Positions 1 through 64,000 of a stretch of 64,000 bases of DNA are shown here, piece after piece. Below the pieces are notes generated by a model. That model searched no databases, was not told where the DNA came from, and was given only the letters and a program-made list of their open reading frames with translations. Source of the stretch: Patescibacteria group bacterium (GTDB taxonomy: Bacteria > Patescibacteriota > Minisyncoccia > Phycocordibacterales > PALSA-1337); the NCBI GenBank assembly GCA_024654575.1, contig JANLHG010000020.1:55991-119990 (forward strand), in the 5' to 3' direction. Numbering within the stretch: position 1 is the first letter of the stretch; the number at the start of each line of letters is the position of its first letter. Made by a program: the position numbers and the translations under genes.

Positions 1-1130
1 GCTTCGTCAGCAATTCTGGCGTTGATTCCTTTCTCAAGACAAGTCCGAGGTAAAGGAAAACTATACACACGATTACTGCATCGGTAGTATAAATGTTTGC
101 CATATTGCGGACCTTCACCTGTTCTTCTTCTACCACACCCAGCACACCAAATATTTCCCGCAATAAGATAATCATTTTTTTTAAACCTTCCCAATGTAGC
201 AAAATTGGCTTTAAGTTGAGCTCCCGCACGCTCAAAGATACTTTTGTCAGTAATTATCGCAGGAACTTTAATATTTTTCCATTCACCTATTGGCTTTAAT
301 CTTCTACTCGACTTTTTTACTTTCCTATATACGTCATTCTTTGTAGGATTTGTCGGAGCTACCCCATAAGTTTTTCCCCAATGAGCGATACCTATATATG
401 CTTCATTTCGCAGAAGTGTGCTTAAAGTACTTGTATTCCAAACTCCTCTTTTACTTTTTCTTGGCAATATATTTGATTCTTGTAGTTTTCGTACCACAGC
501 ACGAAGCGTTAATCCATCATCTGCAACTAAAGAAAATATTTGTTTGACATTATTAGCTTCATATTCATTAATTTCAAAATGTCCCACTTCATAATCTGTT
601 CCACCTTTTTTACCTTTATTTGGAATGTAACTATATCCATATGGGGCCTCACTAACCAAAACATTACCATTACTAACTCGATTATTCTTACCTATTCTAA
701 AACGCTCAGTAATCTTTGCTTTTTCATATTGAGCGAATAATCCTCGTATGCCGAACATAAGCTCATCACTTTCATTTTTTATTGGCGGCATAGTCACAAA
801 CAGAATTTCAATTCCCAACTGCTTTAATTCGTCTATAACAATCTGTTGATAGAATAATCGTCTTCCAAGTCTGTCGGGGTCGTAAATAATTACAGCTTGC
901 CATAAATGCTTTCGAGCGTCTTGACGAAGTTGATCAAGAGCTGGGCGAGCTAATATATCGCCTGACCACCCTTCGTCTAAATATTTTTTAACAATTGTGT
1001 ACTTGTCTTTTGCAAATGCATCCACTTCAAGCAGTTGAGCTTCAATCGTTTTCTGATCTTCCTGGTTTGAAGTTGAAACTCTGCCATACACAGCTACTAA
1101 TTTAATTTCTTTTGGTGTAGATTCAGTCAT
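1..1130 (-). CDS. Large serine recombinase (resolvase/invertase catalytic domain plus recombinase domain), partial; C-terminus lies beyond window start
   Basis: Manual translation of minus strand from ATG at 1130-1128 gives MTESTPKEIKLVAVYGRVSTSNQ... (catalytic Ser motif YGRVSTxxQ), continues >375 aa without stop to position 1; absent from ORF track because no stop in window. Confidence 0.8.
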   Translation of the reverse strand, partial: MTESTPKEIKLVAVYGRVSTSNQEDQKTIEAQLLEVDAFAKDKYTIVKKYLDEGWSGDILARPALDQLRQDARKHLWQAVIIYDPDRLGRRLFYQQIVIDELKQLGIEILFVTMPPIKNESDELMFGIRGLFAQYEKAKITERFRIGKNNRVSNGNVLVSEAPYGYSYIPNKGKKGGTDYEVGHFEINEYEANNVKQIFSLVADDGLTLRAVVRKLQESNILPRKSKRGVWNTSTLSTLLRNEAYIGIAHWGKTYGVAPTNPTKNDVYRKVKKSSRRLKPIGEWKNIKVPAIITDKSIFERAGAQLKANFATLGRFKKNDYLIAGNIWCAGCGRRRTGEGPQYGKHLYYRCSNRVYSFPLPRTCLEKGINARIADE

Positions 1131-1139
1131 ATTTTATTG

Positions 1140-1457
1140 TTACATTATACTACCGGTTCGATTTTTAATTACTTCATCAAATAAAATATCAAACACATCA
1201 TCAATTCGTTGTTGATAATCTTTTGCATTTTCCATCCAATATGTCACATGCACTTTTCCAATCATACATTCGTCAAAAGTCACTCTGGCTTTTACATTAA
1301 CCGAATCGGAGCAGAAAATTGAAAGTATTTCGTTATCATTAGTTTTTTTCATAATTTTATAATTTAATATTCCCTCTTTGGACCATTTCCTTATGTGTTT
1401 TAGCTTCAATGGATACACTGGGTGCGATTTAAATTCAAAACACAGGGAAAGTATCAC
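1140..1457 (-). CDS. hypothetical protein
   Basis: ORF 105 aa, co-directional just upstream of recombinase; no recognisable motif. Confidence 0.3.
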   Translation of the reverse strand: MILSLCFEFKSHPVYPLKLKHIRKWSKEGILNYKIMKKTNDNEILSIFCSDSVNVKARVTFDECMIGKVHVTYWMENAKDYQQRIDDVFDILFDEVIKNRTGSIM

Positions 1458-1526
1458 TAGGAAAGAAATGCTATTAAGAAGAGCCTGCTATAAATATTTT
1501 GTGTACATTTTTACAAGCATTAGTTG

Positions 1527-1778
1527 TTAATCTAACGATTTCACTGACTCTAAATATTCTTTTAATGCCCAATCGGTTATCTGCGACATTGTTTCGTGTC
1601 TTCGTTTAGATAATTCCTTGACTGCTTCCTTGATACTCCTATCAACGCGGATTGGCGTTGTATCTCTGAATTTATGTGCCTTTTGTAACTTTTCCCCTTT
1701 AACTATCGGCAAAACTGCCTCATTGGCTATATTTTCCATATATTTTTTTGTTAGAACTAATAAAAACCCTGTAAACAA
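1527..1778 (-). CDS. putative ribbon-helix-helix (CopG/ParD-like) DNA-binding protein; true start probably internal Met (MENIANE...)
   Basis: C-terminal segment RVDRSIKEAVKELSKRRHETMSQITDWALKEYL resembles RHH antitoxin/repressor pattern. Confidence 0.35.
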   Translation of the reverse strand: MFTGFLLVLTKKYMENIANEAVLPIVKGEKLQKAHKFRDTTPIRVDRSIKEAVKELSKRRHETMSQITDWALKEYLESVKSLD

Positions 1779-1888
1779 GCCACTATTTCTAATTTATGAG
1801 GGTGCAAACTAGAGATTTTTCCATATACATATTCATATTTAGTTTAATGTTAACATAGTCCCAAAAATGTAATCAAATCAAAAAATAA

Positions 1889-1920
1889 AAAAGCAGTTAT
1901 AAGTAAATATAACTGCTTTA
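1889..1920 (-). terminator. hairpin AAGCAGTTATA-N6-TATAACTGCTT downstream of 1935..2189
   Basis: perfect 11-bp inverted repeat flanked by A/T runs. Confidence 0.4.
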
Positions 1921-1934
1921 ATTATTTTCCACCA

Positions 1935-2189
1935 CTACCTTAACGGCGCGAATAAAAGATCATTTATAGCTTCATTTGCATCGATGTAGTTATAGCTCTC
2001 AATTTCCGCACATCTTCTTTCAATTTCGTCGGGATTATCAATGCGAGCATAAATTAAACCTATAATCGTTTTTCTTTGATTTTCAGAAATAGGTCTTTCT
2101 TCTTCACATAAATAATAATCTTCTGGTAGAACATAACTTCCTTTTTTTGGACCATCAAAACCACTAACGGCTATTGTGTTTGTTGTCAT
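1935..2189 (-). CDS. hypothetical protein
   Basis: ORF 84 aa. Confidence 0.3.
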   Translation of the reverse strand: MTTNTIAVSGFDGPKKGSYVLPEDYYLCEEERPISENQRKTIIGLIYARIDNPDEIERRCAEIESYNYIDANEAINDLLFAPLR

Positions 2190-2210
2190 AAGTATTTAAT
2201 ATATTTAATT

Positions 2211-2816
2211 TTAATAACTGCCACTTTTAAACCCAGCAATCATTTCTGATGCCTGATCCTTGGAAAGACTAGCCATTTCGCTTTCAAAACGTTCTCTTTC
2301 ATCTCCGTCAGTAACATTTGTGCTTATGAGTGAGGTTAGATAGGAAATTTGTTTTTCACTAGCAGGTTCAGGTGCGTATTCATTGACTTCTGATTTGTTA
2401 TATAGCTGATCAAGTGGAATTTCACTGTCTTTTTTGTCTGTTGCATCAAGATACAAAGCATCTAGCGTTTTTGTGGAACGAACTACTGCATCGATTAGAC
2501 TCGCATTAAACGCAGAGCGAACTGTCCTTTCAACGTATTTATTCATCCTGTTTAGCACCGCATTTCCTCTCCCAACACTCAATATGTCGTTTCCTTTCTT
2601 TAGAAAGCAGATGAATGCGATAAAGCCAGGAATATGATCTTTAAAAAGATTGGCTGTCTGTGTGTCTTCCTCTATCGTTGCAGTTAAATTGATTGTGCCA
2701 ACACTTTTTGTCATTTCTCTACTAGCTGGATGTCTTTTATCTTGGACATCAAATGCCTTACTTCTCATAATCTGTAATGGTGAAAGTACACTCGGTTGTT
2801 TATATATTGTTTTCAT
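2211..2816 (-). CDS. hypothetical protein
   Basis: ORF 201 aa, no recognisable motif. Confidence 0.35.
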   Translation of the reverse strand: MKTIYKQPSVLSPLQIMRSKAFDVQDKRHPASREMTKSVGTINLTATIEEDTQTANLFKDHIPGFIAFICFLKKGNDILSVGRGNAVLNRMNKYVERTVRSAFNASLIDAVVRSTKTLDALYLDATDKKDSEIPLDQLYNKSEVNEYAPEPASEKQISYLTSLISTNVTDGDERERFESEMASLSKDQASEMIAGFKSGSY

Positions 2817-2822
2817 AATGTT

Positions 2823-3137
2823 TTAATTAGTTATTGGTTCCACGGATTTGTAATAGTACAAATTTATTTTTCGTGGATAGCGTTGAATAATATTTCCTAA
2901 AGCGTCTTTCCTTTCGATATAAGTGACGCTTTTTAATGCTTTGCTTCCTCTCTTGGGTCTGTAACCCAAACGAAACCAAACAGAAAATGGTAGAGCATTT
3001 CTTTCTGGGGAATAATTTTTTACTTCATCCTTACCCCAGATTTTTGAAATTTGCTGAGCCACCATTTTTCTAGTCTTGGGGGAATTCTGATAGTTACTGA
3101 CCTTCGGACCTTCTAAAATCTCTTTTATAGTTTGCAT
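2823..3137 (-). CDS. hypothetical protein
   Basis: ORF 104 aa, basic. Confidence 0.3.
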   Translation of the reverse strand: MQTIKEILEGPKVSNYQNSPKTRKMVAQQISKIWGKDEVKNYSPERNALPFSVWFRLGYRPKRGSKALKSVTYIERKDALGNIIQRYPRKINLYYYKSVEPITN

Positions 3138-3235
3138 AATGTTAATAATTTAATAATAATTTTTATACGAGAGAATAACTCATATTTTGAAGTGTTGCAT
3201 CGACCTAACTTCTCAATAAAATAGTTTGGTTCGGC

Positions 3236-3365
3236 ACTGAGTATATTTAGTGAGAGGGGTACGGGGGGCGGTTTGACTGGTGCCATACTAGGTACGGCAT
3301 GATGTAGGGTAAAGATTCCTTCCGTACCCGCGAGGTTTGTTGTAGAAAGGGGTGGTTTGGTTTTA
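3236..3365. ncRNA. GC-rich intergenic island, candidate structured RNA (unclassified)
   Basis: GGTACGG / CCGTACC complementary segments and G-runs in an otherwise AT-rich intergenic region; no ORF. Confidence 0.2.
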
Positions 3366-3519
3366 TTTCTGTTTTAAAAGTGAGGGACCAAAAAAAATTC
3401 CGCAAAAAATTACAGAAAATGGGATTGTAGTTTTTAATAATGAGATGTATTATTAAAGAGTTAGTAAAATTGAATATAGTAATCTAAATCAGTGAGTAAT
3501 CGCTGACATGATGAAAAGT

Positions 3520-3587
3520 CCAGACACGGGTAGAAAACCTATCATATTAGGATCGCCGTGTCTGGCCGTACCAGAGAAATTTGGTAC
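3520..3587 (+). promoter_or_regulatory. Two adjacent perfect hairpins (CCAGACACGG-N26-CCGTGTCTGG; GTACCA-N8-TGGTAC) in the leader of the 3642.. gene
   Basis: 10-bp and 6-bp perfect inverted repeats read directly from sequence. Confidence 0.35.
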
Positions 3588-3641
3588 TGGAGAACCGAAA
3601 GGAACTCGCTTAATGTGGTAGGTTTTTTGCGTGTAGAAATT

Positions 3642-3899
3642 ATGAATAATCTATTAGAACAAATTTCTAAAAAACTAGATATCAAACCAAATCAGAATCT
3701 TATTGGTTTGACTATAGGATTAATTACCGTAGGTGTAGCGGAATTCTTTTCTCTCAGATATCTATTTGTATTCGGATCAATAACTACAATTATATTTTTA
3801 CTATCCGTAGAGTCCACCACACGCTCTTATACAAAAAATTATTGTTTAAATAAAATGATTGAAATTTCAGATAAGAAAAAAGTTAATAACATACTATAA
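3642..3899 (+). CDS. small membrane protein (start trimmed to MNNLLEQ...)
   Basis: hydrophobic TM segments; ORF-track start 3558 overlaps hairpin so internal Met preferred. Confidence 0.35.
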   Translation: MNNLLEQISKKLDIKPNQNLIGLTIGLITVGVAEFFSLRYLFVFGSITTIIFLLSVESTTRSYTKNYCLNKMIEISDKKKVNNIL

Positions 3900-3904
3900 T
3901 TATA

Positions 3905-4570
3905 ATGAAAGAAAAAGAAACTATATTAATGCAAGATCAAATTTTATCTAAAAATTGTAATGCCCTTTTGGAGTGGAGAAAACAATTTTCTAGAAAAGAG
4001 TATCCTCAACATGTGGTTAGAAAGATGTTCTATGATTTTTATACCGATCAAGAGCTCTGGCCATTTATTGTAGATATTTTTAATGATATGAGTGACGTTA
4101 GAACTCTTCTAAACTTACGAATATGTGAACATATTGAATACATTGATGAAGTAAACTTCTTATTTGAAGCAAGAAAGAAGTTAAAAACGGAAAAAATTCT
4201 ACCAAGATTAGATGCTTTGTTAAATGAAAATATTCCAGTTGTAAATAATATACGTTTTTCAGATTATTCTCAGATGATAGAAAATGCAATAAATGGTAAT
4301 GATTCTGATCTTGAAAAAATAGAGTATCATTTCATGTTCTATAAGATGACATCAGATCTTATTTCCTTTTGGGCCGCCGCTGGGATTTATGGAAAGAAAT
4401 GGGATGATGCAATGTTTTTTGTTACAGGAATGTTGGTGGGAGGAAAAATTGAAACTTTTGAGGATGTTTTTATGAAGTTTAGTAAGATTTCAGGTCTATA
4501 TCTTGCTGGGATTAATACTACTACTGGCAAAAATTTTGGGAAATATAAGCCTCTCCCTCCTTTTAAATAA
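3905..4570 (+). CDS. hypothetical protein
   Basis: ORF 221 aa. Confidence 0.4.
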   Translation: MKEKETILMQDQILSKNCNALLEWRKQFSRKEYPQHVVRKMFYDFYTDQELWPFIVDIFNDMSDVRTLLNLRICEHIEYIDEVNFLFEARKKLKTEKILPRLDALLNENIPVVNNIRFSDYSQMIENAINGNDSDLEKIEYHFMFYKMTSDLISFWAAAGIYGKKWDDAMFFVTGMLVGGKIETFEDVFMKFSKISGLYLAGINTTTGKNFGKYKPLPPFK

Positions 4571-4578
4571 TATAAAAT

Positions 4579-5157
4579 ATGGAAGATTCTATAAATTCAT
4601 TTCTTGGTAGTCACAGATTACTAGTTATATTAGTGGGAGGATTTATTATTATAGGACCTTTTGTAATTCCGTCTATAAAAGATTATTTTTCTTCAGATAG
4701 TAAGTTAAGACGTAAAAAAAGTCGAGAAAAAAGAAACTACGAACTAAAACAACAAATACAGGAGAAACTAATGCTTACTAAAGAAACTGAAAACAGAAGA
4801 AAAATAGAGCGACAAAAGATACAAGAACAAAGACAAAGAATAAAGGATGGGGAACACCAAAAATACCTTGATCTGAGAAAGCAAATCGAGAAAATGCCGA
4901 TTTATCAGAGATGGAAACAAGAAATAATGAACAAGTGTGGAAGCAAGTGTCAGATGTGTGGATCTAGTAATAATCTACAAGTTCATCACCTTGATTCGTT
5001 CTATTCAATCATAAAGCAGTATAATATTACCTCAATAGAAAAAGCTTTTGAATGTAAACAACTGTGGAATGTCGATAATGGAGAAATCCTTTGTAAAAAC
5101 TGTCACGATAAAATGGAAAGTTCAATTAATAGGCAGACTTTAATGTATAATACGTAA
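4579..5157 (+). CDS. membrane-anchored HNH endonuclease domain protein
   Basis: N-terminal TM helix, Lys/Arg/Glu-rich coiled-coil region, C-terminal CQMCGSSNNLQVHHLDSF...NGEILCKNCHDK (C-x2-C...HH...N...C-x2-C-H HNH signature). Confidence 0.6.
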   Translation: MEDSINSFLGSHRLLVILVGGFIIIGPFVIPSIKDYFSSDSKLRRKKSREKRNYELKQQIQEKLMLTKETENRRKIERQKIQEQRQRIKDGEHQKYLDLRKQIEKMPIYQRWKQEIMNKCGSKCQMCGSSNNLQVHHLDSFYSIIKQYNITSIEKAFECKQLWNVDNGEILCKNCHDKMESSINRQTLMYNT

Positions 5158-5159
5158 GC

Positions 5160-6077
5160 ATGAAAACTCTATACAAAAAAATAAATCAGCTTTGGTTGCG
5201 GTGTCGAAAGTGGAGCGAGATTAGTATAATCGGTGATTTTGTTATTAACACAGGAAGGATTGTTTTCATCATTACTATTTTCTTCTCAATCTTTTATATC
5301 ATTACTGTGATAGAGATATATAATGAAAATAAATTTCCTCAACTATCCCCCTCGAATAATTCTAAATCTACTACAGACAATAACTGCTCTGTTGCTGGTA
5401 TCAATTTACATGGGACGATAGTCACATATATTCCAGTATATAGTGATAATGATTCTTCATATGACGATATGATTGCAAGCGAAAGAGTTATCTGGGCCAT
5501 TAGACAGGCAAACAATGATTCAAAGATAAAAGCGCTTGTAGTTGAGGTAGATTCTATCGGAGGATATCCTGTAGCAGGTGAAGAAGTAGCTAATGCTATA
5601 AAAGATAGTAAAAAACCAGTTGTAGGATTTATAAGAGAAACAGGAGCTTCAGCTGCTTATTGGGCTATCAGTAGTGCTGACAAAATATTCGCTTCAGCAA
5701 ATTCTGATGTGGGGAGTATAGGAGTCACTCGTTCCTATTTAAGTAATGCTGAGAAAAATATTAAAGACGGCTATGTGTATGAAGATTTGAGTGTGGGTAA
5801 ATATAAGGACTCTGGAAACCCAGACAAAGTGCTAACAAACGAAGAAAGGGCTTTGTTTTTGAGAGATTCAAATATCATATATGAGAATTTTATTAAAGCT
5901 GTGTCACAAAATCGTAAAATTCCAATAGAAAAGGTAAGAAAGTTCGCTGACGGTTCAACTTTTTTAGGTGAAAAAGCAAAATCACTTGGACTGATAGATG
6001 AGATTGGTGGAATAAATGAAGTTGAAAAATACCTTGAGGAAATAACGGGAGAGAAACCAGAGATTTGTTGGCAATAA
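5160..6077 (+). CDS. sppA: S49 family peptidase (signal peptide peptidase SppA-like; same family as phage prohead proteases)
   Basis: N-terminal TM, then VVEVDSIGGYPVAGEEVANAI...GASAAYWAIS...GSIGV motifs typical of SppA/ClpP-fold serine peptidases. Confidence 0.7.
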   Translation: MKTLYKKINQLWLRCRKWSEISIIGDFVINTGRIVFIITIFFSIFYIITVIEIYNENKFPQLSPSNNSKSTTDNNCSVAGINLHGTIVTYIPVYSDNDSSYDDMIASERVIWAIRQANNDSKIKALVVEVDSIGGYPVAGEEVANAIKDSKKPVVGFIRETGASAAYWAISSADKIFASANSDVGSIGVTRSYLSNAEKNIKDGYVYEDLSVGKYKDSGNPDKVLTNEERALFLRDSNIIYENFIKAVSQNRKIPIEKVRKFADGSTFLGEKAKSLGLIDEIGGINEVEKYLEEITGEKPEICWQ

Positions 6078-6101
6078 AAAGGACGATGATATTATAGTGA
6101 A

Positions 6102-6671
6102 ATGACAACATCACTTATAGAGAACTCTTTTGCTATAACTACTCATTTATTAAAAAAAGATCTCAAAAAAGCACGACAAAAAACGCCTATAAATGGATAT
6201 TTGAATATATTCCATAATAATAAGCCATCTATAGCGGACTATTTAATAGAATATGACGGCGAAAATACATATCTTGTGATTAATTTTGCCGAAAAGTCAC
6301 AGAAAATCCTATTATCAGAACACCAATTAACTTTCGGAACACGAACATATCTAAATTGCGCTTGCGGACATAGGACCAATTCTCTTTATTTGAATAAAGG
6401 AATTTTTGCTTGTAAAAAATGCCATAATTTACACTATCAATCTACATCAATAAACCGTAATACCTTGCATGGTAAATTTCTTTACCAACAGAATCAGATA
6501 TTGAAAATAATAAATATGAGAGAAAGTATGAATCGTATTTTCTATAAATCCCGCTACAGTAAGCCATTTGTGCGCTGGCTAGATCTATGTGGAAAAGCAG
6601 GACTGATTAAGGAGGTAGAAGATGCGCAAGCACTTATTACGGCTATAAATAACTATCGACAGCAAGTTTAG
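6102..6671 (+). CDS. hypothetical protein with Cys/His cluster (CACGH...CKKCH)
   Basis: ORF 189 aa, putative zinc-binding motif. Confidence 0.35.
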   Translation: MTTSLIENSFAITTHLLKKDLKKARQKTPINGYLNIFHNNKPSIADYLIEYDGENTYLVINFAEKSQKILLSEHQLTFGTRTYLNCACGHRTNSLYLNKGIFACKKCHNLHYQSTSINRNTLHGKFLYQQNQILKIINMRESMNRIFYKSRYSKPFVRWLDLCGKAGLIKEVEDAQALITAINNYRQQV

Positions 6672-6949
6672 ATAAATTCAATAGTTTTTTGATATATAAA
6701 AAGTGGGAATGCCGATATTTCGGTAAATATGGCTGTATCAAGCCGTGTTTTTGATTTTTATAATTGGTTGACAATTCTAAAAAGTACTATGGTACACTTA
6801 AATTAATTATGAATATAAATTATTTAGGTATGAATTTTTGTTTCTTTACAATTCAAATTCCAAAATATGGAATAAAGGGTAACCATATTAAACATCCCTT
6901 TTAAATGGTGAGGATAATGTCCAGTAATAATTGCCTGGCTTTGAAACAC

Positions 6950-7210
6950 CGAAGAAATGCCGTGATTACGAATAGATTGTTGGGCCAAGAATCCTGACAT
7001 GCTATGGTATCGCATTTGGATCGTCCATTGTTGTGAAAGCTGGGAGAACAGCGAGCTTCACGGATATTGCCCAAGCTACCCAGCCGTTTGAACAGTGTGT
7101 GATCTAAATGAGGAGTTAGTTGGCTAAAGTGCCCGTTGCTTTCACACGGGATTTGTAGTGGGTTGTCTAAAAGTTTCGTCCACCTTAAATGGTGCCTTCA
7201 TTTTTAAGAT
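6950..7210. ncRNA. GC-enriched non-coding segment, candidate structured RNA (unclassified)
   Basis: 850-bp gap without credible ORF; local GC rise; hairpins CCGTGA...TCACGG and CCCGT-N9-ACGGG. Confidence 0.2.
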
Positions 7211-7526
7211 TTTGACTACAGCTAGGGAAGAATTAATGATGCACAACTGAACTGAAAGGAATTTGATATATAAAGACGATTGCTACTTGAAAAAACAGAA
7301 ACAAAGAAGAAATTGGACGAAAAGATTTAGCTAAACGCCCAATTTTATAGCACATATACACTTATATGCTTATTTGTTTCTAGTTTTACATCCCAAGCAA
7401 GACAACCACTTCAGCTTTTTTCTAGGGAAGGGGTAATCCGTCCTGCCTAAATAGTGCTGTATAGAAACTTCAATAAACCTATATGTAAATTAGAAGCAAA
7501 TTATTAATTAAGCTAACTTTACTCAA

Positions 7527-7778
7527 ATGACAATAAAAAACGCAAGAATGAATGTAGGTGTCAGGCAAAAACTGGCATCCTTACCTCGTACTCGATGTGC
7601 TAAATGTAATAGTGTTAAATCTTACACGAACCCTATGGCTAAATGCTGGGAATGTAAGAAAAAGTTTTGTTTTGACGATATTCGAAGCGGACAATTCAAA
7701 CAAGGTATGAAGCGTATAGACCAGTTAAGAAGAATTTGTGATGAGTGCAAAGAGAAATATGGATATGATGGGATATAA
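7527..7778 (+). CDS. small zinc-ribbon protein (three CxxC pairs)
   Basis: CAKCN...CWECKKKFC...CDEC. Confidence 0.4.
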   Translation: MTIKNARMNVGVRQKLASLPRTRCAKCNSVKSYTNPMAKCWECKKKFCFDDIRSGQFKQGMKRIDQLRRICDECKEKYGYDGI

Positions 7779-7790
7779 CTTTTGTAAAAT

Positions 7791-8264
7791 TCAATTTATC
7801 GTTGATGGTCGCAACTGCCAATCTTTATACAGATATCTTTTAAATGATCCTGGAAAATAAGGTTTCAACCATAAAATAGCTTGATTATCAGCATCTCTTT
7901 CCATCTTTGTATTAAGAACGCCATCTTCTGTATCTTCAATTCTTCTAAACCCATGTCTTTTATATACATGTGCAACTTCGTGGGCAATAGCAAACGCTAT
8001 CCTTTTTTCACTTTTGGACCAAAGTGAATTAGATAATATAATTAATCCCCGCTTACCTTTAAGACGAAAATCATTTCTTGCTATATACTCTCCCCTATCT
8101 TTCTTATCTAGAGATATAAAAACACATTTTTCAATCACAAAATCAACTATATTCTCTGGTAGATACGATAAAGCTTTTGCTAAAGGGTTTATATTTTCCT
8201 CAGAAATGAAATCCTTGAAATACACACAGTCCATTTCATTAGTAACTTCTCTTTGTGTATACAT
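7791..8264 (-). CDS. ImmA/IrrE-family-like zinc metallopeptidase
   Basis: AIAHEVAHVYKRH (HExxH) followed by ...ERDADNQA; size 157 aa. Confidence 0.5.
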   Translation of the reverse strand: MYTQREVTNEMDCVYFKDFISEENINPLAKALSYLPENIVDFVIEKCVFISLDKKDRGEYIARNDFRLKGKRGLIILSNSLWSKSEKRIAFAIAHEVAHVYKRHGFRRIEDTEDGVLNTKMERDADNQAILWLKPYFPGSFKRYLYKDWQLRPSTIN

Positions 8265-8271
8265 AAAAGTA

Positions 8272-8469
8272 TTATAGCGTATTTAATTCATTTTTCTCTT
8301 TCATTAACCTAATCTCTCTTTTAAGTGCTATGCCTGTTAATTTGAGAAGTTTTACACCAATATCATTTATTGTCTTATCATCAAGTTTAGCTAAATATTC
8401 TTTTCCAAAATCTTTTCTCAATATTTCCTTTAATTTATTAAATGCTTTTGGGGATAGTTTAGTAGTCAT
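8272..8469 (-). CDS. hypothetical protein
   Basis: ORF 65 aa, overlaps next gene by 4 nt. Confidence 0.3.
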   Translation of the reverse strand: MTTKLSPKAFNKLKEILRKDFGKEYLAKLDDKTINDIGVKLLKLTGIALKREIRLMKEKNELNTL

Positions 8470-8774
8470 TTTTTAACTTTATTATGATATTGTAATACCT
8501 TTTCTGCTGGCGATAGGCCATCAAGAGCTTCGTGAGGAAAGTAATTCCAGGCATCGCTTACTAATTCAAGAATGTCGCTTAATTCTGAAGCATCTCCGCC
8601 TCTATCAAACATTGCCACAGCTTTCATCATGTCGTCATTATCTTCTTCAAAAAAAATGACATCTGCTATATCTTGCAAGCCAAAATCACTTTCAGTTTTC
8701 TTTAGCATTTCCACTAGTTCCTTTTCAATCTCTTTCCTTCTTTTTATAATTTGTTTTTTTGATTCAATTTGCAT
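8466..8774 (-). CDS. hypothetical acidic protein
   Basis: ORF 102 aa. Confidence 0.3.
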   Translation of the reverse strand: MQIESKKQIIKRRKEIEKELVEMLKKTESDFGLQDIADVIFFEEDNDDMMKAVAMFDRGGDASELSDILELVSDAWNYFPHEALDGLSPAEKVLQYHNKVKK

Positions 8775-8838
8775 AAATTAAAATATATTTACTATTTTAT
8801 AATAACATCGACAACTTGTTTTTGAATAAAAAGATTGC

Positions 8839-9315
8839 TCAAAAAAATGTAAGAAAAGATGAAATAATCGCAACACTCACTGGTACCCATATTTGTAGTA
8901 GTTTTTCTCTTTGTTTTTCTGTTTTGTATCTAAAGAAACAAAACCAATGATCAGTAAAGTCATAAAAAGATGATTGTATCGTTATTATTTTATTGTAATG
9001 TTTTTCTAATAACTCTTGTGTGAAAATTAGATGATCTATTTTTTCTTCGTTAAGGTCCTTAGAATTTATTACTAAACAATCACCAACATGATAAATTTTA
9101 TCATTGCCACCAGTTTCAACTGTAACTAAATGTTCCCGTTCCAGAAAATCTAGAGTATAAAATATTTCATCTAATTCGCTAAGAGATTTCAGGTTTTTAC
9201 TACATATTCCATTATCACAAACAATTAAGTTTAATTCTTGACGACTAAGAAGTTCATTGACTCTTTTTTGTCGTCCAGTTTTTAATAAATCAATTAGATT
9301 CTTATTTAATTTCAT
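8839..9315 (-). CDS. hypothetical protein (C-terminal TM)
   Basis: ORF 158 aa immediately downstream of GIY-YIG gene. Confidence 0.35.
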   Translation of the reverse strand: MKLNKNLIDLLKTGRQKRVNELLSRQELNLIVCDNGICSKNLKSLSELDEIFYTLDFLEREHLVTVETGGNDKIYHVGDCLVINSKDLNEEKIDHLIFTQELLEKHYNKIITIQSSFYDFTDHWFCFFRYKTEKQREKLLQIWVPVSVAIISSFLTFF

Positions 9316-9320
9316 AAAAT

Positions 9321-10160
9321 TTACTTCCTAACATTTTCATCAAGTGAATGTCCTTGATTATCTTTCCAAGTATCCCAGCCGTTACAAATACCACCAATAA
9401 TTACATTTCCAGCAGAACTAGGGCTGGTAAATATGTAATCCTTAGTAAAGATATAAGAATTTTCGTCGTGATCTTTGAGAATACCGTCTTCAATCAACCT
9501 GTTTTTTAGTTGTTTACTAGAATTTCTTAAAAAAGACGGCTGTTCTTTTTTTCGAGCAAGCGAATTTTTATAAACTATAAATTCTTCTGTAGGAAGTAAT
9601 GTCCCATGCCCATCTGCACCCTTCAAGGTTACATATTTCATAGAATACATAACGCCACCAATTTGTTTTTTCGAATCTTCAAATACTAGATAGCCAAACA
9701 ATCCAGCCACAAGCTTGATATGTTCGAAACATTGAAAGGCGACTATCTTCTGTGCTTCAGAAAGCCTATTTTCTCTTGGTATTGCAGTATTAGAAATATC
9801 ATATCGATCTGCCTTCTTGGCAGTATCCACAGAAATACTTTCAAGATACTTTATAAGGGCACTGTCCAAACTACCAACGAATATAAAGGCAACATTCCAC
9901 TCATCTTCTTCTCTGTCAGCATCATGCGATATTAGTCTCCCAATAACATTTTCTGATTGGCCAATATATACTGATGGTCGTTCCTTTCCTTCACCGAATA
10001 AAAAATATAATCCAGGTTGTCCTACTTCTTCTCTAGCACGAAGTTCCGCAAGTTTTCCTCTTGGGGCAATAAACACCTTTCCAGTTCTTCCTTCCATTTC
10101 AATTAGCCGAAGTCCCTTTGGGTTATCATTCAGTAGAATTGTTGTTATTACTTGTGCCAT
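9321..10160 (-). CDS. GIY-YIG nuclease family protein with C-terminal uncharacterised domain
   Basis: GLYFLFGEGKERPSVYIGQSENVIGRLISH matches GIY-x(9-11)-YIG plus conserved Arg. Confidence 0.6.
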   Translation of the reverse strand: MAQVITTILLNDNPKGLRLIEMEGRTGKVFIAPRGKLAELRAREEVGQPGLYFLFGEGKERPSVYIGQSENVIGRLISHDADREEDEWNVAFIFVGSLDSALIKYLESISVDTAKKADRYDISNTAIPRENRLSEAQKIVAFQCFEHIKLVAGLFGYLVFEDSKKQIGGVMYSMKYVTLKGADGHGTLLPTEEFIVYKNSLARKKEQPSFLRNSSKQLKNRLIEDGILKDHDENSYIFTKDYIFTSPSSAGNVIIGGICNGWDTWKDNQGHSLDENVRK

Positions 10161-10203
10161 GAAATTATTTAATAGGATTATATCACTTACTTCACTAATT
10201 TGA

Positions 10204-11043
10204 TTATTTTAATTTTTTTGCAATTTCGTATTCTTTTTTAGTAAGCTCTAAATTGCATTTTTTACATTTATATAAATCCGAAAAAGTTCTACTTGAACCA
10301 TATAAACTAGCAGCTTGTGGAAAAATGTCTGAATCTGATCCATCTAAAGAAAAGTCATATGCACCACAACGTGGACATTCTTCGCCAGTAATACTATACC
10401 CATAAGCAGAACTACGTGTATACATTGGAATAGCGAGACCGCCAAAAACCATTGTCTCCAGTGTATTTTTAATTGGTGTTATCTTTGTTTTGACTTCTTC
10501 AATTAAAACTTTCTCTAGTTCTTCTTCAGAGTATTTCTTTTTAGGTTTATTAGCTTTTATTAAATCCTTACCGAATATAGATATTGCTTGAGTAGATATT
10601 TTTTCCCATACTGTTCCTATTTTTTTAACTATATTTTCTCTGTCAGATAAAATACCAGCATCCGACTTATATCCATGAACAAAATGATTTCTAACCTTAT
10701 AAATATCAATTAAGACCTGCATCTCATCATCAGAAAAATCATTTTTGAACATTAATTTATATCTATCGAGGGTTTCTCTTATTCTAATAGTCTCAATATT
10801 CAATTCCTTTCCTTTTATAATTGCCACAAGAGAGTCATTCTCTTTGATTTTAGTATTTTCATAAACCAAAACTGGATTTTCATCATGTAGTTTAATTTTT
10901 AAAATTTTTTCTGTTACAATACAAAAAGAAACCACTATTTCTGGCAAGTCCTCTTGTTTGGTTGGAACATCAAAGAGATACTCGCCGACAACTGAATAGA
11001 GTCTAAGAAGATATTTATAATTTTTATCATTTTTTTCTTTCAT
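10204..11043 (-). CDS. putative HEPN-domain protein with C-terminal zinc ribbon
   Basis: IDIYKVRNHFVHGY (R-x4-H-x-Y HEPN-like motif); C-terminal CPRCG...CKKCN. Confidence 0.45.
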   Translation of the reverse strand: MKEKNDKNYKYLLRLYSVVGEYLFDVPTKQEDLPEIVVSFCIVTEKILKIKLHDENPVLVYENTKIKENDSLVAIIKGKELNIETIRIRETLDRYKLMFKNDFSDDEMQVLIDIYKVRNHFVHGYKSDAGILSDRENIVKKIGTVWEKISTQAISIFGKDLIKANKPKKKYSEEELEKVLIEEVKTKITPIKNTLETMVFGGLAIPMYTRSSAYGYSITGEECPRCGAYDFSLDGSDSDIFPQAASLYGSSRTFSDLYKCKKCNLELTKKEYEIAKKLK

Positions 11044-11048
11044 AATTT

Positions 11049-11981
11049 TTATGAAGGCTTTTTTTCTGATGTATCGATTTTCATATTCTCTATTTTCTCA
11101 GGACCAACATCTTGAATCTTTGCTTCCTCCTTTTTGGTTGGGAGAATCTTATCTATAATTTCAAATATCAATTCTGTAGGTACAACCCTTACTAATCCTG
11201 TTTGTTCAGTAAATACTATCCGTGGTTCTCCTGTCTGTTGGCTAATAGCAATATCAGAGTAGGTTTCTCCAGAACTAATAACTCCAATTAATCCTGCCGA
11301 AGAATTACTTTGAGTGCCTGTAATCGCCACTACCTCAGGCTTGTTGATAACAGGACCTCCACTATTTCCAGGATAAGCAGAGGCATCTATATAAAAGAAA
11401 CAATCTTCTAATACTTCTTCATCAACTCTAGCTATTATCCCTTGTCTCACAATTACGAAATTTCTTGTCTTGCCACTTATGCGCATCGGAAATCCAAGCA
11501 CAAACAATCCATCTCCAGTTGAAATATTTTCTATTGAGAAATCTTTAGCATAAAATATACTGTCCTCTCTAAAAAAGTAAAAATTTATTTTTGCATCATT
11601 AATTGCTACAGCATTAATAGGAAGAACAGCTAAATCAACTTTTTCACTCTCATGCATAAGCCAAAGAGGACTTTTGTCCTCTTTTAATAAAGGTACTTTA
11701 AAGTAATGACTTTTACTATCTAGGGTATTAAACCTAAAAAAGACTTCCTTTAATAGCTCTTTTGTTTTTGGATTTTGGAAAACATGTCTATTTGTTACAA
11801 CAAATAATTTAAAAAGGGGTTGTTTTTGATCATTTTCTCCCACTTTCTTACCAACTAAAAATCCTGTTGCAATTGAAATTTTACTTAATACTCCAGTAGT
11901 GTCTTTATTTTCTACCTCAATTGATACAACTGAATTTAAATATTGTGGTGGTATTAGAGACATAATTTCTATTCCTCCCAA
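11049..11981 (-). CDS. trypsin-like (S1 family) serine protease
   Basis: catalytic triad context TNRHV (His), DLAVL (Asp), GNSGGPV (Ser). Confidence 0.7.
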   Translation of the reverse strand: MGGIEIMSLIPPQYLNSVVSIEVENKDTTGVLSKISIATGFLVGKKVGENDQKQPLFKLFVVTNRHVFQNPKTKELLKEVFFRFNTLDSKSHYFKVPLLKEDKSPLWLMHESEKVDLAVLPINAVAINDAKINFYFFREDSIFYAKDFSIENISTGDGLFVLGFPMRISGKTRNFVIVRQGIIARVDEEVLEDCFFYIDASAYPGNSGGPVINKPEVVAITGTQSNSSAGLIGVISSGETYSDIAISQQTGEPRIVFTEQTGLVRVVPTELIFEIIDKILPTKKEEAKIQDVGPEKIENMKIDTSEKKPS

Positions 11982-14482
11982 AGTTTAGCTAGGGTGTCTT
12001 TAGTCTTTTGTTCATAAATCTCGATCAGTTTTTTATTACCTTCGACGAGAGTACGCTCCGATTCAATACGTTCCACGATTTGTTTTTGAATTCCGAGAGG
12101 TGGAAGAGGAATTTCAAAGCTAGAAACTTGGGCCAAAGATAAATTACTTTGAGCAACGCCCACTTTCAAACCAAGAATTTGGTTCTGAATCATATCTGAT
12201 CTTAAAACTTGTTCGAGGTATTTTGAATTTAGTTCTTTTTTTGGTGAAATTATTGCAAGTGCTTGGTTAGTATTGGCAGGTAATACAGAAGAATCTACCA
12301 AAGCAACTCGTCCAAGAGCGCCGGCGATTGAAAACAAGACATCATTTTCTTCCAACTGAGATCGTTTTAGAGATTCGTTACATTTCTGATTTATATGGGC
12401 AAATTTCTTCTTGATAAAATATCCATCATTATCAATTGATTCTATTTTAATAAAGTTAATTCCACTTTCTTGAAACTCAAATCCATTTGTGGTGGGAGTT
12501 GTCCCTTTTGTTACTCTGTTTGATACTTCTTCTAATTTCACCTTCTTCCACGAAGGATCAATTACTATGATTGGCTTCCAACTTGAAATGATTTGCTTAG
12601 CGCCGGCGATGATGTTTTGGTAGCCGTCTAGTTCAGCGACAATTTGCTGTTGGATTTCTAATGGCGGAATAGGAATTTTTTGATTTGCAATAGTTACATG
12701 CCCTAAATGCTTTTGAATCCCGCCCTTCATTTGCTGTTGTAATAAACCTTGGAATAAATCACTCTCCAGAATATTAAAGAGATATTTTTGATCCACCTTG
12801 TTTTTATCAAAAGAAATTCTAAATAAATTATTGCTTAATATCCCTGGAACAGCCATAAAAGCCCTGCCTGGTGTGCCGGTATTTGCCATAACAAGGTCTT
12901 CAACAGTGACTTCCTTGGTTGCATATATATCTTTAACATAAATTGATTTATCCTCGCCTTTAAAATCTTGTATATATAAATACCTTTTGTAACCACTTCT
13001 AAATTCATTTAACTGCTTTTCTTTAGGTATTTGTACACCCTGAGTAAATTCACAAACATCCCCCAACCTAACTATTGGCCATTTGGCATTGGTGTAATCT
13101 GTTGCTATGCGATAGCGATCTCCAGAAAGATTGTAGTCGCCAGATTCAGTAATCTTTTCTTTTTTCACTAACCAAGCAAAAAAACTACCGTCAGATATAA
13201 GTTGATTTTTTGTTCCCGTTTCAATAGCAATTTTCTGTGCTTTAAGAACATCAAGAGCTGCACCATCATCAGTTAAATCATTTATATGACTATCAGGAAG
13301 TGGTCGTCGACGAGCACCTAAATCAAAACCATCACTTTCAACTTTAATAAATAATATCTCATCTGTTTTCTTTGCTATCTCATTATCAAAAAATAGAATA
13401 CTGGTCTTTACTCCTGCATAAGGATTAAATACACCTTGTGGTAAAGAGACAACAGCATAGAGTCCATCTTCTACAAGATTCTTACGAAGTTGCTTATGTG
13501 CTGTACCGGACTGAAAAATAATACCTTCGGGAACAATAATACCTGCTCGGCCTTGAGGCCTTAGATGGTTCATTATGTAATCCACAAATAACACTTCGGA
13601 CCGGCTAGACTGAATACTAAACTTACTATGGGTGCTAACCCCGCCTTTTGGCGACATAAATGGGGGGTTGGCGAGAATTACAGAGAATTTGTCGCCCCAA
13701 CGTTCATCCATAGAGAGCGTGTCATATTGAAATATTTTTGGATTCTTGAATTGGTGTAGATACATATTGACTTGAGCTATACGGACCATTCCAGGGTCTA
13801 TGTCGTAGCCTTCAAAATTACCCATCAAGTTTTTACGCTGATCAGGGGTCAGAGGTTTTTCCTTTTTCTTTGGATCATTTTTACCGTCGTGTTGCTCGAG
13901 TATGTGTTTGTAGGCACTCACCAAGAATCCTCCAGTACCGCAGGCAGGGTCCAATACTTTGTCTTCCTGTGTCGGATCTACTACATCCACCATAAAATCA
14001 ATAATATGGCGTGGGGTGCGGAATTGTCCCGCATCGCCTTGAGATGACATGATAGAGAGCAGATATTCGTAGGCATTACCCAATTCTTCGGGGTGTGAAT
14101 AATCAAAGTAATTAATTTCCTTCAAAAATAAGCCTAGCACTTCAGGGCTTCGATACGGCAAAAATGCGGACTTAAAAATCTCACGAAAAAGTTGTGGAAG
14201 TTGTTTTGATTCAGAAAACTTTATAAGGGCTTCACTATAGATATTCATTCGCTCTTGATTGCCTATACGAGTATCAGCAAGACGAGTCCACGCATACTGC
14301 TCCAAGTCGCCTACAAAGAACGAGGGATCTCCACCCTGCTTAATCGCAGACTGGTCCATATCATCCATAAACTTGTAGATAAGAGCATTGGTGATCTGAT
14401 CTATTTGAGAAGTTGGATTTGGGACCACGCCGACAAGGACTTGGCGAGCGGCGTCTATATGTCTTTTTGTTTCGGTGTTCAT
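11969..14482 (-). CDS. hsdM/hsdS: Type I restriction-modification fused HsdM (N6-adenine MTase) - HsdS (specificity, two TRDs) polypeptide
   Basis: DPACGTGGFL (motif I), NPPF (motif IV); C-terminal half has two target-recognition domains with conserved spacers IPIPPLEIQQQIV and IPLPPLGIQKQIV; single 837-aa ORF. Confidence 0.85.
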   Translation of the reverse strand: MNTETKRHIDAARQVLVGVVPNPTSQIDQITNALIYKFMDDMDQSAIKQGGDPSFFVGDLEQYAWTRLADTRIGNQERMNIYSEALIKFSESKQLPQLFREIFKSAFLPYRSPEVLGLFLKEINYFDYSHPEELGNAYEYLLSIMSSQGDAGQFRTPRHIIDFMVDVVDPTQEDKVLDPACGTGGFLVSAYKHILEQHDGKNDPKKKEKPLTPDQRKNLMGNFEGYDIDPGMVRIAQVNMYLHQFKNPKIFQYDTLSMDERWGDKFSVILANPPFMSPKGGVSTHSKFSIQSSRSEVLFVDYIMNHLRPQGRAGIIVPEGIIFQSGTAHKQLRKNLVEDGLYAVVSLPQGVFNPYAGVKTSILFFDNEIAKKTDEILFIKVESDGFDLGARRRPLPDSHINDLTDDGAALDVLKAQKIAIETGTKNQLISDGSFFAWLVKKEKITESGDYNLSGDRYRIATDYTNAKWPIVRLGDVCEFTQGVQIPKEKQLNEFRSGYKRYLYIQDFKGEDKSIYVKDIYATKEVTVEDLVMANTGTPGRAFMAVPGILSNNLFRISFDKNKVDQKYLFNILESDLFQGLLQQQMKGGIQKHLGHVTIANQKIPIPPLEIQQQIVAELDGYQNIIAGAKQIISSWKPIIVIDPSWKKVKLEEVSNRVTKGTTPTTNGFEFQESGINFIKIESIDNDGYFIKKKFAHINQKCNESLKRSQLEENDVLFSIAGALGRVALVDSSVLPANTNQALAIISPKKELNSKYLEQVLRSDMIQNQILGLKVGVAQSNLSLAQVSSFEIPLPPLGIQKQIVERIESERTLVEGNKKLIEIYEQKTKDTLAKLWEE

Positions 14483-14486
14483 AGTT

Positions 14487-14936
14487 TTACATTATTCCTT
14501 TAAATTGTTCTTTTGTCTGTCCTATACTTTCACTGGCATTTTTCCCATCAGCCGAATATAATTCCTTCCAATCATATTCTCTAAAATTACTTTTCTTTTT
14601 CCACGATGAATATTCGTCATAAGAAATAGGGGGTTGTGGAGAATTACCATTTAGGCTAATCAGTGGAGTTTCTGGTTCAATCTTTTTAAGATACGCTACC
14701 GCATCTTCTCTTTTTGAAAAATGATTTATTGTAAAAAGAGGGTAACGATTACAATTCCTATATGTTGCAACGCACCATATAAAATCAGTTGGCGGTTGCT
14801 CATGATAGATCTTTGTCCAAACGGCTCCATCAGCGTTAGGTTCTATTTCAACTGTCCCTTTACACAAATACAAGACAAAAATTCTGTCATCAAAATAATT
14901 CTGTCCTTGAAATTCAATTGTGTTTAGGTGATTCAT
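14487..14936 (-). CDS. hypothetical protein inserted between hsdR and hsdMS
   Basis: ORF 149 aa, 2-4 nt spacing to neighbours. Confidence 0.4.
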   Translation of the reverse strand: MNHLNTIEFQGQNYFDDRIFVLYLCKGTVEIEPNADGAVWTKIYHEQPPTDFIWCVATYRNCNRYPLFTINHFSKREDAVAYLKKIEPETPLISLNGNSPQPPISYDEYSSWKKKSNFREYDWKELYSADGKNASESIGQTKEQFKGIM

Positions 14937-14939
14937 ATT

Positions 14940-17507
14940 TTAATTCATAAAAGTGTTAAGAGACACATAATCTTTTACATATGTAGGGACTGTAGTCTTG
15001 AAGCCATTGAGTCTCTGATATTCTTCGAAATCAAATGAGGCGCAAAAATTAAGCTGTGCTAATTGCTTAGTCTCAATAATCTCTCGAACTTGCGGATCTA
15101 CTATATATGCTTTGAAAAAGCTTTTAACTGGCGCATAGTGCTCTTGATCTACTGTATTTACTTCCGTGAATTTACTCCATTCTGATTCAAGTAACTCATC
15201 TTTGGATTCAAAATTACTTTTCTGTCCAAAAGCGACCTGTAGAAATTCACGAATAGTAATGCGACGATCAACATTAAAAGTTTTTCTAATTCCTTGTAGA
15301 TTAAGAAAGTGATTTGGTTTGTCGAAAATGTTGGTTTTAGTATAGTCTTCAGCTGCTGCTACGTCTCCATTATTCCAAAGGTTCTTTAACGTTTCGTTGG
15401 CAAGCACATCTTCTTCTACAGCACGCTTGAAGCCTTCGCGGTCAATACGCATACCTTCGGAGCCAATATGTTTTTCTGAAATTGTAGCAAGCTCATCCTG
15501 TGTAGCTAAATCTATTGGGCCTTTGAAAATATTAGTGCCATCTTCGTCAACGAATATATCTGAACCACCGGAATCTTTACCAGTTGTTGTATCAGTTTCT
15601 TTTATCTTCTTAATCTTCGGAAGTTTAATCTTTTCGTCATATTTAAATTCATTTTCAAAATATTCACAAGTAGCAAAAAAATCAAAGAATTTGAAATGTT
15701 CTTTATGTTTTGTGATAGTTTCTTTTGTTGCATAATCAATATATTCAAATTGATATTTTCTTGTGCCTCTTCCTTTAATTTGCACAAACTCCGCAGGGCT
15801 AAACACTGGACGCATCAGTGCTAAGTTTAAAATATCTTGACAGTCATAACCTGTAGTCATCATTCCAACAGTAACCGCTATGCGACTTTTACTAGAATCA
15901 TAACCCTCAGGACTTTTAACTTTGCCATTAAGCATATTATTAGAGAAGTTAATGGTCATTTGTTGAGCATTTTGGACCAAAGAAGTCACTTGCACGGCAA
16001 AATTTGATTCACTGTATTGTTCTGGCCATTTTTCAAAAGCCAGTTTGTTTAATATATTAGTTATTCTTGAAGCATGCTTTTGAGACACACAGAAAACAAT
16101 TGATTTTCCAAACAAGTCCAAATTATATTTTTTAGCAACAGGATCAAAGAGTCCGTTATCTATAAACGCTTTACACATTGCGATATTAGTTTCTTCGTTA
16201 AAGAATTTTCTTTCGTAATGACGTTCATTAAACACTTCGTTGATTGTCTCTCCTTGCTCTGTGGTGGAATGGACCGCATAACCATCTTCTGAGAGAAGTT
16301 CTGTGGTAATATCTGTGCGAGCGTCTACTACTATAGGATTTATAAGAAAACCATCTTTAACACCTGAAAGTAAATCATAGCTGAATGTTGGTTTACCTGA
16401 CTCGCATCCGAATGTCTTATATGTATCTAATAACTGTCTTCGTTCAAACTCTCTCTGTGTATCCGCACCTTCGCCATCAAATCCTTTGAGATAGTTTTTT
16501 GGCGTTGCGGTAAGTCCTAATTTATAGCCCACAAAGTATTCAAATACCGCACGACTGTTGCCACCAATGGACCTATGACTTTCATCACTGATAGTCAATT
16601 CAAAATCTGTAGGCGAAAATTCTTTTTTATACCTATCACCCGCAAGAAATGTCTGAATAGTAGAAACCACAATTTGAGCATTACGCCATGAATCACGGCT
16701 ATCTTTGTAGATAACACTAGTGTAATCCTTTCCTAAATATTGTTTGAAAGCTTTTTGTGCTTGTTCCTCAAGCTCTATGCGATCGACTAGAAATAGGATA
16801 CGACGAGCATTACCTGATTTAAGAAATAATTTTATGACTGCGGCAGAAATAAGCGTTTTACCAGTCCCAGTAGCCATTTCAAATAAGAATCTATTTTTAT
16901 TTTCAAATGCAGAAGATTGTAAACTTTTAATTGCCCCAACTTGATATGGACGCAATTGTTTAAGGTTATTATTATGTAGAAATTCTCGTTTCTTTGATTC
17001 GTCTTTAAAATCAGGATCATTAGCATAGCTAGGCATTTGCGATTCAATAATATAGTTTTCGTCTACTTTTGTACTAGCTAGTTCTGAAGGATTAGGAATA
17101 TATTTTTCATATTGTGTAATAGATTCTTGTGTTGGAAAACGGGAAATAGTATCAGGATTGCCATGTTTTGTATCCCATAAATAATGAATGTTGCCATTGG
17201 ATAATATAACGAATCGAGCATTTACAGTACGAGCATAATTTTTAGCTTGATCTTTAGCCGAAAGTGGATCGATCGATTCTTTCTTTGCCTCTACTACAAC
17301 AAGAGCCCTGCCGTCTTTATCTAAAAGAAGAAAATCAATAAATCCGTGCGTCTCTTGTTCAAAGTCGTCTCCAAGTTCTGAATACTTTACTCCTGGCTCA
17401 AGTTCAATATTAGCTTTTCCATTTTTATCATCTTCAAAACGCCATCCTGATTCTTCAAGCAGTTTGTTTATCTTAATACGAGCCGATGCTTCTTTTAATT
17501 TCATCAT
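14940..17507 (-). CDS. hsdR: Type I restriction enzyme R subunit (PD-(D/E)xK nuclease + SF2 helicase)
   Basis: N-terminal FIDFLLLD...VVVEAK nuclease motif; MATGTGKT Walker A; DESH; TATP. Confidence 0.85.
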   Translation of the reverse strand: MMKLKEASARIKINKLLEESGWRFEDDKNGKANIELEPGVKYSELGDDFEQETHGFIDFLLLDKDGRALVVVEAKKESIDPLSAKDQAKNYARTVNARFVILSNGNIHYLWDTKHGNPDTISRFPTQESITQYEKYIPNPSELASTKVDENYIIESQMPSYANDPDFKDESKKREFLHNNNLKQLRPYQVGAIKSLQSSAFENKNRFLFEMATGTGKTLISAAVIKLFLKSGNARRILFLVDRIELEEQAQKAFKQYLGKDYTSVIYKDSRDSWRNAQIVVSTIQTFLAGDRYKKEFSPTDFELTISDESHRSIGGNSRAVFEYFVGYKLGLTATPKNYLKGFDGEGADTQREFERRQLLDTYKTFGCESGKPTFSYDLLSGVKDGFLINPIVVDARTDITTELLSEDGYAVHSTTEQGETINEVFNERHYERKFFNEETNIAMCKAFIDNGLFDPVAKKYNLDLFGKSIVFCVSQKHASRITNILNKLAFEKWPEQYSESNFAVQVTSLVQNAQQMTINFSNNMLNGKVKSPEGYDSSKSRIAVTVGMMTTGYDCQDILNLALMRPVFSPAEFVQIKGRGTRKYQFEYIDYATKETITKHKEHFKFFDFFATCEYFENEFKYDEKIKLPKIKKIKETDTTTGKDSGGSDIFVDEDGTNIFKGPIDLATQDELATISEKHIGSEGMRIDREGFKRAVEEDVLANETLKNLWNNGDVAAAEDYTKTNIFDKPNHFLNLQGIRKTFNVDRRITIREFLQVAFGQKSNFESKDELLESEWSKFTEVNTVDQEHYAPVKSFFKAYIVDPQVREIIETKQLAQLNFCASFDFEEYQRLNGFKTTVPTYVKDYVSLNTFMN

Positions 17508-17556
17508 ATAATTCTTAGAGTATAGCGTAAAAATACACTACTTGACAAGTAGATAG

Positions 17557-17578
17557 TAACACCTGTCTTGTGGTGTTA
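17557..17578. promoter_or_regulatory. palindrome TAACACC-N8-GGTGTTA ~50 bp upstream of hsdR start (candidate operator)
   Basis: perfect 7-bp inverted repeat. Confidence 0.25.
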
Positions 17579-17787
17579 TAATTTTAAATATATAAATGAA
17601 TCAAAGTAATAGCCATTACTCAGTCTTTCTTTAAACGCTCTCTAGCTACATCTTTAACCAAATCAATAAGAGTATATTCTTCACCAAACCCTTTCTCTTT
17701 TCTTTTCTTTTCCAATCCAGTTTAGTGAAGGCATATTTTAATCTTACCAGTTTTTATATCACATTACTACCACCTATTGACACTATT

Positions 17788-17873
17788 AAAAATTTGGTGT
17801 GCAACTAAAAATTTATCCCCTTTTTTTGATTTTTTTCTTTGAAGCAACCACCCACATTGCTATAATTTAACAT
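17788..17873 (+). promoter_or_regulatory. Copy 1 of ~85-bp conserved promoter element (GTGCAAC...TTTATCCAC...TTGAAG-17-TATAAT)
   Basis: near-identical copies at 37660-37738 and 40338-40420; contains TTGAAG -35 and TATAAT -10 with 17-bp spacer and upstream A/T tract. Confidence 0.5.
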
Positions 17874-18222
17874 GTTGAGTACTGAAATATAATTTTATCT
17901 TTGTTTGTCTAATTTCTTCTCGTTAGTTACTGTAAATAATCGGTAATTAACGGGAGGGCGTTAGAAGGTAATACAGTCAATCCCTCAAATATACTGTAGT
18001 CAAGCATAGACTTAAAAAGCACTGCAAATGAAAACAAAATTTGCAAGATGTTTTCCACTTCCAGACGGCAACATGTGTTGCAAACATTGGAATGGAAACT
18101 ATATCGTCTTTCCCATGAAAGGAGATCATCGTTCAAGAAACGAAAAATCCCCCAATGAGGAGGACGATTCGGAAGAATAAACTACCAAATTTATTTTTCA
18201 ACCCACATTTCAAATTGAAGCG

Positions 18223-18476
18223 TGGGCAGAGGAAGTAATATAAAGCATGATTGGCTCTATAACTTAATGGATAAAGCAACAGATTAGTAATCTGTATCCA
18301 TCACAGGATGATTTATTCTTAAGTCATGATCTCGGTTCGAATCCGAGTAGAGCCGTTTTACTTCCTCTGTCCACTCTTCAAATTTTATAAAGAACGAAAA
18401 ATTACCCCATTTGGGGTGTGAACTAATCTTTTTATTAGAGTAGAATCATGTTTCATTTTTATCACCATATTAAATA
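18223..18476 (+). repeat. Repeated tRNA cassette copy 1: 16-bp inverted repeats (TGGGCAGAGGAAGTAA / TTACTTCCTCTGTCCA) flanking the tRNA-like gene plus ~100-bp conserved tail with CCCCATTTGGGG hairpin
   Basis: second copy at 38076-38313 with the same IRs and >90% identical tail but a different embedded tRNA-like sequence. Confidence 0.55.
18253..18355 (+). tRNA. atypical tRNA-like gene (103 nt): canonical acceptor, D arm (G18G19), anticodon arm (loop UUAGUAA) and T arm (GGTTCGAATCC), but a 35-nt insertion at the variable-arm position
   Basis: manual fold: GGCTCTA/TAGAGCC acceptor, ACAGA-TTAGTAA-TCTGT anticodon arm, CTCGG-TTCGAAT-CCGAG T arm; identity unresolved. Confidence 0.45.
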
Positions 18477-18709
18477 AACCGCGTATGTGTATCGTATTTG
18501 TTACTATATTAACGATACATTCAGTACAGGTACATTATACTATACGGCTAGTTACATAAAAGCAAGTTTCTGGGGAAAACACACATTCTAGGATATAAAA
18601 TATGAAATAAGTATGAATTATTAGTTTATGTCAATATAAGTTATACAATGCTAGTAAAATTAATATTTGGTACGATAACAACAAATGGATAGTTTTGCAT
18701 TAAACATAG

Positions 18710-19354
18710 TTAATTATTTAATATTTTCCCAATTATTAAAATAATCCCTCTCGCTTGTGAAGCATAAAATTTATAGGAATTGATCATGTTTGTATTTGCA
18801 ATTTCATAATTTTCTGATGTAATACCATTTTGAAATGAAAGCTTATAGTAATAACGAGCTTCATCAGCAATTTCGTTTAAAAATCCCATACGAGTTCTAA
18901 CTTCTAATAACTGGCTTTGAAATATTGAATCAAATCTGGCTAGTACTACCATGTTTGTGTTTAGTATAGATAGAGAATGTTTTTTTAGTGATATACCAGA
19001 ATTTGATTTACGTTGCTGTTTTGCCATTTCCGAATACGAAGCCATTTCATCCTTTGTTAATTTCAAAAGTGGGCCTATTGCTTTCAGTAGAGAACCACTT
19101 GAATTAATGCTTGTATATCTACTCAAAATAGTCTGTGCCCATTCAAAAAATTCATGATCTAATTTACCGTGTTTAGATTCAATTATGTACACATTTAACA
19201 TAAGCCTATATCGAAACTCTTGGAGTTCTGATATCAGTGCTTTTTTTATTATTATACTTTCGCGACGATTCCTAATAGCGTCAACAATAATTGGCGATAA
19301 CAAACCAAACAACCAACCAAGTACAAGAATTAAAATATCTCTATTAATTATCAT
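18710..19354 (-). CDS. hypothetical membrane-anchored protein
   Basis: ORF 214 aa, N-terminal TM. Confidence 0.4.
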   Translation of the reverse strand: MIINRDILILVLGWLFGLLSPIIVDAIRNRRESIIIKKALISELQEFRYRLMLNVYIIESKHGKLDHEFFEWAQTILSRYTSINSSGSLLKAIGPLLKLTKDEMASYSEMAKQQRKSNSGISLKKHSLSILNTNMVVLARFDSIFQSQLLEVRTRMGFLNEIADEARYYYKLSFQNGITSENYEIANTNMINSYKFYASQARGIILIIGKILNN

Positions 19355-19769
19355 AAGTTGTGTAATTTTAAAAAAAGTATTACCGATAATTATTCCACAT
19401 TTTTGGTGTTTTTTCCACTTTATTTGCTATAATACTATTATGTTTATATTCCTTATTGGCTTATTTTGTTTTTTGTTGGTTATAGGATTTTTTGCGACAA
19501 GTGGAGAATCTTCATTATCTTTTGCTGTTATGGCTATGATTGCACTTGGGGCACTAGCTTTTGTGGGGTTTATTGGAATGATGGCTTATATGTTTGTTTC
19601 TCATTGACGATAAGTAAAAAATATATGGACCAAGAAATATATCGTTTAATGCAGGATCATGGTATTGATAAAGACATTGCGGAAAAAACGCAGGAGCTTA
19701 TTGATGATGGATTGAGTGAAGACGAGGCGGTTGAAATTGCAGAGGATATGTAGTTTGCTATAATACACA

Positions 19770-20030
19770 TTAAGAGCGGCGAGAGTTGGTATTTTCTAGC
19801 TTAGGCTAGGAACGGGGATCGTGAATTAAGTCCGTCATCCGCCTTTGTGCGGTGGATTTACTCGAAAGAGTAGAGGGTAGCGGTTAAAAGCGATAACTGG
19901 TTTACGGATGTACCAAGAGCCTCAATATGAGGAAGTGAACGCTAGGGACACGTGAGATAATGATTTCCTAGTAAGTAACTGGTTGCTCAAACAAAAAACT
20001 GTCATTTATTTGGCAGTTTTTTGTTTGCTA
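19770..20030 (+). ncRNA. candidate ~250-nt structured RNA with its own promoter and intrinsic terminator (unclassified)
   Basis: TTGCAG-16-TATAAT at 19733-19765; GC-rich body; terminator AAAAAACTG-loop-CAGTTTTTT at ~19989-20018; no ORF. Confidence 0.3.
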
Positions 20031-20102
20031 TATTCCACCACTTAATGATAAAATTCAAATTACTATTAATCTTAATCAGAGTAAACAAGTAAAATACTTC
20101 TC

Positions 20103-20516
20103 ATGACGAATACAAATAAGGATAATTGTTTTTACTCTGATAGTTTTAAAGATTATCGTGGAAAACCAATTAAATTATGTTGGTCGGAAGAACTATGGAT
20201 AACACATTTAAATAAACATCCTGAAATAATTGACCCACTTCATACATCTGAATTAATAAGTAAGACTGTTTTAGAACCAAGTCTTGTAATGACAGGATAT
20301 AGGCCAGGGAATGCAAAAGAAATGTTAGTATGTTATTATAAAGAGCATAAAAGAAGTGAAAGTGATGTATACTATAGTAAAGTTGTTATAGGGTGTAGTG
20401 GTCCCGATTTGTATGTAAAAACAGTTTTTATGGGATGGGCATTGTATATATATGTTGTTCAAGAGAAAAAATATAATTTTAAAGAATTATATAGAGATAA
20501 AAAAACATTCCTATGA
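20103..20516 (+). CDS. hypothetical protein
   Basis: ORF 137 aa; overlaps next ORF by 4 nt (ATGA). Confidence 0.4.
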   Translation: MTNTNKDNCFYSDSFKDYRGKPIKLCWSEELWITHLNKHPEIIDPLHTSELISKTVLEPSLVMTGYRPGNAKEMLVCYYKEHKRSESDVYYSKVVIGCSGPDLYVKTVFMGWALYIYVVQEKKYNFKELYRDKKTFL

Positions 20517-20911
20517 TAAATATTACTGACATTTTTAATATAGCAAAAAGAGATAAATGGGTAATGGAATATAATCCAGACCTAGATTCCTTGTATTGGT
20601 CAAAACCAAAGATTTCTCCTTCTACACAATTAAAAAAGTTTTTGCAGGATTTTTCGCTATACATTACTGAGCAGGGTTTGATTGAAGGCTTGTTTATTGA
20701 ATATGCTAAAGGTAATTTCATCTCTCACAATACGGAATATGCAGAATTAATTAATAAAATGGTGAAAGTTAATGATATATATGTTCTACCGCAGAATAAA
20801 GTTAAGGGTGTAGAGCCATTACTCAAAAGTATGGCAAATATGGTTGGTAATGAAACATTTGATGCAGTAAATAAAGGTTTGGACTTAGAGAAGTTTGTGA
20901 TGACTAGATAA
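20513..20911 (+). CDS. hypothetical protein
   Basis: ORF 132 aa. Confidence 0.4.
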   Translation: MINITDIFNIAKRDKWVMEYNPDLDSLYWSKPKISPSTQLKKFLQDFSLYITEQGLIEGLFIEYAKGNFISHNTEYAELINKMVKVNDIYVLPQNKVKGVEPLLKSMANMVGNETFDAVNKGLDLEKFVMTR

Positions 20912-20922
20912 TACCTTTTACT

Positions 20923-20970
20923 TTCCTAAACACCCAACTCTCCCCTTTCTTAAATCCATAATCAACTCCC
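20923..20970. repeat. 48-bp perfect direct repeat, copy A (second copy 21845-21892)
   Basis: TTCCTAAACACCCAACTCTCCCCTTTCTTAAATCCATAATCAACTCCC identical at both sites. Confidence 0.85.
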
Positions 20971-20982
20971 TTTCAACTCAAT

Positions 20983-21336
20983 CTATTTTACTTTAACCCC
21001 AATCGCATAAATCCCAAACTTTTTGATTCGTCCTTCATAACCATTTAAGCTGTTATAACTTTTTATTCCTCCCTCTATATCAAGACCACTAGATAAAACA
21101 TTTTCTATACCTTCTGTTTCAAGCATTTTTCTAACATCTGGATATTTTCTTATCCTCAACACTTCGCAAGTGATTTGCTTCCCTGTAATATTATTTGTAA
21201 ATATCAAAACATCCCTAGAAACCATTTGATCGTATCTTTTATCACTTTCATCCTTTGGTGTACGCCCCTCAATTTTCTTAGTTCCGGCCTCTATAGCTTT
21301 GAATGGCCTATCATTTAAACTTAAGTTGTAATTCAT
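20983..21336 (-). CDS. ASCH/PUA-like domain protein (putative)
   Basis: 117 aa; N-terminal KAIEAGTKKIEGR pattern resembles ASCH family; weak. Confidence 0.35.
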   Translation of the reverse strand: MNYNLSLNDRPFKAIEAGTKKIEGRTPKDESDKRYDQMVSRDVLIFTNNITGKQITCEVLRIRKYPDVRKMLETEGIENVLSSGLDIEGGIKSYNSLNGYEGRIKKFGIYAIGVKVK

Positions 21337-21818
21337 GATTGAGATATTTTATTAAGTATGTATTTAGCTGTCTCTTCAGAAGTTTGTTTTTCATTATTAA
21401 TAATTTCTCCAAATGTTGGATTTGTTATTCCAATATTATAGTGGTGTTTTATTCTTTCTCTTTCCCAATCGTTCAATTTTCTATTTCCTCTATTAGTAAG
21501 TGCAACTTCTATTTTTGGTACTAAAGTAAAAAAGTAAATTTTAGTATCAAGTACTTTAAGATTTTCTAGCATAAATTCATAATTTTTTTGAGAGAGTGGA
21601 TATGGCACAATTACATTCAAACCTTTTCTTACAAAATTAGAAATAACTGAAACGGCATTTTCTAAGTTTAATGGCACAGCTTGATCAATTGGCATCCACT
21701 CAATCATTTCGTGAAATACATCAATTTCCAAAAGAGCAGTGTTTGGCATATTTTTAGCCAATATCTTGGCAACTGTACTTTTGCCTGCATTTATTGAACC
21801 ATTTAGAAAGATAATCAT
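21333..21818 (-). CDS. P-loop NTPase / small-molecule kinase-like (AAA_33 / CPT-like)
   Basis: Walker A GSINAGKST at N-terminus; 161 aa. Confidence 0.55.
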   Translation of the reverse strand: MIIFLNGSINAGKSTVAKILAKNMPNTALLEIDVFHEMIEWMPIDQAVPLNLENAVSVISNFVRKGLNVIVPYPLSQKNYEFMLENLKVLDTKIYFFTLVPKIEVALTNRGNRKLNDWERERIKHHYNIGITNPTFGEIINNEKQTSEETAKYILNKISQS

Positions 21819-21837
21819 AAATTATATTCTATCACTA

Positions 21838-22044
21838 TTATTTCTTCCTAAACACCCAACTCTCCCCTTTCTTAAATCCATAATCAACTCCCCTTTTATA
21901 TGGTGGCGGAAGCTGAATCGTAAATTCAAAAGGTACACACGGAATCGTTTTTAACCTAAAATTGTTGTCAAAAAAATGTTCGACAGTGTTCGTTTCGTGC
22001 CGATACTTAAACTCATAATAAAAAGATTCTAGCATACTTTTCAA
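21838..22044 (-). CDS. hypothetical protein whose last 16 codons are encoded by the direct repeat
   Basis: ORF 68 aa. Confidence 0.3.
   Translation of the reverse strand: MKSMLESFYYEFKYRHETNTVEHFFDNNFRLKTIPCVPFEFTIQLPPPYKRGVDYGFKKGESWVFRKK
21845..21892. repeat. 48-bp perfect direct repeat, copy B; lies inside the 3' end of ORF 21838..22044
   Basis: identical to 20923-20970. Confidence 0.85.
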
Positions 22045-22100
22045 TTATTATTATTGTGATAAAAAAACACGCCACGGACTGCTCCGAAGCGTGCTATTGA

Positions 22101-23495
22101 CTACAAGAGATACGCAATCGCATCTTTTGCGGTGTACGATGTTTTTTCATCAAACATTAAATGACGAAGAAAACTAAAATCGTCACCGAGTGTGAATATT
22201 GGCGGTTCATCTGGATTACCCAATCCAACCGCTGAAAGGAGTCCGTTGCATATACAACAAGTGCCGATAGTGTCTTCTAATTTTCCGCCCTTGCGAACAT
22301 ATTCTTCAACTGGTTCACCCGAACAGCGGAAGTCAACAGTACCGTCTTCACGCTGATACGGAGTGCGTAGAACACATATATCGCATAGGCGTTTGCGTGC
22401 TTCGCAAACAGATGACTCAGATTGTGTACCAGGCAACTCAACCACTTTGAACGGAAAACCCGTTGGTGATGCTTTCGGGTCTGTGCGAACGACAAGTTCA
22501 TTTCTATAACCAAGTCGTCGTATTTCTTTGCGAAATGTTGTATCCATACCGGAATCTTCACAAAGTGCAAAAATAGAACCGGCTTGAATACCTTCAGCTC
22601 CCAATTCTTTTGCTTTCGCAAGATTTTCTGGAGAGGCAAAACCACCGCCAACCCAAAATGGAATGCCTAAGTCCTGTAGTTTTTTGAAGTTAACTTCATC
22701 TCGTGGACCGTAGATTGGTTGACCTTTTTCGTCCAATGTTAATTTACCTCGCGGAGGAGCATTGTGACCTCCAGCTATCGGTTGTTCTATGACAAAGCCT
22801 TGGATGCTTCCTTTCGGTAGACGTTTAGTCATAAGTTCTGCAAGGACATCTGTCGAAACGATAGGAAGAAATCCAGGACGCTTGAGTTCGGGAATTTTTT
22901 CTTGAAAGAATTTTTTTGGTTCAAAAGTTATTACTTCGGAGCCATTTTTGTTTCCTTCAACTAGAACACGATAACTTGGATTTCCGCCTTGAGAAATAGT
23001 ATCTAATACGCTAGGAATCTGAAGTGTGATACCTGCCCCCATTGTTACGAAATCAACACCGGCGAGCATAGCACCAAAGAGCGCGAATATATGAGGAATT
23101 TGTATTTTTTCCAAATAATTCACACTAACATGGTTTGAATGTCCTTCTTTGGCAAGCCAAACAAACGCGAAACTTCCGGCCACCGTAAGTTCAATGAGGT
23201 CATATGCAGGATTCATTGTGAATACCGGCACGGACTTGAACTTTTGATTTTTTGGAATGCCACCATCCACAAAGTATTTTTCTATAATGCGTTCCGCAAT
23301 TCCCGGAAAAGGAAAATTCGCAAGCGCACGACGAAAATGACCACCAATATCTCCAGACTGGAGAATTCTAGCCAACACCTTTTCTAAAGCAACACCAGAA
23401 ACGGTGCCGAGAACTTGAGGTTGATTGGAACAAATTTTGGCAAGAAATGGGGTCGATATGAAGACCCCCATGCCACCTTGAATTATTTTATACAT
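22101..23495 (-). CDS. nitronate monooxygenase / 2-nitropropane dioxygenase family (FMN-dependent, FabK-like) protein
   Basis: GMGVFIS...MGAGITLQIPS...GGHNAP motifs; 464 aa. Confidence 0.7.
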   Translation of the reverse strand: MYKIIQGGMGVFISTPFLAKICSNQPQVLGTVSGVALEKVLARILQSGDIGGHFRRALANFPFPGIAERIIEKYFVDGGIPKNQKFKSVPVFTMNPAYDLIELTVAGSFAFVWLAKEGHSNHVSVNYLEKIQIPHIFALFGAMLAGVDFVTMGAGITLQIPSVLDTISQGGNPSYRVLVEGNKNGSEVITFEPKKFFQEKIPELKRPGFLPIVSTDVLAELMTKRLPKGSIQGFVIEQPIAGGHNAPPRGKLTLDEKGQPIYGPRDEVNFKKLQDLGIPFWVGGGFASPENLAKAKELGAEGIQAGSIFALCEDSGMDTTFRKEIRRLGYRNELVVRTDPKASPTGFPFKVVELPGTQSESSVCEARKRLCDICVLRTPYQREDGTVDFRCSGEPVEEYVRKGGKLEDTIGTCCICNGLLSAVGLGNPDEPPIFTLGDDFSFLRHLMFDEKTSYTAKDAIAYLL

Positions 23496-23631
23496 AGGAT
23501 CTCCTTTTATTAAGGAACATTTTTGTTTCTGATTTTATGGTAACAAAATATTTGATATATTGCTATTTTTATGTAATATCATCACTAGAGTTAGAAACAA
23601 CAAAAACACATTGAAAACAAAATAATCTGTT

Positions 23632-26178
23632 ATGAGAACAACAAAAATGACGGTTTTGGTGGTATTGGTAGTCGCTTTGTTTGCTTTAATTCAAACGAAA
23701 GCTCAAGTTCAAACGGCACCTGAAAACATGGTGCTGATTCCAGCGGGAGAGTTTCAGATGGGGGATATGATTGGTGATGGGTATTATGACGAAATTCCTG
23801 TTCATATTGTGTATACGGATTCTTTCTATATAGATAAATACGAAGTAACCGATTCACTTTGGAATGAGGTATATAGATGGGCAATTAGCAACGGATATGA
23901 TTTTGACAATCTAGGTTCATCTCGTATATCTTTTGGACGGATTTTTTCTGATAGTAAAGGTCCAAATTATCCAGTAACTGAAATAAATTGGTTTGATGCA
24001 ATAAAATGGTGTAATGCTCGAAGTGAAAAAGAGGGACGAATTCCAGCTTATTACACAGATAGAGTTCACACGATTGTGTATCATACCGGTCAAAATAAGG
24101 AAATAACATCTTATTATGTAAAGTGGAAAGCAGGCTATCGTTTACCTACAGAAGCTGAATGGGAAAAAACAGCACGTGGCGGTGTTAGTGGACACCGTTT
24201 TTCATGGGCGGATACAGATACAATTACGCATGATAGAGCTAATTATTCTAGTGATTGGGCTTTTACTTATGATTATGATGTGAGTCTTACACGAGGTTTT
24301 CATCCAGCTTATTATGATTACAGTCTTTATAAACCAATAATGTACCTTAGCCCAGTAGGATCATTCGCGCCAAATAATTATGGACTATATGATACAACTG
24401 GTAATGTATTTGAATGGTGTTGGGATAGAGCAATTACTTATGAATCTTCAACTTATGATGATCCACAAGGAAATATCGTTTCGTCATATAGATTTCGTGC
24501 ATTACGCGGTGGAAGTTGGAGTAGTGATGCAAATTGGAACAGAGTGTCTTTCCGTAACGATAAATCGGCAACAAATACATTTTATCAAAGATCATATGAT
24601 CTTGGTTTCCGGACAGTTTTAGGCTCAACGACTGCGATTGCAAAAACCCCAGAATGGAAACAAGCGATTGAAATTCAACCTAAACAGCCGACTTATTCTG
24701 AAGCGCCGAAAAAAGAAGACACGAAAGATAGTTTGGTTTTGGTCACACATGGCTGGCAACCGGCATTTAGGCCTGTTGATATAGCTTGGGTGGAAGAAAT
24801 GACAAATGCTATCACTTCCTACCTCACCGCTAATCAGCTAGATAATTGGCAAGTTAGTGCATATCGGTGGGTGGAGAAGGCATCAACATTTGATCCTGAA
24901 AGTGTTCTTCGTGCAGGAGAACAAGAGGGTAAAAATCTTGGTCAAAGTATAGCGACTAAAGAATGGAAAAATGTCCATCTGATTGCTCACAGTGCTGGGT
25001 CAGCATTAATTCAATCGGCTACAGAAAAAATTAAAGACAAGTGGACGAATACAATCGTTCATCTGACCTTTCTAGATCCTTATGTCGGAGTAACTTACAA
25101 TGGAAGAAAAAATTATGGTAGTTATGCTGATTGGGCAGAAAATTACTTCACCCGTGATTTAAAAACAAGTTGGGAAATATTTTCGTTCACAGAAGGTGCT
25201 TTGAAAAATGCATATAATGTGGATGTAACTTTTCTAGACAAAACAAAAACTACGGGAGATGTTTATTTTTCTTCTTCTGGTACTGTTATTCAACAATGTC
25301 AGGAAGCAACAACCAAACACTCTTGGCCGTATGAGTTTTATACTCAAACGATTTTGCCAAACACTGTTGGTAACTCAAAAGGCTTCGGCTTCCCTCTTTC
25401 AAAAGAAGGCGGAGGTTGGGACTTTGCAAAAAGTCAGTACGCAAAAGGCAACATATCAGAAGTTCTTGGAACTCCAGATCCCTCTTGCTTACCTACTCTC
25501 TTTCAAACAACACCGGCATATTTAGGCCAAATAAGTTTTTCTACAACTTCTTCCACGACATCAAGTCCAACGGGAGTAGTTGAAAAAAATGACTTTGGTT
25601 TCAATCTTGTTAGTTTGATTAAAGAAAGGAGACTTCAATCCTTAAAAGCTGTAGCTCCTTCAGAAGGACCAGCTTGGTTGGCGACAACGGTCTTAATTAC
25701 GAACGCGGTAAATCTTGTTTCTTTTGATTCTCGTTTCTTGAACGATGCAAAAGCAGAAGGTTTACTTTCAGTTTATTGGGATACGAATGTTATCGGGACT
25801 ATAGATGAGCGAGTAGCGCCATCTGAAATGCATCAATACACATTTTCTGTCCCAAGAATTGCGAATGGTATTCAAACTATCGGATTTCGTTTAGATTCTT
25901 TTTCTGATATGACTTCTAGCGTGACTGTCACAAACGTTTCGCTGGGGTTTATTGGAGTGAAAGAACCGTTTTTCTTATCGTCCGCTGGTTCTCAAACAGA
26001 TGGAGTGCAAATGCTTCAGTTAACTGGTCAAAAGGATTTTAACTACACAGTTGAAACTTCTACAGACCTTATTAATTGGGAAGTGTTTGCTATTTTGGTC
26101 AATACGGATGGTGTCGTGAAGTTTAATTCGGCACCACCTAGCAAAACAGCTCATTTTTATAGAGCTGTGGCACAATAG
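23632..26178 (+). CDS. secreted multidomain protein: signal peptide + formylglycine-generating-enzyme (FGE)-sulfatase domain + alpha/beta-hydrolase-like domain
   Basis: N-terminal hydrophobic signal; YRLPTEAEWEKTARGG (FGE-sulfatase signature); later LVTHGW...IAHSAGS lipase-like motif. Confidence 0.6.
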   Translation: MRTTKMTVLVVLVVALFALIQTKAQVQTAPENMVLIPAGEFQMGDMIGDGYYDEIPVHIVYTDSFYIDKYEVTDSLWNEVYRWAISNGYDFDNLGSSRISFGRIFSDSKGPNYPVTEINWFDAIKWCNARSEKEGRIPAYYTDRVHTIVYHTGQNKEITSYYVKWKAGYRLPTEAEWEKTARGGVSGHRFSWADTDTITHDRANYSSDWAFTYDYDVSLTRGFHPAYYDYSLYKPIMYLSPVGSFAPNNYGLYDTTGNVFEWCWDRAITYESSTYDDPQGNIVSSYRFRALRGGSWSSDANWNRVSFRNDKSATNTFYQRSYDLGFRTVLGSTTAIAKTPEWKQAIEIQPKQPTYSEAPKKEDTKDSLVLVTHGWQPAFRPVDIAWVEEMTNAITSYLTANQLDNWQVSAYRWVEKASTFDPESVLRAGEQEGKNLGQSIATKEWKNVHLIAHSAGSALIQSATEKIKDKWTNTIVHLTFLDPYVGVTYNGRKNYGSYADWAENYFTRDLKTSWEIFSFTEGALKNAYNVDVTFLDKTKTTGDVYFSSSGTVIQQCQEATTKHSWPYEFYTQTILPNTVGNSKGFGFPLSKEGGGWDFAKSQYAKGNISEVLGTPDPSCLPTLFQTTPAYLGQISFSTTSSTTSSPTGVVEKNDFGFNLVSLIKERRLQSLKAVAPSEGPAWLATTVLITNAVNLVSFDSRFLNDAKAEGLLSVYWDTNVIGTIDERVAPSEMHQYTFSVPRIANGIQTIGFRLDSFSDMTSSVTVTNVSLGFIGVKEPFFLSSAGSQTDGVQMLQLTGQKDFNYTVETSTDLINWEVFAILVNTDGVVKFNSAPPSKTAHFYRAVAQ

Positions 26179-26195
26179 TTCTTTCCTTTTTCGCG

Positions 26196-26229
26196 AATAG
26201 CCCGTTTAACGATGGGCTATTTCTTTTTT
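26196..26229. terminator. bidirectional intrinsic terminator AATAGCCC-N10-GGGCTATT + T-run (copy also at 27269-27302)
   Basis: perfect 8-bp stem then TTCTTTTTT. Confidence 0.5.
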
Positions 26230-26501
26230 ATATAACCGACAATAGCACCAATTAGTGAACCGATGATGAACCAAATAGGAATGCTCAAAATTGGTGCATA
26301 AACTTCAGCAAAAATCCAACTATAGCCAAAAACTGGTGCTAATAGATTCAGTAAAAATATAACTGGATATATCGGACTTACTATATAAAAAACTAAACAA
26401 AAATAGTCAAAACAAAAACTTACCAATAAATAAAACACAAACGCCACCCCTCCCCCAATCACCCCTCCTTTTAACCAATATGGCATTTTTTTATTATTCA
26501 T
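26217..26501 (-). CDS. small membrane protein, paralog 1
   Basis: MNNKKMPYWLKGGVIGGGV... / ...IGSLIGAIVGYIKKK termini identical to 27290..27583. Confidence 0.5.
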   Translation of the reverse strand: MNNKKMPYWLKGGVIGGGVAFVFYLLVSFCFDYFCLVFYIVSPIYPVIFLLNLLAPVFGYSWIFAEVYAPILSIPIWFIIGSLIGAIVGYIKKK

Positions 26502-26635
26502 AATTATATTATAACATAAATTATCATTTTTTTATTATCTATGATATAACATTTACCAGATTATAGATCATATAAAAACTAAAAAAAGATGTTACATGGC
26601 TACCATAATACTTGATGGCTTTTATCGTATAAGAG

Positions 26636-27235
26636 GTGCGACTGTTCGTCTCACAGACGACGGGTTTATCGCAGAGAAAATTGTACATGCCGAAAGTCGG
26701 GATCGTGCAGTTTATCTCTATTCTCCAGTGGTATTGGAATTACTTAACCAACAAAATTGGTTCAGTACATAAGGTACTCATCGTTGATGACCCTTATTGT
26801 GAAGTTTTCTACACTCCAGATTTTTTGTGCACTTTGCGCAAGAATAATTATTTATCTGAAGATGTAATACAGCGTGTTATTTCTGAATCACAAGGAGTAC
26901 TTCAGAAAAACACTTCATTGGGAAAGTCACATCATCCTTCAAATACGCTTATGATGGTAAAACGGCGACGCAAAATACCACATTGGGTAGCACCCAGTAT
27001 TTATGGAGATGACAACGGGACACTTTTCTATAGAATGACTGCGCGTTCACAGATTTCCCACAATGGTGAACATATTCGTAGTAGAAAAATACGATTAGTG
27101 CGTCTTCAGGCGAAAAATGTTCCTAACGCTGTCAAGGAAATTGTTAAAGATGGACTCTTTGACAGTCATATGAGACAAACGGCGCATTTCAAAAACAACG
27201 GTTTTCGTTCATTGGTTAAGCGATACGCGCTATAA
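26636..27235 (+). CDS. hypothetical protein in a compositionally distinct segment between the two paralogs
   Basis: ORF 199 aa, higher GC than flanks; start uncertain. Confidence 0.3.
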   Translation: MRLFVSQTTGLSQRKLYMPKVGIVQFISILQWYWNYLTNKIGSVHKVLIVDDPYCEVFYTPDFLCTLRKNNYLSEDVIQRVISESQGVLQKNTSLGKSHHPSNTLMMVKRRRKIPHWVAPSIYGDDNGTLFYRMTARSQISHNGEHIRSRKIRLVRLQAKNVPNAVKEIVKDGLFDSHMRQTAHFKNNGFRSLVKRYAL

Positions 27236-27289
27236 GCTTTTCTAATCGCTCCCCTTTCCTTTTTCGCGAATAGCCCGTTTAACGATGGG

Positions 27290-27583
27290 CTATTTCTTTT
27301 TTATATAACCGACAATAGCACCTATTAGTGAACCGATGAGGAACCAGATTACTAATTCGATAGAAAAAATTAGTAGAGATGAGAAAGAGTAAGATGATGG
27401 AAAAGATAATAAAATATTAATAATTGGTATTGATGGAATACTAAATAATAAACATTCTAAACCCCAAGAATCAGATGATGTAAATAAATATAAACATGAA
27501 GTACTTAAAATGTAAGAAACTATTAACACCCCACCCCCAATCACTCCTCCTTTTAACCAATATGGCATTTTTTTATTATTCAT
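27290..27583 (-). CDS. small membrane protein, paralog 2
   Basis: shares N- and C-terminal ~20 aa and 95-bp downstream repeat with paralog 1. Confidence 0.5.
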   Translation of the reverse strand: MNNKKMPYWLKGGVIGGGVLIVSYILSTSCLYLFTSSDSWGLECLLFSIPSIPIINILLSFPSSYSFSSLLIFSIELVIWFLIGSLIGAIVGYIKKK

Positions 27584-27596
27584 ATTTTTAAATTAA

Positions 27597-29255
27597 TTAC
27601 TCCCCTTTCATTTCCACATAAAATTGAGAACCTTTACCTTCGCCTGCCGATTCCGCCCAAATTTTACCTTTGTGTGAAGCCACGACTTCCTTTGCTACAT
27701 AAAGACCAAGGCCTGTGCCGTGAATATTTGTTTCGTTAGCTTTTTTATCACGAGTGAACTTTTGGAATAATTTAGGAATAGTTTTTTCTGCTATTCCGAT
27801 ACCTGTGTCTTTGATTGCAAAAATAATTTTACCAGCATTATTTTTCACAAGAGACACATCAACATTTCCCTGTGGAGTATATTTTATGGAATTATCAATT
27901 AAATTTCCAATGACCTGCTTAAACTTGTCAAGGTCAGCTTCAATTATGTATGTGTTATTGGAATCAGCCGTAAAATTGATGGCCAGACCTGACTTATCAA
28001 TCGTTGGTTTTAACTCAGCGAGAGTATCTTCAATCATTTTTTTCCAATCAATTTTCACGAAATTATATTTCATCGTTCCAAGTTCAATTCTAGAAATATC
28101 AAGATAATCATTAACCACGCTAGCTAATGTTTTTGAAGAATCTGATATTTTTTCAACCGCTTCTTTCACTTTTGGCGTCACTTCTCCCATGTCTCCTTCA
28201 AGAATTAGTGAAGCATAACCCCTCATTGCTGTCAGTGGACTTCTCAATTGATGTGTCGCAAAAGAAACGAACTCTGTCTTTTGTTTATCCAATTCCTTCA
28301 ACCGATCATTAGCTTTTTGTAAGTCTTCAGCCAATTTTTCAATCAACTCTCTTTGTCGCACCTCTTTTCTAACTGATTTGATAAGTAAAATTCCGAAAAA
28401 TATCGTTATGAGTAAAGTTACACTAACCACAATACGCATTACACTCAAATTATTTAAAAATAAAAGTGAACCTGTGAGCATCCAAAGCCCAGCGACAAGA
28501 ACATTCGCACCAATGAGTTTTATATTAAACGTTTTAAACCGAACTACACTATAAGCAAGAAAAGCAATAAATACAGGCATGGCGAATAACCCAATTTGAG
28601 CAAACCGCCAATCTTCAGTGAAGCTACTTATGATGTTACCAGATGAAAATGATAAAAGGAGAAATATGGTACCTGTAGTTAATACCAATATTTGGTGTTT
28701 AGTTTCTTTTATTTTTGTTTTTATAAATTCTTTTATAGAAAATACTATAATCCATAATGTAAGGAGAATTTCCGTACCGTAAGACAAGTAAATAATTATC
28801 GATGATTCTTCACTCAAACATGTAGCTATATTAAAAGATGAAAGACTAAATTTGGTTGGCACTAATATAATTATAGGAAGATAAATTAAACCAATTAGAA
28901 GTTTTTTGTTAAAAGATGTATCTTCCTTTTTAATCAAAACATACAATAAATATAACGCACTTATGTATACGATAGGTTCAAATAATATAACAACAGACCA
29001 AACAAACATAATCACATCACTCCTATTACTCGCCCAAAATATTGAATCAAGAAAAACCCAAGTTGAAAATGCAAGAGTTAAACATAAAATTATTCTATTA
29101 AGTAAACCTTTTTTGTTTTTAAAAAAAACAAAAAATCCAAGAATTAAAGAAATAATAACAACAGGAATATGAGAATAGTATACAAGTGGTGGAACATTTG
29201 ATGAAAATAATAAATATTTAGAACCTTCAAATGCACAAACTGCTGATGTTGTCAT
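27597..29255 (-). CDS. sensor histidine kinase with polytopic N-terminal membrane domain
   Basis: H-box FVSFATHQLRSPL; HATPase motifs DTGIGI...GTGLGL; 552 aa. Confidence 0.8.
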   Translation of the reverse strand: MTTSAVCAFEGSKYLLFSSNVPPLVYYSHIPVVIISLILGFFVFFKNKKGLLNRIILCLTLAFSTWVFLDSIFWASNRSDVIMFVWSVVILFEPIVYISALYLLYVLIKKEDTSFNKKLLIGLIYLPIIILVPTKFSLSSFNIATCLSEESSIIIYLSYGTEILLTLWIIVFSIKEFIKTKIKETKHQILVLTTGTIFLLLSFSSGNIISSFTEDWRFAQIGLFAMPVFIAFLAYSVVRFKTFNIKLIGANVLVAGLWMLTGSLLFLNNLSVMRIVVSVTLLITIFFGILLIKSVRKEVRQRELIEKLAEDLQKANDRLKELDKQKTEFVSFATHQLRSPLTAMRGYASLILEGDMGEVTPKVKEAVEKISDSSKTLASVVNDYLDISRIELGTMKYNFVKIDWKKMIEDTLAELKPTIDKSGLAINFTADSNNTYIIEADLDKFKQVIGNLIDNSIKYTPQGNVDVSLVKNNAGKIIFAIKDTGIGIAEKTIPKLFQKFTRDKKANETNIHGTGLGLYVAKEVVASHKGKIWAESAGEGKGSQFYVEMKGE

Positions 29256-29401
29256 AATTGTTTTATTATATCAAGTATTATTCTTTTCTCAAAATTAATT
29301 AAATAAGTTCAGATATATATGTGGTGTGCGCATACATAAATTTGACAAAAACTGGCTAAAATTGATTTTGTCAATCTTTTAAAATACTGAATTGCGTATT
29401 A

Positions 29402-30370
29402 TTAATTTAATTTCTTTATGTTTATTAATGCATCTTGTGGTTTATTACCATATCTATACTGTATATTTAATTCAATATAATCCCCCTTTTGTACTTCTAT
29501 TTTAGGATTAATGGCAATAAAGATTTCACTATTCAAAAATGTTGTATCGTCTTTTTTTATTACTTTTTCGCTAGGCATAATAACTTCACTATAAATCATT
29601 AAACTATTCAATAATCCACCACTTTCTATTAAAATAGGAATGGTTTTATTTATAAAAATATTTGACTTATTTGTAAAATCTATTTCATCATACTCATAAG
29701 GTGAAGACAAAATGCGGTGAGATATTTTTATATTTCTTTCTGGAGATGTTACAAAAAGTTCTTTATTATGTGGATTATTAGGAAAAGCAACTTGAGAGAA
29801 AGAAACGATTGAACGAATTTTTTTAGGTATACAAATTCCATTAGTATTTAGATATTTGATCAAATTATTCATTATTTGCACTTGATATTCAAAAAACATT
29901 CCAGTATATATATTTTCACTTACAATAACATCCACATTATTTGGTGGTATGAATGTAATTGCGTCATGTAGAAAAAATTCTACTGATGAATTAGGTATAA
30001 ATTTCTTTTTCTCTAAATGATTTTTAATCTCTTGTGCTAATTTAAAAACATCAGGATTTATTTCACATCCATACACTTTCGCACCCAATGAAGCTGCGTA
30101 AAAAGACAAAATTCCTGTGCCAATTCCAGCTTCCAAAACAACATTCCCTTTAGATACTTTTTTATATATTTCATCAATAAAAAAATTTGTTCTTTTTGTA
30201 TCATAAACACAATGAACAGCATCAAGAATATTTAATCCAAACCTTGAAATATTCGACTGATTAAATCTATCACTTTCAGAAATTAAAAAACTTTTTTCAA
30301 GTTCATCGATTAACCCATGTTTTCTACAAAACGTCATTATTTCTTGATAAATATCCATCTTTTGGTTCAT
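29402..30370 (-). CDS. PRMT-like (protein arginine methyltransferase fold) class I SAM-dependent methyltransferase
   Basis: VVLEAGIGTGILSFYAASLGAKVYGCEINP (motif I/post-I) and VDVIVSENIYTGMFFEYQVQIMNNLIKYLNTNGICIP aligning with PRMT1 VDIIISEWMGYCLFYESML...PDGLIFP double-E loop. Confidence 0.65.
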   Translation of the reverse strand: MNQKMDIYQEIMTFCRKHGLIDELEKSFLISESDRFNQSNISRFGLNILDAVHCVYDTKRTNFFIDEIYKKVSKGNVVLEAGIGTGILSFYAASLGAKVYGCEINPDVFKLAQEIKNHLEKKKFIPNSSVEFFLHDAITFIPPNNVDVIVSENIYTGMFFEYQVQIMNNLIKYLNTNGICIPKKIRSIVSFSQVAFPNNPHNKELFVTSPERNIKISHRILSSPYEYDEIDFTNKSNIFINKTIPILIESGGLLNSLMIYSEVIMPSEKVIKKDDTTFLNSEIFIAINPKIEVQKGDYIELNIQYRYGNKPQDALINIKKLN

Positions 30371-30460
30371 AATATATCTAATATAGCATGGATGAAATTA
30401 GATTCATTGATTTGGTGGTAATTTATATAAAATTATGAGATTATTATACCATACACTAGA

Positions 30461-30841
30461 ATGATTATGATTAAGACAAAACTTAGTAAGAGTAAGGTAC
30501 ATGGTATGGGTTTATATGCTGACCAATTTATACCAAAAGGAACTATTACTTGGATTTATTCTGATAAATATGATCAGTCATTTACAAAAAAAGATGTTGA
30601 AAAAATGGATGATATAACTAAGAAACAATTTTTCAAGTACGCTTATTGGGATAAAACTATAAAGAAATACGTTTTATGTTTTGATGATCAGAGATTTATT
30701 AATCATTCATCGAAGCCAAATATATTGTCAACTCAAAAAAAAGATGTTGCTAGCAGAGACATAAAAAAAGGAGAAGAACTTCTTTGTGATTATACAAAAT
30801 TTGATGAGAATTATTTTGATAATATAGGTTTTAAACATTAA
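30461..30841 (+). CDS. minimal SET-domain protein (putative protein lysine methyltransferase)
   Basis: GMGLYADQFIPKG, RFINHSSKPNI, GEELLCDY match SET signatures; 126 aa. Confidence 0.75.
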   Translation: MIMIKTKLSKSKVHGMGLYADQFIPKGTITWIYSDKYDQSFTKKDVEKMDDITKKQFFKYAYWDKTIKKYVLCFDDQRFINHSSKPNILSTQKKDVASRDIKKGEELLCDYTKFDENYFDNIGFKH

Positions 30842-30856
30842 CATAATCAAAAAACC

Positions 30857-31267
30857 ATGCTAAAAGTTAAAACAAAATTACAGATGAGTCATATTCATGG
30901 AATCGGGCTTTTTGCTGACCAATTTATACCAAAAGGAACAATCACATGGGAATATGATCCTCATTTTGACATAAGTTACACTGAACAAGAATTAAAAAAA
31001 TTACCAAAATGGACTAAAGAGCAATTTTTGAAATATTCTTATTTTGATGAAAAAATTAAAAAATATATTTTATGTGCAGATGATCAAAGATTTATTAATC
31101 ACTCTATAGACCCTAATATATTATCTACACCTAATTTTGATAAAGCGGGAAAAGACATTCAACCTGGAGAAGAACTAGTCTGCAATTATAAAGACTACGA
31201 ATCAGATTGGTTTGAACGCCGAGGAATAGATGAAAAAGATTTTACCTATATTGTAAAAGGAAAATAA
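30857..31267 (+). CDS. minimal SET-domain protein, tandem paralog
   Basis: GIGLFADQFIPKG, RFINHSIDPNI, GEELVCNY; 136 aa. Confidence 0.75.
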   Translation: MLKVKTKLQMSHIHGIGLFADQFIPKGTITWEYDPHFDISYTEQELKKLPKWTKEQFLKYSYFDEKIKKYILCADDQRFINHSIDPNILSTPNFDKAGKDIQPGEELVCNYKDYESDWFERRGIDEKDFTYIVKGK

Positions 31268-31299
31268 AAAATCCTCACAGTGCCTAAGCCCCATAAGGA

Positions 31300-31899
31300 T
31301 TATCGTTTTTGTTTTCGAAAAAGTAAAAATGTTATGTAACCATTTAGTGTGACAATATATACTTGGTACACACTTTCACTAAATGCCCACTCACTAATCG
31401 CAAATATGTTTATAATAGATGCAATAGTTGCTAACATCCACCCCCACCTACCTTCACTTTCAGGTCTTAATATTGATTTAATAACAGTTGGATATAATCC
31501 AACAAAATCACTAAGAAGATTGATTATGAGAATAACAAGCGTTGCTACACCAATCTTTAGATATATAAGTATCCCCCAAAGAATGATACTCGTTATGCTA
31601 ATTTTGAAACACAAGATATCGGTTTCAAAACTTTTTCTGTCACTTTTCTCTCCATATTTTATAGAGAATAAAGCGATGATTAAGGGGTTAATAACATAAG
31701 TTATTGGAATCCAGATTGTGTCTTTATTTTCGGATTTCATTTCCGTAAAATAACTCACCAAAATCATTCCACCAACAAATGTCATAATCCACCATGTTAC
31801 TTTGTTAGGTTTTGTATTACCTTTGAAAATACTGACTACATAAATAATAACGGAGAGAAATGAAATAATCCCCGCTATTTTACCAGCGTATTCGTTCAC
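31300..31899 (-). CDS. hypothetical polytopic membrane protein
   Basis: ORF 199 aa, multiple TM segments. Confidence 0.4.
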   Translation of the reverse strand: MNEYAGKIAGIISFLSVIIYVVSIFKGNTKPNKVTWWIMTFVGGMILVSYFTEMKSENKDTIWIPITYVINPLIIALFSIKYGEKSDRKSFETDILCFKISITSIILWGILIYLKIGVATLVILIINLLSDFVGLYPTVIKSILRPESEGRWGWMLATIASIINIFAISEWAFSESVYQVYIVTLNGYITFLLFRKQKR

Positions 31900-32079
31900 T
31901 TATTCCTCCTTGTTAAAGTTCAATTCGACTTGAATTATATCATATTTGACTTTCAGAGTCAATAATCGGGTAATCATGCACTATCATTGTCCTATAAAAT
32001 GTAAATACTATCGATAGACCAATGAGTACAAAAACTGTAATTATTAATATTTTTGATTTTTTGTCCATATATTTTTTAT

Positions 32080-32478
32080 TTAATAAATATTCTCTTTTGG
32101 ATATTTTATGCCCCTTTTAATAAAATTACTTTCAATATCTTTTAAATCGAAAGCTTTTTTAAAATAATTTTCTACAAAATTTAAATCCATACCATTTTTG
32201 CAAGTGTACACATCCGCACTAACAAATCCTCTTTTGGGAAAAGTGTGAATACTAATATGACTTTCATTAATGACTACAAAACCGCTCCATCCTCCTGGGT
32301 CTTTGGAATCGTTTCCATCGGCGTGATAAACAACCGGCTCGGATAATTTAGACATAGATAATAATTCTGGAAGTTCATTTAAAACACTAAAAACCAATTT
32401 TTTATCATTTAATTTATTTTCATTTCCTCCATATCCGTCAATCGTTATATGTTCCCCAAAATGCGAATCTTGATTCAT
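32080..32478 (-). CDS. speH: S-adenosylmethionine decarboxylase proenzyme (class 1b)
   Basis: ESHISIHTFPKRGFVSADVYTC matches the self-processing site region of AdoMetDC. Confidence 0.7.
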   Translation of the reverse strand: MNQDSHFGEHITIDGYGGNENKLNDKKLVFSVLNELPELLSMSKLSEPVVYHADGNDSKDPGGWSGFVVINESHISIHTFPKRGFVSADVYTCKNGMDLNFVENYFKKAFDLKDIESNFIKRGIKYPKENIY

Positions 32479-32570
32479 AAATAAATTATATCACATAATT
32501 CACCCCTACTATAAATTCAAAAATGTAATCGTGAGTTGTAAAACTGTAGCATGAGATTATGTTATCAAAT

Positions 32571-33974
32571 TTATTTAACAACCTTTTTGCACTTATATAT
32601 TGCGACTTGGTTCAAGAGTGTGTCTGGCGAAGTTCTGTCAAAAGATTTATATAATACACAAGAAGATTCGAAAATTTTCCGATCGAAATATCCCTCGAAG
32701 CCCGTGTCTGTGATATTTTGTTTTGGATAATTTGCTATTCGCGCCACAAAATATACTCCATGCTCGACTGCGTCTTGTGACATCACGCCTAGGTCTTGCG
32801 CTCCGGAGGCAAAGCTTTGCGTATTTGTGTCTATGGCGTTATCGAATATTTCCTTGCCAGAGATGAGAGCTACCAGAGGGGCGACTTCTGTCGAGCCATA
32901 TATCGGCAAATCTTCTTTGGCATTTTTTAATACTTCTGCGATCTCCTGCGGGTTATCCAAGACACCTTGTGGTGCAAAAGTATTTGCATATATCGTAATG
33001 GAATAAATAGCGACAAAAATATAAAACAAGCTAAACGTCCAAGCGAACTCTTCTTGTCTAGTATGCAGATATGTAAAAAGTCCTACTGTCAATATTACAA
33101 TAAACGGCATCAAGAGGTGCAGATACATATAATACAAGTCAGTATATATCAAGAAAAAAACAGCAGAGAAAATGAGCGGATAAACGTAAAGTTTTTTTCT
33201 AGCGATAAATATTCCAGCAATACTAGCTACTACCAAGAGCCATTCAAATTTAAAAAAGACGCTGGCGATCTTCCACTTGTCTATTCCGTATGGGCGATGC
33301 AAGTGATGAACGATCAAGTTTTGGAAAGTCTGGTGCGGGGCAATTATGAAAAACGGCGCGAGGACGATGAAAGTGGCAACCAGTCCGCCCAAGATAATTT
33401 TCTTGATTGCTAAAAATTCTTTAGAAATTATTTTGTAAAATAAAAATCCAAGCAAGGCTGGTCCAGCATAGAGCTTGGAGAGGCAGGCGAGAGCCCAAGA
33501 CACGCCAGAATAAAAATGTTTTTCTCTTTGGTCTAAATAAATGGCGAGCAAGAGGAAAAAGATCATCATTTCTGCGCCGGTCATATAGTCTGAAGTGGCG
33601 AGCACTGTAAAAGAGAATAGGTAAAATATCGGGCCGAGGTATGCAAAGACGTTTGTCTTGCGGAGCAGTAGAAAGATGAGCACTGCCGACGCACTGTCAA
33701 AGACTATCGGCAAAGCCTTGAAAAGTATGATGTGCGAGCCAAACAAGCCTTTGAACAGGGCAAGTAGATATATGAAAAACGGTGGATCAGCAAAGAAAAA
33801 GTCTCTGTATGGCACGAGTCCGCGCCAAATGGCGTCTGACATATAGAAATATATATTCTCGTCACCGAATCTAAAATGAAGTGAGGAAAGTTTCCATAAC
33901 GCAAACACTGCGATGGTCACTGTCACTATCCATATATCTCTCTTCAGGTTTGCTATTTCCTCTTTTTTGTCCAT
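32571..33974 (-). CDS. GT-C fold membrane glycosyltransferase (family 39/83, ArnT/PMT-like)
   Basis: 467 aa, >10 TM segments, N-terminal DxD-like loop; family-level call only. Confidence 0.45.
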   Translation of the reverse strand: MDKKEEIANLKRDIWIVTVTIAVFALWKLSSLHFRFGDENIYFYMSDAIWRGLVPYRDFFFADPPFFIYLLALFKGLFGSHIILFKALPIVFDSASAVLIFLLLRKTNVFAYLGPIFYLFSFTVLATSDYMTGAEMMIFFLLLAIYLDQREKHFYSGVSWALACLSKLYAGPALLGFLFYKIISKEFLAIKKIILGGLVATFIVLAPFFIIAPHQTFQNLIVHHLHRPYGIDKWKIASVFFKFEWLLVVASIAGIFIARKKLYVYPLIFSAVFFLIYTDLYYMYLHLLMPFIVILTVGLFTYLHTRQEEFAWTFSLFYIFVAIYSITIYANTFAPQGVLDNPQEIAEVLKNAKEDLPIYGSTEVAPLVALISGKEIFDNAIDTNTQSFASGAQDLGVMSQDAVEHGVYFVARIANYPKQNITDTGFEGYFDRKIFESSCVLYKSFDRTSPDTLLNQVAIYKCKKVVK

Positions 33975-34079
33975 ATAGATATTATATTAATAAACACAGA
34001 GTATAAGCAAATGCTTATCAGCTATTGACTTTTATGTTTGGTTATGGTAAGATGGATATCAAGAAAGGAGGTGGGTTAA

Positions 34080-34172
34080 ATGAATAGTACCCCAAAAGAA
34101 TGGGCGATTGACATTATCGGAGCTATAGCGTTTGTGATCCTCGTTTGGATTGCGCTAAAAATACCTTGGTAG
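34080..34172 (+). CDS. 30-aa membrane peptide with strong SD (AAAGGAGGTG)
   Basis: MNSTPKEWAIDIIGAIAFVILVWIALKIPW; followed by intrinsic terminator. Confidence 0.4.
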   Translation: MNSTPKEWAIDIIGAIAFVILVWIALKIPW

Positions 34173-34190
34173 CTTGGTAGTCCGCCAACA

Positions 34191-34228
34191 GCCCGCGTCG
34201 CCATCGAAAGGTGGCACGCGGGCTTTTT
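34191..34228 (+). terminator. intrinsic terminator GCCCGCG...CGCGGGC + TTTTT
   Basis: GC-rich hairpin then T-run. Confidence 0.6.
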
Positions 34229-34365
34229 ATTTGGTTCATATCTACTTCCATTTTAACGGTATCTTTAACATCCTGACAAACTCCAGTATGTGGGGATACT
34301 ATAATGGTATCTGAGGGGGTTATTTATTTCTCGAATTTTAGAAAATGGTGGCTGACCATATTTTC

Positions 34366-34761
34366 TCAAAGAGATGTATTACGAGTAAATTGTTTTTGAA
34401 ATGAATAATCACCTAAAACACCTAATCTAAAAGTTGTGATACAACTATATATCCATGGCCCGTCATTTGTCTTACCCCCAGAGCAATTATGACTATAATT
34501 AACCGCCAACAAAATCTGTACTAATAAACCAATAACCATAATCGAAGTAAGTATCGTAATAATCTTTGTCATTCCTATCATTTTTTCTGTTTGCTTAGAA
34601 GATTGCTTATTGAAAGTCTCGATTGTTTTCTCTAATTTATTTACTGAACGTTTTATTAACTCATTTGATTCAAGAACTCCATACCTAGGATCATGTTCTT
34701 TTACTCCCATTTTTAATTGTTCGTCTTCTATTTCTTCTAATTTTTGTGAAAAATTACTCAT
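34366..34761 (-). CDS. hypothetical protein with TM segment
   Basis: ORF 131 aa. Confidence 0.35.
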   Translation of the reverse strand: MSNFSQKLEEIEDEQLKMGVKEHDPRYGVLESNELIKRSVNKLEKTIETFNKQSSKQTEKMIGMTKIITILTSIMVIGLLVQILLAVNYSHNCSGGKTNDGPWIYSCITTFRLGVLGDYSFQKQFTRNTSL

Positions 34762-34833
34762 ATATTTATTATTTCCACAATACTACTTTAGTTTTAAAAA
34801 GCAATTTATTTAATCAAAAGTACATAATATTTT

Positions 34834-35610
34834 TTATTTATTGTAATTTTGTATTCGTTTGTTTGCTAAATCCACATATTTTTTTTCTTTTTCGATTCCA
34901 ATCCAGTTTCTCTCAAGTGCCTTTGCGACAACAGCTGTCGTGCCACTTCCTAAAAATGGGTCAAGAATTAAATCACCTTTTTTACTAGAAGTTAAAATTA
35001 CTTGTTGAATAAGTTTTAATGGTTTTTGTGTGGGATGTGATTTTATTCCATTTTCATCTCGTAATCGTTCCTTACCTTTACATAAACCAAACACCCAGTC
35101 AGTATCTTTCATTTGTTTTCCACCGTTTATTTTTTTTAAGAAATCATTATTAAAAGTGTAATTTTTACAATTTTTATTTTTTACAGCCCAAATTAAAATT
35201 TCGTGATTATTTGTAAATCTTCTACCATTAAAATTTGGCATAGCATCAGTTTTGACCCAAATCACATCATTTAAAAACCATAACCCTAAGTCTTGCATAA
35301 TTTTACCAACTCGAAAAACATTATGGTACATACCCATTACCCAAATCGTTCCAGTTGGTTTCAATATTCTTTGACATTCTTTAATCCAATTACCTGTAAA
35401 AGTATCGTAATCTTCATAGCTTTCAAATTTATCCCATTCATCATTTACAGGAATTACTTCCGTTCCGTTTTCTCGTATAAGTTTTCTATTTTTCGGCAAT
35501 TGTAAATTATATGGTGGATCAGCAAAAATTAAATCAAAACTATTATCAGGAAATGTTTTTAATACCTCTAAACAATCACCATAAATTATGGTATTAACTA
35601 TTTTTTTCAT
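34834..35610 (-). CDS. beta-class DNA methyltransferase (N6-adenine or N4-cytosine)
   Basis: FADPPYN (motif IV) before SHPTQKP and LDPFLGSGTTAVVA (motif I): circularly permuted beta order. Confidence 0.8.
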   Translation of the reverse strand: MKKIVNTIIYGDCLEVLKTFPDNSFDLIFADPPYNLQLPKNRKLIRENGTEVIPVNDEWDKFESYEDYDTFTGNWIKECQRILKPTGTIWVMGMYHNVFRVGKIMQDLGLWFLNDVIWVKTDAMPNFNGRRFTNNHEILIWAVKNKNCKNYTFNNDFLKKINGGKQMKDTDWVFGLCKGKERLRDENGIKSHPTQKPLKLIQQVILTSSKKGDLILDPFLGSGTTAVVAKALERNWIGIEKEKKYVDLANKRIQNYNK

Positions 35611-35630
35611 AAAAATACAATAAAACCAAA

Positions 35631-36425
35631 CTATTCATCATATCTAATTTTTTTATATAGATTATCAAATATCTCAATTATTTCTTTATCTTCACTAACT
35701 TCTTTTAAGTAACCATCTAAATCTTCATATCTTATTGAAAAAAATTTATTAAATAAATCTGATCCACGACTTATATAATTCTTTTCTGGAACATAAATAT
35801 TACCTTTCATTCTTTTATAATTAAAGTAATATAGAATTGGTTTTAGATCATTAATATCATTTATTTTTAACTCTTTTACAAGACCTGCATAAGTCTTTAT
35901 GAATTTTCTATTAATATCTACAAACTTCCCTGTATCATGGTCATCATTATATTTAATTTCTAAATAATAATATTTTTTATCTTTTTTATCTTTAAATAAA
36001 CAATCTATATCATGTTTGTTTTCGATAAGATGTACTTTCTGTTTTTGTTCTCGGATAATATCATTTAAAAGTTTTTCAAATTTTTCTGTCAATTTATCAT
36101 CAGTATTATTTTGGCTATTTGATATAAACTTATCTATTATACTATCAGTATTTTCTGTTAAAGATAATTTAATATTCTTTTTACCAGAAAGATGTGGAAT
36201 TATTTCTAGATTTTTTTCTGACTCAACGATTTTATGTATTAATACTTCTATAAAATTACCAAATTGAATATTTAAAGATTGTAATAATCCACCAAAAACA
36301 CGATATTTAACGGGAACAAAATGTAACTTAACTTCGTGTTTTTTTGTTATTAAACCTATTTTATTTTTATTTGACGTATTATTTAGAAGTTCAATAACAG
36401 CGTCCTTTATTAATTTTTTAATCAT
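35631..36425 (-). CDS. putative Type II restriction endonuclease (no recognisable motif; positional inference)
   Basis: 264-aa ORF sandwiched between, and overlapping by 4 nt with, two MTase genes. Confidence 0.4.
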   Translation of the reverse strand: MIKKLIKDAVIELLNNTSNKNKIGLITKKHEVKLHFVPVKYRVFGGLLQSLNIQFGNFIEVLIHKIVESEKNLEIIPHLSGKKNIKLSLTENTDSIIDKFISNSQNNTDDKLTEKFEKLLNDIIREQKQKVHLIENKHDIDCLFKDKKDKKYYYLEIKYNDDHDTGKFVDINRKFIKTYAGLVKELKINDINDLKPILYYFNYKRMKGNIYVPEKNYISRGSDLFNKFFSIRYEDLDGYLKEVSEDKEIIEIFDNLYKKIRYDE

Positions 36426-37498
36426 ATTTTTAAATAAGTGTTTATATAATCCTGTCTTAAATCGTTGATCAGTACAAGTTGTCCTCTACGTTTAATATAC
36501 CAAAATGTCCAACCGTTATTTGTTTCTTTATTTAATAATCTAGCACTAACTTTATGAATTGATCCAATTTCCTCATTTGATGATAAGGTCGAATCTGCTA
36601 ATACTACCGCCTTTTTATCTCCATTCTTTAAATAAAGATTTTCACCAACATTAATTAAACCAGACTCAACTAAATTACCAAATGGAACTTTGGGATTTCT
36701 TGACTCAATCGGATATAGTAGTAGTTTTTCATCAATTAATTTAACTTTTTTTATTCTATCATTTGCTACTTTTATATAAAAATTCTCTTTTTCTATCCCT
36801 ATAAAATTTCTTCTCATTTTTTTTGCTACAGCTCCAGTTGTGCCACTTCCCATAAAAGGATCTAAAATTATATCTCCAATATTTGAAGTTGATAATATTA
36901 TTCTATAAAGTAAAGCTTCCGGTTTTTGAGTTGAATGAGCTTTATTTCCATTTACTTTTATTCTTTCTCCTCCACTACATATAGGTATGTACCAATCACT
37001 TCTCATTTGTTTATCATCGTTGAATGCTTTCATAGATCTATAGTGAAAAGTTGATTTAGACTTATCACTTTTTGATGCCAGAATCAACGTCTCTTGTGCA
37101 TTGTTAAATCTCGTACCTTTAAAATTAGGCATTGGATTAGTTTTAATCCAAATAATGTCATTCAATATCCAAAAACCAATGTCTTGCATAATTTTACCAA
37201 CTCGAAAAATATTATGATAACTACCAATAACCCAAATTGAACCATCTTTTTTTAAAACTCTTTTACATTCTAGTAACCAACTATAAGTAAACTTATCGTA
37301 GTCATCGAAAGAAGGAAATTTATCCCACTTATCATTTACTGCACTTACTTTAGTTTGATTGGGTCTATAAAGATCACCTTTTAGTTGTAAATTATATGGT
37401 GGATCAGCAAAAATAAGATCTACAGAATTTTCTGGTAATTTTTTAAGAGTTTCTATACAATCACCTTTTATTATTGTATTTAAATATTTCTTATCCAT
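36422..37498 (-). CDS. beta-class DNA methyltransferase with C-terminal extension
   Basis: FADPPYN, STQKP, LDPFMGSGTTGAVA; ~120-aa C-terminal extra domain. Confidence 0.8.
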   Translation of the reverse strand: MDKKYLNTIIKGDCIETLKKLPENSVDLIFADPPYNLQLKGDLYRPNQTKVSAVNDKWDKFPSFDDYDKFTYSWLLECKRVLKKDGSIWVIGSYHNIFRVGKIMQDIGFWILNDIIWIKTNPMPNFKGTRFNNAQETLILASKSDKSKSTFHYRSMKAFNDDKQMRSDWYIPICSGGERIKVNGNKAHSTQKPEALLYRIILSTSNIGDIILDPFMGSGTTGAVAKKMRRNFIGIEKENFYIKVANDRIKKVKLIDEKLLLYPIESRNPKVPFGNLVESGLINVGENLYLKNGDKKAVVLADSTLSSNEEIGSIHKVSARLLNKETNNGWTFWYIKRRGQLVLINDLRQDYINTYLKI

Positions 37499-37659
37499 AA
37501 ATTTTATAATCTAATTCTACTGTATGTTCAAATGAAATCATATTTTTGTGAAATTACAGATTTTCAATATAATTATTCTTACTCCATATTATTTCATATT
37601 TTTGAGTTTTTTTCTAGTCAGTTATTTTGAAAGCATTTGTTTTGACAAATACAATAATT

Positions 37660-37738
37660 CAGCGTGCAACCTAAAATTTATCCACATTTTTTGATTTTTT
37701 CTTTGAAGTTATACACCTACATTGCTATAATTTAACAT
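37660..37738 (+). promoter_or_regulatory. Copy 2 of conserved ~85-bp promoter element
   Basis: see 17788-17873. Confidence 0.5.
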
Positions 37739-37875
37739 ATTAGGTATTGAAAATTGAAATTTGTAATTTCTCACTTAACATCTAAATTTGGATTTTGAGT
37801 GAGGAATTAGAAATCGTGACAGCATCCTCTCCATCGTTGACTTGAAATACGAATTGGATAAATAGTCAAAAACCT

Positions 37876-37989
37876 ATGAAAATAGGAAGAAGTGCTAAAA
37901 CTGGAAAGTTTGTTCCAGTGAAAAAGGCTCGAGATAACCCATCTACATATGTAGTGGAAACAATCAAGCCCCAGAAAAAAAGAAAATAG
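37876..37989 (+). CDS. possible 37-aa basic peptide in the leader between promoter copy 2 and tRNA-like gene 2
   Basis: MKIGRSAKTGKFVPVKKARDNPSTYVVETIKPQKKRK; followed by AAATAGCC...GGCTATTT hairpin; weak RBS. Confidence 0.25.
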   Translation: MKIGRSAKTGKFVPVKKARDNPSTYVVETIKPQKKRK

Positions 37990-38075
37990 CCCTCGTGTTC
38001 AAACAAAAGGCTATTTTCTAAAAAATTAATATAAACTTTCTTACGAATTTTTATATACCCATACCTTTTGAAGGT

Positions 38076-38313
38076 TGGGCAGAGGAAGTAACACAAGTGA
38101 TTAGGATCTGTGATGAAATTGGTAGACATAATGATTTATCATATCATCGCCGTACAAGCATGCGAGTTCGAATCTCGCCAGATCCACAATTACTTCCTCT
38201 ATCCACTCTTCAAATTTTATAAAGAACGAAAAATTACACCATTTGGGGTGTGAACTAATCTTTTTATTAGAATAGAATCACGTTTCATTTTTATCACTAT
38301 TTTAAACAAACCG
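38076..38313 (+). repeat. Repeated tRNA cassette copy 2 (IRs at 38076-38091 and 38190-38205 plus conserved tail)
   Basis: see 18223-18476. Confidence 0.55.
38104..38186 (+). tRNA. tRNA-like gene (83 nt) with type II (Leu-like) architecture: 3-bp D stem, D-loop AAATTGGTAGA, 14-nt variable region; anticodon loop UUAUCAU
   Basis: GGATCTG/CAGATCC acceptor, ATGAT-TTATCAT-ATCAT anticodon arm, GCGAG-TTCGAAT-CTCGC T arm; anticodon identity ambiguous. Confidence 0.5.
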
Positions 38314-38433
38314 TATATATATGTCATACTATTACATGAGTATATTATACTAATCATTTAGACAGTTTATGATAAAAAACTGTGGATAACTATCCTATAT
38401 TACATTAACGAATAAATCAACTTTAGAACTCCC

Positions 38434-38832
38434 CTACTCGCTCACCTTTCCGTCGAATTCTTCATTGTCTTTTTCGGCTTCTTCTTTAGTGGAATGGACT
38501 ACACCGTCTCTGTGATGCGCTGGAGAGTAGATAGTGTAGAGCTTCAAGTCCTCTGTCGCCGATGTGTTTATGACATTGTGCTTCGCGCCTGTGGGTACCA
38601 CGATTGCCGAGCCGTCGGCAAGCGCGTATTCGTTGCCGTCTATGATGCACTTGCCCTCCCCTTTTTCTATTCTAAAAAATTGATCATTGCCAGTGTGAAT
38701 TTCTTCGCCGATTTCTTCGTTTGGTTTGAGGGACATCAAGACAAGCTGGCTGTGTTTACTAGTATATAAAACTCGGCGAAAATCTGTGTTCGCCAATGTC
38801 TCTTTTTCGATGTTTGCATTAAATCCTTTCAT
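38434..38832 (-). CDS. cupin-domain protein (start trimmed to MKGFNAN...)
   Basis: ORF-track N-terminus MRAEGIEPT... is the reverse translation of tRNA-Val; cupin-like GxxxH...G motifs. Confidence 0.55.
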   Translation of the reverse strand: MKGFNANIEKETLANTDFRRVLYTSKHSQLVLMSLKPNEEIGEEIHTGNDQFFRIEKGEGKCIIDGNEYALADGSAIVVPTGAKHNVINTSATEDLKLYTIYSPAHHRDGVVHSTKEEAEKDNEEFDGKVSE

Positions 38833-38885
38833 GTTTTTTATTTTATCACATGCTACAATAATATCTATTATAATATGGTGGAGTT

Positions 38886-38957
38886 GCGCGCTTAGCTCAG
38901 TGGTAGAGCGACCCCTTGACGTGGGGTAGGCCGTGGGTTCAATCCCCTCAGCGCGCA
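38886..38957 (+). tRNA. tRNA-Val: tRNA-Val (anticodon GAC)
   Basis: GCGCGCT acceptor, GCTC-AGTGGTAGA-GAGC D arm, ACCCC-TTGACGT-GGGGT anticodon arm, GTGGG-TTCAATC-CCCTC T arm (one U-U mismatch). Confidence 0.85.
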
Positions 38958-39133
38958 CATTTATCTAACGACTTCTTGCAGTTTTGCAATACATCTCACG
39001 CAAACAGTTTGATTTTTTCGAGTTTTAATATATTTATTTCCACAAACACACACCAAAATCTCCGCGATAGTTTTTTTCTCTATCCATTTACCCATTTTTG
39101 AAAAAGGTTTTTGATGAATTGCCGGTTTCATAT

Positions 39134-40270
39134 TTATTCTATAAAAGTTAACGCCTTACCCTTTTTGCCAGCTCTCCCTGTTCTTCCAATTCTATGAATA
39201 TAATCGTCGTAAGTGGCAGGAATATCAAAGTTGATGACATAACTAACGTCACTAATATCGAGCCCTCTGGCAGCCACGTCTGTAGCTACTAAGATTTGAA
39301 CATGATTATCTTTGAAAAGATTTAAGGCCTTTTGTCTTCGTGAATGATTTTTATTTCCATGAATAGATTCGGCTTTAAAACCTTTTTGAGATAGAAGTTT
39401 TGATAGTTTTTCAACGCCGTGTTTGGTTCGTCCGAAGATAAGGACTTTATTGAATTCAGCTTTACTCAAAAGAGCTGAAAGCAATTCAATTTTATTACCC
39501 CCGCGAACATGAACAACATCTTGGTCAACATTTTTTGAAGTATCCCCTGTTTTGACAGAAATGGAAACTGGTTCTCGAAGAAAATCTTTGATAAGCGTCT
39601 CTATTTCTTTGGAAATAGTAGCTGAAAAGAAAAGTGTCTGACGAGTTTTGGGCATAAAAGACATCATCAAACGCATATCGTTTATAAAACCCATATCTAG
39701 CATTCTATCTGCTTCGTCAAGCACAACAGTATTAAATGAAGCGAGATTGATACATTTTCGTTCAACTAAGTCTTTGAGACGGCCCGGAGTTCCAATAATA
39801 AAATTATTATGATGTCGTAGAGCTTTTATTTGAGGAATAATATTCGCTCCTCCCACGCAACACACAGAAAAAATTCCTAACATCGGTGTAAAACCACGAA
39901 GCTCTTGTTCAATTTGAATAGCTAGCTCTCGTGTCGGCACCATAATGATAATATTTTCTTTTGAGTTTAGAAGGACTTTATTTATAAGAGGAATAAGAAA
40001 AGCAGCGGTTTTTCCAGTACCAGTATTCGCAATACCAACCACATCAGAACCCTTTAAAATGTGTGGAATTATTTTATCTTGAATAGGAGTCGGCTCTGTG
40101 TATCCTTTGGTAGTAATATTCTTTTTTAGTCGTCCATCAATAGCAAAATCCTCAAAGCGATGCTCTGGTTTAAAATGTTCTATTTGTTCAGTAATAACCG
40201 CTTTATTTATAAATCTAGAAGTGTTTATTCTCTGATTCTGTGATCCGCCACGTCGTTTTTGTCTGTACAT
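39134..40270 (-). CDS. DEAD-box ATP-dependent RNA helicase
   Basis: Q-motif, ANTGTGKT, PTRELA, DEAD, SAT, HRIGRTGR. Confidence 0.85.
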   Translation of the reverse strand: MYRQKRRGGSQNQRINTSRFINKAVITEQIEHFKPEHRFEDFAIDGRLKKNITTKGYTEPTPIQDKIIPHILKGSDVVGIANTGTGKTAAFLIPLINKVLLNSKENIIIMVPTRELAIQIEQELRGFTPMLGIFSVCCVGGANIIPQIKALRHHNNFIIGTPGRLKDLVERKCINLASFNTVVLDEADRMLDMGFINDMRLMMSFMPKTRQTLFFSATISKEIETLIKDFLREPVSISVKTGDTSKNVDQDVVHVRGGNKIELLSALLSKAEFNKVLIFGRTKHGVEKLSKLLSQKGFKAESIHGNKNHSRRQKALNLFKDNHVQILVATDVAARGLDISDVSYVINFDIPATYDDYIHRIGRTGRAGKKGKALTFIE

Positions 40271-40337
40271 TTACCTACTATATATCAAAACACTTATTTT
40301 GTCAATCAACCGAAAGATATACTAAAATTGACACTCG

Positions 40338-40420
40338 GAAAAATTTGGCGTGCAACTCCAAATTTATCCACATTTTTAGATTTTTTTCTTTGAAGTTAAT
40401 GCTTACGCTGATATAATTTA
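40338..40420 (+). promoter_or_regulatory. Copy 3 of conserved ~85-bp promoter element, 30 bp upstream of nrdJ
   Basis: see 17788-17873. Confidence 0.5.
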
Positions 40421-40451
40421 TTAAATTAATAGATTGATTAAAAAATAATAT

Positions 40452-42764
40452 ATGAAATCAAAAAGGAAATCTACAGCAACAGAGACAGTTGTAAAAAATA
40501 TTCAAAAAAGAGACGGTACTGTTGTTCCTTTTGATGTTCAAAAAATCACTAATGCTATCAACAAAGCAATGCTTGTTGCTAGCGAAGGTTCTTTAAAAGA
40601 AGCTGGAATGGTTGCGAATAAAGTATACGCAGATGCTGTTAGAATAACTAAAAAATATAAAAATTTCATACCGACTGTTGAAGGTATTCAAGATACAGTA
40701 GAAAAAGAACTTATTTTAAGCGAATATGTTAAAACTGCTAAACACTACATTATTTATAGAGAAGAAAGGTCAAAACTTCGGGAAAAAGGATTACGCGTGC
40801 CTGCAAAAGTCAAAAAATTAGCGGAAGATAGCAAAAAATATTTTAGAAACTCACTTGGAGAATTTGTTTATTACAGAACATATTCAAAATGGATTGATAA
40901 CGAACAAAGACGAGAAACTTGGATTGAAACTGTAGACCGTTATATGGCTTTTATGAAAGAAAATCTTGGTAATAAATTGAAAGAAACTGAGTACAAAGAA
41001 GTACAAGAGGCGATTTTAAAACAAGATGCTCTACCATCAATGAGATTACTTCAATTTGCTGGTACAGCAACCAGAACAACAAATGTCTGTGCCTATAATT
41101 GTTCTTTTATCGCACCAGAGTGTTTTCAAGATTTAGCTGAAATAATGTATGTTTTGATGTGTGGCACCGGAGCTGGATTTTCAGTTGAAAGTCAAAATAT
41201 CCAAAAATTTCCTCAAATCAATTTGCAAACTGGAAAAAAAATGCCAACTCATATAATTCCTGATAGCAAAGAAGGTTGGGCGGATGCTTTGGTTGTAGGA
41301 ATGAATGCTTGGGCTGATGGAAATGACATTGAATTTGATTTCTCACAATTAAGACCAGCTGGAGCTCGTTTAAAAACTATGGGTGGCAAGTCCTCTGGCC
41401 CAGACCCTATTAGAAAACTACTTGGTTTTACCAGAGAAAAAATGATTGCAAGACAAGGAAAGCGTTTAAGAAATATTGATGTGCACGATATCATTTGTAT
41501 GATTGGTGAATGTGTTGTGGCGGGTGGAGTCAGAAGAAGTGCTTTAATTTCCCTATCAGATTTAGATGATAATGACATAAGAGATGCAAAAAAGGGTGCT
41601 TTCTACAATACAGAACCACAAAGAATGCTTTCAAATAACTCTGCTGTCTACATGCAAAAGCCATCAAGTGCTGAATTTATGGAAGAATGGATAGCTCTTA
41701 TGAAATCAGGTTCTGGAGAAAGAGGAATATTTAACCGTGGTTCATTAGCCAAAACATTACCAGAAAGAAGAATAAAAGTTTTGAAAGAATACAAAAATTA
41801 TTTTGACGCATCTGGCACAACAATTATCGGTTCAATTGGTACGAATCCTTGTGGAGAAATAATTTTGCAATCAAAACAATTCTGTAATCTTACAAATGTT
41901 GTAGCGAGAGCTGGCGATACAGAAGATGCTCTTTTGAAAAAAATTAAAATAGCTACAATTATCGGAACTTATCAGTCTACTTTAACTAATTTTCCATATT
42001 TATCTAAGGGTTGGAAAATAAATTGTGATAAAGAAAGATTGCTTGGAATTGGTCTGGCTGGACAATGGGATTGTGATGTCGTGAGAAAGCCAGAAATACT
42101 TGAAAAACTAAAAAAGGAAACTATTAAAGTAAATAAAGTTTATGCTAAGAAATTTGGAGTCAGTGAATCCACTGCTATAACTTGTGTAAAACCAGATGGA
42201 AATTCTTCACAAACTTTTGATTATTCTTCAGGAATGCATCCGCGACATTCAAAATACTACATTAGAAGAGTGAGAATTGCGGCCACTGATTCCCTATTTA
42301 AAATGCTTCGAGATCAAGGTGTACCATATTTCCCAGAAGTGGGACAATCTCTTGAAAACGCCACAACCTATGTATTAGAATTCCCAGTTAAAGCTCCATC
42401 AGGGTCAATTTTTAAAGAAGATTTAACTGCCATAGACCAACTTGAGCATTGGAAAATGGTAAAGATAAACTATACCGAACACAATCCTTCAGTGACTATA
42501 TCGGTTGGAGATGATGAATGGATAGAAGTAGCAAATTGGGTTTATAAAAATTGGGATATGATTGGTGGACTTTCTTTTCTTCCAAGAGAAAAGCATATTT
42601 ATCAACTCGCTCCATATGAAAAAATTGATGAGAAAAGATATCTTGAATTATCAGAAAGATTTAAAGATTTAGATTATTCAAAAATAATAACTTACGAAAA
42701 AACAAACGAACTTAATGTCAAGAAAGAGCTTGCTTGCGTAGCTGGTGTTTGCGATATAATGTAA
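40452..42764 (+). CDS. nrdJ: class II (adenosylcobalamin-dependent) ribonucleotide reductase with N-terminal ATP-cone
   Basis: ATP-cone VVKRDGTVVPFDVQKITNAI; active-site GTNPCGEI; C-terminal CVAGVC; no nrdB nearby. Confidence 0.75.
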   Translation: MKSKRKSTATETVVKNIQKRDGTVVPFDVQKITNAINKAMLVASEGSLKEAGMVANKVYADAVRITKKYKNFIPTVEGIQDTVEKELILSEYVKTAKHYIIYREERSKLREKGLRVPAKVKKLAEDSKKYFRNSLGEFVYYRTYSKWIDNEQRRETWIETVDRYMAFMKENLGNKLKETEYKEVQEAILKQDALPSMRLLQFAGTATRTTNVCAYNCSFIAPECFQDLAEIMYVLMCGTGAGFSVESQNIQKFPQINLQTGKKMPTHIIPDSKEGWADALVVGMNAWADGNDIEFDFSQLRPAGARLKTMGGKSSGPDPIRKLLGFTREKMIARQGKRLRNIDVHDIICMIGECVVAGGVRRSALISLSDLDDNDIRDAKKGAFYNTEPQRMLSNNSAVYMQKPSSAEFMEEWIALMKSGSGERGIFNRGSLAKTLPERRIKVLKEYKNYFDASGTTIIGSIGTNPCGEIILQSKQFCNLTNVVARAGDTEDALLKKIKIATIIGTYQSTLTNFPYLSKGWKINCDKERLLGIGLAGQWDCDVVRKPEILEKLKKETIKVNKVYAKKFGVSESTAITCVKPDGNSSQTFDYSSGMHPRHSKYYIRRVRIAATDSLFKMLRDQGVPYFPEVGQSLENATTYVLEFPVKAPSGSIFKEDLTAIDQLEHWKMVKINYTEHNPSVTISVGDDEWIEVANWVYKNWDMIGGLSFLPREKHIYQLAPYEKIDEKRYLELSERFKDLDYSKIITYEKTNELNVKKELACVAGVCDIM

Positions 42765-43150
42765 AAATTAATCCAGATACTAACAAAAGTGAAGTAAAAG
42801 CTGAAAACATACAATACAAACAAATAGCTTTCAATATTTCTATTTGCACATACACAAAATATAGAGATGAAATAAATCCAATTGGTATTAGTATTTTTAT
42901 TATTCTATAAAATAAAACTTTTGGATTAGTAATTAAAGCTACTGAACACAAAAATATTATTAAATAGTAAATTGCTCCCATCAGAGCTACCGGTACTCCA
43001 GCAATGACAGAATAAGAGCTTGTAGTGACAATTTCACATCCTTTAACCAAAGAACAAGGCGGTATCTTCCCAAGAAAATGTTCTATGCTCAAATAACTTG
43101 CATCTATAAAACCAAGAAAAGAAAGGATTAAAAAATAAAGACCGAGTTTT

Positions 43151-45029
<1,879 letters not shown>

Positions 45030-45116
45030 TTAGCAGAATATTATAAAAATTGAAATAAAAATACTCCGAGAGGTTTGACCCTCCCGGAGTAGTATTTGAA
45101 ACGAGGAACTTTGAGA

Positions 45117-46226
45117 TCATCGAACCGCCAGTGTCTCGCCGGCATACTCGAGATTCTTCGGCTTGATGACGACTTTCTTGTCGCCGTCTTCGATGTGTCC
45201 CGCCAAGAATGCACGCAGACCGAGTTTCTTTGCAACATCAATCACTTGGGTCGCTTGCGCTTCGGTCACGTAGAGCGCAAACCCAGCGCCCATGTTGAGA
45301 TTGCCGTAGGCTTCCTCGTCATCGACAGGTCCATGCTTTTGCAGGAAATCAAAGATCGGAAGCTGTGTCGGAAGTTTTTCTATCACGTAGGTGAATGGCT
45401 GTGTCGCCCGCATGAGCTTGCGCCATCCGTGACCCGTGATATTGACCGTGTAGTGAATGTTTCCACCATAATCAAGATTGAGACAATCCTCTACCAAGCC
45501 CACGTAGATATGAGTCGGATCGAGGAGCGTTTCGCCGTAGGTCCGGTCGTCGGAGAGTTTCGTGAGATACCCTTCCGGCAGTTTGTCAGCAATCTTCCGC
45601 GCCAGAGTGAGTCCGTTGGCATGAATGCCGGAACTCTCGATGAGAACGATTGCATCGCCGTGCTGAATCGGACCAGCAATGAGACGCTCCTTCGGTTTGA
45701 CGATACCAATCGCCGAACCGGAGAGCACGACTGCTTCCGGAACCACGACACCCTTGAGAGTCGGCGTTTCGCCTCCACCCCAGGTGCAACGTGCCAGGTT
45801 ACAGGCATTCTTCCAGCCAGTGACAAGATCGCCTGTGCGTTTATCATCATTGAACCAGTCGGAAGTGCCGACCGCCAGATGCATCGCCACAGATAGTGGC
45901 AGTGCGCCAAGCGTGACCAGATCGTTGACAATCATGGCAACTGTGCATTGCGCGATCTGATCGTAATACGATTTGCCGGTGAGGGCATACATCGCATCAG
46001 CAACCAGATTCTTGGTGCCAAGTCCTTCCTCGACGTGGGCGAAGTAGCTTTTGGCCGCCTCGATCAGATAGGCGCTTTCGCCTCTCGAAGGTTCGAATTC
46101 CCGGAACTCCCCACCATTGAGGCGATTGATGTTTCCAGAAGTTTCTCGCGCAGCAAGCTGTGCCATCCGTTTGAATGGGTCCATGGCATCGTAATTGACA
46201 CCGGTACCCGCATAGGTCATGTTCAT
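45117..46226 (-). CDS. PurM-superfamily (AIR synthase-related) protein in a high-GC island
   Basis: GVNYDAMD..., VNDLV..., WGGGET..., SSGIHANG..., ITGHGW align with PurM blocks but divergent (EEGLGTK instead of GTDGVGTK); local GC ~55%. Confidence 0.55.
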   Translation of the reverse strand: MNMTYAGTGVNYDAMDPFKRMAQLAARETSGNINRLNGGEFREFEPSRGESAYLIEAAKSYFAHVEEGLGTKNLVADAMYALTGKSYYDQIAQCTVAMIVNDLVTLGALPLSVAMHLAVGTSDWFNDDKRTGDLVTGWKNACNLARCTWGGGETPTLKGVVVPEAVVLSGSAIGIVKPKERLIAGPIQHGDAIVLIESSGIHANGLTLARKIADKLPEGYLTKLSDDRTYGETLLDPTHIYVGLVEDCLNLDYGGNIHYTVNITGHGWRKLMRATQPFTYVIEKLPTQLPIFDFLQKHGPVDDEEAYGNLNMGAGFALYVTEAQATQVIDVAKKLGLRAFLAGHIEDGDKKVVIKPKNLEYAGETLAVR

Positions 46227-46317
46227 TCTTAATCTCCTATATTTTGTTGTTTTTGTTCTTTGTTTTTTTGATTCTACTAACAGATTAATTCAAATAAATA
46301 TTAAAGTCAATAAAAAA

Positions 46318-46761
46318 TTAATTCTGAACATCTACAATTTCAACATCAAAAGTCAAAGTAGCGTTTGCTGGAATAATTGGTGGAAATCCTTGAGAACCAT
46401 AACCTTTTTCTGGAGGAATAACTAAATGTTTTGTCTCTCCCACTTTCATTCCAATCAATCCTTCATCCCAACCTTGAATAACTTGTCCAATACCAAGAGT
46501 AAATTTAATCGGACCATGATTAGCTGAAGTATCAAAAACTGTTCCATCTTCCAATTTACCAACATAATTAACAGTTACTACTGAACCCTGTTTTGCTAAG
46601 TTAGTATTAGCATTATCGTTATTAACTACCTCTTTTACTTCGTTATTATTGTTTTGTTCATTTATATTCATAGAAGGTTTTTTTGATGATAAAAAATAAT
46701 AAAAAAATCCAAAAATTACTACAATTGAAACTACTACCGCTACCCATTGATTTGTTTTCAT
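46318..46761 (-). CDS. FKBP-type peptidyl-prolyl cis-trans isomerase, membrane anchored
   Basis: VTVNYVGKLEDGTVFDTS...IQGWDEGLIGMKVGE...TLTFDVEIVDV. Confidence 0.75.
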   Translation of the reverse strand: MKTNQWVAVVVSIVVIFGFFYYFLSSKKPSMNINEQNNNNEVKEVVNNDNANTNLAKQGSVVTVNYVGKLEDGTVFDTSANHGPIKFTLGIGQVIQGWDEGLIGMKVGETKHLVIPPEKGYGSQGFPPIIPANATLTFDVEIVDVQN

Positions 46762-46811
46762 ACTCTATGTTTTTTATAGCTATTAAAAATAATTACTGAT
46801 ATTATAGCACA

Positions 46812-47537
46812 ATGATGGAAATAGATGCAAAATATCCAATTCGTATAAACAGATATTTATCGCTTAAAAATTATGCGACTCGAAAAGGTGCGGATGAATT
46901 AATTAAACAAGGTCTCGTAACTATAAATGGAAAAATAGCAGTCCTCGGTGATAAAGTGCAAGAAAATGATAAAGTTGAAGTAAATGAAGAATTGAGAAAT
47001 GAAATAAAACACAGGACATATCTTGCCTATAATAAACCAGCTGGAATTGTCACTTCCCTACCCCAAGGAAATGAAAAAAGTATAGAAGATGTTACCCATT
47101 TTCCTAAAAAGGTTTTTCCTATTGGACGATTAGATAAAGATTCACATGGATTAATTATATTAACTGATGACGGTAGAATTACCGATAAACTACTAAATCC
47201 TAAATATATTCATGAAAAAGAATATGTTGTTCAAGTACATAAAGAAATGACACCTAAATTTTTAAAAAAAATGGAAACAGGCGTCAAACTTGATGATAAT
47301 TATATCACTAAACCATGTGAAGTGTATAGAATGACCAAAAATAAATTTAGAATAATAATCACCGAAGGTAAAAAAAGGCAAATTAGAAGAATGTGTCTTG
47401 CTCAAGGATATGAAGTCATGGACCTTTGTCGTATAAGAATTATGAATATTCAACTTTCTGATATAGGTGAAGGAGAATCTAGAAAAATAAAAGGCAAAAT
47501 GTTAGAGGTTTTTTTAGAGGGATTGGGTATGATATAA
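46812..47537 (+). CDS. rRNA pseudouridine synthase (RsuA/RluB family, S4 domain)
   Basis: S4 N-terminus; GRLDKDSHGLIILTDDG catalytic Asp motif. Confidence 0.8.
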   Translation: MMEIDAKYPIRINRYLSLKNYATRKGADELIKQGLVTINGKIAVLGDKVQENDKVEVNEELRNEIKHRTYLAYNKPAGIVTSLPQGNEKSIEDVTHFPKKVFPIGRLDKDSHGLIILTDDGRITDKLLNPKYIHEKEYVVQVHKEMTPKFLKKMETGVKLDDNYITKPCEVYRMTKNKFRIIITEGKKRQIRRMCLAQGYEVMDLCRIRIMNIQLSDIGEGESRKIKGKMLEVFLEGLGMI

Positions 47538-47553
47538 TAAAATTATTCACAAT

Positions 47554-47940
47554 ATGCAAAAAGATTTTAATGGGTGGAATAAAAAAAAGAAAAAAATGCA
47601 TAATCGGGAAGATACTCCATTTTTTCATACGAGAGAAATTTGGTGGTGTTCTCTAGGAGTTAATATCGGTTTTGAACAAGATGGTACTGGTGAAAACTTT
47701 TACAGACCCGTACTTATTTTAAAAGGTATGAGCAAAGAAACATGTTTTGTAATACCGCTTACCACTTCAGATAAAAGGCATAAGTTTCGTCCATCAATTG
47801 GTATTGTAGATGGAAAAGAAGCTAAAGCATTACTTTCTCAAATGCGTCTAATTGATGCCAAAAGATTAATACGAAAAATGGAATATCTAGATGAAAAGAT
47901 TTTTGAACGCATAAGAAAAACCATCAAAGAAATGCTTTGA
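47554..47940 (+). CDS. MazF/PemK-like endoribonuclease toxin (putative), no obvious antitoxin
   Basis: REIWWCSLGVNIGFEQDG...RPVLILK...CFVIPLTTS fits PemK fold pattern. Confidence 0.45.
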   Translation: MQKDFNGWNKKKKKMHNREDTPFFHTREIWWCSLGVNIGFEQDGTGENFYRPVLILKGMSKETCFVIPLTTSDKRHKFRPSIGIVDGKEAKALLSQMRLIDAKRLIRKMEYLDEKIFERIRKTIKEML

Positions 47941-48168
47941 TGGTTTTTCTCTGTTTGCCTCTTGCGAGGCGAGCCCGAAGGCACTTGTATCTAAAGGATA
48001 GCAAATACTGAGTAATAACACAAGTATTGTAAGATGGTAGCACTTTTTCGTCAGTAGTATGCGATCAACTTTCGAGATTGAATGTATAATCTCGGCTTCA
48101 CAGCAATGTGGAGCTTTTTTATTTTAAAGTTTGTAATCAAATTTGAGGGATGTTATACTTTACCAATC

Positions 48169-48822
48169 ATGAACGAAAATACACAAAATAATCAAACAGC
48201 AGAAACAAGAATTACGGAAATAAATGATGAATTTAAGAGAGGTTTTGCGTTTATAAAAAATTATGAAAAATCGGCATCATTTTTTGGTTCTGCTAGAACA
48301 AAAGAAGATTCTGATAACTATAAATTCGCTTATAAATTAGCAAAAAGAATTTCAGAAGAACTAAAATATACGATTGTGACTGGAGGTGGTCCTGGAATAA
48401 TGGAAGCAGCAAATAAAGGAGCTTTTGACTCTGGAGGTAATTCTCTTGGTATGACAATCAAACTTCCAAGAGAACAAGCTGTTAATCCTTACGTTCAAAA
48501 AAGTGAAGAGTTTTACTATTTTTTTGTCAGAAAAGTGATGCTCTCTTTTTCCGCTGAAGCTTACATTTTCTTTCCTGGAGGGTTTGGAACAATGGATGAA
48601 TTTTTTGAAATATTAACTCTAGTTCAAACACATAAAATTCCTCAAGTGCCTATTATTCTCGTAGGAAAAGAATATTGGGAACCGCTAGAAAATTATTTAA
48701 AACAACATCTCCTAGATGAACACAAAGCTATTGGAGTTAATGATTTAAAACTCTATACTATTACTGATGATGAAGAAGAAATTATGAAAATTGTCCGAGA
48801 AGCTCCAATTAGAAAAGAATAA
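48169..48822 (+). CDS. LOG family protein (cytokinin riboside 5'-monophosphate phosphoribohydrolase-like)
   Basis: TGGGPGIMEA and PGGFGTMDE motifs; start trimmed to MNENTQ. Confidence 0.75.
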   Translation: MNENTQNNQTAETRITEINDEFKRGFAFIKNYEKSASFFGSARTKEDSDNYKFAYKLAKRISEELKYTIVTGGGPGIMEAANKGAFDSGGNSLGMTIKLPREQAVNPYVQKSEEFYYFFVRKVMLSFSAEAYIFFPGGFGTMDEFFEILTLVQTHKIPQVPIILVGKEYWEPLENYLKQHLLDEHKAIGVNDLKLYTITDDEEEIMKIVREAPIRKE

Positions 48823-48824
48823 GA

Positions 48825-49628
48825 TTAGTTTTTTATACAGATATTGTAGGCCTTAACTTGATTGTTATAAGTTTCAATAAAACTCTTTAACTCTGTTATT
48901 GTACTATTTGTTTTTTCGACCATATCGTTGTATTCTTTTATTTTTACAGTATCATTTTGCTTGATTGTCTCGGCATTTTTTTCAATATCAGCTTTTATTG
49001 ATACTAAAGCTGTTTGATAGACATCAATTTTTGTTTGAAGGTTTTTATCTATTGAGGGACAAAGAGAAGCTGGACGAGAAAAAATCTGAATCGCTATCCA
49101 CGTACTTTTACCATTAAATTCCCCTCTCTCAACAGCTATTCCTATTTTTGTAAAACGATTATTAAGAATATTAGCACGATGTCCAGGGCTATCCATCCAA
49201 GCTTTAACGAGAGCTTCATCATCTGGAAAATTTCCCATTGCTATATTTTCACCTATTAAAATATATTCATAACCAATAGATTTTGAAACTTCTGGAGCTC
49301 CAACGCCTTGTGGAGAAAAATGTTCAAAATATTGCTTCGCAAACATATCTTTCAAACGTATTTCAGCAATTTTGTTCAGATCTTTATCAAGTCCAAATGC
49401 TGGTAACTTTCCATTAGTATCTCTTGCTAAATTTGTATAAGTAACTACACCCTCTACAGTAAGGTTTGATACGGGTGCATCATTTTTTAAAATGAGCGGA
49501 ATGTTTTCGACAATGTTTTCAATAATTTTTTCTTCTATTTTGCTTTCTATAATATCATGCGGAACAATTTTTGGTAAAATAATAAAAACAGTTACTACAA
49601 TAAGTAGTATGGTGAATAAAAATTTCAT
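48825..49628 (-). CDS. CAP/SCP/PR-1 domain protein, membrane anchored
   Basis: AWMDSPGHRANIL signature. Confidence 0.7.
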   Translation of the reverse strand: MKFLFTILLIVVTVFIILPKIVPHDIIESKIEEKIIENIVENIPLILKNDAPVSNLTVEGVVTYTNLARDTNGKLPAFGLDKDLNKIAEIRLKDMFAKQYFEHFSPQGVGAPEVSKSIGYEYILIGENIAMGNFPDDEALVKAWMDSPGHRANILNNRFTKIGIAVERGEFNGKSTWIAIQIFSRPASLCPSIDKNLQTKIDVYQTALVSIKADIEKNAETIKQNDTVKIKEYNDMVEKTNSTITELKSFIETYNNQVKAYNICIKN

Positions 49629-49646
49629 ATAAGTATTATAACAGAC

Positions 49647-49679
49647 GAACCTCGCTTTTATGTAATAAAAGCGAGGTTC
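49647..49679 (-). terminator. hairpin GAACCTCGCTTTTA-N5-TAAAAGCGAGGTTC downstream of RRM gene
   Basis: 14-bp perfect stem. Confidence 0.45.
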
Positions 49680-49704
49680 TAGTCTTGTTAGTCAGTAATA
49701 GTTA

Positions 49705-49998
49705 TTACCAGCTGTTTCCTCCTCTGTCGCCTCCACGAGGTGCTCGAGGTTGCATAGGACGAGCCTCATTTACTGTAAGACGTCGGCCTTCAAGCTCCTT
49801 TCCATTAAACATATTGATGGCGTTTTGTGCTTCTTCATCAGAAGACATTTCTACGAATCCGAATCCTTTTGATCGGTTCGTCATCTTGTCCATAATAATG
49901 CTTGCTGATGTAACTGTACCAGCTTGCGCGAAATAAGTCTTCAGCGCATCTTCGCTGGTGCTATAAGCAATACCACCAACATATAATTTCTTAGCCAT
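49705..49998 (-). CDS. RRM-type RNA-binding protein
   Basis: RNP-2 LYVGGI, RNP-1 KGFGFVEM, Gly/Arg tail. Confidence 0.75.
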   Translation of the reverse strand: MAKKLYVGGIAYSTSEDALKTYFAQAGTVTSASIIMDKMTNRSKGFGFVEMSSDEEAQNAINMFNGKELEGRRLTVNEARPMQPRAPRGGDRGGNSW

Positions 49999-50095
49999 TC
50001 TATTTACTTTACCTAGTCTTTAAATTAAACGTAAGGCGACTAGCAAAAACTTACTTCGAGTAGTATAGCATACTCACCTATTTTAGGCAAATAGC

Positions 50096-51991
50096 TTATT
50101 TCTTATCTTCTTCTTTCTTATCCTCTTCTTTAAACTCAGCATCGCGGACATTTTCTTTATCTTGCCCGTCCGAAGGATTAGGGTTTTCCGGCTTTGATTG
50201 CATATACTGCCCTATTTTTTGAATTTCAGTAGAAAGTGCTTCTGATGCTGATTTGACTGTAGCAATATCAGTACTATCTCTTGCAGTTTTAAGCAAAGCA
50301 ATTTTATCTTCAATTGTCTTTTTAACATCTTCCGGAACTTTATCTCCTGCGTCCTTAAGAGCTTTTTCTGAAGTGTAAATTAATTGTTCCGCAAAATTCT
50401 TTGCTTCTACTTCTTCTTTTTTCTTTTGATCTGACGCATTGTTAATTTCTGCATCTTTTTGCATTTTAGCAATTTCTTCTTTTGATAGACCAGATGTCGC
50501 CTGAATTTTAATGGATTGCACTTTACCTGTTGATTTATCCTTGGCAGTCACATTAAGAATACCATTTGCATCAATATCAAACGAAACTTCAATTTGAGGC
50601 ATTCCTCTTTGAGCTGGTGGAATACCATCTAAAACAAATTGACCAATACTTTTATTATCATTCGCCATCGGTCTTTCACCTTGAACGATATTAATTTGTA
50701 CTTGTGTTTGATTATCTGAAGCAGTTGAGAATGTTTGAGATTTTGAAGTTGGAATGGTGGTATTTTTTTCAATCAGTTTTGTAGCAACACCTCCCATAGT
50801 TTCAATTCCCAAAGAAAGCGGAATAACATCGAGTAGAAGAATATCTTTAACATCTCCTCCTAGAATTCCTCCTTGAATAGCTGCTCCGAGTGCAACAACT
50901 TCATCGGGATTAACTCCCATATGAGGTTCTTTATTAAAGAATTCTTTAACTACTTTTTGCATAGCAGGCATTCTAGTCTGTCCACCAACTAAAATAACTT
51001 CTTGAATTTCATTAACTTTAAATGGAGACGCTTCCATAGCTCGTTTAGTAATAGCCATTGCACGGTCAATAAATTCTCGAGTTAATTCTTCCAATTTTGC
51101 TCGTGTAAATGTCATCACTAAGTGCTTTGGTCCATCAGCAGTAGAAGTAACAAACGGAATATTGACTTCTGTTTGTACTGATGTAGAAAGTTCTATCTTT
51201 GCTTTTTCAGCAGCTTCATCAAGTCTCTGTAGGGCTAAGGTATCCTTTGAAATATCAATTCCTGATTCTTTTTTGAACTCATCAGAAAGATATTTGATAA
51301 TTTTCTGGTCAATATCTTTTCCTCCAAGATGTGCATCGCCATCTGTAGATTTTACTTCCACAACATCATCTCCAACTTCAAGTACAGAAATATCAAATGT
51401 TCCTCCACCAAAGTCAAAGACAACAATTTTTTCTTCTTTGTTTTTGTTAAAACCATAGGCAAGTGCCGCCGCTGTAGGTTCATTTATAATTCTTTTAACA
51501 TCAAGACCAGCAATCTTACCAGCATCCTTTGTAGCTTGTCTTTGAGAATCATTAAAGTATGCAGGAACAGTAATAACAGCTTCTGTGATTTTTTCTCCAA
51601 TACGAGCTTCCGCATCATTTTTTAATTTTTGAATAATCATCGCAGAAATTTCTTCCGGACGATACCATTTACCAGACATATTAACTTCTATTCCACCATT
51701 TGCAGATTTTTGCAATTCAAAAGGCACAGACGCTTTATCTTTTTGTACAGCTTCTTCATCAAATGTATGACCGATAAAACGTTTTATTTGATAAATAGTG
51801 TTTTTGGGATTAGTGACAGCTTGTCTTTTTGCAAGCAATCCTATAATTTTTTCTCCTGTTTTAGATTGAGCAACGATTGAAGGAGTAGTTCTAGCCCCTT
51901 CAGCGTTTTCTAAGATTTTTGGATCTCCCGCTTCCATAATTGCGACCGCAGAGTTAGTTGTTCCAAGATCAATTCCTATAATTTTAGACAT
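50096..51991 (-). CDS. dnaK: molecular chaperone DnaK (Hsp70)
   Basis: [18 protein letters not shown], full-length 631 aa. Confidence 0.95.
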
Positions 51992-52030
51992 AATTTTTAT
52001 TATTAGTTTTTAAAATTGAGTAACAAAATT

Positions 52031-52327
52031 TTAAAAACTTGGTGCTCGTGTTGGTTGACTATTAAAAAAGAAAAATTGATTAAATGGTGAAAGAATCGGT
52101 GCAAGTAGTGAAATATATGTAAATTCTTGTGTTTCTTTTTCTTTATATTCAGGAAGAAATGTTTGTTTTTTAATTTGTATATTGATAGGAGAAACAGAAA
52201 TAATCCTACCTTGAAAAGTCCCATTAACTTCAATAATAGTAAATCTCACACGGACAAAAACACCGTTTTTATCTTTAACGACTCTTTCAAAAATATTATT
52301 TAGTTCTTTATTTTGAAATAAAAGCAT
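52031..52327 (-). CDS. doubtful small ORF between grpE and dnaK
   Basis: 98 aa, low-complexity tail; may be non-coding spacer. Confidence 0.2.
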   Translation of the reverse strand: MLLFQNKELNNIFERVVKDKNGVFVRVRFTIIEVNGTFQGRIISVSPINIQIKKQTFLPEYKEKETQEFTYISLLAPILSPFNQFFFFNSQPTRAPSF

Positions 52328-52329
52328 TT

Positions 52330-52890
52330 TTATTTTTTAAATTGTCCTATTTTTACTTTTGGTGATTTTATAATCTTACCATTTAGACTATATCCTTTTT
52401 GAATAACTTTTGTGATTATATCATTTTTTGATTCATCATCAACTATTTCAAATTCAATAGCTTCGTCTCTCATTGGATTAAATTTTTCTCCAAGTGGATT
52501 TATTTCTAAAAGATTATTGTTTACTAATATAGTTTTAAGTTGAGAATAAATATGTTCAACGCCTATTCTCCAGTTTTTATCAACTTTTTCCCACATTTCT
52601 TTGTTCGCCATTGCTATTTCAAAACTATCAAGTACTGGGATAATTTCTATTATCAAATTTTCATTAGCAAACTTAAAAGTATCAATTCTTAATTCTTCAT
52701 CTCTCTTACGCATATTCACAAAATCAGCTTTTGCTCTCTGTAACTCTGTCAAATGTTGCTGTTTTTCTTCAACAGCTTTTTTAAGCTTTTCTTTAAGATT
52801 AGTGATAGTGTCTTTGGCAGATTCCTCCGCAATGACAGAATCATCTAGATTTTCATCAGATTCAATTGTGATATCTTTTTCTTCTTCCAT
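52330..52890 (-). CDS. grpE: nucleotide exchange factor GrpE
   Basis: acidic N-term, RAKADFVNMRKR, C-terminal beta-domain pattern. Confidence 0.85.
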   Translation of the reverse strand: MEEEKDITIESDENLDDSVIAEESAKDTITNLKEKLKKAVEEKQQHLTELQRAKADFVNMRKRDEELRIDTFKFANENLIIEIIPVLDSFEIAMANKEMWEKVDKNWRIGVEHIYSQLKTILVNNNLLEINPLGEKFNPMRDEAIEFEIVDDESKNDIITKVIQKGYSLNGKIIKSPKVKIGQFKK

Positions 52891-52896
52891 ATTTTA

Positions 52897-53304
52897 TTAT
52901 CTCTTACTCCACTGTGGTGCTTTTCTAGCTTTCTTTAGACCGAATTTTCGGCGTTCTTTTGCTCGTGGGTCACGCTTTAGAAAACCAAGTTTTTTGATAT
53001 CTTTACGTAATTCTTTATCATAATCAATCAATCCTCGTGCAATACCATGACGAACTGCTTCTGCTTGAGAATGAACTCCGCCACCTTTAACAACAACAGT
53101 AATTTTAAATTTTTGAGTAATTTTAGCTTTATCTAAACTTTCTACAGCAACCATTCTAAGTTCATCTGTTGGAAAATAAATATTAAGATTCTTGTCATTT
53201 ATAACAAAAGAATTTTTTGCTTGTGGAGTTATACGAACTCTAGCAACAGAAGTTTTTCTTCGTCCAACAGTTTCAATGTACCTGTGATTTGTTTCTGGTT
53301 GCAT
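52897..53304 (-). CDS. rpsI: 30S ribosomal protein S9
   Basis: GRRKTSVARV... ...KKARKAPQWSKR. Confidence 0.9.
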   Translation of the reverse strand: MQPETNHRYIETVGRRKTSVARVRITPQAKNSFVINDKNLNIYFPTDELRMVAVESLDKAKITQKFKITVVVKGGGVHSQAEAVRHGIARGLIDYDKELRKDIKKLGFLKRDPRAKERRKFGLKKARKAPQWSKR

Positions 53305-53305
53305 A

Positions 53306-53659
53306 TTATTCTTTAATTATTAAATTTTTCATCATTCCTTTAGTTAATTTATTGTGTGGAAGCATACCATAAATCGCCGTCTTGAATACTTCACTGTAAC
53401 CTTTATCTTTTATCATTTCGCCCATAGTTTCATTATGAAGACCTCCAGGATAACCACTGTAAGTAAGATAAACTTTTTCCAATTTCTTTTTTACATCTAT
53501 TTTTGCTAATGAAGTGTTAATAACTTCAACTTTAACATCAGGTATTTTATTTCTAACAAAATCTGCTCTATCTTTTCCCATAAGAAAAATGGCCGCTTGA
53601 CTTGCGATTCTCCCTATTTTTTTTCCTTTTGCGTCAATGGTATGCATATTTTTATACAA
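53306..53659 (-). CDS. rplM: 50S ribosomal protein L13
   Basis: IDAKGKKIGRIASQAA pattern. Confidence 0.9.
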   Translation of the reverse strand: MYKNMHTIDAKGKKIGRIASQAAIFLMGKDRADFVRNKIPDVKVEVINTSLAKIDVKKKLEKVYLTYSGYPGGLHNETMGEMIKDKGYSEVFKTAIYGMLPHNKLTKGMMKNLIIKE

Positions 53660-54002
53660 ATTCTATTATTGCCATTTTTGAACCGTCTGATTGACGTCTA
53701 GGCAACTTGATAATTCTAGTGTAACCTCCATTTCTATCTTTATACTTAGGACCAATTTCTTTTATGAGAGCATCCACTCCATCATTATCACCAATTCTTG
53801 ATGAAATCAATCTTCTCATAGCTAAAGTTCCAGTTTTTGACTTTGTGACGAGCTTTTCCACAAAAGGTCTTAATTCTTTAGCTTTAGCTTCTGTTGTTTT
53901 AATTTTTTCTTTTATCAATAAAGATAACGCTAAAGATTTAAGAAGTGCATTTCTCTGATTTTTCTCCCTTCCAAATTTTCTGGTGTTATTATGATGTCTC
54001 AT
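53652..54002 (-). CDS. rplQ: 50S ribosomal protein L17
   Basis: MRHHNNTRKFGR...ALLKSLA... Confidence 0.9.
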   Translation of the reverse strand: MRHHNNTRKFGREKNQRNALLKSLALSLLIKEKIKTTEAKAKELRPFVEKLVTKSKTGTLAMRRLISSRIGDNDGVDALIKEIGPKYKDRNGGYTRIIKLPRRQSDGSKMAIIEFV

Positions 54003-54004
54003 AC

Positions 54005-54973
54005 TTATCTTAATGTAATGCCGTAATTACTAAGAGCTTTCTTTATTTCTTGAATTCCTTTTGTACCAAGACCTTCAATTTCCATAATATCAGCTTCTTT
54101 CTTCCTTGCAAGTCCGCCGACTGTTCTAATATTGGCATTAGATAAAGCTTTTACAGTTCTAGCTGAAAGTCCAATAGAATCTGTCCTCGTTTTCATAAAC
54201 TCAACATCAAATTCTTTCTTTGATTCGGCATTTTTCTTTTCTTTTTGACTTTCTTCTTTTTCAACTTCTGGTTTGACTTCTTCTTTAAAACCAACAATAG
54301 CTTTAAGTTGGTGTATCATAATTTCTATAGATTTTGACAATGCTTCATTTGGCGAGACAGTTCCATCAGTTTCAATAAATATTTTCAAACGATTGAAATC
54401 AGTTCTATCACCCACTCTCATATTCTCAACTTCATAATTAACTCGACGGATTGGGGTAAAAAGGGCATCTAAAGTTATGTTACCTATATCTACCCTATCT
54501 TTCTCTAAAACGTCTTTTGGAACGTAGCCAAGGCCTTTTTCAACGGTCATTTCAATATCAAGTTCGCTATTCTTGTTCGTGATATGAGCAACTGGAAGAT
54601 CTGGATTTAATATTTCAACTTGACCTGGGTGTTCTATATCTCCAGCTGTTATATTTTTTATTCCCTTTAATTTAAGATTTAAAGTTTGAGGTTCGTCAGT
54701 AGACATTTTAATACGAACTCTTTTTAAATTCAAAAGAATAGTAATAACATCTTCTTTTACTCCTTCAATAGTTGAAAACTCATGATTAACTCCATCTATC
54801 TTTACTCTAGTGATAGCCGATCCAGGAATAGAGGACAAAATAATTCTACGAATAGAATTACCGAGAGTATGTCCATAACCAGGATACAAACCATCAATCT
54901 CGTATATACCAGTAAATCCTTCTTCTTTTATAATTCTAGGCTTTGATGGTAACAATACATTTAAGTCAGACAT
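54005..54973 (-). CDS. rpoA: DNA-directed RNA polymerase alpha subunit (start trimmed to MSDLNV...)
   Basis: alpha NTD motifs, C-terminal helix-hairpin-helix; ORF-track N-terminal extension discarded. Confidence 0.9.
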   Translation of the reverse strand: MSDLNVLLPSKPRIIKEEGFTGIYEIDGLYPGYGHTLGNSIRRIILSSIPGSAITRVKIDGVNHEFSTIEGVKEDVITILLNLKRVRIKMSTDEPQTLNLKLKGIKNITAGDIEHPGQVEILNPDLPVAHITNKNSELDIEMTVEKGLGYVPKDVLEKDRVDIGNITLDALFTPIRRVNYEVENMRVGDRTDFNRLKIFIETDGTVSPNEALSKSIEIMIHQLKAIVGFKEEVKPEVEKEESQKEKKNAESKKEFDVEFMKTRTDSIGLSARTVKALSNANIRTVGGLARKKEADIMEIEGLGTKGIQEIKKALSNYGITLR

Positions 54974-55028
54974 AGTGATAAAAAAAATATTAAAATCGCT
55001 TTTAATTTGCTTACTAAAAACTATACCA

Positions 55029-55637
55029 TTACCTGCTATAAAACTCAAGTATTGCTCCAATATCAAACAATAAATCAGTTTTAGCAATAGTTGGTATCCC
55101 TTGAACCTTCCATTCCATTTTCTCCAAATCAAAGGCCAACCAAGATGGAGTATTGTATGTTTTCATTTTTTCTACAATGCTTGAAAACATTGGACTCTTC
55201 TTGCTTCCCTCACGAATAGATATAATATCTCCAATTTTTACTTGATATGAAGGAAAACTCGATTTTTTACCATTTATTAAAATATGACCATGAGTAACAA
55301 CCTGCCTAGCAAAAGCCCTAGATGTAACAATGCCCGACCTCAATACAGCATTATCAAGTCTTGACTCAAGAGAGGACAATAAAATACCAGAAGAATCTCC
55401 CTTTGTTTTTACCGCCTCCTTAACATAGTTTGAAAATTGTCTTTCACCTAGTCCATAACTATATCTAGCTTTTTGTTTCTCAATAACTTTAAGACCGTAA
55501 TCAGTCTTAGCTCTCGGTTTTGATGTTCTTGAAGCTTTTTTTCTAGCTTCACTCATAACAAACTTCTGTGTCTGTGTTTTTTCAAAAACTGGGGCTCCTA
55601 ATCTTCTTGCTATTTTGTATTTTGGTCCAAATTTCAT
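55029..55637 (-). CDS. rpsD: 30S ribosomal protein S4
   Basis: KYKIARRLG..., S4 domain LESRLDNAV. Confidence 0.9.
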   Translation of the reverse strand: MKFGPKYKIARRLGAPVFEKTQTQKFVMSEARKKASRTSKPRAKTDYGLKVIEKQKARYSYGLGERQFSNYVKEAVKTKGDSSGILLSSLESRLDNAVLRSGIVTSRAFARQVVTHGHILINGKKSSFPSYQVKIGDIISIREGSKKSPMFSSIVEKMKTYNTPSWLAFDLEKMEWKVQGIPTIAKTDLLFDIGAILEFYSR

Positions 55638-55652
55638 AAATATAATATTTTA

Positions 55653-56081
55653 TTAAACCCTTCGAGGTTTTTTGGGTTTTGGTCCATTAAATGGCACAGG
55701 CGTAACATCCTTTATAGAAGAAATAGTTATTCCTTTTGATGTAAAACCACGAATTGAGGATTCTCTTCCTGAACCCACCCCTTTTACTACCACATCAACC
55801 TGCTTTACTCCAAATGTTTCTGCAGAAACAGCTAGAGTTTCTCCAACTTTTGCCGCTGCAAAAGGCGTTCCCTTTTTAGCACCTTTAAAACCTAAAGAAC
55901 CACTTGAAGACCATGCTAAAGCGTTTCCTTTTGGATCAGTTAAAAGCACTTTTGTATTATTATATGTAGATTGAACATACAAAACACCTGACTCAAATTT
56001 CTTTTTTGAGCTTACATTTTGAGGACTTTTTATGTCCTTCACCTTATCTCCTTCTTGTGTTACAATTCTTTTTTTTCCCAT
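55653..56081 (-). CDS. rpsK: 30S ribosomal protein S11 (start trimmed to MGKKRIV)
   Basis: ...VKGVGSGRESSIRG... Confidence 0.9.
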   Translation of the reverse strand: MGKKRIVTQEGDKVKDIKSPQNVSSKKKFESGVLYVQSTYNNTKVLLTDPKGNALAWSSSGSLGFKGAKKGTPFAAAKVGETLAVSAETFGVKQVDVVVKGVGSGRESSIRGFTSKGITISSIKDVTPVPFNGPKPKKPRRV

Positions 56082-56085
56082 TTTA

Positions 56086-56466
56086 TTATGTTTTTTCCTC
56101 CTTCTTTCTTCCACTACCCATTGTTTTTCTAACATTACCTCTAACTGTTCTGGAATTTGTTTTCGTTCTTTGTCCTTTAACTGGTAATTTTTTAATGTGT
56201 CTTATTCCACGATACGTCTTAATATCTTTTAAACGTTTTACATTTGCTCCAATCTCACGTTTTAAATCTCCTTCAATTTTATAACTCTCAACAATTTTTC
56301 TAATTCCATTTTCTTCATCTTGAGTCAAATCTTTTGGTATTTTTCCATAATCTATTCCTGCCTTATCGAGAATCTGTTGAGCACGAGAACGGCCCACTCC
56401 GTATAGAGCAGTTAAAGCCATTTCCATTCTTTTGTTATCTGGAAGAGTAATTCCTAAAATTCTCAT
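56086..56466 (-). CDS. rpsM: 30S ribosomal protein S13 (start trimmed to MRILGITLP)
   Basis: MRILGI..P..K.....L..IYGVG. Confidence 0.9.
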   Translation of the reverse strand: MRILGITLPDNKRMEMALTALYGVGRSRAQQILDKAGIDYGKIPKDLTQDEENGIRKIVESYKIEGDLKREIGANVKRLKDIKTYRGIRHIKKLPVKGQRTKTNSRTVRGNVRKTMGSGRKKEEKT

Positions 56467-56470
56467 AAAT

Positions 56471-56587
56471 TTATCCTTGTCTTTGCTTATGTCGCAAATT
56501 AGATTTACAAATAACATAAACGTAGCCCTTTCTTCGGACCACCTTACATTTTGGACACATTTTTTTTACGGATGCTTTAACTTTCAT
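56471..56587 (-). CDS. rpmJ: 50S ribosomal protein L36 (38 aa; below ORF-track cutoff, found manually)
   Basis: [38 protein letters not shown]. Confidence 0.85.
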
Positions 56588-56588
56588 A

Positions 56589-56810
56589 TTATAATCTTTT
56601 TGTAATTCTCGCTCTACCTCCATAAGGGTCAAGTTCTAAAGTTACCTTATCGCCAAGAAGAATACGAATATGGTGTATTCTCATCTTTCCAGCAAGATAA
56701 GCTAAGACGATATCTTCTTTCCCATCAAGTTTAACTTTAAACAGGGTGTTTGGCAGTGTTTCTGTTACAACACCATATGCTAATGTTTCTTTTGATTGAG
56801 CTTGTTGCAT
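56589..56810 (-). CDS. infA: translation initiation factor IF-1
   Basis: S1-like fold sequence ...[24 protein letters not shown]. Confidence 0.9.
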
Positions 56811-56836
56811 TTACAAAAATTAATGTGCGTTTTTCA

Positions 56837-57034
56837 TCATAGCAAACCGAGAGCTATGGTGTCAACTTCTATTGAAAGAGAAACCACTTCTCGAAGTCGT
56901 TCGTAAAGCTGGGGTAATGTTTTAGCCTGTGTATAACAACTCCGTAGAGATGGAACAGTCCCAACAAAATATCCCGATTCGTCTTTTTCGATAATAACAG
57001 GTAGATGTAAGGTTTTTTTAGTAGATATTTTCAT
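56837..57034 (-). CDS. HicB-like (UPF0150) antitoxin-fold protein, no adjacent HicA
   Basis: IEKDESGYFVGTVPSLRSCYTQAKTLPQLYERLREVVSLSIE pattern. Confidence 0.5.
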   Translation of the reverse strand: MKISTKKTLHLPVIIEKDESGYFVGTVPSLRSCYTQAKTLPQLYERLREVVSLSIEVDTIALGLL

Positions 57035-57078
57035 AAATATACTATATCAAAAGTTTAGATTTATTACAATACAAATTA

Positions 57079-58833
57079 TTATCTAAATATCCACTTCCAG
57101 AAATTAGTAAAACTATTAAAGATTGATGCTGTCATTGTGGTATTACTTGAATTCTCTGATACTGGTGAAGAACTCGGACTCGCTGAAGGCGAAGGAGTCG
57201 GTGTGGAAGTAGGAGTAGCTGTGGGACTAGGTGATGGTGTGTAGATGGGAGATGGAGAGTATGTAGGAGAAGGAGTATATACAGGAGTAGGACTTGGAGT
57301 GTATGTATAAACTGGAGTTTGGGTAGGGATTGGAGAATATGTTGGACTAGGAGTATAAATTGGGGTAGGGGTAGGTGTGCCTCCTAAAGATTTTTGGACA
57401 TTATCTATGACATTCTGATTTGCGTTGAATGACTTGAGTAGTCCGAGGATGCTGGAGATTTGGACTGAAGTGAGAAGTTTATTAGAAACATTTGACTTTC
57501 GTACCGGAAGTGGTTTTCCATCAGAACCAAGAATAGAAGGCAGAGTCGGTTGGACTGGCAACTGATTGATATAACCCTCGGTGCGAATTTCTATCGAATC
57601 AGAACCGACTGGTTTGCCGGACGCATCAGTGCATGAAATTGTGTAAACCGTTGAAGGGAAACGAGGTATGACTATGGTGGTGCCGATGCCATTCGTAATA
57701 TCAAGAGTCTCCCGTGTCCAGTTACCAGTGCACGAGGTAGCAGTCGGTGGAATTGTCCATAAAAGCGTAGTCTTGCGACCAATCGTACTATAGAGCGAAC
57801 CGTCAGAAGCGGTGCTGAGAGGGGTAAAGAAAGCGTTTGCTTTTAAATCAACGAATGGGATTGCCGGAACAAAATCCTGATTTAGTGCTGTTTTTGGGAC
57901 TTTATCTATCGACACCGCTGCTGGCTCAAAACCATCAAAAAATATCTTATCTCCATGTTTAGGCTCAGGAAATCTAGTATAAGGATTACCGCCATTAACA
58001 AGGATGTCAAAATTGTATGAATAGTAAGGAACATTCTGAATAGTCGGAGTAATATATGTCTTGCTTTGTCCACGCACAATAAGGTCCACAGTACAATTAC
58101 CTTTCACTGTCTGATTATTAACTTTGATTTTACTGCACAAAATAGGACGAGAGAACCAACCGTTCCTATCAGTAGTAGAAACAATTTCATTGATTCTATC
58201 CGATGGTAAAATTGATGACGCGGAAACATTTAAAGTTATACGATAAAAAGTATCGGACTTTCCTCCTTCAAGAATGAGGTAGGCCTTAGAATTTTCCTTC
58301 ACCTCTTGAACCTCGTCGTACACCAAACCAACACTAGACACTCTAAATTTTAATGTGGTTTTTCCACCACCCTGTGCAAAATCTGGGGAATAAGTATAAA
58401 ATGCAGGGTCGGTAGAAATATCCACATCAAAGATTGGTACTTCTTGATCGTCACACTTTCTCACAGAGCGCCCTTTTTCCGTTGTTTGATTGAAATTGTC
58501 GCTAGTGACACATTGCGTCCGACGGTACGATTTTATAAACCGGTCCGAGTAGTTTTCCGTTACTATTTTAAAAACATTATCCTTGCTCGAATAAGGATAA
58601 TTAAATGTAATTTCTTCATTATAAGAAGTCTTTTCATTCCTACGAGAAAGACAATCTTGTGAACCGTCCGGGCATGAGTAGGTACTCTTCTTTGTGCTAC
58701 GGTATTCATCCAAAATGATTCTCACCTTGGGTGAATTATCCATTTTTGATCCTGATTCGGGAATAGTCTGCGCACGAACTAAAAATGGCGTTAAGATTAC
58801 TGTTAGTAAAATCAAAAATATAATTTTTTTCAT
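57079..58833 (-). CDS. secreted/surface protein with C-terminal Pro/Thr/Ser-rich Y(T/S)PSP(T/S) repeats
   Basis: N-terminal signal peptide; C-terminal ~80 aa of [12 protein letters not shown]...-type repeats. Confidence 0.5.
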
Positions 58834-60062
58834 TATGGGTTTATTTTTTCTATCTTTATCTTATCTTCATTTACTGGAAACGACCGTTTCCAGAAAGGTC
58901 TTATTGATACTTCTGCATTTTTAATACCGGGATAACTACTTAAAGCTGTTACAATATATTGCGATGCTTTTCCTGCTAATTCATGTTTTAACTTATTCTC
59001 TGAAAATTGCCACACCATAAAAAGTTGACCTTCAACAGAAAATGATACTGTACTAGCGTCCTCAAATGAAAAACTTTGAATATTCTTGATATTAAACTTC
59101 AAACTCTCAATATTTTCAGAAACAACCTCATCTTTGGCTATATTCTCAGATAGTTCTTTTACTAATACACTTTCAAGATCTTTTTTATTAAATAAAATTC
59201 CGTAAGCGACAGCTTTTTCTCGAATAGTAACTTTACCAGATACAGCTGGTAAAATTGGAAGTGACTCATATTCTATTGATGAAAGAGCATTATCAAAAAG
59301 AATAAAATCATCTGGTTTTTGATTAAAGGCTTCTTTTGTAACTTCATTTTTCAATTCAGAACGTAAACCAGCCCTAGCATCTTCTAAAGTTTTATCATCT
59401 GCAACCAAAACCATCCCCTCCTGTCCTCCTAAAATATCATCTTTTAACCTAGCGAAAACTGAATCATATTTTGATGAACCTTTAAATCCTGGTATTTTAA
59501 AATCTCCTTTTAGGTCAGAAAGTAACATATTAGAATCTTTTCCAGTTTCATCGGCATAAACCACAGCCGTTATATTTCCATTAGCTGGTATAGTTATTGT
59601 TTGTTGAATTCTATAAATTTTTCCAATACTATTTTCAAAACGAGTGTTTTTTACAAGCACTTGAGGTTTATCTGTTGAATTATATATTGCAATATTTCCA
59701 AAAGCTTTCTCTGATACATTTTTGGTCTGATTAGCACTAACAACCATTTCTTTCTCTTTTTCAATTTTGACACTATTAAAATGAAGTCCTTTAATATCGG
59801 TATCCTTAAAAGCTGTGTAGTTACCACTTGCCTCTACCGTTTGTGTTTTGGAAGTTATTTTAACGGTTGCGGAAGAAAATAGTAAAGTGGCAGAGAAAAT
59901 AAGGAAAACTATACAAAATAAAGCAACTAGCCATATACCGATTTTATTTTTATTTCTTGGATTTCTAATACGTTCCTTTTTATCCACCTTCTTGTTTATT
60001 TTAACTTGTCTATATTCAGGAACTGATATTCTTTTTATATCTCGCACAATTTTTCTTTCCAT
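58833..60062 (-). CDS. hypothetical N-terminally membrane-anchored protein
   Basis: ORF 409 aa, basic N-terminus then TM. Confidence 0.4.
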
Positions 60063-60064
60063 AT

Positions 60065-61126
60065 TTATTTATTATAACATTTATTTAAAGATAATACTCC
60101 AATGAATAACGCTACATCAGATTTAGCTTTTCCACCTAATATGAAATAATTTTTTAATTTTTCTTCATCTAACCTAACAATATCAAACAATTCATGATTA
60201 ATTGCGTCTGCTAAAAAAATACTAAAGATATTATTCATTAAAATAAATATTTTTTTAGGAGAGGTTATTTTATTAAATTGTTCTAACCACCTTTTTTGTA
60301 TTTCTGAAAAAATTATTTCCAGCTTTTTACTCATTTCTAGCTCAATACTTTTATTTAAATACGTTTTTGCTAATGATTCAGACACACCAACTTCTGTATT
60401 AAGGACATTAGAAATGTGTCTTATCATTGAATTAGAACCAAAAGGAAATGATGTACTATAGGTTGATATTCCATTTCTCACAATATCCATATTTGTAAGT
60501 TCTCCATTAACATCAATAAGCATAAAATCTTTTTCATCTGGAAAAATATCATTGATAATTGAACAAGATAAAAGAGTGAATGAATGTGCTAAGCTTTTTT
60601 GAAAATTAAAAGAACGCGATACGACATTTTCTACTTTTGAAAAAATATCTTTACTAATAGCACTTGCGAGTATAGGAAGTTCTATTAAATGAGCTTTTTT
60701 ACCAACGGGATCCAAAACTTCATATCCATTCAATTTTATATTTAATGATTTGTGTTCAATAATCATCATATCCTCATCAAACTTAATTTCTTTTTCTTGC
60801 GATTGCAAAAGATTTTTTATGAAAGAATGAGTTACAGTAATTTCTTTATTTTCCTTATGGGTAAAAGTCTTTGTTTGAGAAATAACCCACGGTGAAGAAA
60901 AAACATAAAAAACCTCTTCAATAATTCCTTCTTGGGGAATTGTTTCTGTGACTTTTTCAAGCGAACGCAACATCTCTGCTAGAAGTTTTTGAGAATCTGG
61001 TTTTTTTTGAAAGAGAATTGGCTGTCTGTTTGTATAAATAATTTTCGGTTCTTTTTTTTCTGACAATTCCACCAACGCTCCTCCAACTGTTCCGCTTGCA
61101 ATATCATAAACAATAGATAAAGACAT
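60065..61126 (-). CDS. actin-fold ATPase domain protein (PilM/FtsA-like), putative
   Basis: N-terminal IVYDIASGTVGGALVEL and central FMLIDVNGELTNMDIVRNG resemble the two phosphate-binding loops of PilM/FtsA; start trimmed to MSLSIVYD. Confidence 0.4.
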   Translation of the reverse strand: MSLSIVYDIASGTVGGALVELSEKKEPKIIYTNRQPILFQKKPDSQKLLAEMLRSLEKVTETIPQEGIIEEVFYVFSSPWVISQTKTFTHKENKEITVTHSFIKNLLQSQEKEIKFDEDMMIIEHKSLNIKLNGYEVLDPVGKKAHLIELPILASAISKDIFSKVENVVSRSFNFQKSLAHSFTLLSCSIINDIFPDEKDFMLIDVNGELTNMDIVRNGISTYSTSFPFGSNSMIRHISNVLNTEVGVSESLAKTYLNKSIELEMSKKLEIIFSEIQKRWLEQFNKITSPKKIFILMNNIFSIFLADAINHELFDIVRLDEEKLKNYFILGGKAKSDVALFIGVLSLNKCYNK

Positions 61127-61133
61127 GGGAATA

Positions 61134-62750
61134 TTATAGCACAACCGCTTTGATTCTACGCACACCGGCGGAGACGGCTTCTTCTTTTAAGATTTTAAAT
61201 GTGCCGAGTTCAGAAGTATTTTTTATATGCGGACCACCACAAAATTCTTTTGAAATTACGTTACCATTTTTATCTTCCACAATATAAACAGATACAACAT
61301 CTGGATATTTTGCACCAAATTCCATTTCTGCACCTATCTTTTCCGCTTCCTTGAGTGGCATTTCTTTACGTACGATATTTAAATCATCTTTTATTTTTTC
61401 ATTTACCCAATCTTCTACTTTTTTCTTTTCATCATCAGTCAGTTTATGGTCGCAAAGAAAATCCATACGCAATCGTTCTTCGGTGATGTTGCTTCCTCTC
61501 TGTTTAATATTTTTATCTACCAATGCTTGTAATCCAGCTAAAAGCAAATGATGTGCGGTATGTAATTTAACAGTTTTTTCATTATGATTTGCTAGTCCGC
61601 CCTTGAACATTCCCGCCGAAGAAGTTTGAGAAAGTTTTTGATGTTCAACCATTTTCTTATTGAAGTCTTCTAGATCTATTTTTTTGCCTTTTCCTGCCTG
61701 CGCAGGCAGGTCTTTTGCCAGTTCAAGCGTTAATTCAAGAGGAAAACCATAGGTAGTAAACAAAATAAACGGATCAGTACCTTTCTCAAACTCCACTAAT
61801 CCGATTGCTAAAGTCTTTCTAAACTTTGTTTCTTCTTCATTAAACTTCTCGCTAATTTTGACCCCAATGCGGTCAGAATAAAGAGTCACACGACGAATAA
61901 GACGACGAAGTACATACCCGCGTCCGGCATTGGACGGTTCTACTCCTTCTTTTATTATTTCTAGTGCTGCTCGTGTATGATCAGCTATAATTCGTTCTTC
62001 TCTTGTTTTTTCATTATTAAACAAATCTGTTTCGTAAACATCTTTCTTTTTTTGCACTGTCGCAACTAATCTCTCAAAGCCCATACCAGTATCAATACCC
62101 ATCACATCAAGCTTTTTTAATTTTGCTTCGCCTTTATCAAGTTTTTCGCGCGAACCATCACAAAAATACTCATTAAAAACAATATTCCAAATTTCCACAT
62201 CTTGTCCGTCAGCATTTTTGCAATAAATTTCTGTTGTTGGACCACAAGGACCTGAATCCCCCGTTGGACCCCAGAAAACATCTGAACCATCTTCACGAAT
62301 ATCTTTAATTCCAAGTTCTTTCCAGATATTTTCTGATTCTTCATCTCTCGGCACCAGACCTTCCCCTTTATAAAACGTGACATAAGAAATTTCAAGTCCC
62401 AATTCTTTTACAATAAAATCGTAAGCATAAGTTATTGCTTCTTTTCGATTATATCCACCAAAAGAAAAATTACCCAACATTTCAAAAAATGTAAGATGAT
62501 TAGCATCACCAACTTCATCTATGTCAACAGTCCGAACGCATTTTTGAACCGAAGCTGTATTTTTAGAACCAAAATCACGAACAGCATTTTCTGGAGCTGT
62601 ATAATAAGATTTAAATTGTTGCATTCCAGCAGTCGTAAATAAGACAGTCGGGTCATCTGGCACTAACGAAGCCGAAGGAATTATTTTGTGTCCCCTATTC
62701 TTAAAAAATTCCAAAAATTTTATACGAATTTCATCAGATTTCATTAGCAA
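61134..62750 (-). CDS. alaS: alanine--tRNA ligase, compact form (538 aa: catalytic + editing HxxxH/GGxH motifs, no C-Ala domain)
   Basis: FTTAGMQQF, TFFEMLGNFSFG, HTAHHLL, CGGPHIKNT...GVRRIKAV. Confidence 0.85.
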   Translation of the reverse strand: MLMKSDEIRIKFLEFFKNRGHKIIPSASLVPDDPTVLFTTAGMQQFKSYYTAPENAVRDFGSKNTASVQKCVRTVDIDEVGDANHLTFFEMLGNFSFGGYNRKEAITYAYDFIVKELGLEISYVTFYKGEGLVPRDEESENIWKELGIKDIREDGSDVFWGPTGDSGPCGPTTEIYCKNADGQDVEIWNIVFNEYFCDGSREKLDKGEAKLKKLDVMGIDTGMGFERLVATVQKKKDVYETDLFNNEKTREERIIADHTRAALEIIKEGVEPSNAGRGYVLRRLIRRVTLYSDRIGVKISEKFNEEETKFRKTLAIGLVEFEKGTDPFILFTTYGFPLELTLELAKDLPAQAGKGKKIDLEDFNKKMVEHQKLSQTSSAGMFKGGLANHNEKTVKLHTAHHLLLAGLQALVDKNIKQRGSNITEERLRMDFLCDHKLTDDEKKKVEDWVNEKIKDDLNIVRKEMPLKEAEKIGAEMEFGAKYPDVVSVYIVEDKNGNVISKEFCGGPHIKNTSELGTFKILKEEAVSAGVRRIKAVVL

Positions 62751-62756
62751 AATATA

Positions 62757-63353
62757 TCACATTTTATACTTTTTTAAAATCTCAAAATCTTTTTTTAATT
62801 CGTCAATTTTATTTGGATTATAAACCGCCATACAAGGATGATATAAAGTGACAATGTTTATGTCCCCATAATTCGTTTTGGCTTCATAGGCTTTGCCGTG
62901 AGCCTTACCTATCGTTTCAATTTTTAAATCAAGGGCAAATTTTTTCATAATATAATTCATAGCATATCGACCAAGTGTGGCGACAACCCGCGGTTTTATA
63001 ATTTCAATTTGCCTATCCAAAAATGGACCATAACATTCTATTTCTTCCGGAAATGGGTCACGATTTTGAGGTGGACGATCTTTAACTATATTTGTCACAT
63101 AAACTGATTCCCTAGCAATATTTACATGTTTCAATAATTTATCTAAAACTTTCCCGGCTGTTCCACAAAAAGGCCTACCGGTTTTAGCTTCATTTCGTCC
63201 TGGAGCTTCTCCAATAAACATAATTATTGCATCATGATTACCTTCGCCGATTACTGGAAACATTTCATTTTTTATTCGATCATTATAAAGTGGAGATTTT
63301 TTTAAATTTAAAACATCCTCTTTTATTTTTCTTAGTTCGTCGAATTTTGACAT
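62757..63353 (-). CDS. uracil-DNA glycosylase, family 4
   Basis: GEAPG...GRPFCGTAG motif. Confidence 0.8.
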   Translation of the reverse strand: MSKFDELRKIKEDVLNLKKSPLYNDRIKNEMFPVIGEGNHDAIIMFIGEAPGRNEAKTGRPFCGTAGKVLDKLLKHVNIARESVYVTNIVKDRPPQNRDPFPEEIECYGPFLDRQIEIIKPRVVATLGRYAMNYIMKKFALDLKIETIGKAHGKAYEAKTNYGDINIVTLYHPCMAVYNPNKIDELKKDFEILKKYKM

Positions 63354-64000
63354 AATGATTTCACTTCTTCAATAACCTGTTCCAGATGTTCTCCTTTAAT
63401 TCCAACTTCTTCAAGAGTTTTATTATCAGTAATCAAAGAATTGCAAGATACTAACCCCCTTTCTATTAAATCTTTTTTTTCAGCAACAGTTAAAGTCGTA
63501 AGACAAGTAATTGGATGAAGTCCAGAATCCTCAATCAAATCTTGTAAATTTCCTTTCATTGGATAATTCCATCCCACTAATCGCAATCCTTGACATTGAG
63601 CATATTCAATAGCACTTGATGTAAACTTAGTATTAGTTATAAGCCAACCCTCGCTTAGTTTTTTCATCTTTCCATAATTAAACATAGCCCCTTCTAAATC
63701 TTCGTAACGTGCCTTAACATACAAAGCTACTTTCAAATCTGATTTAACTCCAGATTGGTTATGAAATTTCGCCTCAATCATAATAAGTTTGTTTTCATTC
63801 CAAGCGATAACATCTACTTCATGTTCAGCACAATGACCTTTAACTATTTTATCTGTTTCAACTGTATATCCTTTTTGTTTCCATATTTCAGCAATAAATT
63901 TTTCAAAAGGAAAACCTGATGGCCCAAAACCTAAAAGTGAACGGCGAAGGGAATACTTTAAAGCTAACGGTTTTTGGCTTTTGTGTAATAAATAAAAAGC
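63332..64000 (-). CDS. Mrr-like restriction endonuclease domain protein, partial (N-terminus beyond window end)
   Basis: Minus-strand reading frame open from 63332 to window end; FPFEKFIAEIWKQKGYTVETDKIVKGHCAEHEVDVIAWNENKLIMIEAKF... typical Mrr_cat PD-(D/E)xK; ORF track reports only the internal-Met portion. Confidence 0.55.
   Translation of the reverse strand, partial: AFYLLHKSQKPLALKYSLRRSLLGFGPSGFPFEKFIAEIWKQKGYTVETDKIVKGHCAEHEVDVIAWNENKLIMIEAKFHNQSGVKSDLKVALYVKARYEDLEGAMFNYGKMKKLSEGWLITNTKFTSSAIEYAQCQGLRLVGWNYPMKGNLQDLIEDSGLHPITCLTTLTVAEKKDLIERGLVSCNSLITDNKTLEEVGIKGEHLEQVIEEVKSLCQNSTN

Follow-up and report, generated by a model that had tools for sequence, protein, structure and literature searches.

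PRMTs are commonly regarded as a eukaryotic signature. In these enzymes, the arginine of the LxDxxR(T) helix pairs with the carboxylate of SAM, and the two glutamates of the double-E loop hold the guanidinium group of the substrate. The eukaryotic members also require a THW loop and a dimerization arm. To our knowledge, every characterized SET enzyme acts on proteins, as do the PRMTs with a two-domain fold. Bacterial SAM-dependent methylation of a guanidino nitrogen has been described for SznE and StzE, which methylate free L-arginine; decarboxylation of their product can give N-methylagmatine (PMC11705231, PMC12637814). Literature searches returned nothing relevant on prokaryotic PRMT homologs, or on PRMT or SET in the Candidate Phyla Radiation.

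We analyzed a 64-kb stretch of Patescibacteria DNA (the window) in which a gene for a PRMT-like methyltransferase (MTase) lies divergently to two tandem SET genes. This trio is part of a larger conserved Patescibacteria module centered on a sensor histidine kinase (Table 1). Compared with the eukaryotic enzymes (PRMT1-9, of which Trypanosoma brucei PRMT7, PRMT3, PRMT2, and CARM1 are the closest solved), the window MTase lacks the THW loop, the helix-turn-helix dimerization arm, and PRMT_C, carries an extra N-terminal helical module, and has a sensor kinase as its genomic partner. The SET proteins share GxG, RFINHS, GEELxxDY, and the catalytic Tyr with Methanosarcina Go1-SET, chlamydial SET/NUE, the LegAS4 SET region, and the MLL-type core. 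They are ~130 aa long and lack zinc modules on either side of the SET domain (pre-SET and post-SET), which is a further resemblance to bacterial and archaeal minimal SETs. In NCBI they already carry a SET-domain annotation. Unlike those, they are fixed divergently in a kinase-centered module, are tandemly duplicated, and have no adjacent chromatin-protein gene.

The arrangement recalls, in logic only, the CheR/CheB adaptation of chemoreceptor-CheA signaling in chemotaxis, in that the gene for a SAM-dependent methyltransferase accompanies a histidine-kinase complex on which the enzyme would presumably act. CheR O-methylates glutamate and has a different accessory domain, whereas the chemistry of the window's module would be arginine and lysine N-methylation, and profile searches detected no homology to CheR, MCP, CheB, or CheW among the cluster proteins. 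The likeness to SznE and StzE, drawn from their described reaction alone, would lie in SAM-dependent methylation of a guanidino nitrogen. Those enzymes lie in natural-product clusters, whereas the window MTase lies in a signaling/polyamine-type module of a minimal genome.

Table 1. Features of the module and their positions in the window
Feature	Coordinates	Strand	Length	Description
Orphan membrane sensor histidine kinase	27597..29255	-	552 aa	Multi-TM input domain + HisKA + HATPase_c
PRMT-like MTase	29402..30370	-	322 aa	Predicted SAM-dependent guanidino-N-methyltransferase, prokaryotic variant
Divergent spacer MTase/SET1	30371..30460	.	90 bp	AT-rich
SET1	30461..30841	+	126 aa	Minimal SET-domain protein, more diverged paralog; Pfam SET
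SET2	30857..31267	+	136 aa	Minimal SET-domain protein, ortholog-like copy; Pfam SET
MEM199	31300..31899	-		7-helix membrane protein, PQ-loop/KDEL-receptor/SWEET-like; putative small-solute carrier or receptor
PEP42	31940..32068	-	42 aa	Single-pass membrane peptide (MDKKSK...TM...YR.M..DYP)
SpeD-family pyruvoyl-dependent decarboxylase	32080..32478	-	132 aa	Candidate substrates AdoMet, L-ornithine, L-arginine

The PRMT-like and SET-domain proteins

The three ORFs of a first-pass annotation of this locus (322, 126, and 136 aa) are present where it had placed them, and both of its fold assignments hold. When the PDB was searched with the MTase sequence alone, the best ~58 matches were all PRMTs (best E, 5e-9), with the alignment running across PRMT motif I and the double-E loop, so the resemblance noted earlier at these two motifs is far beyond chance. 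A family profile lifted the match to 3e-14. Sequence identity to PRMTs is only 15-20%. The protein has a PRMT fold, consisting of a Rossmann class I SAM domain with GxGxG and the post-I acidic residue and a C-terminal beta-barrel, and it groups with PRMTs rather than with rRNA or small-molecule MTases.

Residues E80-A-G82-x-G84-T-G86 and E103 are invariant or near-invariant in the MTase family and align with PRMT motif I. In the LxDxxR(T) helix, which aligns with LNDTKRN of PRMT9 and MNDEERN of TbPRMT7, D57 is invariant; R60 never varies within the clade and is at least 90% conserved across the wider family. E152 and E161 of the double-E loop are invariant in 35 family sequences down to 21% identity, with the same spacing as in PRMT1 and PRMT9. 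The SAM-binding and guanidinium-binding residues are intact. Given the SpeD neighbor, we also considered an aminopropyltransferase acting on decarboxylated SAM; this reading was dropped because R60, which would pair with the SAM carboxylate, is conserved.

The THW loop is absent from the MTase clade, in which its position reads T276-F-L-N280-x-D/E, or (L/M)N.P in the short forms. Only the family outliers P0063 and P0064 have THW, and the insertion that they carry is missing from the window MTase. Pfam PRMT_C (PF22528) matched neither the window MTase nor its family, apart from P0063. Residues 195-224 are coil and short strands in the predicted structure, with no dimerization arm, and a clade-specific helical module occupies approximately residues 1-47. 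The family comprises at least 146 prokaryotic clusters (E ≤ 1e-30), and its usual database name, "L11 methyltransferase," is a misnomer. It has a complete PRMT catalytic core that dispenses with both the dimerization arm and the THW loop. The MTase is thus a member of a sizeable prokaryotic family rather than an isolated eukaryote-like import.

For the SET proteins, matches to Pfam SET (PF00856) were well above the gathering cutoff of 22.4 bits (SET1, E 9.2e-13 and 49.0 bits; SET2, E 3e-13 and 50.5 bits), and a SET family profile matched only SET chains in the PDB. The GxG, RFINHS, and GEELxxxY signatures reported previously are real: G15/G17, R78-F79-I80-N81-H82, and G104-E105-E106-L107...Y111 are invariant or near-invariant, and both paralogs have the invariant family residues G17, R78-F79-x-N81-H82, N87, E106, C109, and Y111. 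We therefore assign SET1 and SET2, from sequence homology, as putative SET-domain lysine methyltransferases with a predicted pseudoknotted SET beta-fold. They are 55% identical to each other, and SET1 is 100% identical to an NCBI entry named SET domain-containing protein [Patescibacteria group bacterium]. Most SET orthologs at other loci score higher with SET2 than with SET1, and the tandem pair recurs in a 98%-identical relative (L105); the duplication is a lineage-specific detail. The rarity in bacteria proposed earlier was not borne out for either enzyme class, given the size of the PRMT-like family and more than 146 close SET homologs, cyanobacteria included. Bacteria commonly have SET proteins as small as these (PMC3980110), and the SET part of the finding is, by itself, ordinary.

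None of the three proteins has an N-terminal signal peptide or hydrophobic segment, so the MTase and the SETs are probably cytoplasmic. This result weakens the suggestion, among the targets named in the first-pass annotation, that an episymbiont exports the PRMT-like and SET enzymes as effectors to methylate host proteins. Patescibacteria are frequently episymbionts, and the SET proteins have a weak partial match to the NCBIfam LegAS4 SET region. Secreted bacterial SETs are known, namely, Legionella LegAS4/RomA and Chlamydia NUE (PMC2904774, PMC3980110). However, the LegAS4 match scores 29 bits against a cutoff of 550, ankyrin and other effector domains are absent, the genes are embedded in a kinase/decarboxylase/carrier module with no secretion genes nearby, and free-living cyanobacteria carry orthologous SETs. 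We give the effector reading very little credence.

A kinase-centered module

The kinase matched Pfam HisKA (2.5e-16) and HATPase_c (1.4e-25), both above threshold, and the expected invariant residues are present (H335, N451/N455, D483-x-G-x-G, and G515-x-G-L). Its multi-TM input domain of ~300 aa is novel, with no Pfam or PDB match, and shows stronger conservation than the kinase core. Y27-S28-H29, R78, D80, E93, E150, and H335 are invariant across the kinases. A CheY/PhoB search detected no response regulator in the window. Near the other loci, none was found except at L007 (5 kb away), in the hybrid kinases of L012 and L014, and at L109, where a single-domain response regulator is encoded directly after the kinase ortholog.

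Most matches from a metagenome scan with the family alignment were to unrelated MTases and covered motif I only; just ~23 loci were usable. The MTase gene is followed by the kinase gene on the same strand at 13 of 17 genome loci, and also at L022 and L023. Direct junctions numbered 14 (12 of the 13 same-strand genome loci plus L022 and L023), and in all but one of them the two genes either overlapped by 1-4 nt or lay no more than 18 nt apart; the MTase is often translationally coupled to the kinase gene. In the window, the interval between the two genes is 146 nt and includes a promoter-like site. Pairing with the kinase holds even for the short-form MTases of L022 and L023, which are ~26% identical (kinase E, 1e-118 and 4e-86), and at L012 and L014, on contigs labeled Methanothrix, the MTase is paired with a different, hybrid kinase.

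Synteny of the module is conserved in nine of the 17 independent genomes and at further loci. Module membership persists across 33-58% MTase identity, and the flanking genes beyond it vary between loci. SET, kinase, MEM199, PEP42, and SpeD occur together without the MTase at L103 and L104, and at L109 the same five genes, again without the MTase, are kept in a rearranged order along with the response regulator. Because pairing and co-occurrence survive divergence, MTase loss, reordering, and changed flanks, we consider the linkage to be under selection. The coordinated three-gene system proposed in the first-pass annotation was therefore right as to functional linkage but too small, since the unit is the larger module centered on the kinase.

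These patterns also bear on a housekeeping role, in which the MTase and SETs would modify abundant conserved proteins (ribosomal proteins, EF-Tu, or nucleoid proteins) and adjacency to the kinase would be mechanistically meaningless. Ribosomal and nucleoid proteins were among the targets named in the first-pass annotation. Consistent with such a role, the SET ortholog of cyanobacteria (52-57% identical) has no module partner adjoining it, as would fit a universally conserved substrate, the MTase Rossmann domain gives weak PrmA-type Pfam matches, six of the 23 MTase loci have no kinase nearby, and chromatin proteins are substrates of SETs from archaea and chlamydiae (PMC3980110). Retention of the module despite reordering, MTase divergence, and changing flanks argues against it, as do the MTase/kinase stop/start overlaps. 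The MTase is, moreover, patchy even within Patescibacteria (missing from L103, L104, and L109), which would be unexpected for a housekeeping modifier. We consider this role improbable.

The remaining module genes encode two membrane proteins and a decarboxylase. MEM199, present at nine of the 17 MTase loci and at L103, L104, and L109, had no Pfam match and no PQ-loop/MtN3 match even at E ≤ 10. An AF2 model built from a 9-sequence alignment (pLDDT 80) predicted a 7-helix bundle, and the sequence contains an internal repeat (Y20..T29-x-P31..W36 and D131..P137-T138..K141..P146..E149). The top 15 Foldseek matches to this model were cystinosin, KDELR, and SWEET proteins (prob 0.92-1.0), with weak E values of 0.05-0.3. 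The fold is thus putatively PQ-loop-like, as in the PQ-loop, SWEET, and KDEL-receptor proteins, but the MEM199 motif is "PT..K" or "TKP" rather than "PQ." PEP42 homologs are ORFs of 40-46 aa at the equivalent position of L002, L003, L004, L005, L103, L104, L105, and L109 (phmmer E, 4e-8 to 4e-19). The SpeD homolog, in the cluster at six of the 17 MTase loci and at L103, L104, and L109, matched Pfam AdoMet_dc (2.9e-25, 89 bits), fell slightly below the cutoff of NCBIfam TIGR03330 (75.2 versus 75.65 bits), and has A. aeolicus AdoMetDC as its closest PDB match (8e-10). It retains the E-S-H processing motif and the Pro of "HTFP." Experiments on SpeD homologs from CPR bacteria have revealed decarboxylases of ornithine or arginine among them (PMC10407285).

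The spacer between the MTase and SET1 had been described as a 90-bp divergent promoter region. Its length is exact, but promoter signal in the region was no better than in shuffled sequence (28 promoter-like matches versus 33.9 expected). No riboswitch was detected in the window, in which Rfam gave just two tRNAs and a LOOT RNA. SET lies on the strand opposite all other module genes at every locus examined, a layout that may suit a regulator better than a pathway enzyme.

Candidate substrates of the module

Our preferred reading, which we think quite possible if short of probable, is that the MTase and SETs covalently methylate a protein of the signaling module. In its favor we count the folds and catalytic cores, the recurrent MTase-kinase pairing, the linkage of the module genes through rearrangement, the constant opposite strand of SET, the lack of signal peptides, and the protein substrates of characterized SETs and two-domain PRMTs. 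The orphan membrane kinase would stand at its center with two kinds of cytoplasmic SAM-dependent N-methyltransferase attached, the PRMT-fold enzyme acting on arginine and the SET on lysine side chains. Candidate targets are the kinase, its single-domain response regulator, or a membrane partner. Methylation would tune the module's signaling in response to a cationic amine or polyamine, produced by the decarboxylase and moved by the MEM199 carrier. In the kinase, no arginine is specific to MTase-containing loci, as the MTase-less L103 and L104 likewise keep R78 and R302 invariant. Lysines K246, K326, and K458 are candidates for tracking the presence of SET, in a comparison with only two divergent SET-less kinases. 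The missing THW loop and arm, the 146-nt MTase-kinase interval, and the kinase-less loci were counted against the protein-methylation reading.

Several features of the genomic context are clues toward small cationic molecules: SpeD, a pyruvoyl arginine decarboxylase (PvlArgDC), NNMT-type fusions, the PQ-loop-like carrier, and an SMR exporter gene in Nostoc. The most serious rival, possible though doubtful, is a small-molecule pathway: the module would synthesize a cationic amine such as arginine, agmatine, or a polyamine, and would also methylate, transport, and sense it. The SpeD-family enzyme would decarboxylate arginine, ornithine, or AdoMet, and the PRMT-fold enzyme would N-methylate a free guanidino group of arginine or agmatine. 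The SET, or elsewhere a fused NNMT-like domain, would N-methylate the terminal amino group, with the aminobutyl part of agmatine or putrescine mimicking lysine. MEM199 would carry the product or a precursor, and the kinase would sense the small molecule.

The module's SpeD-family decarboxylase, with CPR homologs active on ornithine or arginine, is consistent with this pathway, as are the predicted cystinosin-type fold class of MEM199, the invariant acidic residues D80, E93, and E150 of the kinase input domain, and the existence of the free-arginine methyltransferases SznE and StzE. NNMT/PNMT/TEMT-type domains are fused to three MTase-family members (P0202, which is the L018 ORF, P0218, and P0253). 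PvlArgDC divergently adjoins the 518-aa family member P0062, but this was seen at one locus only, and the 98-aa product may be truncated. Similarly, in Nostoc the SMR exporter gene lies directly upstream of the SET ortholog with a 1-bp gap, but the SMR-SET pairing was not seen in Microcoleus. Further points against the pathway are that SET is always opposite in strand to the putative pathway genes, that the MTase-kinase pairs of L022, L023, L012, and L014 have no decarboxylase, carrier, or SET nearby, and that the 64-kb window contains no agmatinase or spermidine synthase. We also know of no SET-domain enzyme that acts on small molecules.

A history in which the PRMT-fold family co-evolved with the kinase as a two-gene unit, which SET joined in Patescibacteria, would accommodate N-methylation of either the kinase complex or a free amine; we rate it as rather unlikely.

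The prokaryotic PRMT-fold family is relevant to how arginine methylation arose and provides a minimal PRMT scaffold for study. Its repeated coupling to one sensor-kinase family, in the company of SET, the carrier-like MEM199, the micro-peptide PEP42, and the polyamine-type decarboxylase, makes a compact and experimentally tractable module, which is of interest given that the regulation and physiology of Patescibacteria are almost unknown. N-methylation of Arg and Lys in the kinase complex, if it occurs, would be the first case of two-component signaling adapted or regulated by PRMT and SET enzymes. If free amines are the substrates, two "chromatin-type" folds would methylate both ends of a molecule such as agmatine. 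A SET enzyme acting on a small molecule would then be described for the first time, and bacteria with minimal genomes would have a new class of polyamine-like metabolites that carry methyl groups. Either substrate class would be new biology, as control of two-component signaling by N-methylation or as methylated cationic amines.

Sequence and predicted structure of the three methyltransferases

The three ORFs that the first-pass annotation had described as a divergent trio of protein methyltransferase genes (MTase, SET1, and SET2) lie exactly where it had placed them, with an AT-rich spacer of 90 bp between the MTase gene and SET1. The window is ordinary chromosome with a low GC content (~34%), and its genes include those for DnaK, RpoA, AlaRS, TGT, ribonucleotide reductase, and restriction-modification enzymes. 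SET1 and a neighboring membrane protein each have a 100%-identical counterpart among the NCBI proteins of a "Patescibacteria group bacterium" MAG.

Coordinates of features in the window and in comparison loci
Feature	Source	Coordinates	Strand	Length
LOOT RNA	Window	3481-3607	+	
ORF overlapped by LOOT RNA	Window	3558-3899		113 aa
Genes downstream of LOOT RNA	Window	3905-5157		
Type I restriction-modification genes	Window	11969-17507	-	
Long tRNA	Window	18253-18355	+	103 nt
FGE-sulfatase domain protein	Window	23632-26178	+	848 aa
Terminator-like hairpin	Window	27268-27295		
3-TM membrane protein	Window	27290-27583	-	97 aa
Sensor histidine kinase	Window	27597-29255	-	552 aa
MTase	Window	29402-30370	-	322 aa
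SET1	Window	30461-30841	+	126 aa
SET2	Window	30857-31267	+	136 aa
MEM199	Window	31300-31899	-	
PEP42	Window	31940-32068	-	42 aa
SpeD-family decarboxylase	Window	32080-32478	-	132 aa
N6_N4 DNA methylase genes	Window	34834-37498	-	
tRNA-Asp	Window	38104-38187	+	
tRNA-Val(gac)	Window	38886-38958		
LOG family protein	Window	48082-48822	+	
MTase-family fusion	L018	1556-3406	+	
Arginine decarboxylase	L021	2915-3211	-	98 aa
MTase-family member	L021	3285-4841	+	518 aa
SMR gene and SET ortholog	L102	4688-5462	+	SET, 153 aa
Second kinase paralog	L008	5002-6759	-	
Second kinase paralog	L010	5112-6788	-	
Second kinase paralog	L015	4202-5896	-	

Pfam and NCBIfam libraries fail to recognize MTase and returned only generic class I matches. 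In a PDB search with the MTase sequence, the best ~58 distinct sequences were all PRMTs, among them PRMT9 (5e-9), PRMT7, 3, 8, CARM1, 1, 6, and 2; PrmA followed at 4e-3. A 40-sequence family profile matched TbPRMT7 at 3e-14, with KsgA as the first non-PRMT (1.5e-6). AlphaFold modeled MTase with confidence (pLDDT 90.6, pTM 0.88), as a Rossmann domain preceding an all-beta one; the top 50 Foldseek matches of the model were all PRMTs, over ~300-330 aligned columns. By these independent tests (PDB sequence search, PDB profile search, and Foldseek), the predicted protein groups with PRMTs, and the fold proposed for it was upheld.

The Arg of the LxDxxR helix pairs with the SAM carboxylate in PRMTs; in MTase this helix supplies D57 and R60. 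The G-x-G-x-G motif and E103 are also retained, as are the double-E loop glutamates E152 and E161, spaced as in PRMT1. All of these core residues are fully or almost fully invariant even in relatives of only 21-30% identity. Canonical PRMTs have a THW loop, whereas MTase has T-F-L-N-x-D/E at that position, and it lacks their helical dimerization arm and PRMT_C signature. A PRMT core kept while the THW loop and arm are missing argues for a predicted guanidino-N-methyltransferase of PRMT fold, not a canonical PRMT.

Both SET proteins match Pfam SET (E ~1e-13 each, far over the gathering score) and share 55% identity. Each retains every position invariant in an alignment of 31 family members (G17, R78-F79-x-N81-H82, N87, E106, C109, and the catalytic Y111), and in the PDB the family profile matched nothing but chains with a SET domain (MLL1-4 and Legionella LegAS4). 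These matches point to a SET fold, in agreement with the signatures noted earlier. The supposed rarity of such proteins in bacteria does not hold for SET: more than 146 close homologs of ~131 aa were found, spread over many Patescibacteria and present also in cyanobacteria (there at 52-57% identity), sources already label them as SET-domain proteins, and bacterial SET proteins are well reviewed (PMC3980110). SET1 and SET2 are ordinary examples of a kind already known. The tandem pair, in which SET2 is the ortholog-like copy, is also present in a relative of 98% identity (L105); one of 66% identity (L106) has just one copy. In Nostoc sp. (L102), the SET ortholog begins 1 bp after a small multidrug resistance gene (SMR, PF00893) and is followed by a GDT1-family gene; the SMR-SET pairing was absent from Microcoleus (L108).

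Several other window features were recorded. The type I cassette encodes an 837-aa N6_Mtase fused to two Methylase_S specificity domains and an 855-aa HsdR-type ResIII helicase; a 149-aa ORF separates these large genes. A 264-aa ORF that had no Pfam match lies between two N6_N4 DNA methylase genes, one of 258 aa and one of 358 aa with a RAMA domain at its C terminus; together they probably make up a type II/III restriction-modification cassette. A LOOT RNA (Rfam RF03000; 57.2 bits versus a gathering score of 46.4) overlaps the start of an ORF, and the genes just downstream had no Pfam match. The tRNA-Val is the only window tRNA common to Rfam and ARAGORN; the long tRNA, possibly intron-containing or long-armed, was called by Rfam and not by ARAGORN, and an odd tRNA-Asp (anticodon 'atc') by ARAGORN and not by Rfam. 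The FGE-sulfatase (formylglycine-generating-enzyme-like) domain is N-terminal in its protein, with ~500 aa following outside it.

The MTase family across prokaryotes

An exhaustive profile search over 1.84 billion representatives yielded 146 MTase-family clusters at E<=1e-30 (~122 bits) and 1117 at E<=1e-10; solved PRMTs reach at most 56 bits with this profile. Members include forms of ~320 aa like MTase, many of 275-290 aa without the N-terminal helical module, longer ones, and three fusions (P0202, P0218, and P0253) to NNMT/PNMT/TEMT-type domains. Members that have a name at all go under "50S ribosomal protein L11 methyltransferase" or "predicted RNA methylase." The literature searched yielded no paper on this PRMT-fold family of prokaryotes, and MTase is a new prokaryotic variant of PRMT-fold enzymes, without arm or THW loop. 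A canonical PRMT with THW, PRMT_C, and an SEC-C motif is present on a bacterial groundwater contig. At L018, from a Patescibacteria MAG, the family member P0202 with the clade-specific N-terminal module carries a C-terminal methyltransferase domain of the NNMT/PNMT/TEMT type (PF01234). At L021, on a contig of 29% GC that also bears a Cas12f/TnpB-like gene, a family member is divergently adjoined by a pyruvoyl-dependent arginine decarboxylase gene (PF01862).

A conserved module around a sensor kinase

Synteny was analyzed at 17 MTase loci, each from a different genome. A kinase homolog lies downstream of MTase on the same strand at 13, and 13 of 14 junctions (12 direct junctions from those loci, plus L022 and L023) have a gap of at most 18 nt or an overlap of 1-4 nt. 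The full set of MEM199 (a seven-helix membrane protein), SET on the opposite strand, MTase, and kinase occurs at 9/17 loci, with the SpeD-family decarboxylase also clustered at six. PEP42, which belongs to a conserved type of membrane peptide of 40-46 aa with a single pass (MDKKSK...YR.M..DYP), has homologs at the equivalent position in eight further loci. The three genes are thus not the self-standing unit first described; they sit in a larger module with the kinase, MEM199, PEP42, and decarboxylase. Genes beside the module vary (DnaJ/MFS/HAD, ProRS, or LCAT; a PMT_2 glycosyltransferase in the window).

Short-form MTases ~26% identical to the window protein also precede a kinase of the same family (L022, 1e-118; L023, 4e-86), 4 nt away or overlapping. 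On contigs labelled Methanothrix, a label taken as given (L012 and L014), MTase is paired with a different, hybrid kinase. Other Patescibacteria (L103 and L104) have the kinase, SET, MEM199, peptide, and SpeD genes without MTase, and at a Komeilibacteria locus (L109) the same genes are reordered, the kinase being followed in the same direction by SpeD and a single-domain response regulator. The module has the kinase as its hub. Because membership outlasts rearrangement and loss of members, these patterns argue for functional linkage, more than inherited gene order alone.

In the window, MTase and kinase are 146 nt apart, with a promoter-like site between them, and the kinase counts as an orphan, since the 64 kb yielded no receiver domain. 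Its multi-TM input domain of ~300 aa, with invariant Y-S-H, R78, D80, E93, and E150, is more conserved than the catalytic core and had no match in Pfam or among solved structures. Three loci (L008, L010, and L015) have a second, divergently oriented kinase paralog directly upstream of MEM199, with 25-41% identity in the input domain; R78 and R302 are substituted in two of the three. Directly downstream of the window kinase, a gene for a 3-TM membrane protein has a strong terminator-like hairpin after it; no sequence homolog occupies the equivalent position in related loci, and the 111-aa ORF at that place in L002 is unrelated.

Possible substrates of methylation

We robustly infer a functional tie that links a SAM-dependent guanidino-N-methyltransferase, together with one or two N-methyltransferases for epsilon-amines (lysine-type), to a sensor kinase, a decarboxylase, a carrier, and a peptide. 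All of these methyltransferases are cytoplasmic, as MTase, SET1, and SET2 have no signal peptides. We tentatively favor a protein substrate, with MTase and SET methylating a protein component of the kinase signaling module. This reading draws on MTase-kinase junctions that are tight and in some cases overlap, on the occurrence of this pair even where it stands alone, and on the always divergent, regulator-like placement of SET. To our knowledge, all characterized SET enzymes, and PRMTs of this two-domain fold, have proteins as their substrates, which also favors it. A residue-tracking test on the kinase picked out no methylation target.

Methylation of a small molecule (arginine, agmatine, or a polyamine) is a serious rival, possible if doubtful. 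MEM199 had no Pfam match, contains an internal repeat, and is predicted to form a seven-helix bundle (pLDDT 80); its best 15 structural matches, weak in E but consistent, were all cystinosin, KDEL receptor, or SWEET, which suggests a putative carrier of, or receptor for, small solutes. The decarboxylase has the E-S-H processing site and belongs to the class 1b pyruvoyl enzymes of the SpeD family. It scored narrowly below the NCBIfam AdoMetDC equivalog cut-off, and for SpeD-type homologs in the Candidate Phyla Radiation, decarboxylation of ornithine or arginine has been demonstrated (PMC10407285). Genes for spermidine synthase and agmatinase were not found in the window. The carrier-like MEM199 and the decarboxylase both favor a small-molecule substrate, as do the arginine decarboxylase beside a distant family member, the NNMT-type fusions, the SMR gene that precedes SET in Nostoc, and the guanidino methyltransferases for free arginine that are known from bacteria (PMC11705231, PMC12637814). 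For its bearing on the polyamine theme only, we mention a LOG/"possible lysine decarboxylase" protein (PF03641, SLOG) not linked to the module; despite the name, such proteins are usually nucleotide-processing enzymes.

Housekeeping methylation is less likely and, in our view, improbable, and a role as secreted effectors seems very remote.

The observation behind the first-pass annotation (ORFs, SET domains, and PRMT fold) stands, and its interpretation does so in part, the SETs being ordinary and the unit larger than the trio. The coupling of MTase to a novel sensor kinase module is conserved and appears not to have been described before. It matters mainly because it defines a compact system, open to experiment, in bacteria that are poorly understood, and because it has a bearing on how arginine methylation arose in prokaryotes.

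Follow-up and report, generated by a model that had tools for sequence, protein, structure and literature searches.

The window analyzed here is a 64-kb stretch of Patescibacteria DNA in which a short GC-rich island separates two host genes. Downstream of the insertion lies tgt (43797..45020, minus strand), encoding queuine tRNA-ribosyltransferase (Pfam TGT, E 9e-139), and upstream lies a gene for an FKBP-type peptidyl-prolyl isomerase (46318..46761, minus strand; Pfam FKBP_C). Both flanks had been named in the initial annotation of the locus and were verified by Pfam. Genes for DsbA, VKOR, and a pseudouridine synthase are also found around the island, and a serine recombinase is encoded at 1-1130 of the window, 44 kb away. 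The sharp jump in GC described between tgt and FKBP is real: the whole window has 33.8% GC, as against 54% GC and a GC3 of 0.60 at 45100-46230. In 300-nt intervals, GC rises from 0.29–0.37 to 0.52–0.56 across approximately 45100-46150 and is back at 0.34 in 46150-46449, and 50-nt intervals place the edges of the island at approximately 45050-45100 and 46200-46250. When the window is divided into 1-kb bins, GC never exceeds 0.42 outside the island.

The island consists of one 369-aa open reading frame (ORF), purM (45117..46226, minus strand), plus its terminator hairpin. The GC content of the ORF is 0.541, with 0.614, 0.405, and 0.603 at the first, second, and third codon positions; rounded to 0.61/0.41/0.60, these values are reportedly close to what the 1997 amelioration regressions of Lawrence and Ochman predict for a genome of ~55% GC. 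GC3 is 0.13–0.26 in the seven genes around purM, and none of the other 78 non-overlapping ORFs of the window approaches the purM value. This comparison of GC and codon positions, run across the 64-kb window, marks purM as compositionally foreign, as had been supposed. Expression-linked codon bias was ruled out as the cause by the low GC3 of the window genes for DnaK (0.18) and for the ribosomal proteins (0.13–0.21), or 0.10–0.21 for the two taken together. Overlapping frames were indeed seen on both strands of the island, including several ORFs of 66–266 aa, and only the 369-aa frame, named earlier as the single credible gene, has homologs and Pfam domains (AIRS and AIRS_C). Antisense ORFs of 93–266 aa, seemingly “conserved” in 42–46 loci, were dismissed as by-products of the conserved GC-rich sense gene. 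The start at 45041 given originally belongs to a spurious 66-aa ORF; the true unit spans approximately 45052-46317.

This stretch of ~1.27 kb would constitute a self-contained purM expression unit, made up of a probable promoter, a ribosome-binding site, the 369-aa coding sequence, and an intrinsic terminator. A Shine–Dalgarno sequence, AGGAG (46234..46238, minus strand), can be read 7 nt 5′ of the first purM ATG, and AGGAG or GGAG occurs at the equivalent position in related purM loci. Translation from a second in-frame ATG (46220) would yield a protein of 367 aa, the usual length among homologs. Just past the FKBP stop codon is a weak putative promoter, TTGACT-17 nt-TAATCT (46282..46310, minus strand). 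It was not called in a promoter consensus scan, its −10 hexamer matching at only three of six positions; it aligns with TTGNC...TAATAT elements 5′ of purM in four other loci (L060, L058, L006, and L005). At the other end, a terminator scan identified the purM 3′ untranslated region (UTR) and intrinsic terminator (45052..45116, minus strand), whose 12-bp stem (45062-45091) runs into a T-tract; here the transferred unit ends on its right-hand side. The possibility that the island or its borders contain a structured RNA or riboswitch was dismissed: the best Rfam match there had an E value of 0.19, and the 5′UTR is only ~55 nt.

The initial annotation described the product as a divergent member of the PurM superfamily, and this description holds. 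Both Pfam domains, PF00586 (39.7 bits) and PF02769 (44.2 bits), score above their cut-offs. The TIGR00878 purM model matches over its full length (model positions 2-331 of 332; 174.4 bits, E 3.5e-51), yet the curated equivalog cut-off for PurM (EC 6.3.3.1), 236.35 bits, is not reached. The thiL and hypE models score only 30.7 and 15.8 bits, against cut-offs of 184 and 252, respectively. Canonical PurM is represented structurally by 1CLI (E. coli), 9K00-9K06 (Pyrococcus abyssi), 2V9Y (human), and 5AVM (T. thermophilus). PDB PurM chains were matched at 1e-29 by phmmer, and in a profile search against the PDB, genuine PurM chains scored 1e-59 to 1e-43, followed by 3MDO (1e-37), 3KIZ (1e-30), and SelD (1e-7), with HypE and ThiL chains absent below 1e-5. 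The AlphaFold model, built from a 99-sequence alignment, has a pLDDT of 95.9, and its best Foldseek matches are the AIR synthetases of P. abyssi and P. horikoshii (TMq 0.85, TMt 0.93, rmsd 2.1). PurM matches reached an E value of 1e-32, versus 1e-15 to 1e-16 at 13–18% identity for HypE, ThiL, and SelD. The suggestion of a non-PurM function akin to HypE, SelD, or ThiL is consequently unlikely, as profile and fold comparison place the protein with genuine PurM within the superfamily. On profile and modeled fold, it appears to be a normal though divergent PurM that groups with genuine AIR synthetases, with AIR synthetase as its predicted activity. The gene is intact and under strong purifying selection: there are no deviations at 115 conserved family columns, and its tip branch carries 49 synonymous versus nine nonsynonymous changes.

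Like canonical PurM, to which it is ~30% identical over its full length, the window protein has the AIRS plus AIRS_C fold (TM 0.72–0.85 by query length) and the motifs DX4GAXP, GGET, HxNG, and NMGxG. The superfamily ATP-binding signature DX4GAXP appears as NDLVTLGALP (D102...P110), and the other motifs as GGGET (150-154), IHANG (201-205), and NMGAG (311-315), both here and across the CPR subfamily to which the protein belongs. The altered glycine-rich loop noted earlier was found as EEGLGTK at residues 66-72; EGLGTK is conserved throughout the CPR subfamily, whereas canonical PurM has DGVGTK. The CPR type further differs from canonical PurM in having AMH for LDY, HANG for HSNG, and NITGHGW for HITGGG, and in small insertions (YALTGKSYY and SDWFNDDKR). 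The change from HITGGG to NITGHGW removes the Mg-binding histidine and places a new invariant histidine four residues downstream. The reported ATP, Mg, and FGAM contacts, in C. neoformans numbering, are D48, G49, V50, D77, D90, Y91, G123, E124, S174, N175, and H231 (PMC8449271). Mapped by motif alignment, five of the 11 are kept (G68, D102, G152, E153, and N204) and six are changed (D48E67, V50L69, D90M115, Y91H116, S174A203, and H231N262). Two new histidines, H116 and H266, are invariant in the CPR subfamily and, judging from the alignment, might stand in for the lost contact residues.

This subfamily is CPR-wide, with thousands of homologs, and many lineages hold copies 78–92% identical to the window protein. 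Essentially restricted to Patescibacteria metagenome-assembled genomes (MAGs), a range that sets it apart from canonical PurM, it shares with canonical PurM its operon and fusion partners, purL, purN, purC, and purD. A large purL adjoins purM in approximately 12 of 51 CPR loci; in other genomes we found the arrangements purN-purL<->purM and purL<->purM with purC 6 kb off, and PurD-PurM, PurC-PurM, and PurL-fragment-PurM fusions. In one of these CPR loci (L060), another serine recombinase adjoins purL. Apart from purL, no synteny is conserved around subfamily purM genes, and the tgt and FKBP neighbors are specific to the window lineage. The description of the gene as “lone” does not stand in light of these neighbors and fusions. 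The related statement that organisms of this type lack purine synthesis applies to most of them but not to all: in one survey, 32% of 399 CPR MAGs encoded the whole de novo purine module (PMC11608272), and another found de novo nucleotide synthesis missing in 93%, with a scattered gene distribution (bioRxiv 10.64898/2026.06.21.733656). In the literature, we found nothing describing the CPR-type PurM subfamily or its GC pattern.

To ask how purM came to lie here, related loci are informative. In the closest syntenic relative (L065), whose tgt shares 79–82% identity with that of the window, the gene order is RRM-CAP-LOG-PsiU-FKBP-tgt, purM is missing, and the FKBP stop codon overlaps the tgt start. 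Only one other (L048) of 84 related tgt loci (L048 and L065-L147) has purM at tgt, at the equivalent FKBP|tgt junction. A common tgt promoter motif and N-terminus in the window and L048 was considered as proof of one insertion; this fails, since comparison across loci showed both features to be typical of related genomes, including those without purM. Over the ~70 nt between stop codon and T-tract, the window copy is nearly identical to L064 and resembles L061 and L011, with compensatory changes in the stem. These three purM copies lie in genomic contexts unrelated to the window, and the similarity stops directly past the T-tract. The nearest purM copies (87% nucleotide identity) are likewise all in other contexts. 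Each copy takes its own terminator along into unrelated sites.

The gene is also far more similar between lineages than their housekeeping genes are. For example, PurM is 90% identical between the window and L061, versus 36% for AlaRS, and 80% identical between the window and L021, versus 43–60% for ribosomal proteins and RpoA. Identity at four-fold sites between the window and L048 is 0.52–0.56 for purM and 0.24–0.29, or approximately random, for the DEAD, CAP, and LOG genes. Between MAGs of different classes, DNA identity of purM copies reaches 88%; a Blackburnbacteria copy is 88% identical at the nucleotide level to a Vogelbacteria copy and 58% identical to a Shapirobacteria copy. Finally, parsimony counts, which have a known bias under skewed composition, gave 36 GC-to-AT versus 15 AT-to-GC changes at third positions on the window tip branch, and substitution bias across tips follows host GC (rho 0.48, p 2e-4). 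The GC-to-AT excess on the window lineage is as expected under amelioration. A recent horizontal origin of purM, as the initial annotation had proposed, is thus well supported by the empty site in L065, the UTR shared across contexts, the GC-to-AT excess, and PurM identity well above that of housekeeping proteins.

Like other acquired genes undergoing amelioration, purM combines atypical GC at three codon positions, absence from the syntenic site in relatives, and a GC-to-AT bias. What sets it apart from typical cases is that only one biosynthetic gene, of the housekeeping type and equipped with a terminator of its own, is involved, and that its allele lineage recurs across many Patescibacteria classes. 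The hallmarks of mobile elements are missing: no tRNA was found within 6 kb of the island, and we found no integrase, bracketing repeats, target-site duplications, or terminal repeats.

We consider it probable that a GC-rich purM cassette encoding a CPR-type AIR synthetase was acquired horizontally from a GC-richer Patescibacteria donor. The allele would have entered the FKBP-tgt spacer of a 34% GC genome, either as a new insertion or by replacement of an older copy in situ. Counting against a recent arrival, L048 carries purM at the same junction, so the site may be long occupied. Because mobile-element machinery is lacking, the DNA was probably taken up by the cell and then recombined into its genome. 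The donor-like composition would have persisted at all three codon positions, with the gene now drifting towards AT. The product is predicted to be a Patescibacteria-type variant of AIR synthetase that would catalyze the fifth step of de novo purine synthesis, in which FGAM is cyclized to AIR at the cost of ATP, with release of ADP and Pi. As the gene is intact and under strong purifying selection, it presumably works with pur genes outside the 64-kb window, within which tblastn searches with CPR purL, purN, and purC found no match; we assume that the rest of the purine pathway is present in the source genome.

Donor-to-recipient transfer alone does not fully account for one observation: purM exceeds its flanks in GC in each of the 51 CPR loci, whereas the canonical gene, in five loci from outside CPR, lies only −3 to +1 points from its flanks. 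Such a pattern is what would be expected if purM were a long-term, vertically inherited resident of the FKBP-tgt site whose high GC and low synonymous divergence are kept by a family-wide force, such as selection on synonymous sites or mRNA, or GC-biased gene conversion with frequent recombination. The purL and purC genes of related loci likewise form GC islands, none of the sampled hosts is as GC-rich as purM, and a fairly distant relative (L048) shares the FKBP-purM-tgt order. Crown-group purM genes have ~55% GC, with hosts between 32% and 56%. However, in the deep-branching members (L041, L045, L057, and L044), purM GC3 equals host GC3, which means that the family does not require high GC. 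The excess of GC-to-AT changes on tip branches in low-GC hosts indicates a gene off equilibrium, and highly expressed window genes are low in GC3. Long residence also sits poorly with L065 and 82 other tgt loci lacking purM at the site, and with a 3′UTR and terminator common to unrelated contexts but of a different class from the terminator of L048. We regard vertical residence as unlikely.

Somewhat less probable still is that the protein is a PurM paralog with other chemistry, such as another ATP-dependent activation or cyclization, which would fit a purine salvager. The TIGR00878 score below cut-off, the replacement of the D48, D90, Y91, S174, and H231 contacts together with the new invariant histidines, the empty tblastn searches, and the rarity of de novo nucleotide synthesis among Patescibacteria would all be compatible with this. 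Among the closest known proteins are the uncharacterized PurM-like 3KIZ (Cytophaga hutchinsonii) and 3MDO (Parabacteroides distasonis) from Bacteroidota, likewise annotated as “putative” cyclo-ligases, with the PurM-superfamily fold and a similar length (~390 aa). By phmmer (1e-13 and 1e-11, respectively) and by profile (1e-30 and 1e-37), they lie much farther from the window protein than genuine PurM does (1e-29; 1e-59), which places the window protein outside that paralog group. The best fold matches are AIR synthetases, the subfamily is fused to PurD and PurC and neighbors purL and purN, and complete purine modules are reported in about a third of the surveyed CPR MAGs, all of which argue against a different chemistry.

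Arrival as an auxiliary metabolic gene on a phage or other mobile element is very improbable. Copies of purM are common in phages, cyanophages among them (PMC7678222), and resemble the island in that a stand-alone purM has moved apart from the remaining pathway; serine recombinases are encoded in the window and beside one CPR purL. However, phage copies are of the canonical type, ~30% identical and no nearer than cellular canonical PurM, and the CPR type is absent from 2.9 million viral contigs. Integrase, tRNA, and flanking repeats are all missing from the island, and the window recombinase is 44 kb distant. Hardly credible, and excluded in practice, is an assembly chimera or contamination that joined a GC-rich organism's reads of a conserved gene into a low-GC contig. 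Co-occurring CPR do share a highly conserved purM, and it is at conserved genes that metagenome assemblers can switch genomes. However, the two flanks are parts of a single syntenic block, contiguous in L065, and the GC change matches the coding sequence and terminator, with AT-rich, host-like spacers outside carrying the ribosome-binding site and tgt promoter. An AT-rich native allele would have few k-mers in common with a GC-rich one, and more than 50 independent assemblies, produced by different studies, show the same pattern.

Taken together, the flagged gene appears to be a functional purM of the kind that Patescibacteria commonly carry. Its unusual composition is the mark of a recent horizontal arrival and signals neither an exotic function nor a misassembly. 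The enzyme appears ordinary, the transfer is clear, and the family-wide pattern is moderately interesting. A wider reading, which we hold tentatively and at rather less than even confidence, is that Patescibacteria purM, purL, and purC form a pool of GC-rich, near-identical single-gene cassettes with their own UTRs, recently exchanged across class-level lineages such as Paceibacteria and Microgenomatia, and that the travelling PurM has a rewired Mg/ATP site in which His116 and His266 take over. Within this reading, the direct support is for purM exchange only. For purL and purC, the composition and conservation seen in a few loci suggest that they may be exchanged as cassettes as well. Separately, His116 and His266 might replace the lost HITGGG histidine and the LDY aspartate and tyrosine. 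The changed metal- and ATP-site residues pose a structure–function question for PurM enzymology, and the GC signature offers a simple compositional marker for spotting transfers of purine genes. The pattern suggests that patchy purine synthesis in these bacteria is shaped by ongoing gene-by-gene exchange and not by loss alone. If the wider reading is true, purine autonomy would be gained, replaced, and lost one gene at a time, a pattern of possible interest for the evolution of ultra-small symbiotic bacteria.

The GC content of the window averages 0.338 and stays at or below 0.42 in every 1-kb bin outside one island. There it reaches 0.52–0.56 (about 45100–46150 in 300-nt windows, against 0.28–0.43 on either flank), confirming the sharp jump described in the initial annotation, and 50-nt windows place the borders at about 45050–45100 and 46200–46250. 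A single minus-strand ORF of 369 aa (45117..46226) coincides with the island, between tgt (43797–45020) and an FKBP gene (46318–46761). Its GC at the three codon positions is 0.614, 0.405, and 0.603, values that by the Lawrence–Ochman regressions reportedly resemble what a genome of about 55% GC would give. GC3 in seven neighboring genes is 0.135–0.26, and the ORF is an extreme GC outlier among the 79 non-overlapping ORFs of the window. Expression-linked codon bias is ruled out as the cause, since neither DnaK (GC3 of 0.18) nor the ribosomal proteins (0.13–0.21) are GC-rich. Overlapping frames on both strands of the island are present, as had been pointed out, and arise as by-products of the gene, which is conserved and GC-rich. 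An RNA element was rejected as the identity of the island.

The encoded protein is, within its superfamily, a PurM, as follows from matches at several levels. Pfam assigns the AIRS and AIRS_C domains, and the purM model TIGR00878 of NCBIfam matches end to end (174 bits, E of 3.5e-51), under its curated cut-off of 236; the thiL model reaches 31 bits and the hypE model 16. All 20 matches in a PDB search were PurM or PurM-like chains (best 1e-29). A 99-member family profile matched genuine archaeal, bacterial, and human PurM at 1e-59 to 1e-43, but the uncharacterized PurM-like 3MDO and 3KIZ at only 1e-37 and 1e-30, and SelD at 1e-7. The AlphaFold model built from the same alignment (pLDDT 95.9) most resembles Pyrococcus AIR synthetases (rmsd 2.1 Å, TM of 0.85 by query and 0.93 by target). 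Human, Vibrio, and E. coli PurM come next, and SelD, HypE, and ThiL rank far lower. The non-PurM function suggested earlier is thus unsupported. The gene is a further member of a known enzyme family, and public annotation already names such genes purM or "AIR synthase-related". It is also healthy: at all 115 columns where at least 93% of the family agree, the protein does too, and its branch carries 49 synonymous versus 9 nonsynonymous changes.

While the motifs DX4GAXP, GGET, HxNG, and NMGxG are kept, the active site is divergent. The altered loop EEGLGTK was correctly noted at first reading and is one piece of a larger pattern of substitutions. ATP, Mg, and FGAM contact residues have been listed as "fully conserved" in canonical PurM enzymes (PMC8449271). 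When these were transferred by motif alignment, G49, D77, G123, E124, and N175 (numbering of PMC8449271) proved to be retained, whereas D48 is replaced by E67, V50 by L69, D90 by M115, Y91 by H116, S174 by A203, and H231 by N262. Where canonical PurM has HITGGG, the window protein has NITGHGW, in which His266 is new and invariant. H116 and H266 may stand in for the contacts that are gone. E67 and NITGHGW (N262, H266) are a hallmark of the entire CPR-type (Patescibacteria) subfamily, in whose deep-branching members the Tyr and Ser are still present. These substitutions are a partly novel aspect of the protein. By transfer of the known mechanism to the retained canonical residues, with a partly substituted metal/ATP site, the enzyme is predicted to be a homodimeric ATP-dependent cyclo-ligase that would activate the formyl oxygen of FGAM and close the imidazole ring to yield AIR.

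Nor is the gene a lone one, as had been claimed. A homolog search gave at least 8,000 matches, the best 120 of them 77–92% identical, and the named sources among the matches listed are Patescibacteria lineages (e.g., Kaiser-, Taylor-, and Paceibacteria). We collected 51 Patescibacteria loci at 51–88% identity, one genome per species, from Paceibacteria, Microgenomatia, Saccharimonadia, ABY1-type, and other lineages, and an exhaustive representative search returned 390 clusters (50% identity clustering) at E below 1e-30. Canonical purM of other phyla is only 31–34% identical. Three CPR-type loci (L016, L039, L041) come from MAGs labeled Pseudomonadota, Gammaproteobacteria, and Limnocylindrales, through mis-binning or mislabeling, or occasional transfer beyond Patescibacteria; L039 has the most extreme purM offset (GC3 of 0.84 vs 0.39). 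Apart from purL, no conserved neighborhood surrounds the CPR purM loci. In approximately 12 loci, purM has a single-chain purL (about 1,290 aa) within roughly 100–900 bp; loci L058 and L059 have purN-purL<->purM, and L060 has purL<->purM with purC 6 kb off. Fusions of PurC to PurM (P0150), PurD to PurM (P0181, from a Gottesmanbacteria genome, and P0264), and a PurL fragment to PurM (P0240) also occur. This proximity and these Rosetta-stone fusions link the subfamily with de novo purine synthesis, although tblastn with CPR queries found no purL, purN, or purC in the 64-kb window. The statement that such organisms usually lack purine synthesis holds in part: 93% of genomes were found without de novo nucleotide synthesis, its genes having "scattered phylogenetic distributions" (bioRxiv 10.64898/2026.06.21.733656), but the complete purine module occurs in 32% of 399 CPR MAGs (PMC11608272). 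Published surveys thus concur on a patchy, not an absent, pathway in Patescibacteria.

A horizontal origin of the window gene is supported by its site, its boundaries, its relatives, and its substitutions. The closest syntenic relative, L065, shares the block RRM-CAP-LOG-PsiU-FKBP-tgt (94–95% identity for the RRM protein, 79–82% for tgt, 77% for PsiU, about 73% for LOG, and 57–69% for CAP and FKBP, varying with alignment). Its block contains no purM, and the stop of FKBP and the start of tgt overlap. The two relatives also differ by another small indel: in the window, a MazF/PemK-type toxin gene (47554–47940, plus strand) is found between LOG and the pseudouridine synthase gene, and the L065 block lacks it but has a rhodanese gene separating CAP from LOG. 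Across 84 related tgt loci (L048, L065–L147), the recurrent order is LOG-(PsiU)-(FKBP)-tgt, and purM adjoins tgt in L048 only. The roughly 70 nt from stop codon through terminator hairpin (45052–45116) are near-identical in L064 and similar in L061 and L011, and the changes in the stem are compensatory. The contexts of these three copies are unrelated, and the resemblance ends directly past the T-tract. L060, L006, L058, L004, and L003 have a second class of hairpin in common, and L013 (Blackburnbacteria) and L015 (Nomurabacteria) a third.

The closest purM copies (84–87% nucleotide, 91–93% amino acid identity) adjoin trmD, alaS, purL, or other genes, never tgt. PurM is 90% identical between the window and L061, versus 36% for AlaRS, and 80% identical with L021, versus 43–60% for S9, L17, RpoA, S4, and S11/S13. 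The best non-self tgt match is 77%; dozens of PurM clusters exceed 85% among the matches listed. At four-fold sites compared with L048, purM is 0.52–0.56 identical (chance 0.25), and DEAD, CAP, and LOG are saturated at 0.24–0.29. Provided that MAGs are correctly binned and named, purM of Blackburnbacteria (Microgenomatia) is 88% identical in nucleotides (70% at four-fold sites) to that of Vogelbacteria, but only 58% to that of Shapirobacteria. Third positions on the window branch changed 36 times from GC to AT versus 15 times in reverse (parsimony on a neighbor-joining tree, imperfect where composition is skewed). Other low-GC hosts show a similar excess, high-GC hosts are balanced or reversed, and implied equilibrium GC3 follows host GC (rho of 0.48, p of 2e-4). 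From the initial interpretation, then, transfer survives, through the empty site, portable unit, decoupling, and amelioration, while the orphan gene with a non-PurM function does not. Most plausibly, the gene would have moved by DNA uptake and recombination between Patescibacteria. It would be transcribed from its own AT-rich promoter, with its own RBS, and its transcript would end ahead of the tgt promoter, at a hairpin of its own.

The main rival is a contribution of GC-biased gene conversion or synonymous selection to the GC content of purM, kept because none of the hosts sampled is as GC-rich as the gene. The junction also has two possible histories. L048, probably the second-closest genome judging by FKBP, LOG, and DEAD identity, has the same order, FKBP-purM-tgt, with a terminator hairpin of another class. 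The junction may have been occupied by purM in the common ancestor, with loss of purM in L065 and, in the window, a later in situ replacement of the allele by a GC-rich xenolog; or the terminator–promoter spacer may have been hit twice. That the window and L048 have a tgt promoter motif and N-terminus in common does not tell the two histories apart, because relatives without purM have both. In L048, purM (10001–11126, near 10567) and tgt (11241–12469, near 11873–11888) are each frameshifted into two frames, through assembly errors in the MAG or real pseudogenization. A phage-borne purM is rejected on present data, and a classical integrative island because integrase, tRNA, and flanking repeats are missing. 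Chimeric misassembly, raised initially, is ruled out by syntenic flanks, gene-exact borders with RBS and terminator, and the same pattern in more than 50 assemblies.

Several other features were observed. The 5'UTRs of purM in L060, L058, L006, L064, and L005 have a semi-conserved motif (...CTGAACATCTCACAACAAAAGAAAGGAG), about 40 nt ahead of the ATG, that might serve as an operator in purine-responsive regulation; it lies inside the palindrome GTTCAG..CTGAAC in L064 and is degenerate in the window (46239–46270, AAAGAACAAAAACAACAAAATATAGGAG). Within tgt, whose GC of 0.38–0.43 is raised for this genome, an exact 18-nt tandem repeat (GGAGTTTCAATCACCCCG, two copies 21 nt apart, 44929–44967) encodes a duplicated peptide at the Tgt N-terminus, where relatives are similar but not identical. 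A LOOT RNA (RF03000, 3481–3607, plus strand; Rfam 57 bits, above the gathering score) lies near a serine recombinase (1–1130), in a region whose short ORFs are phage- or plasmid-like. Two putative plus-strand tRNAs were each called once: a 103-nt one (18253–18355) by Rfam and not ARAGORN, which may contain an intron or insertion, and an 84-nt "tRNA-Asp (atc)" (38104–38187) by ARAGORN and not Rfam at gathering score. Two minus-strand DNA methyltransferase-like ORFs (34834–37498), both with the motif FADPPYNLQL, enclose a very AT-rich one (35631–36425, GC 0.21, GC3 0.11); by sequence motif, this is probably a restriction–modification cassette of foreign, AT-rich origin.

The compositional pattern extends to the family and is itself partly novel. 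In all 51 CPR loci, purM has a higher GC content than its flanks, the difference being 2 to 23 points, versus −3 to +1 points for canonical purM in five non-CPR loci. Deep-branching members (L041, L045, L057, L044, and others) have GC3 of 0.26–0.51, the same as in their hosts; in the crown clade, to which the window gene belongs, it is mostly 0.5–0.75, with host medians of GC3 from 0.18 to 0.72. High GC is not a need of the CPR-type family as such; one allele lineage is GC-rich and widespread. In L060, purL (5971–9803, GC3 0.65–0.68), purM (0.63), and purC (17172–17990, 0.70) form three separate islands among genes with GC3 of 0.25–0.46. CPR purL, compared in loci including L004, L005, L009, L016, L017, and L021, is GC-elevated in most and 74–85% identical among several lineages. 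The entire purine gene set may have the history of purM in common.
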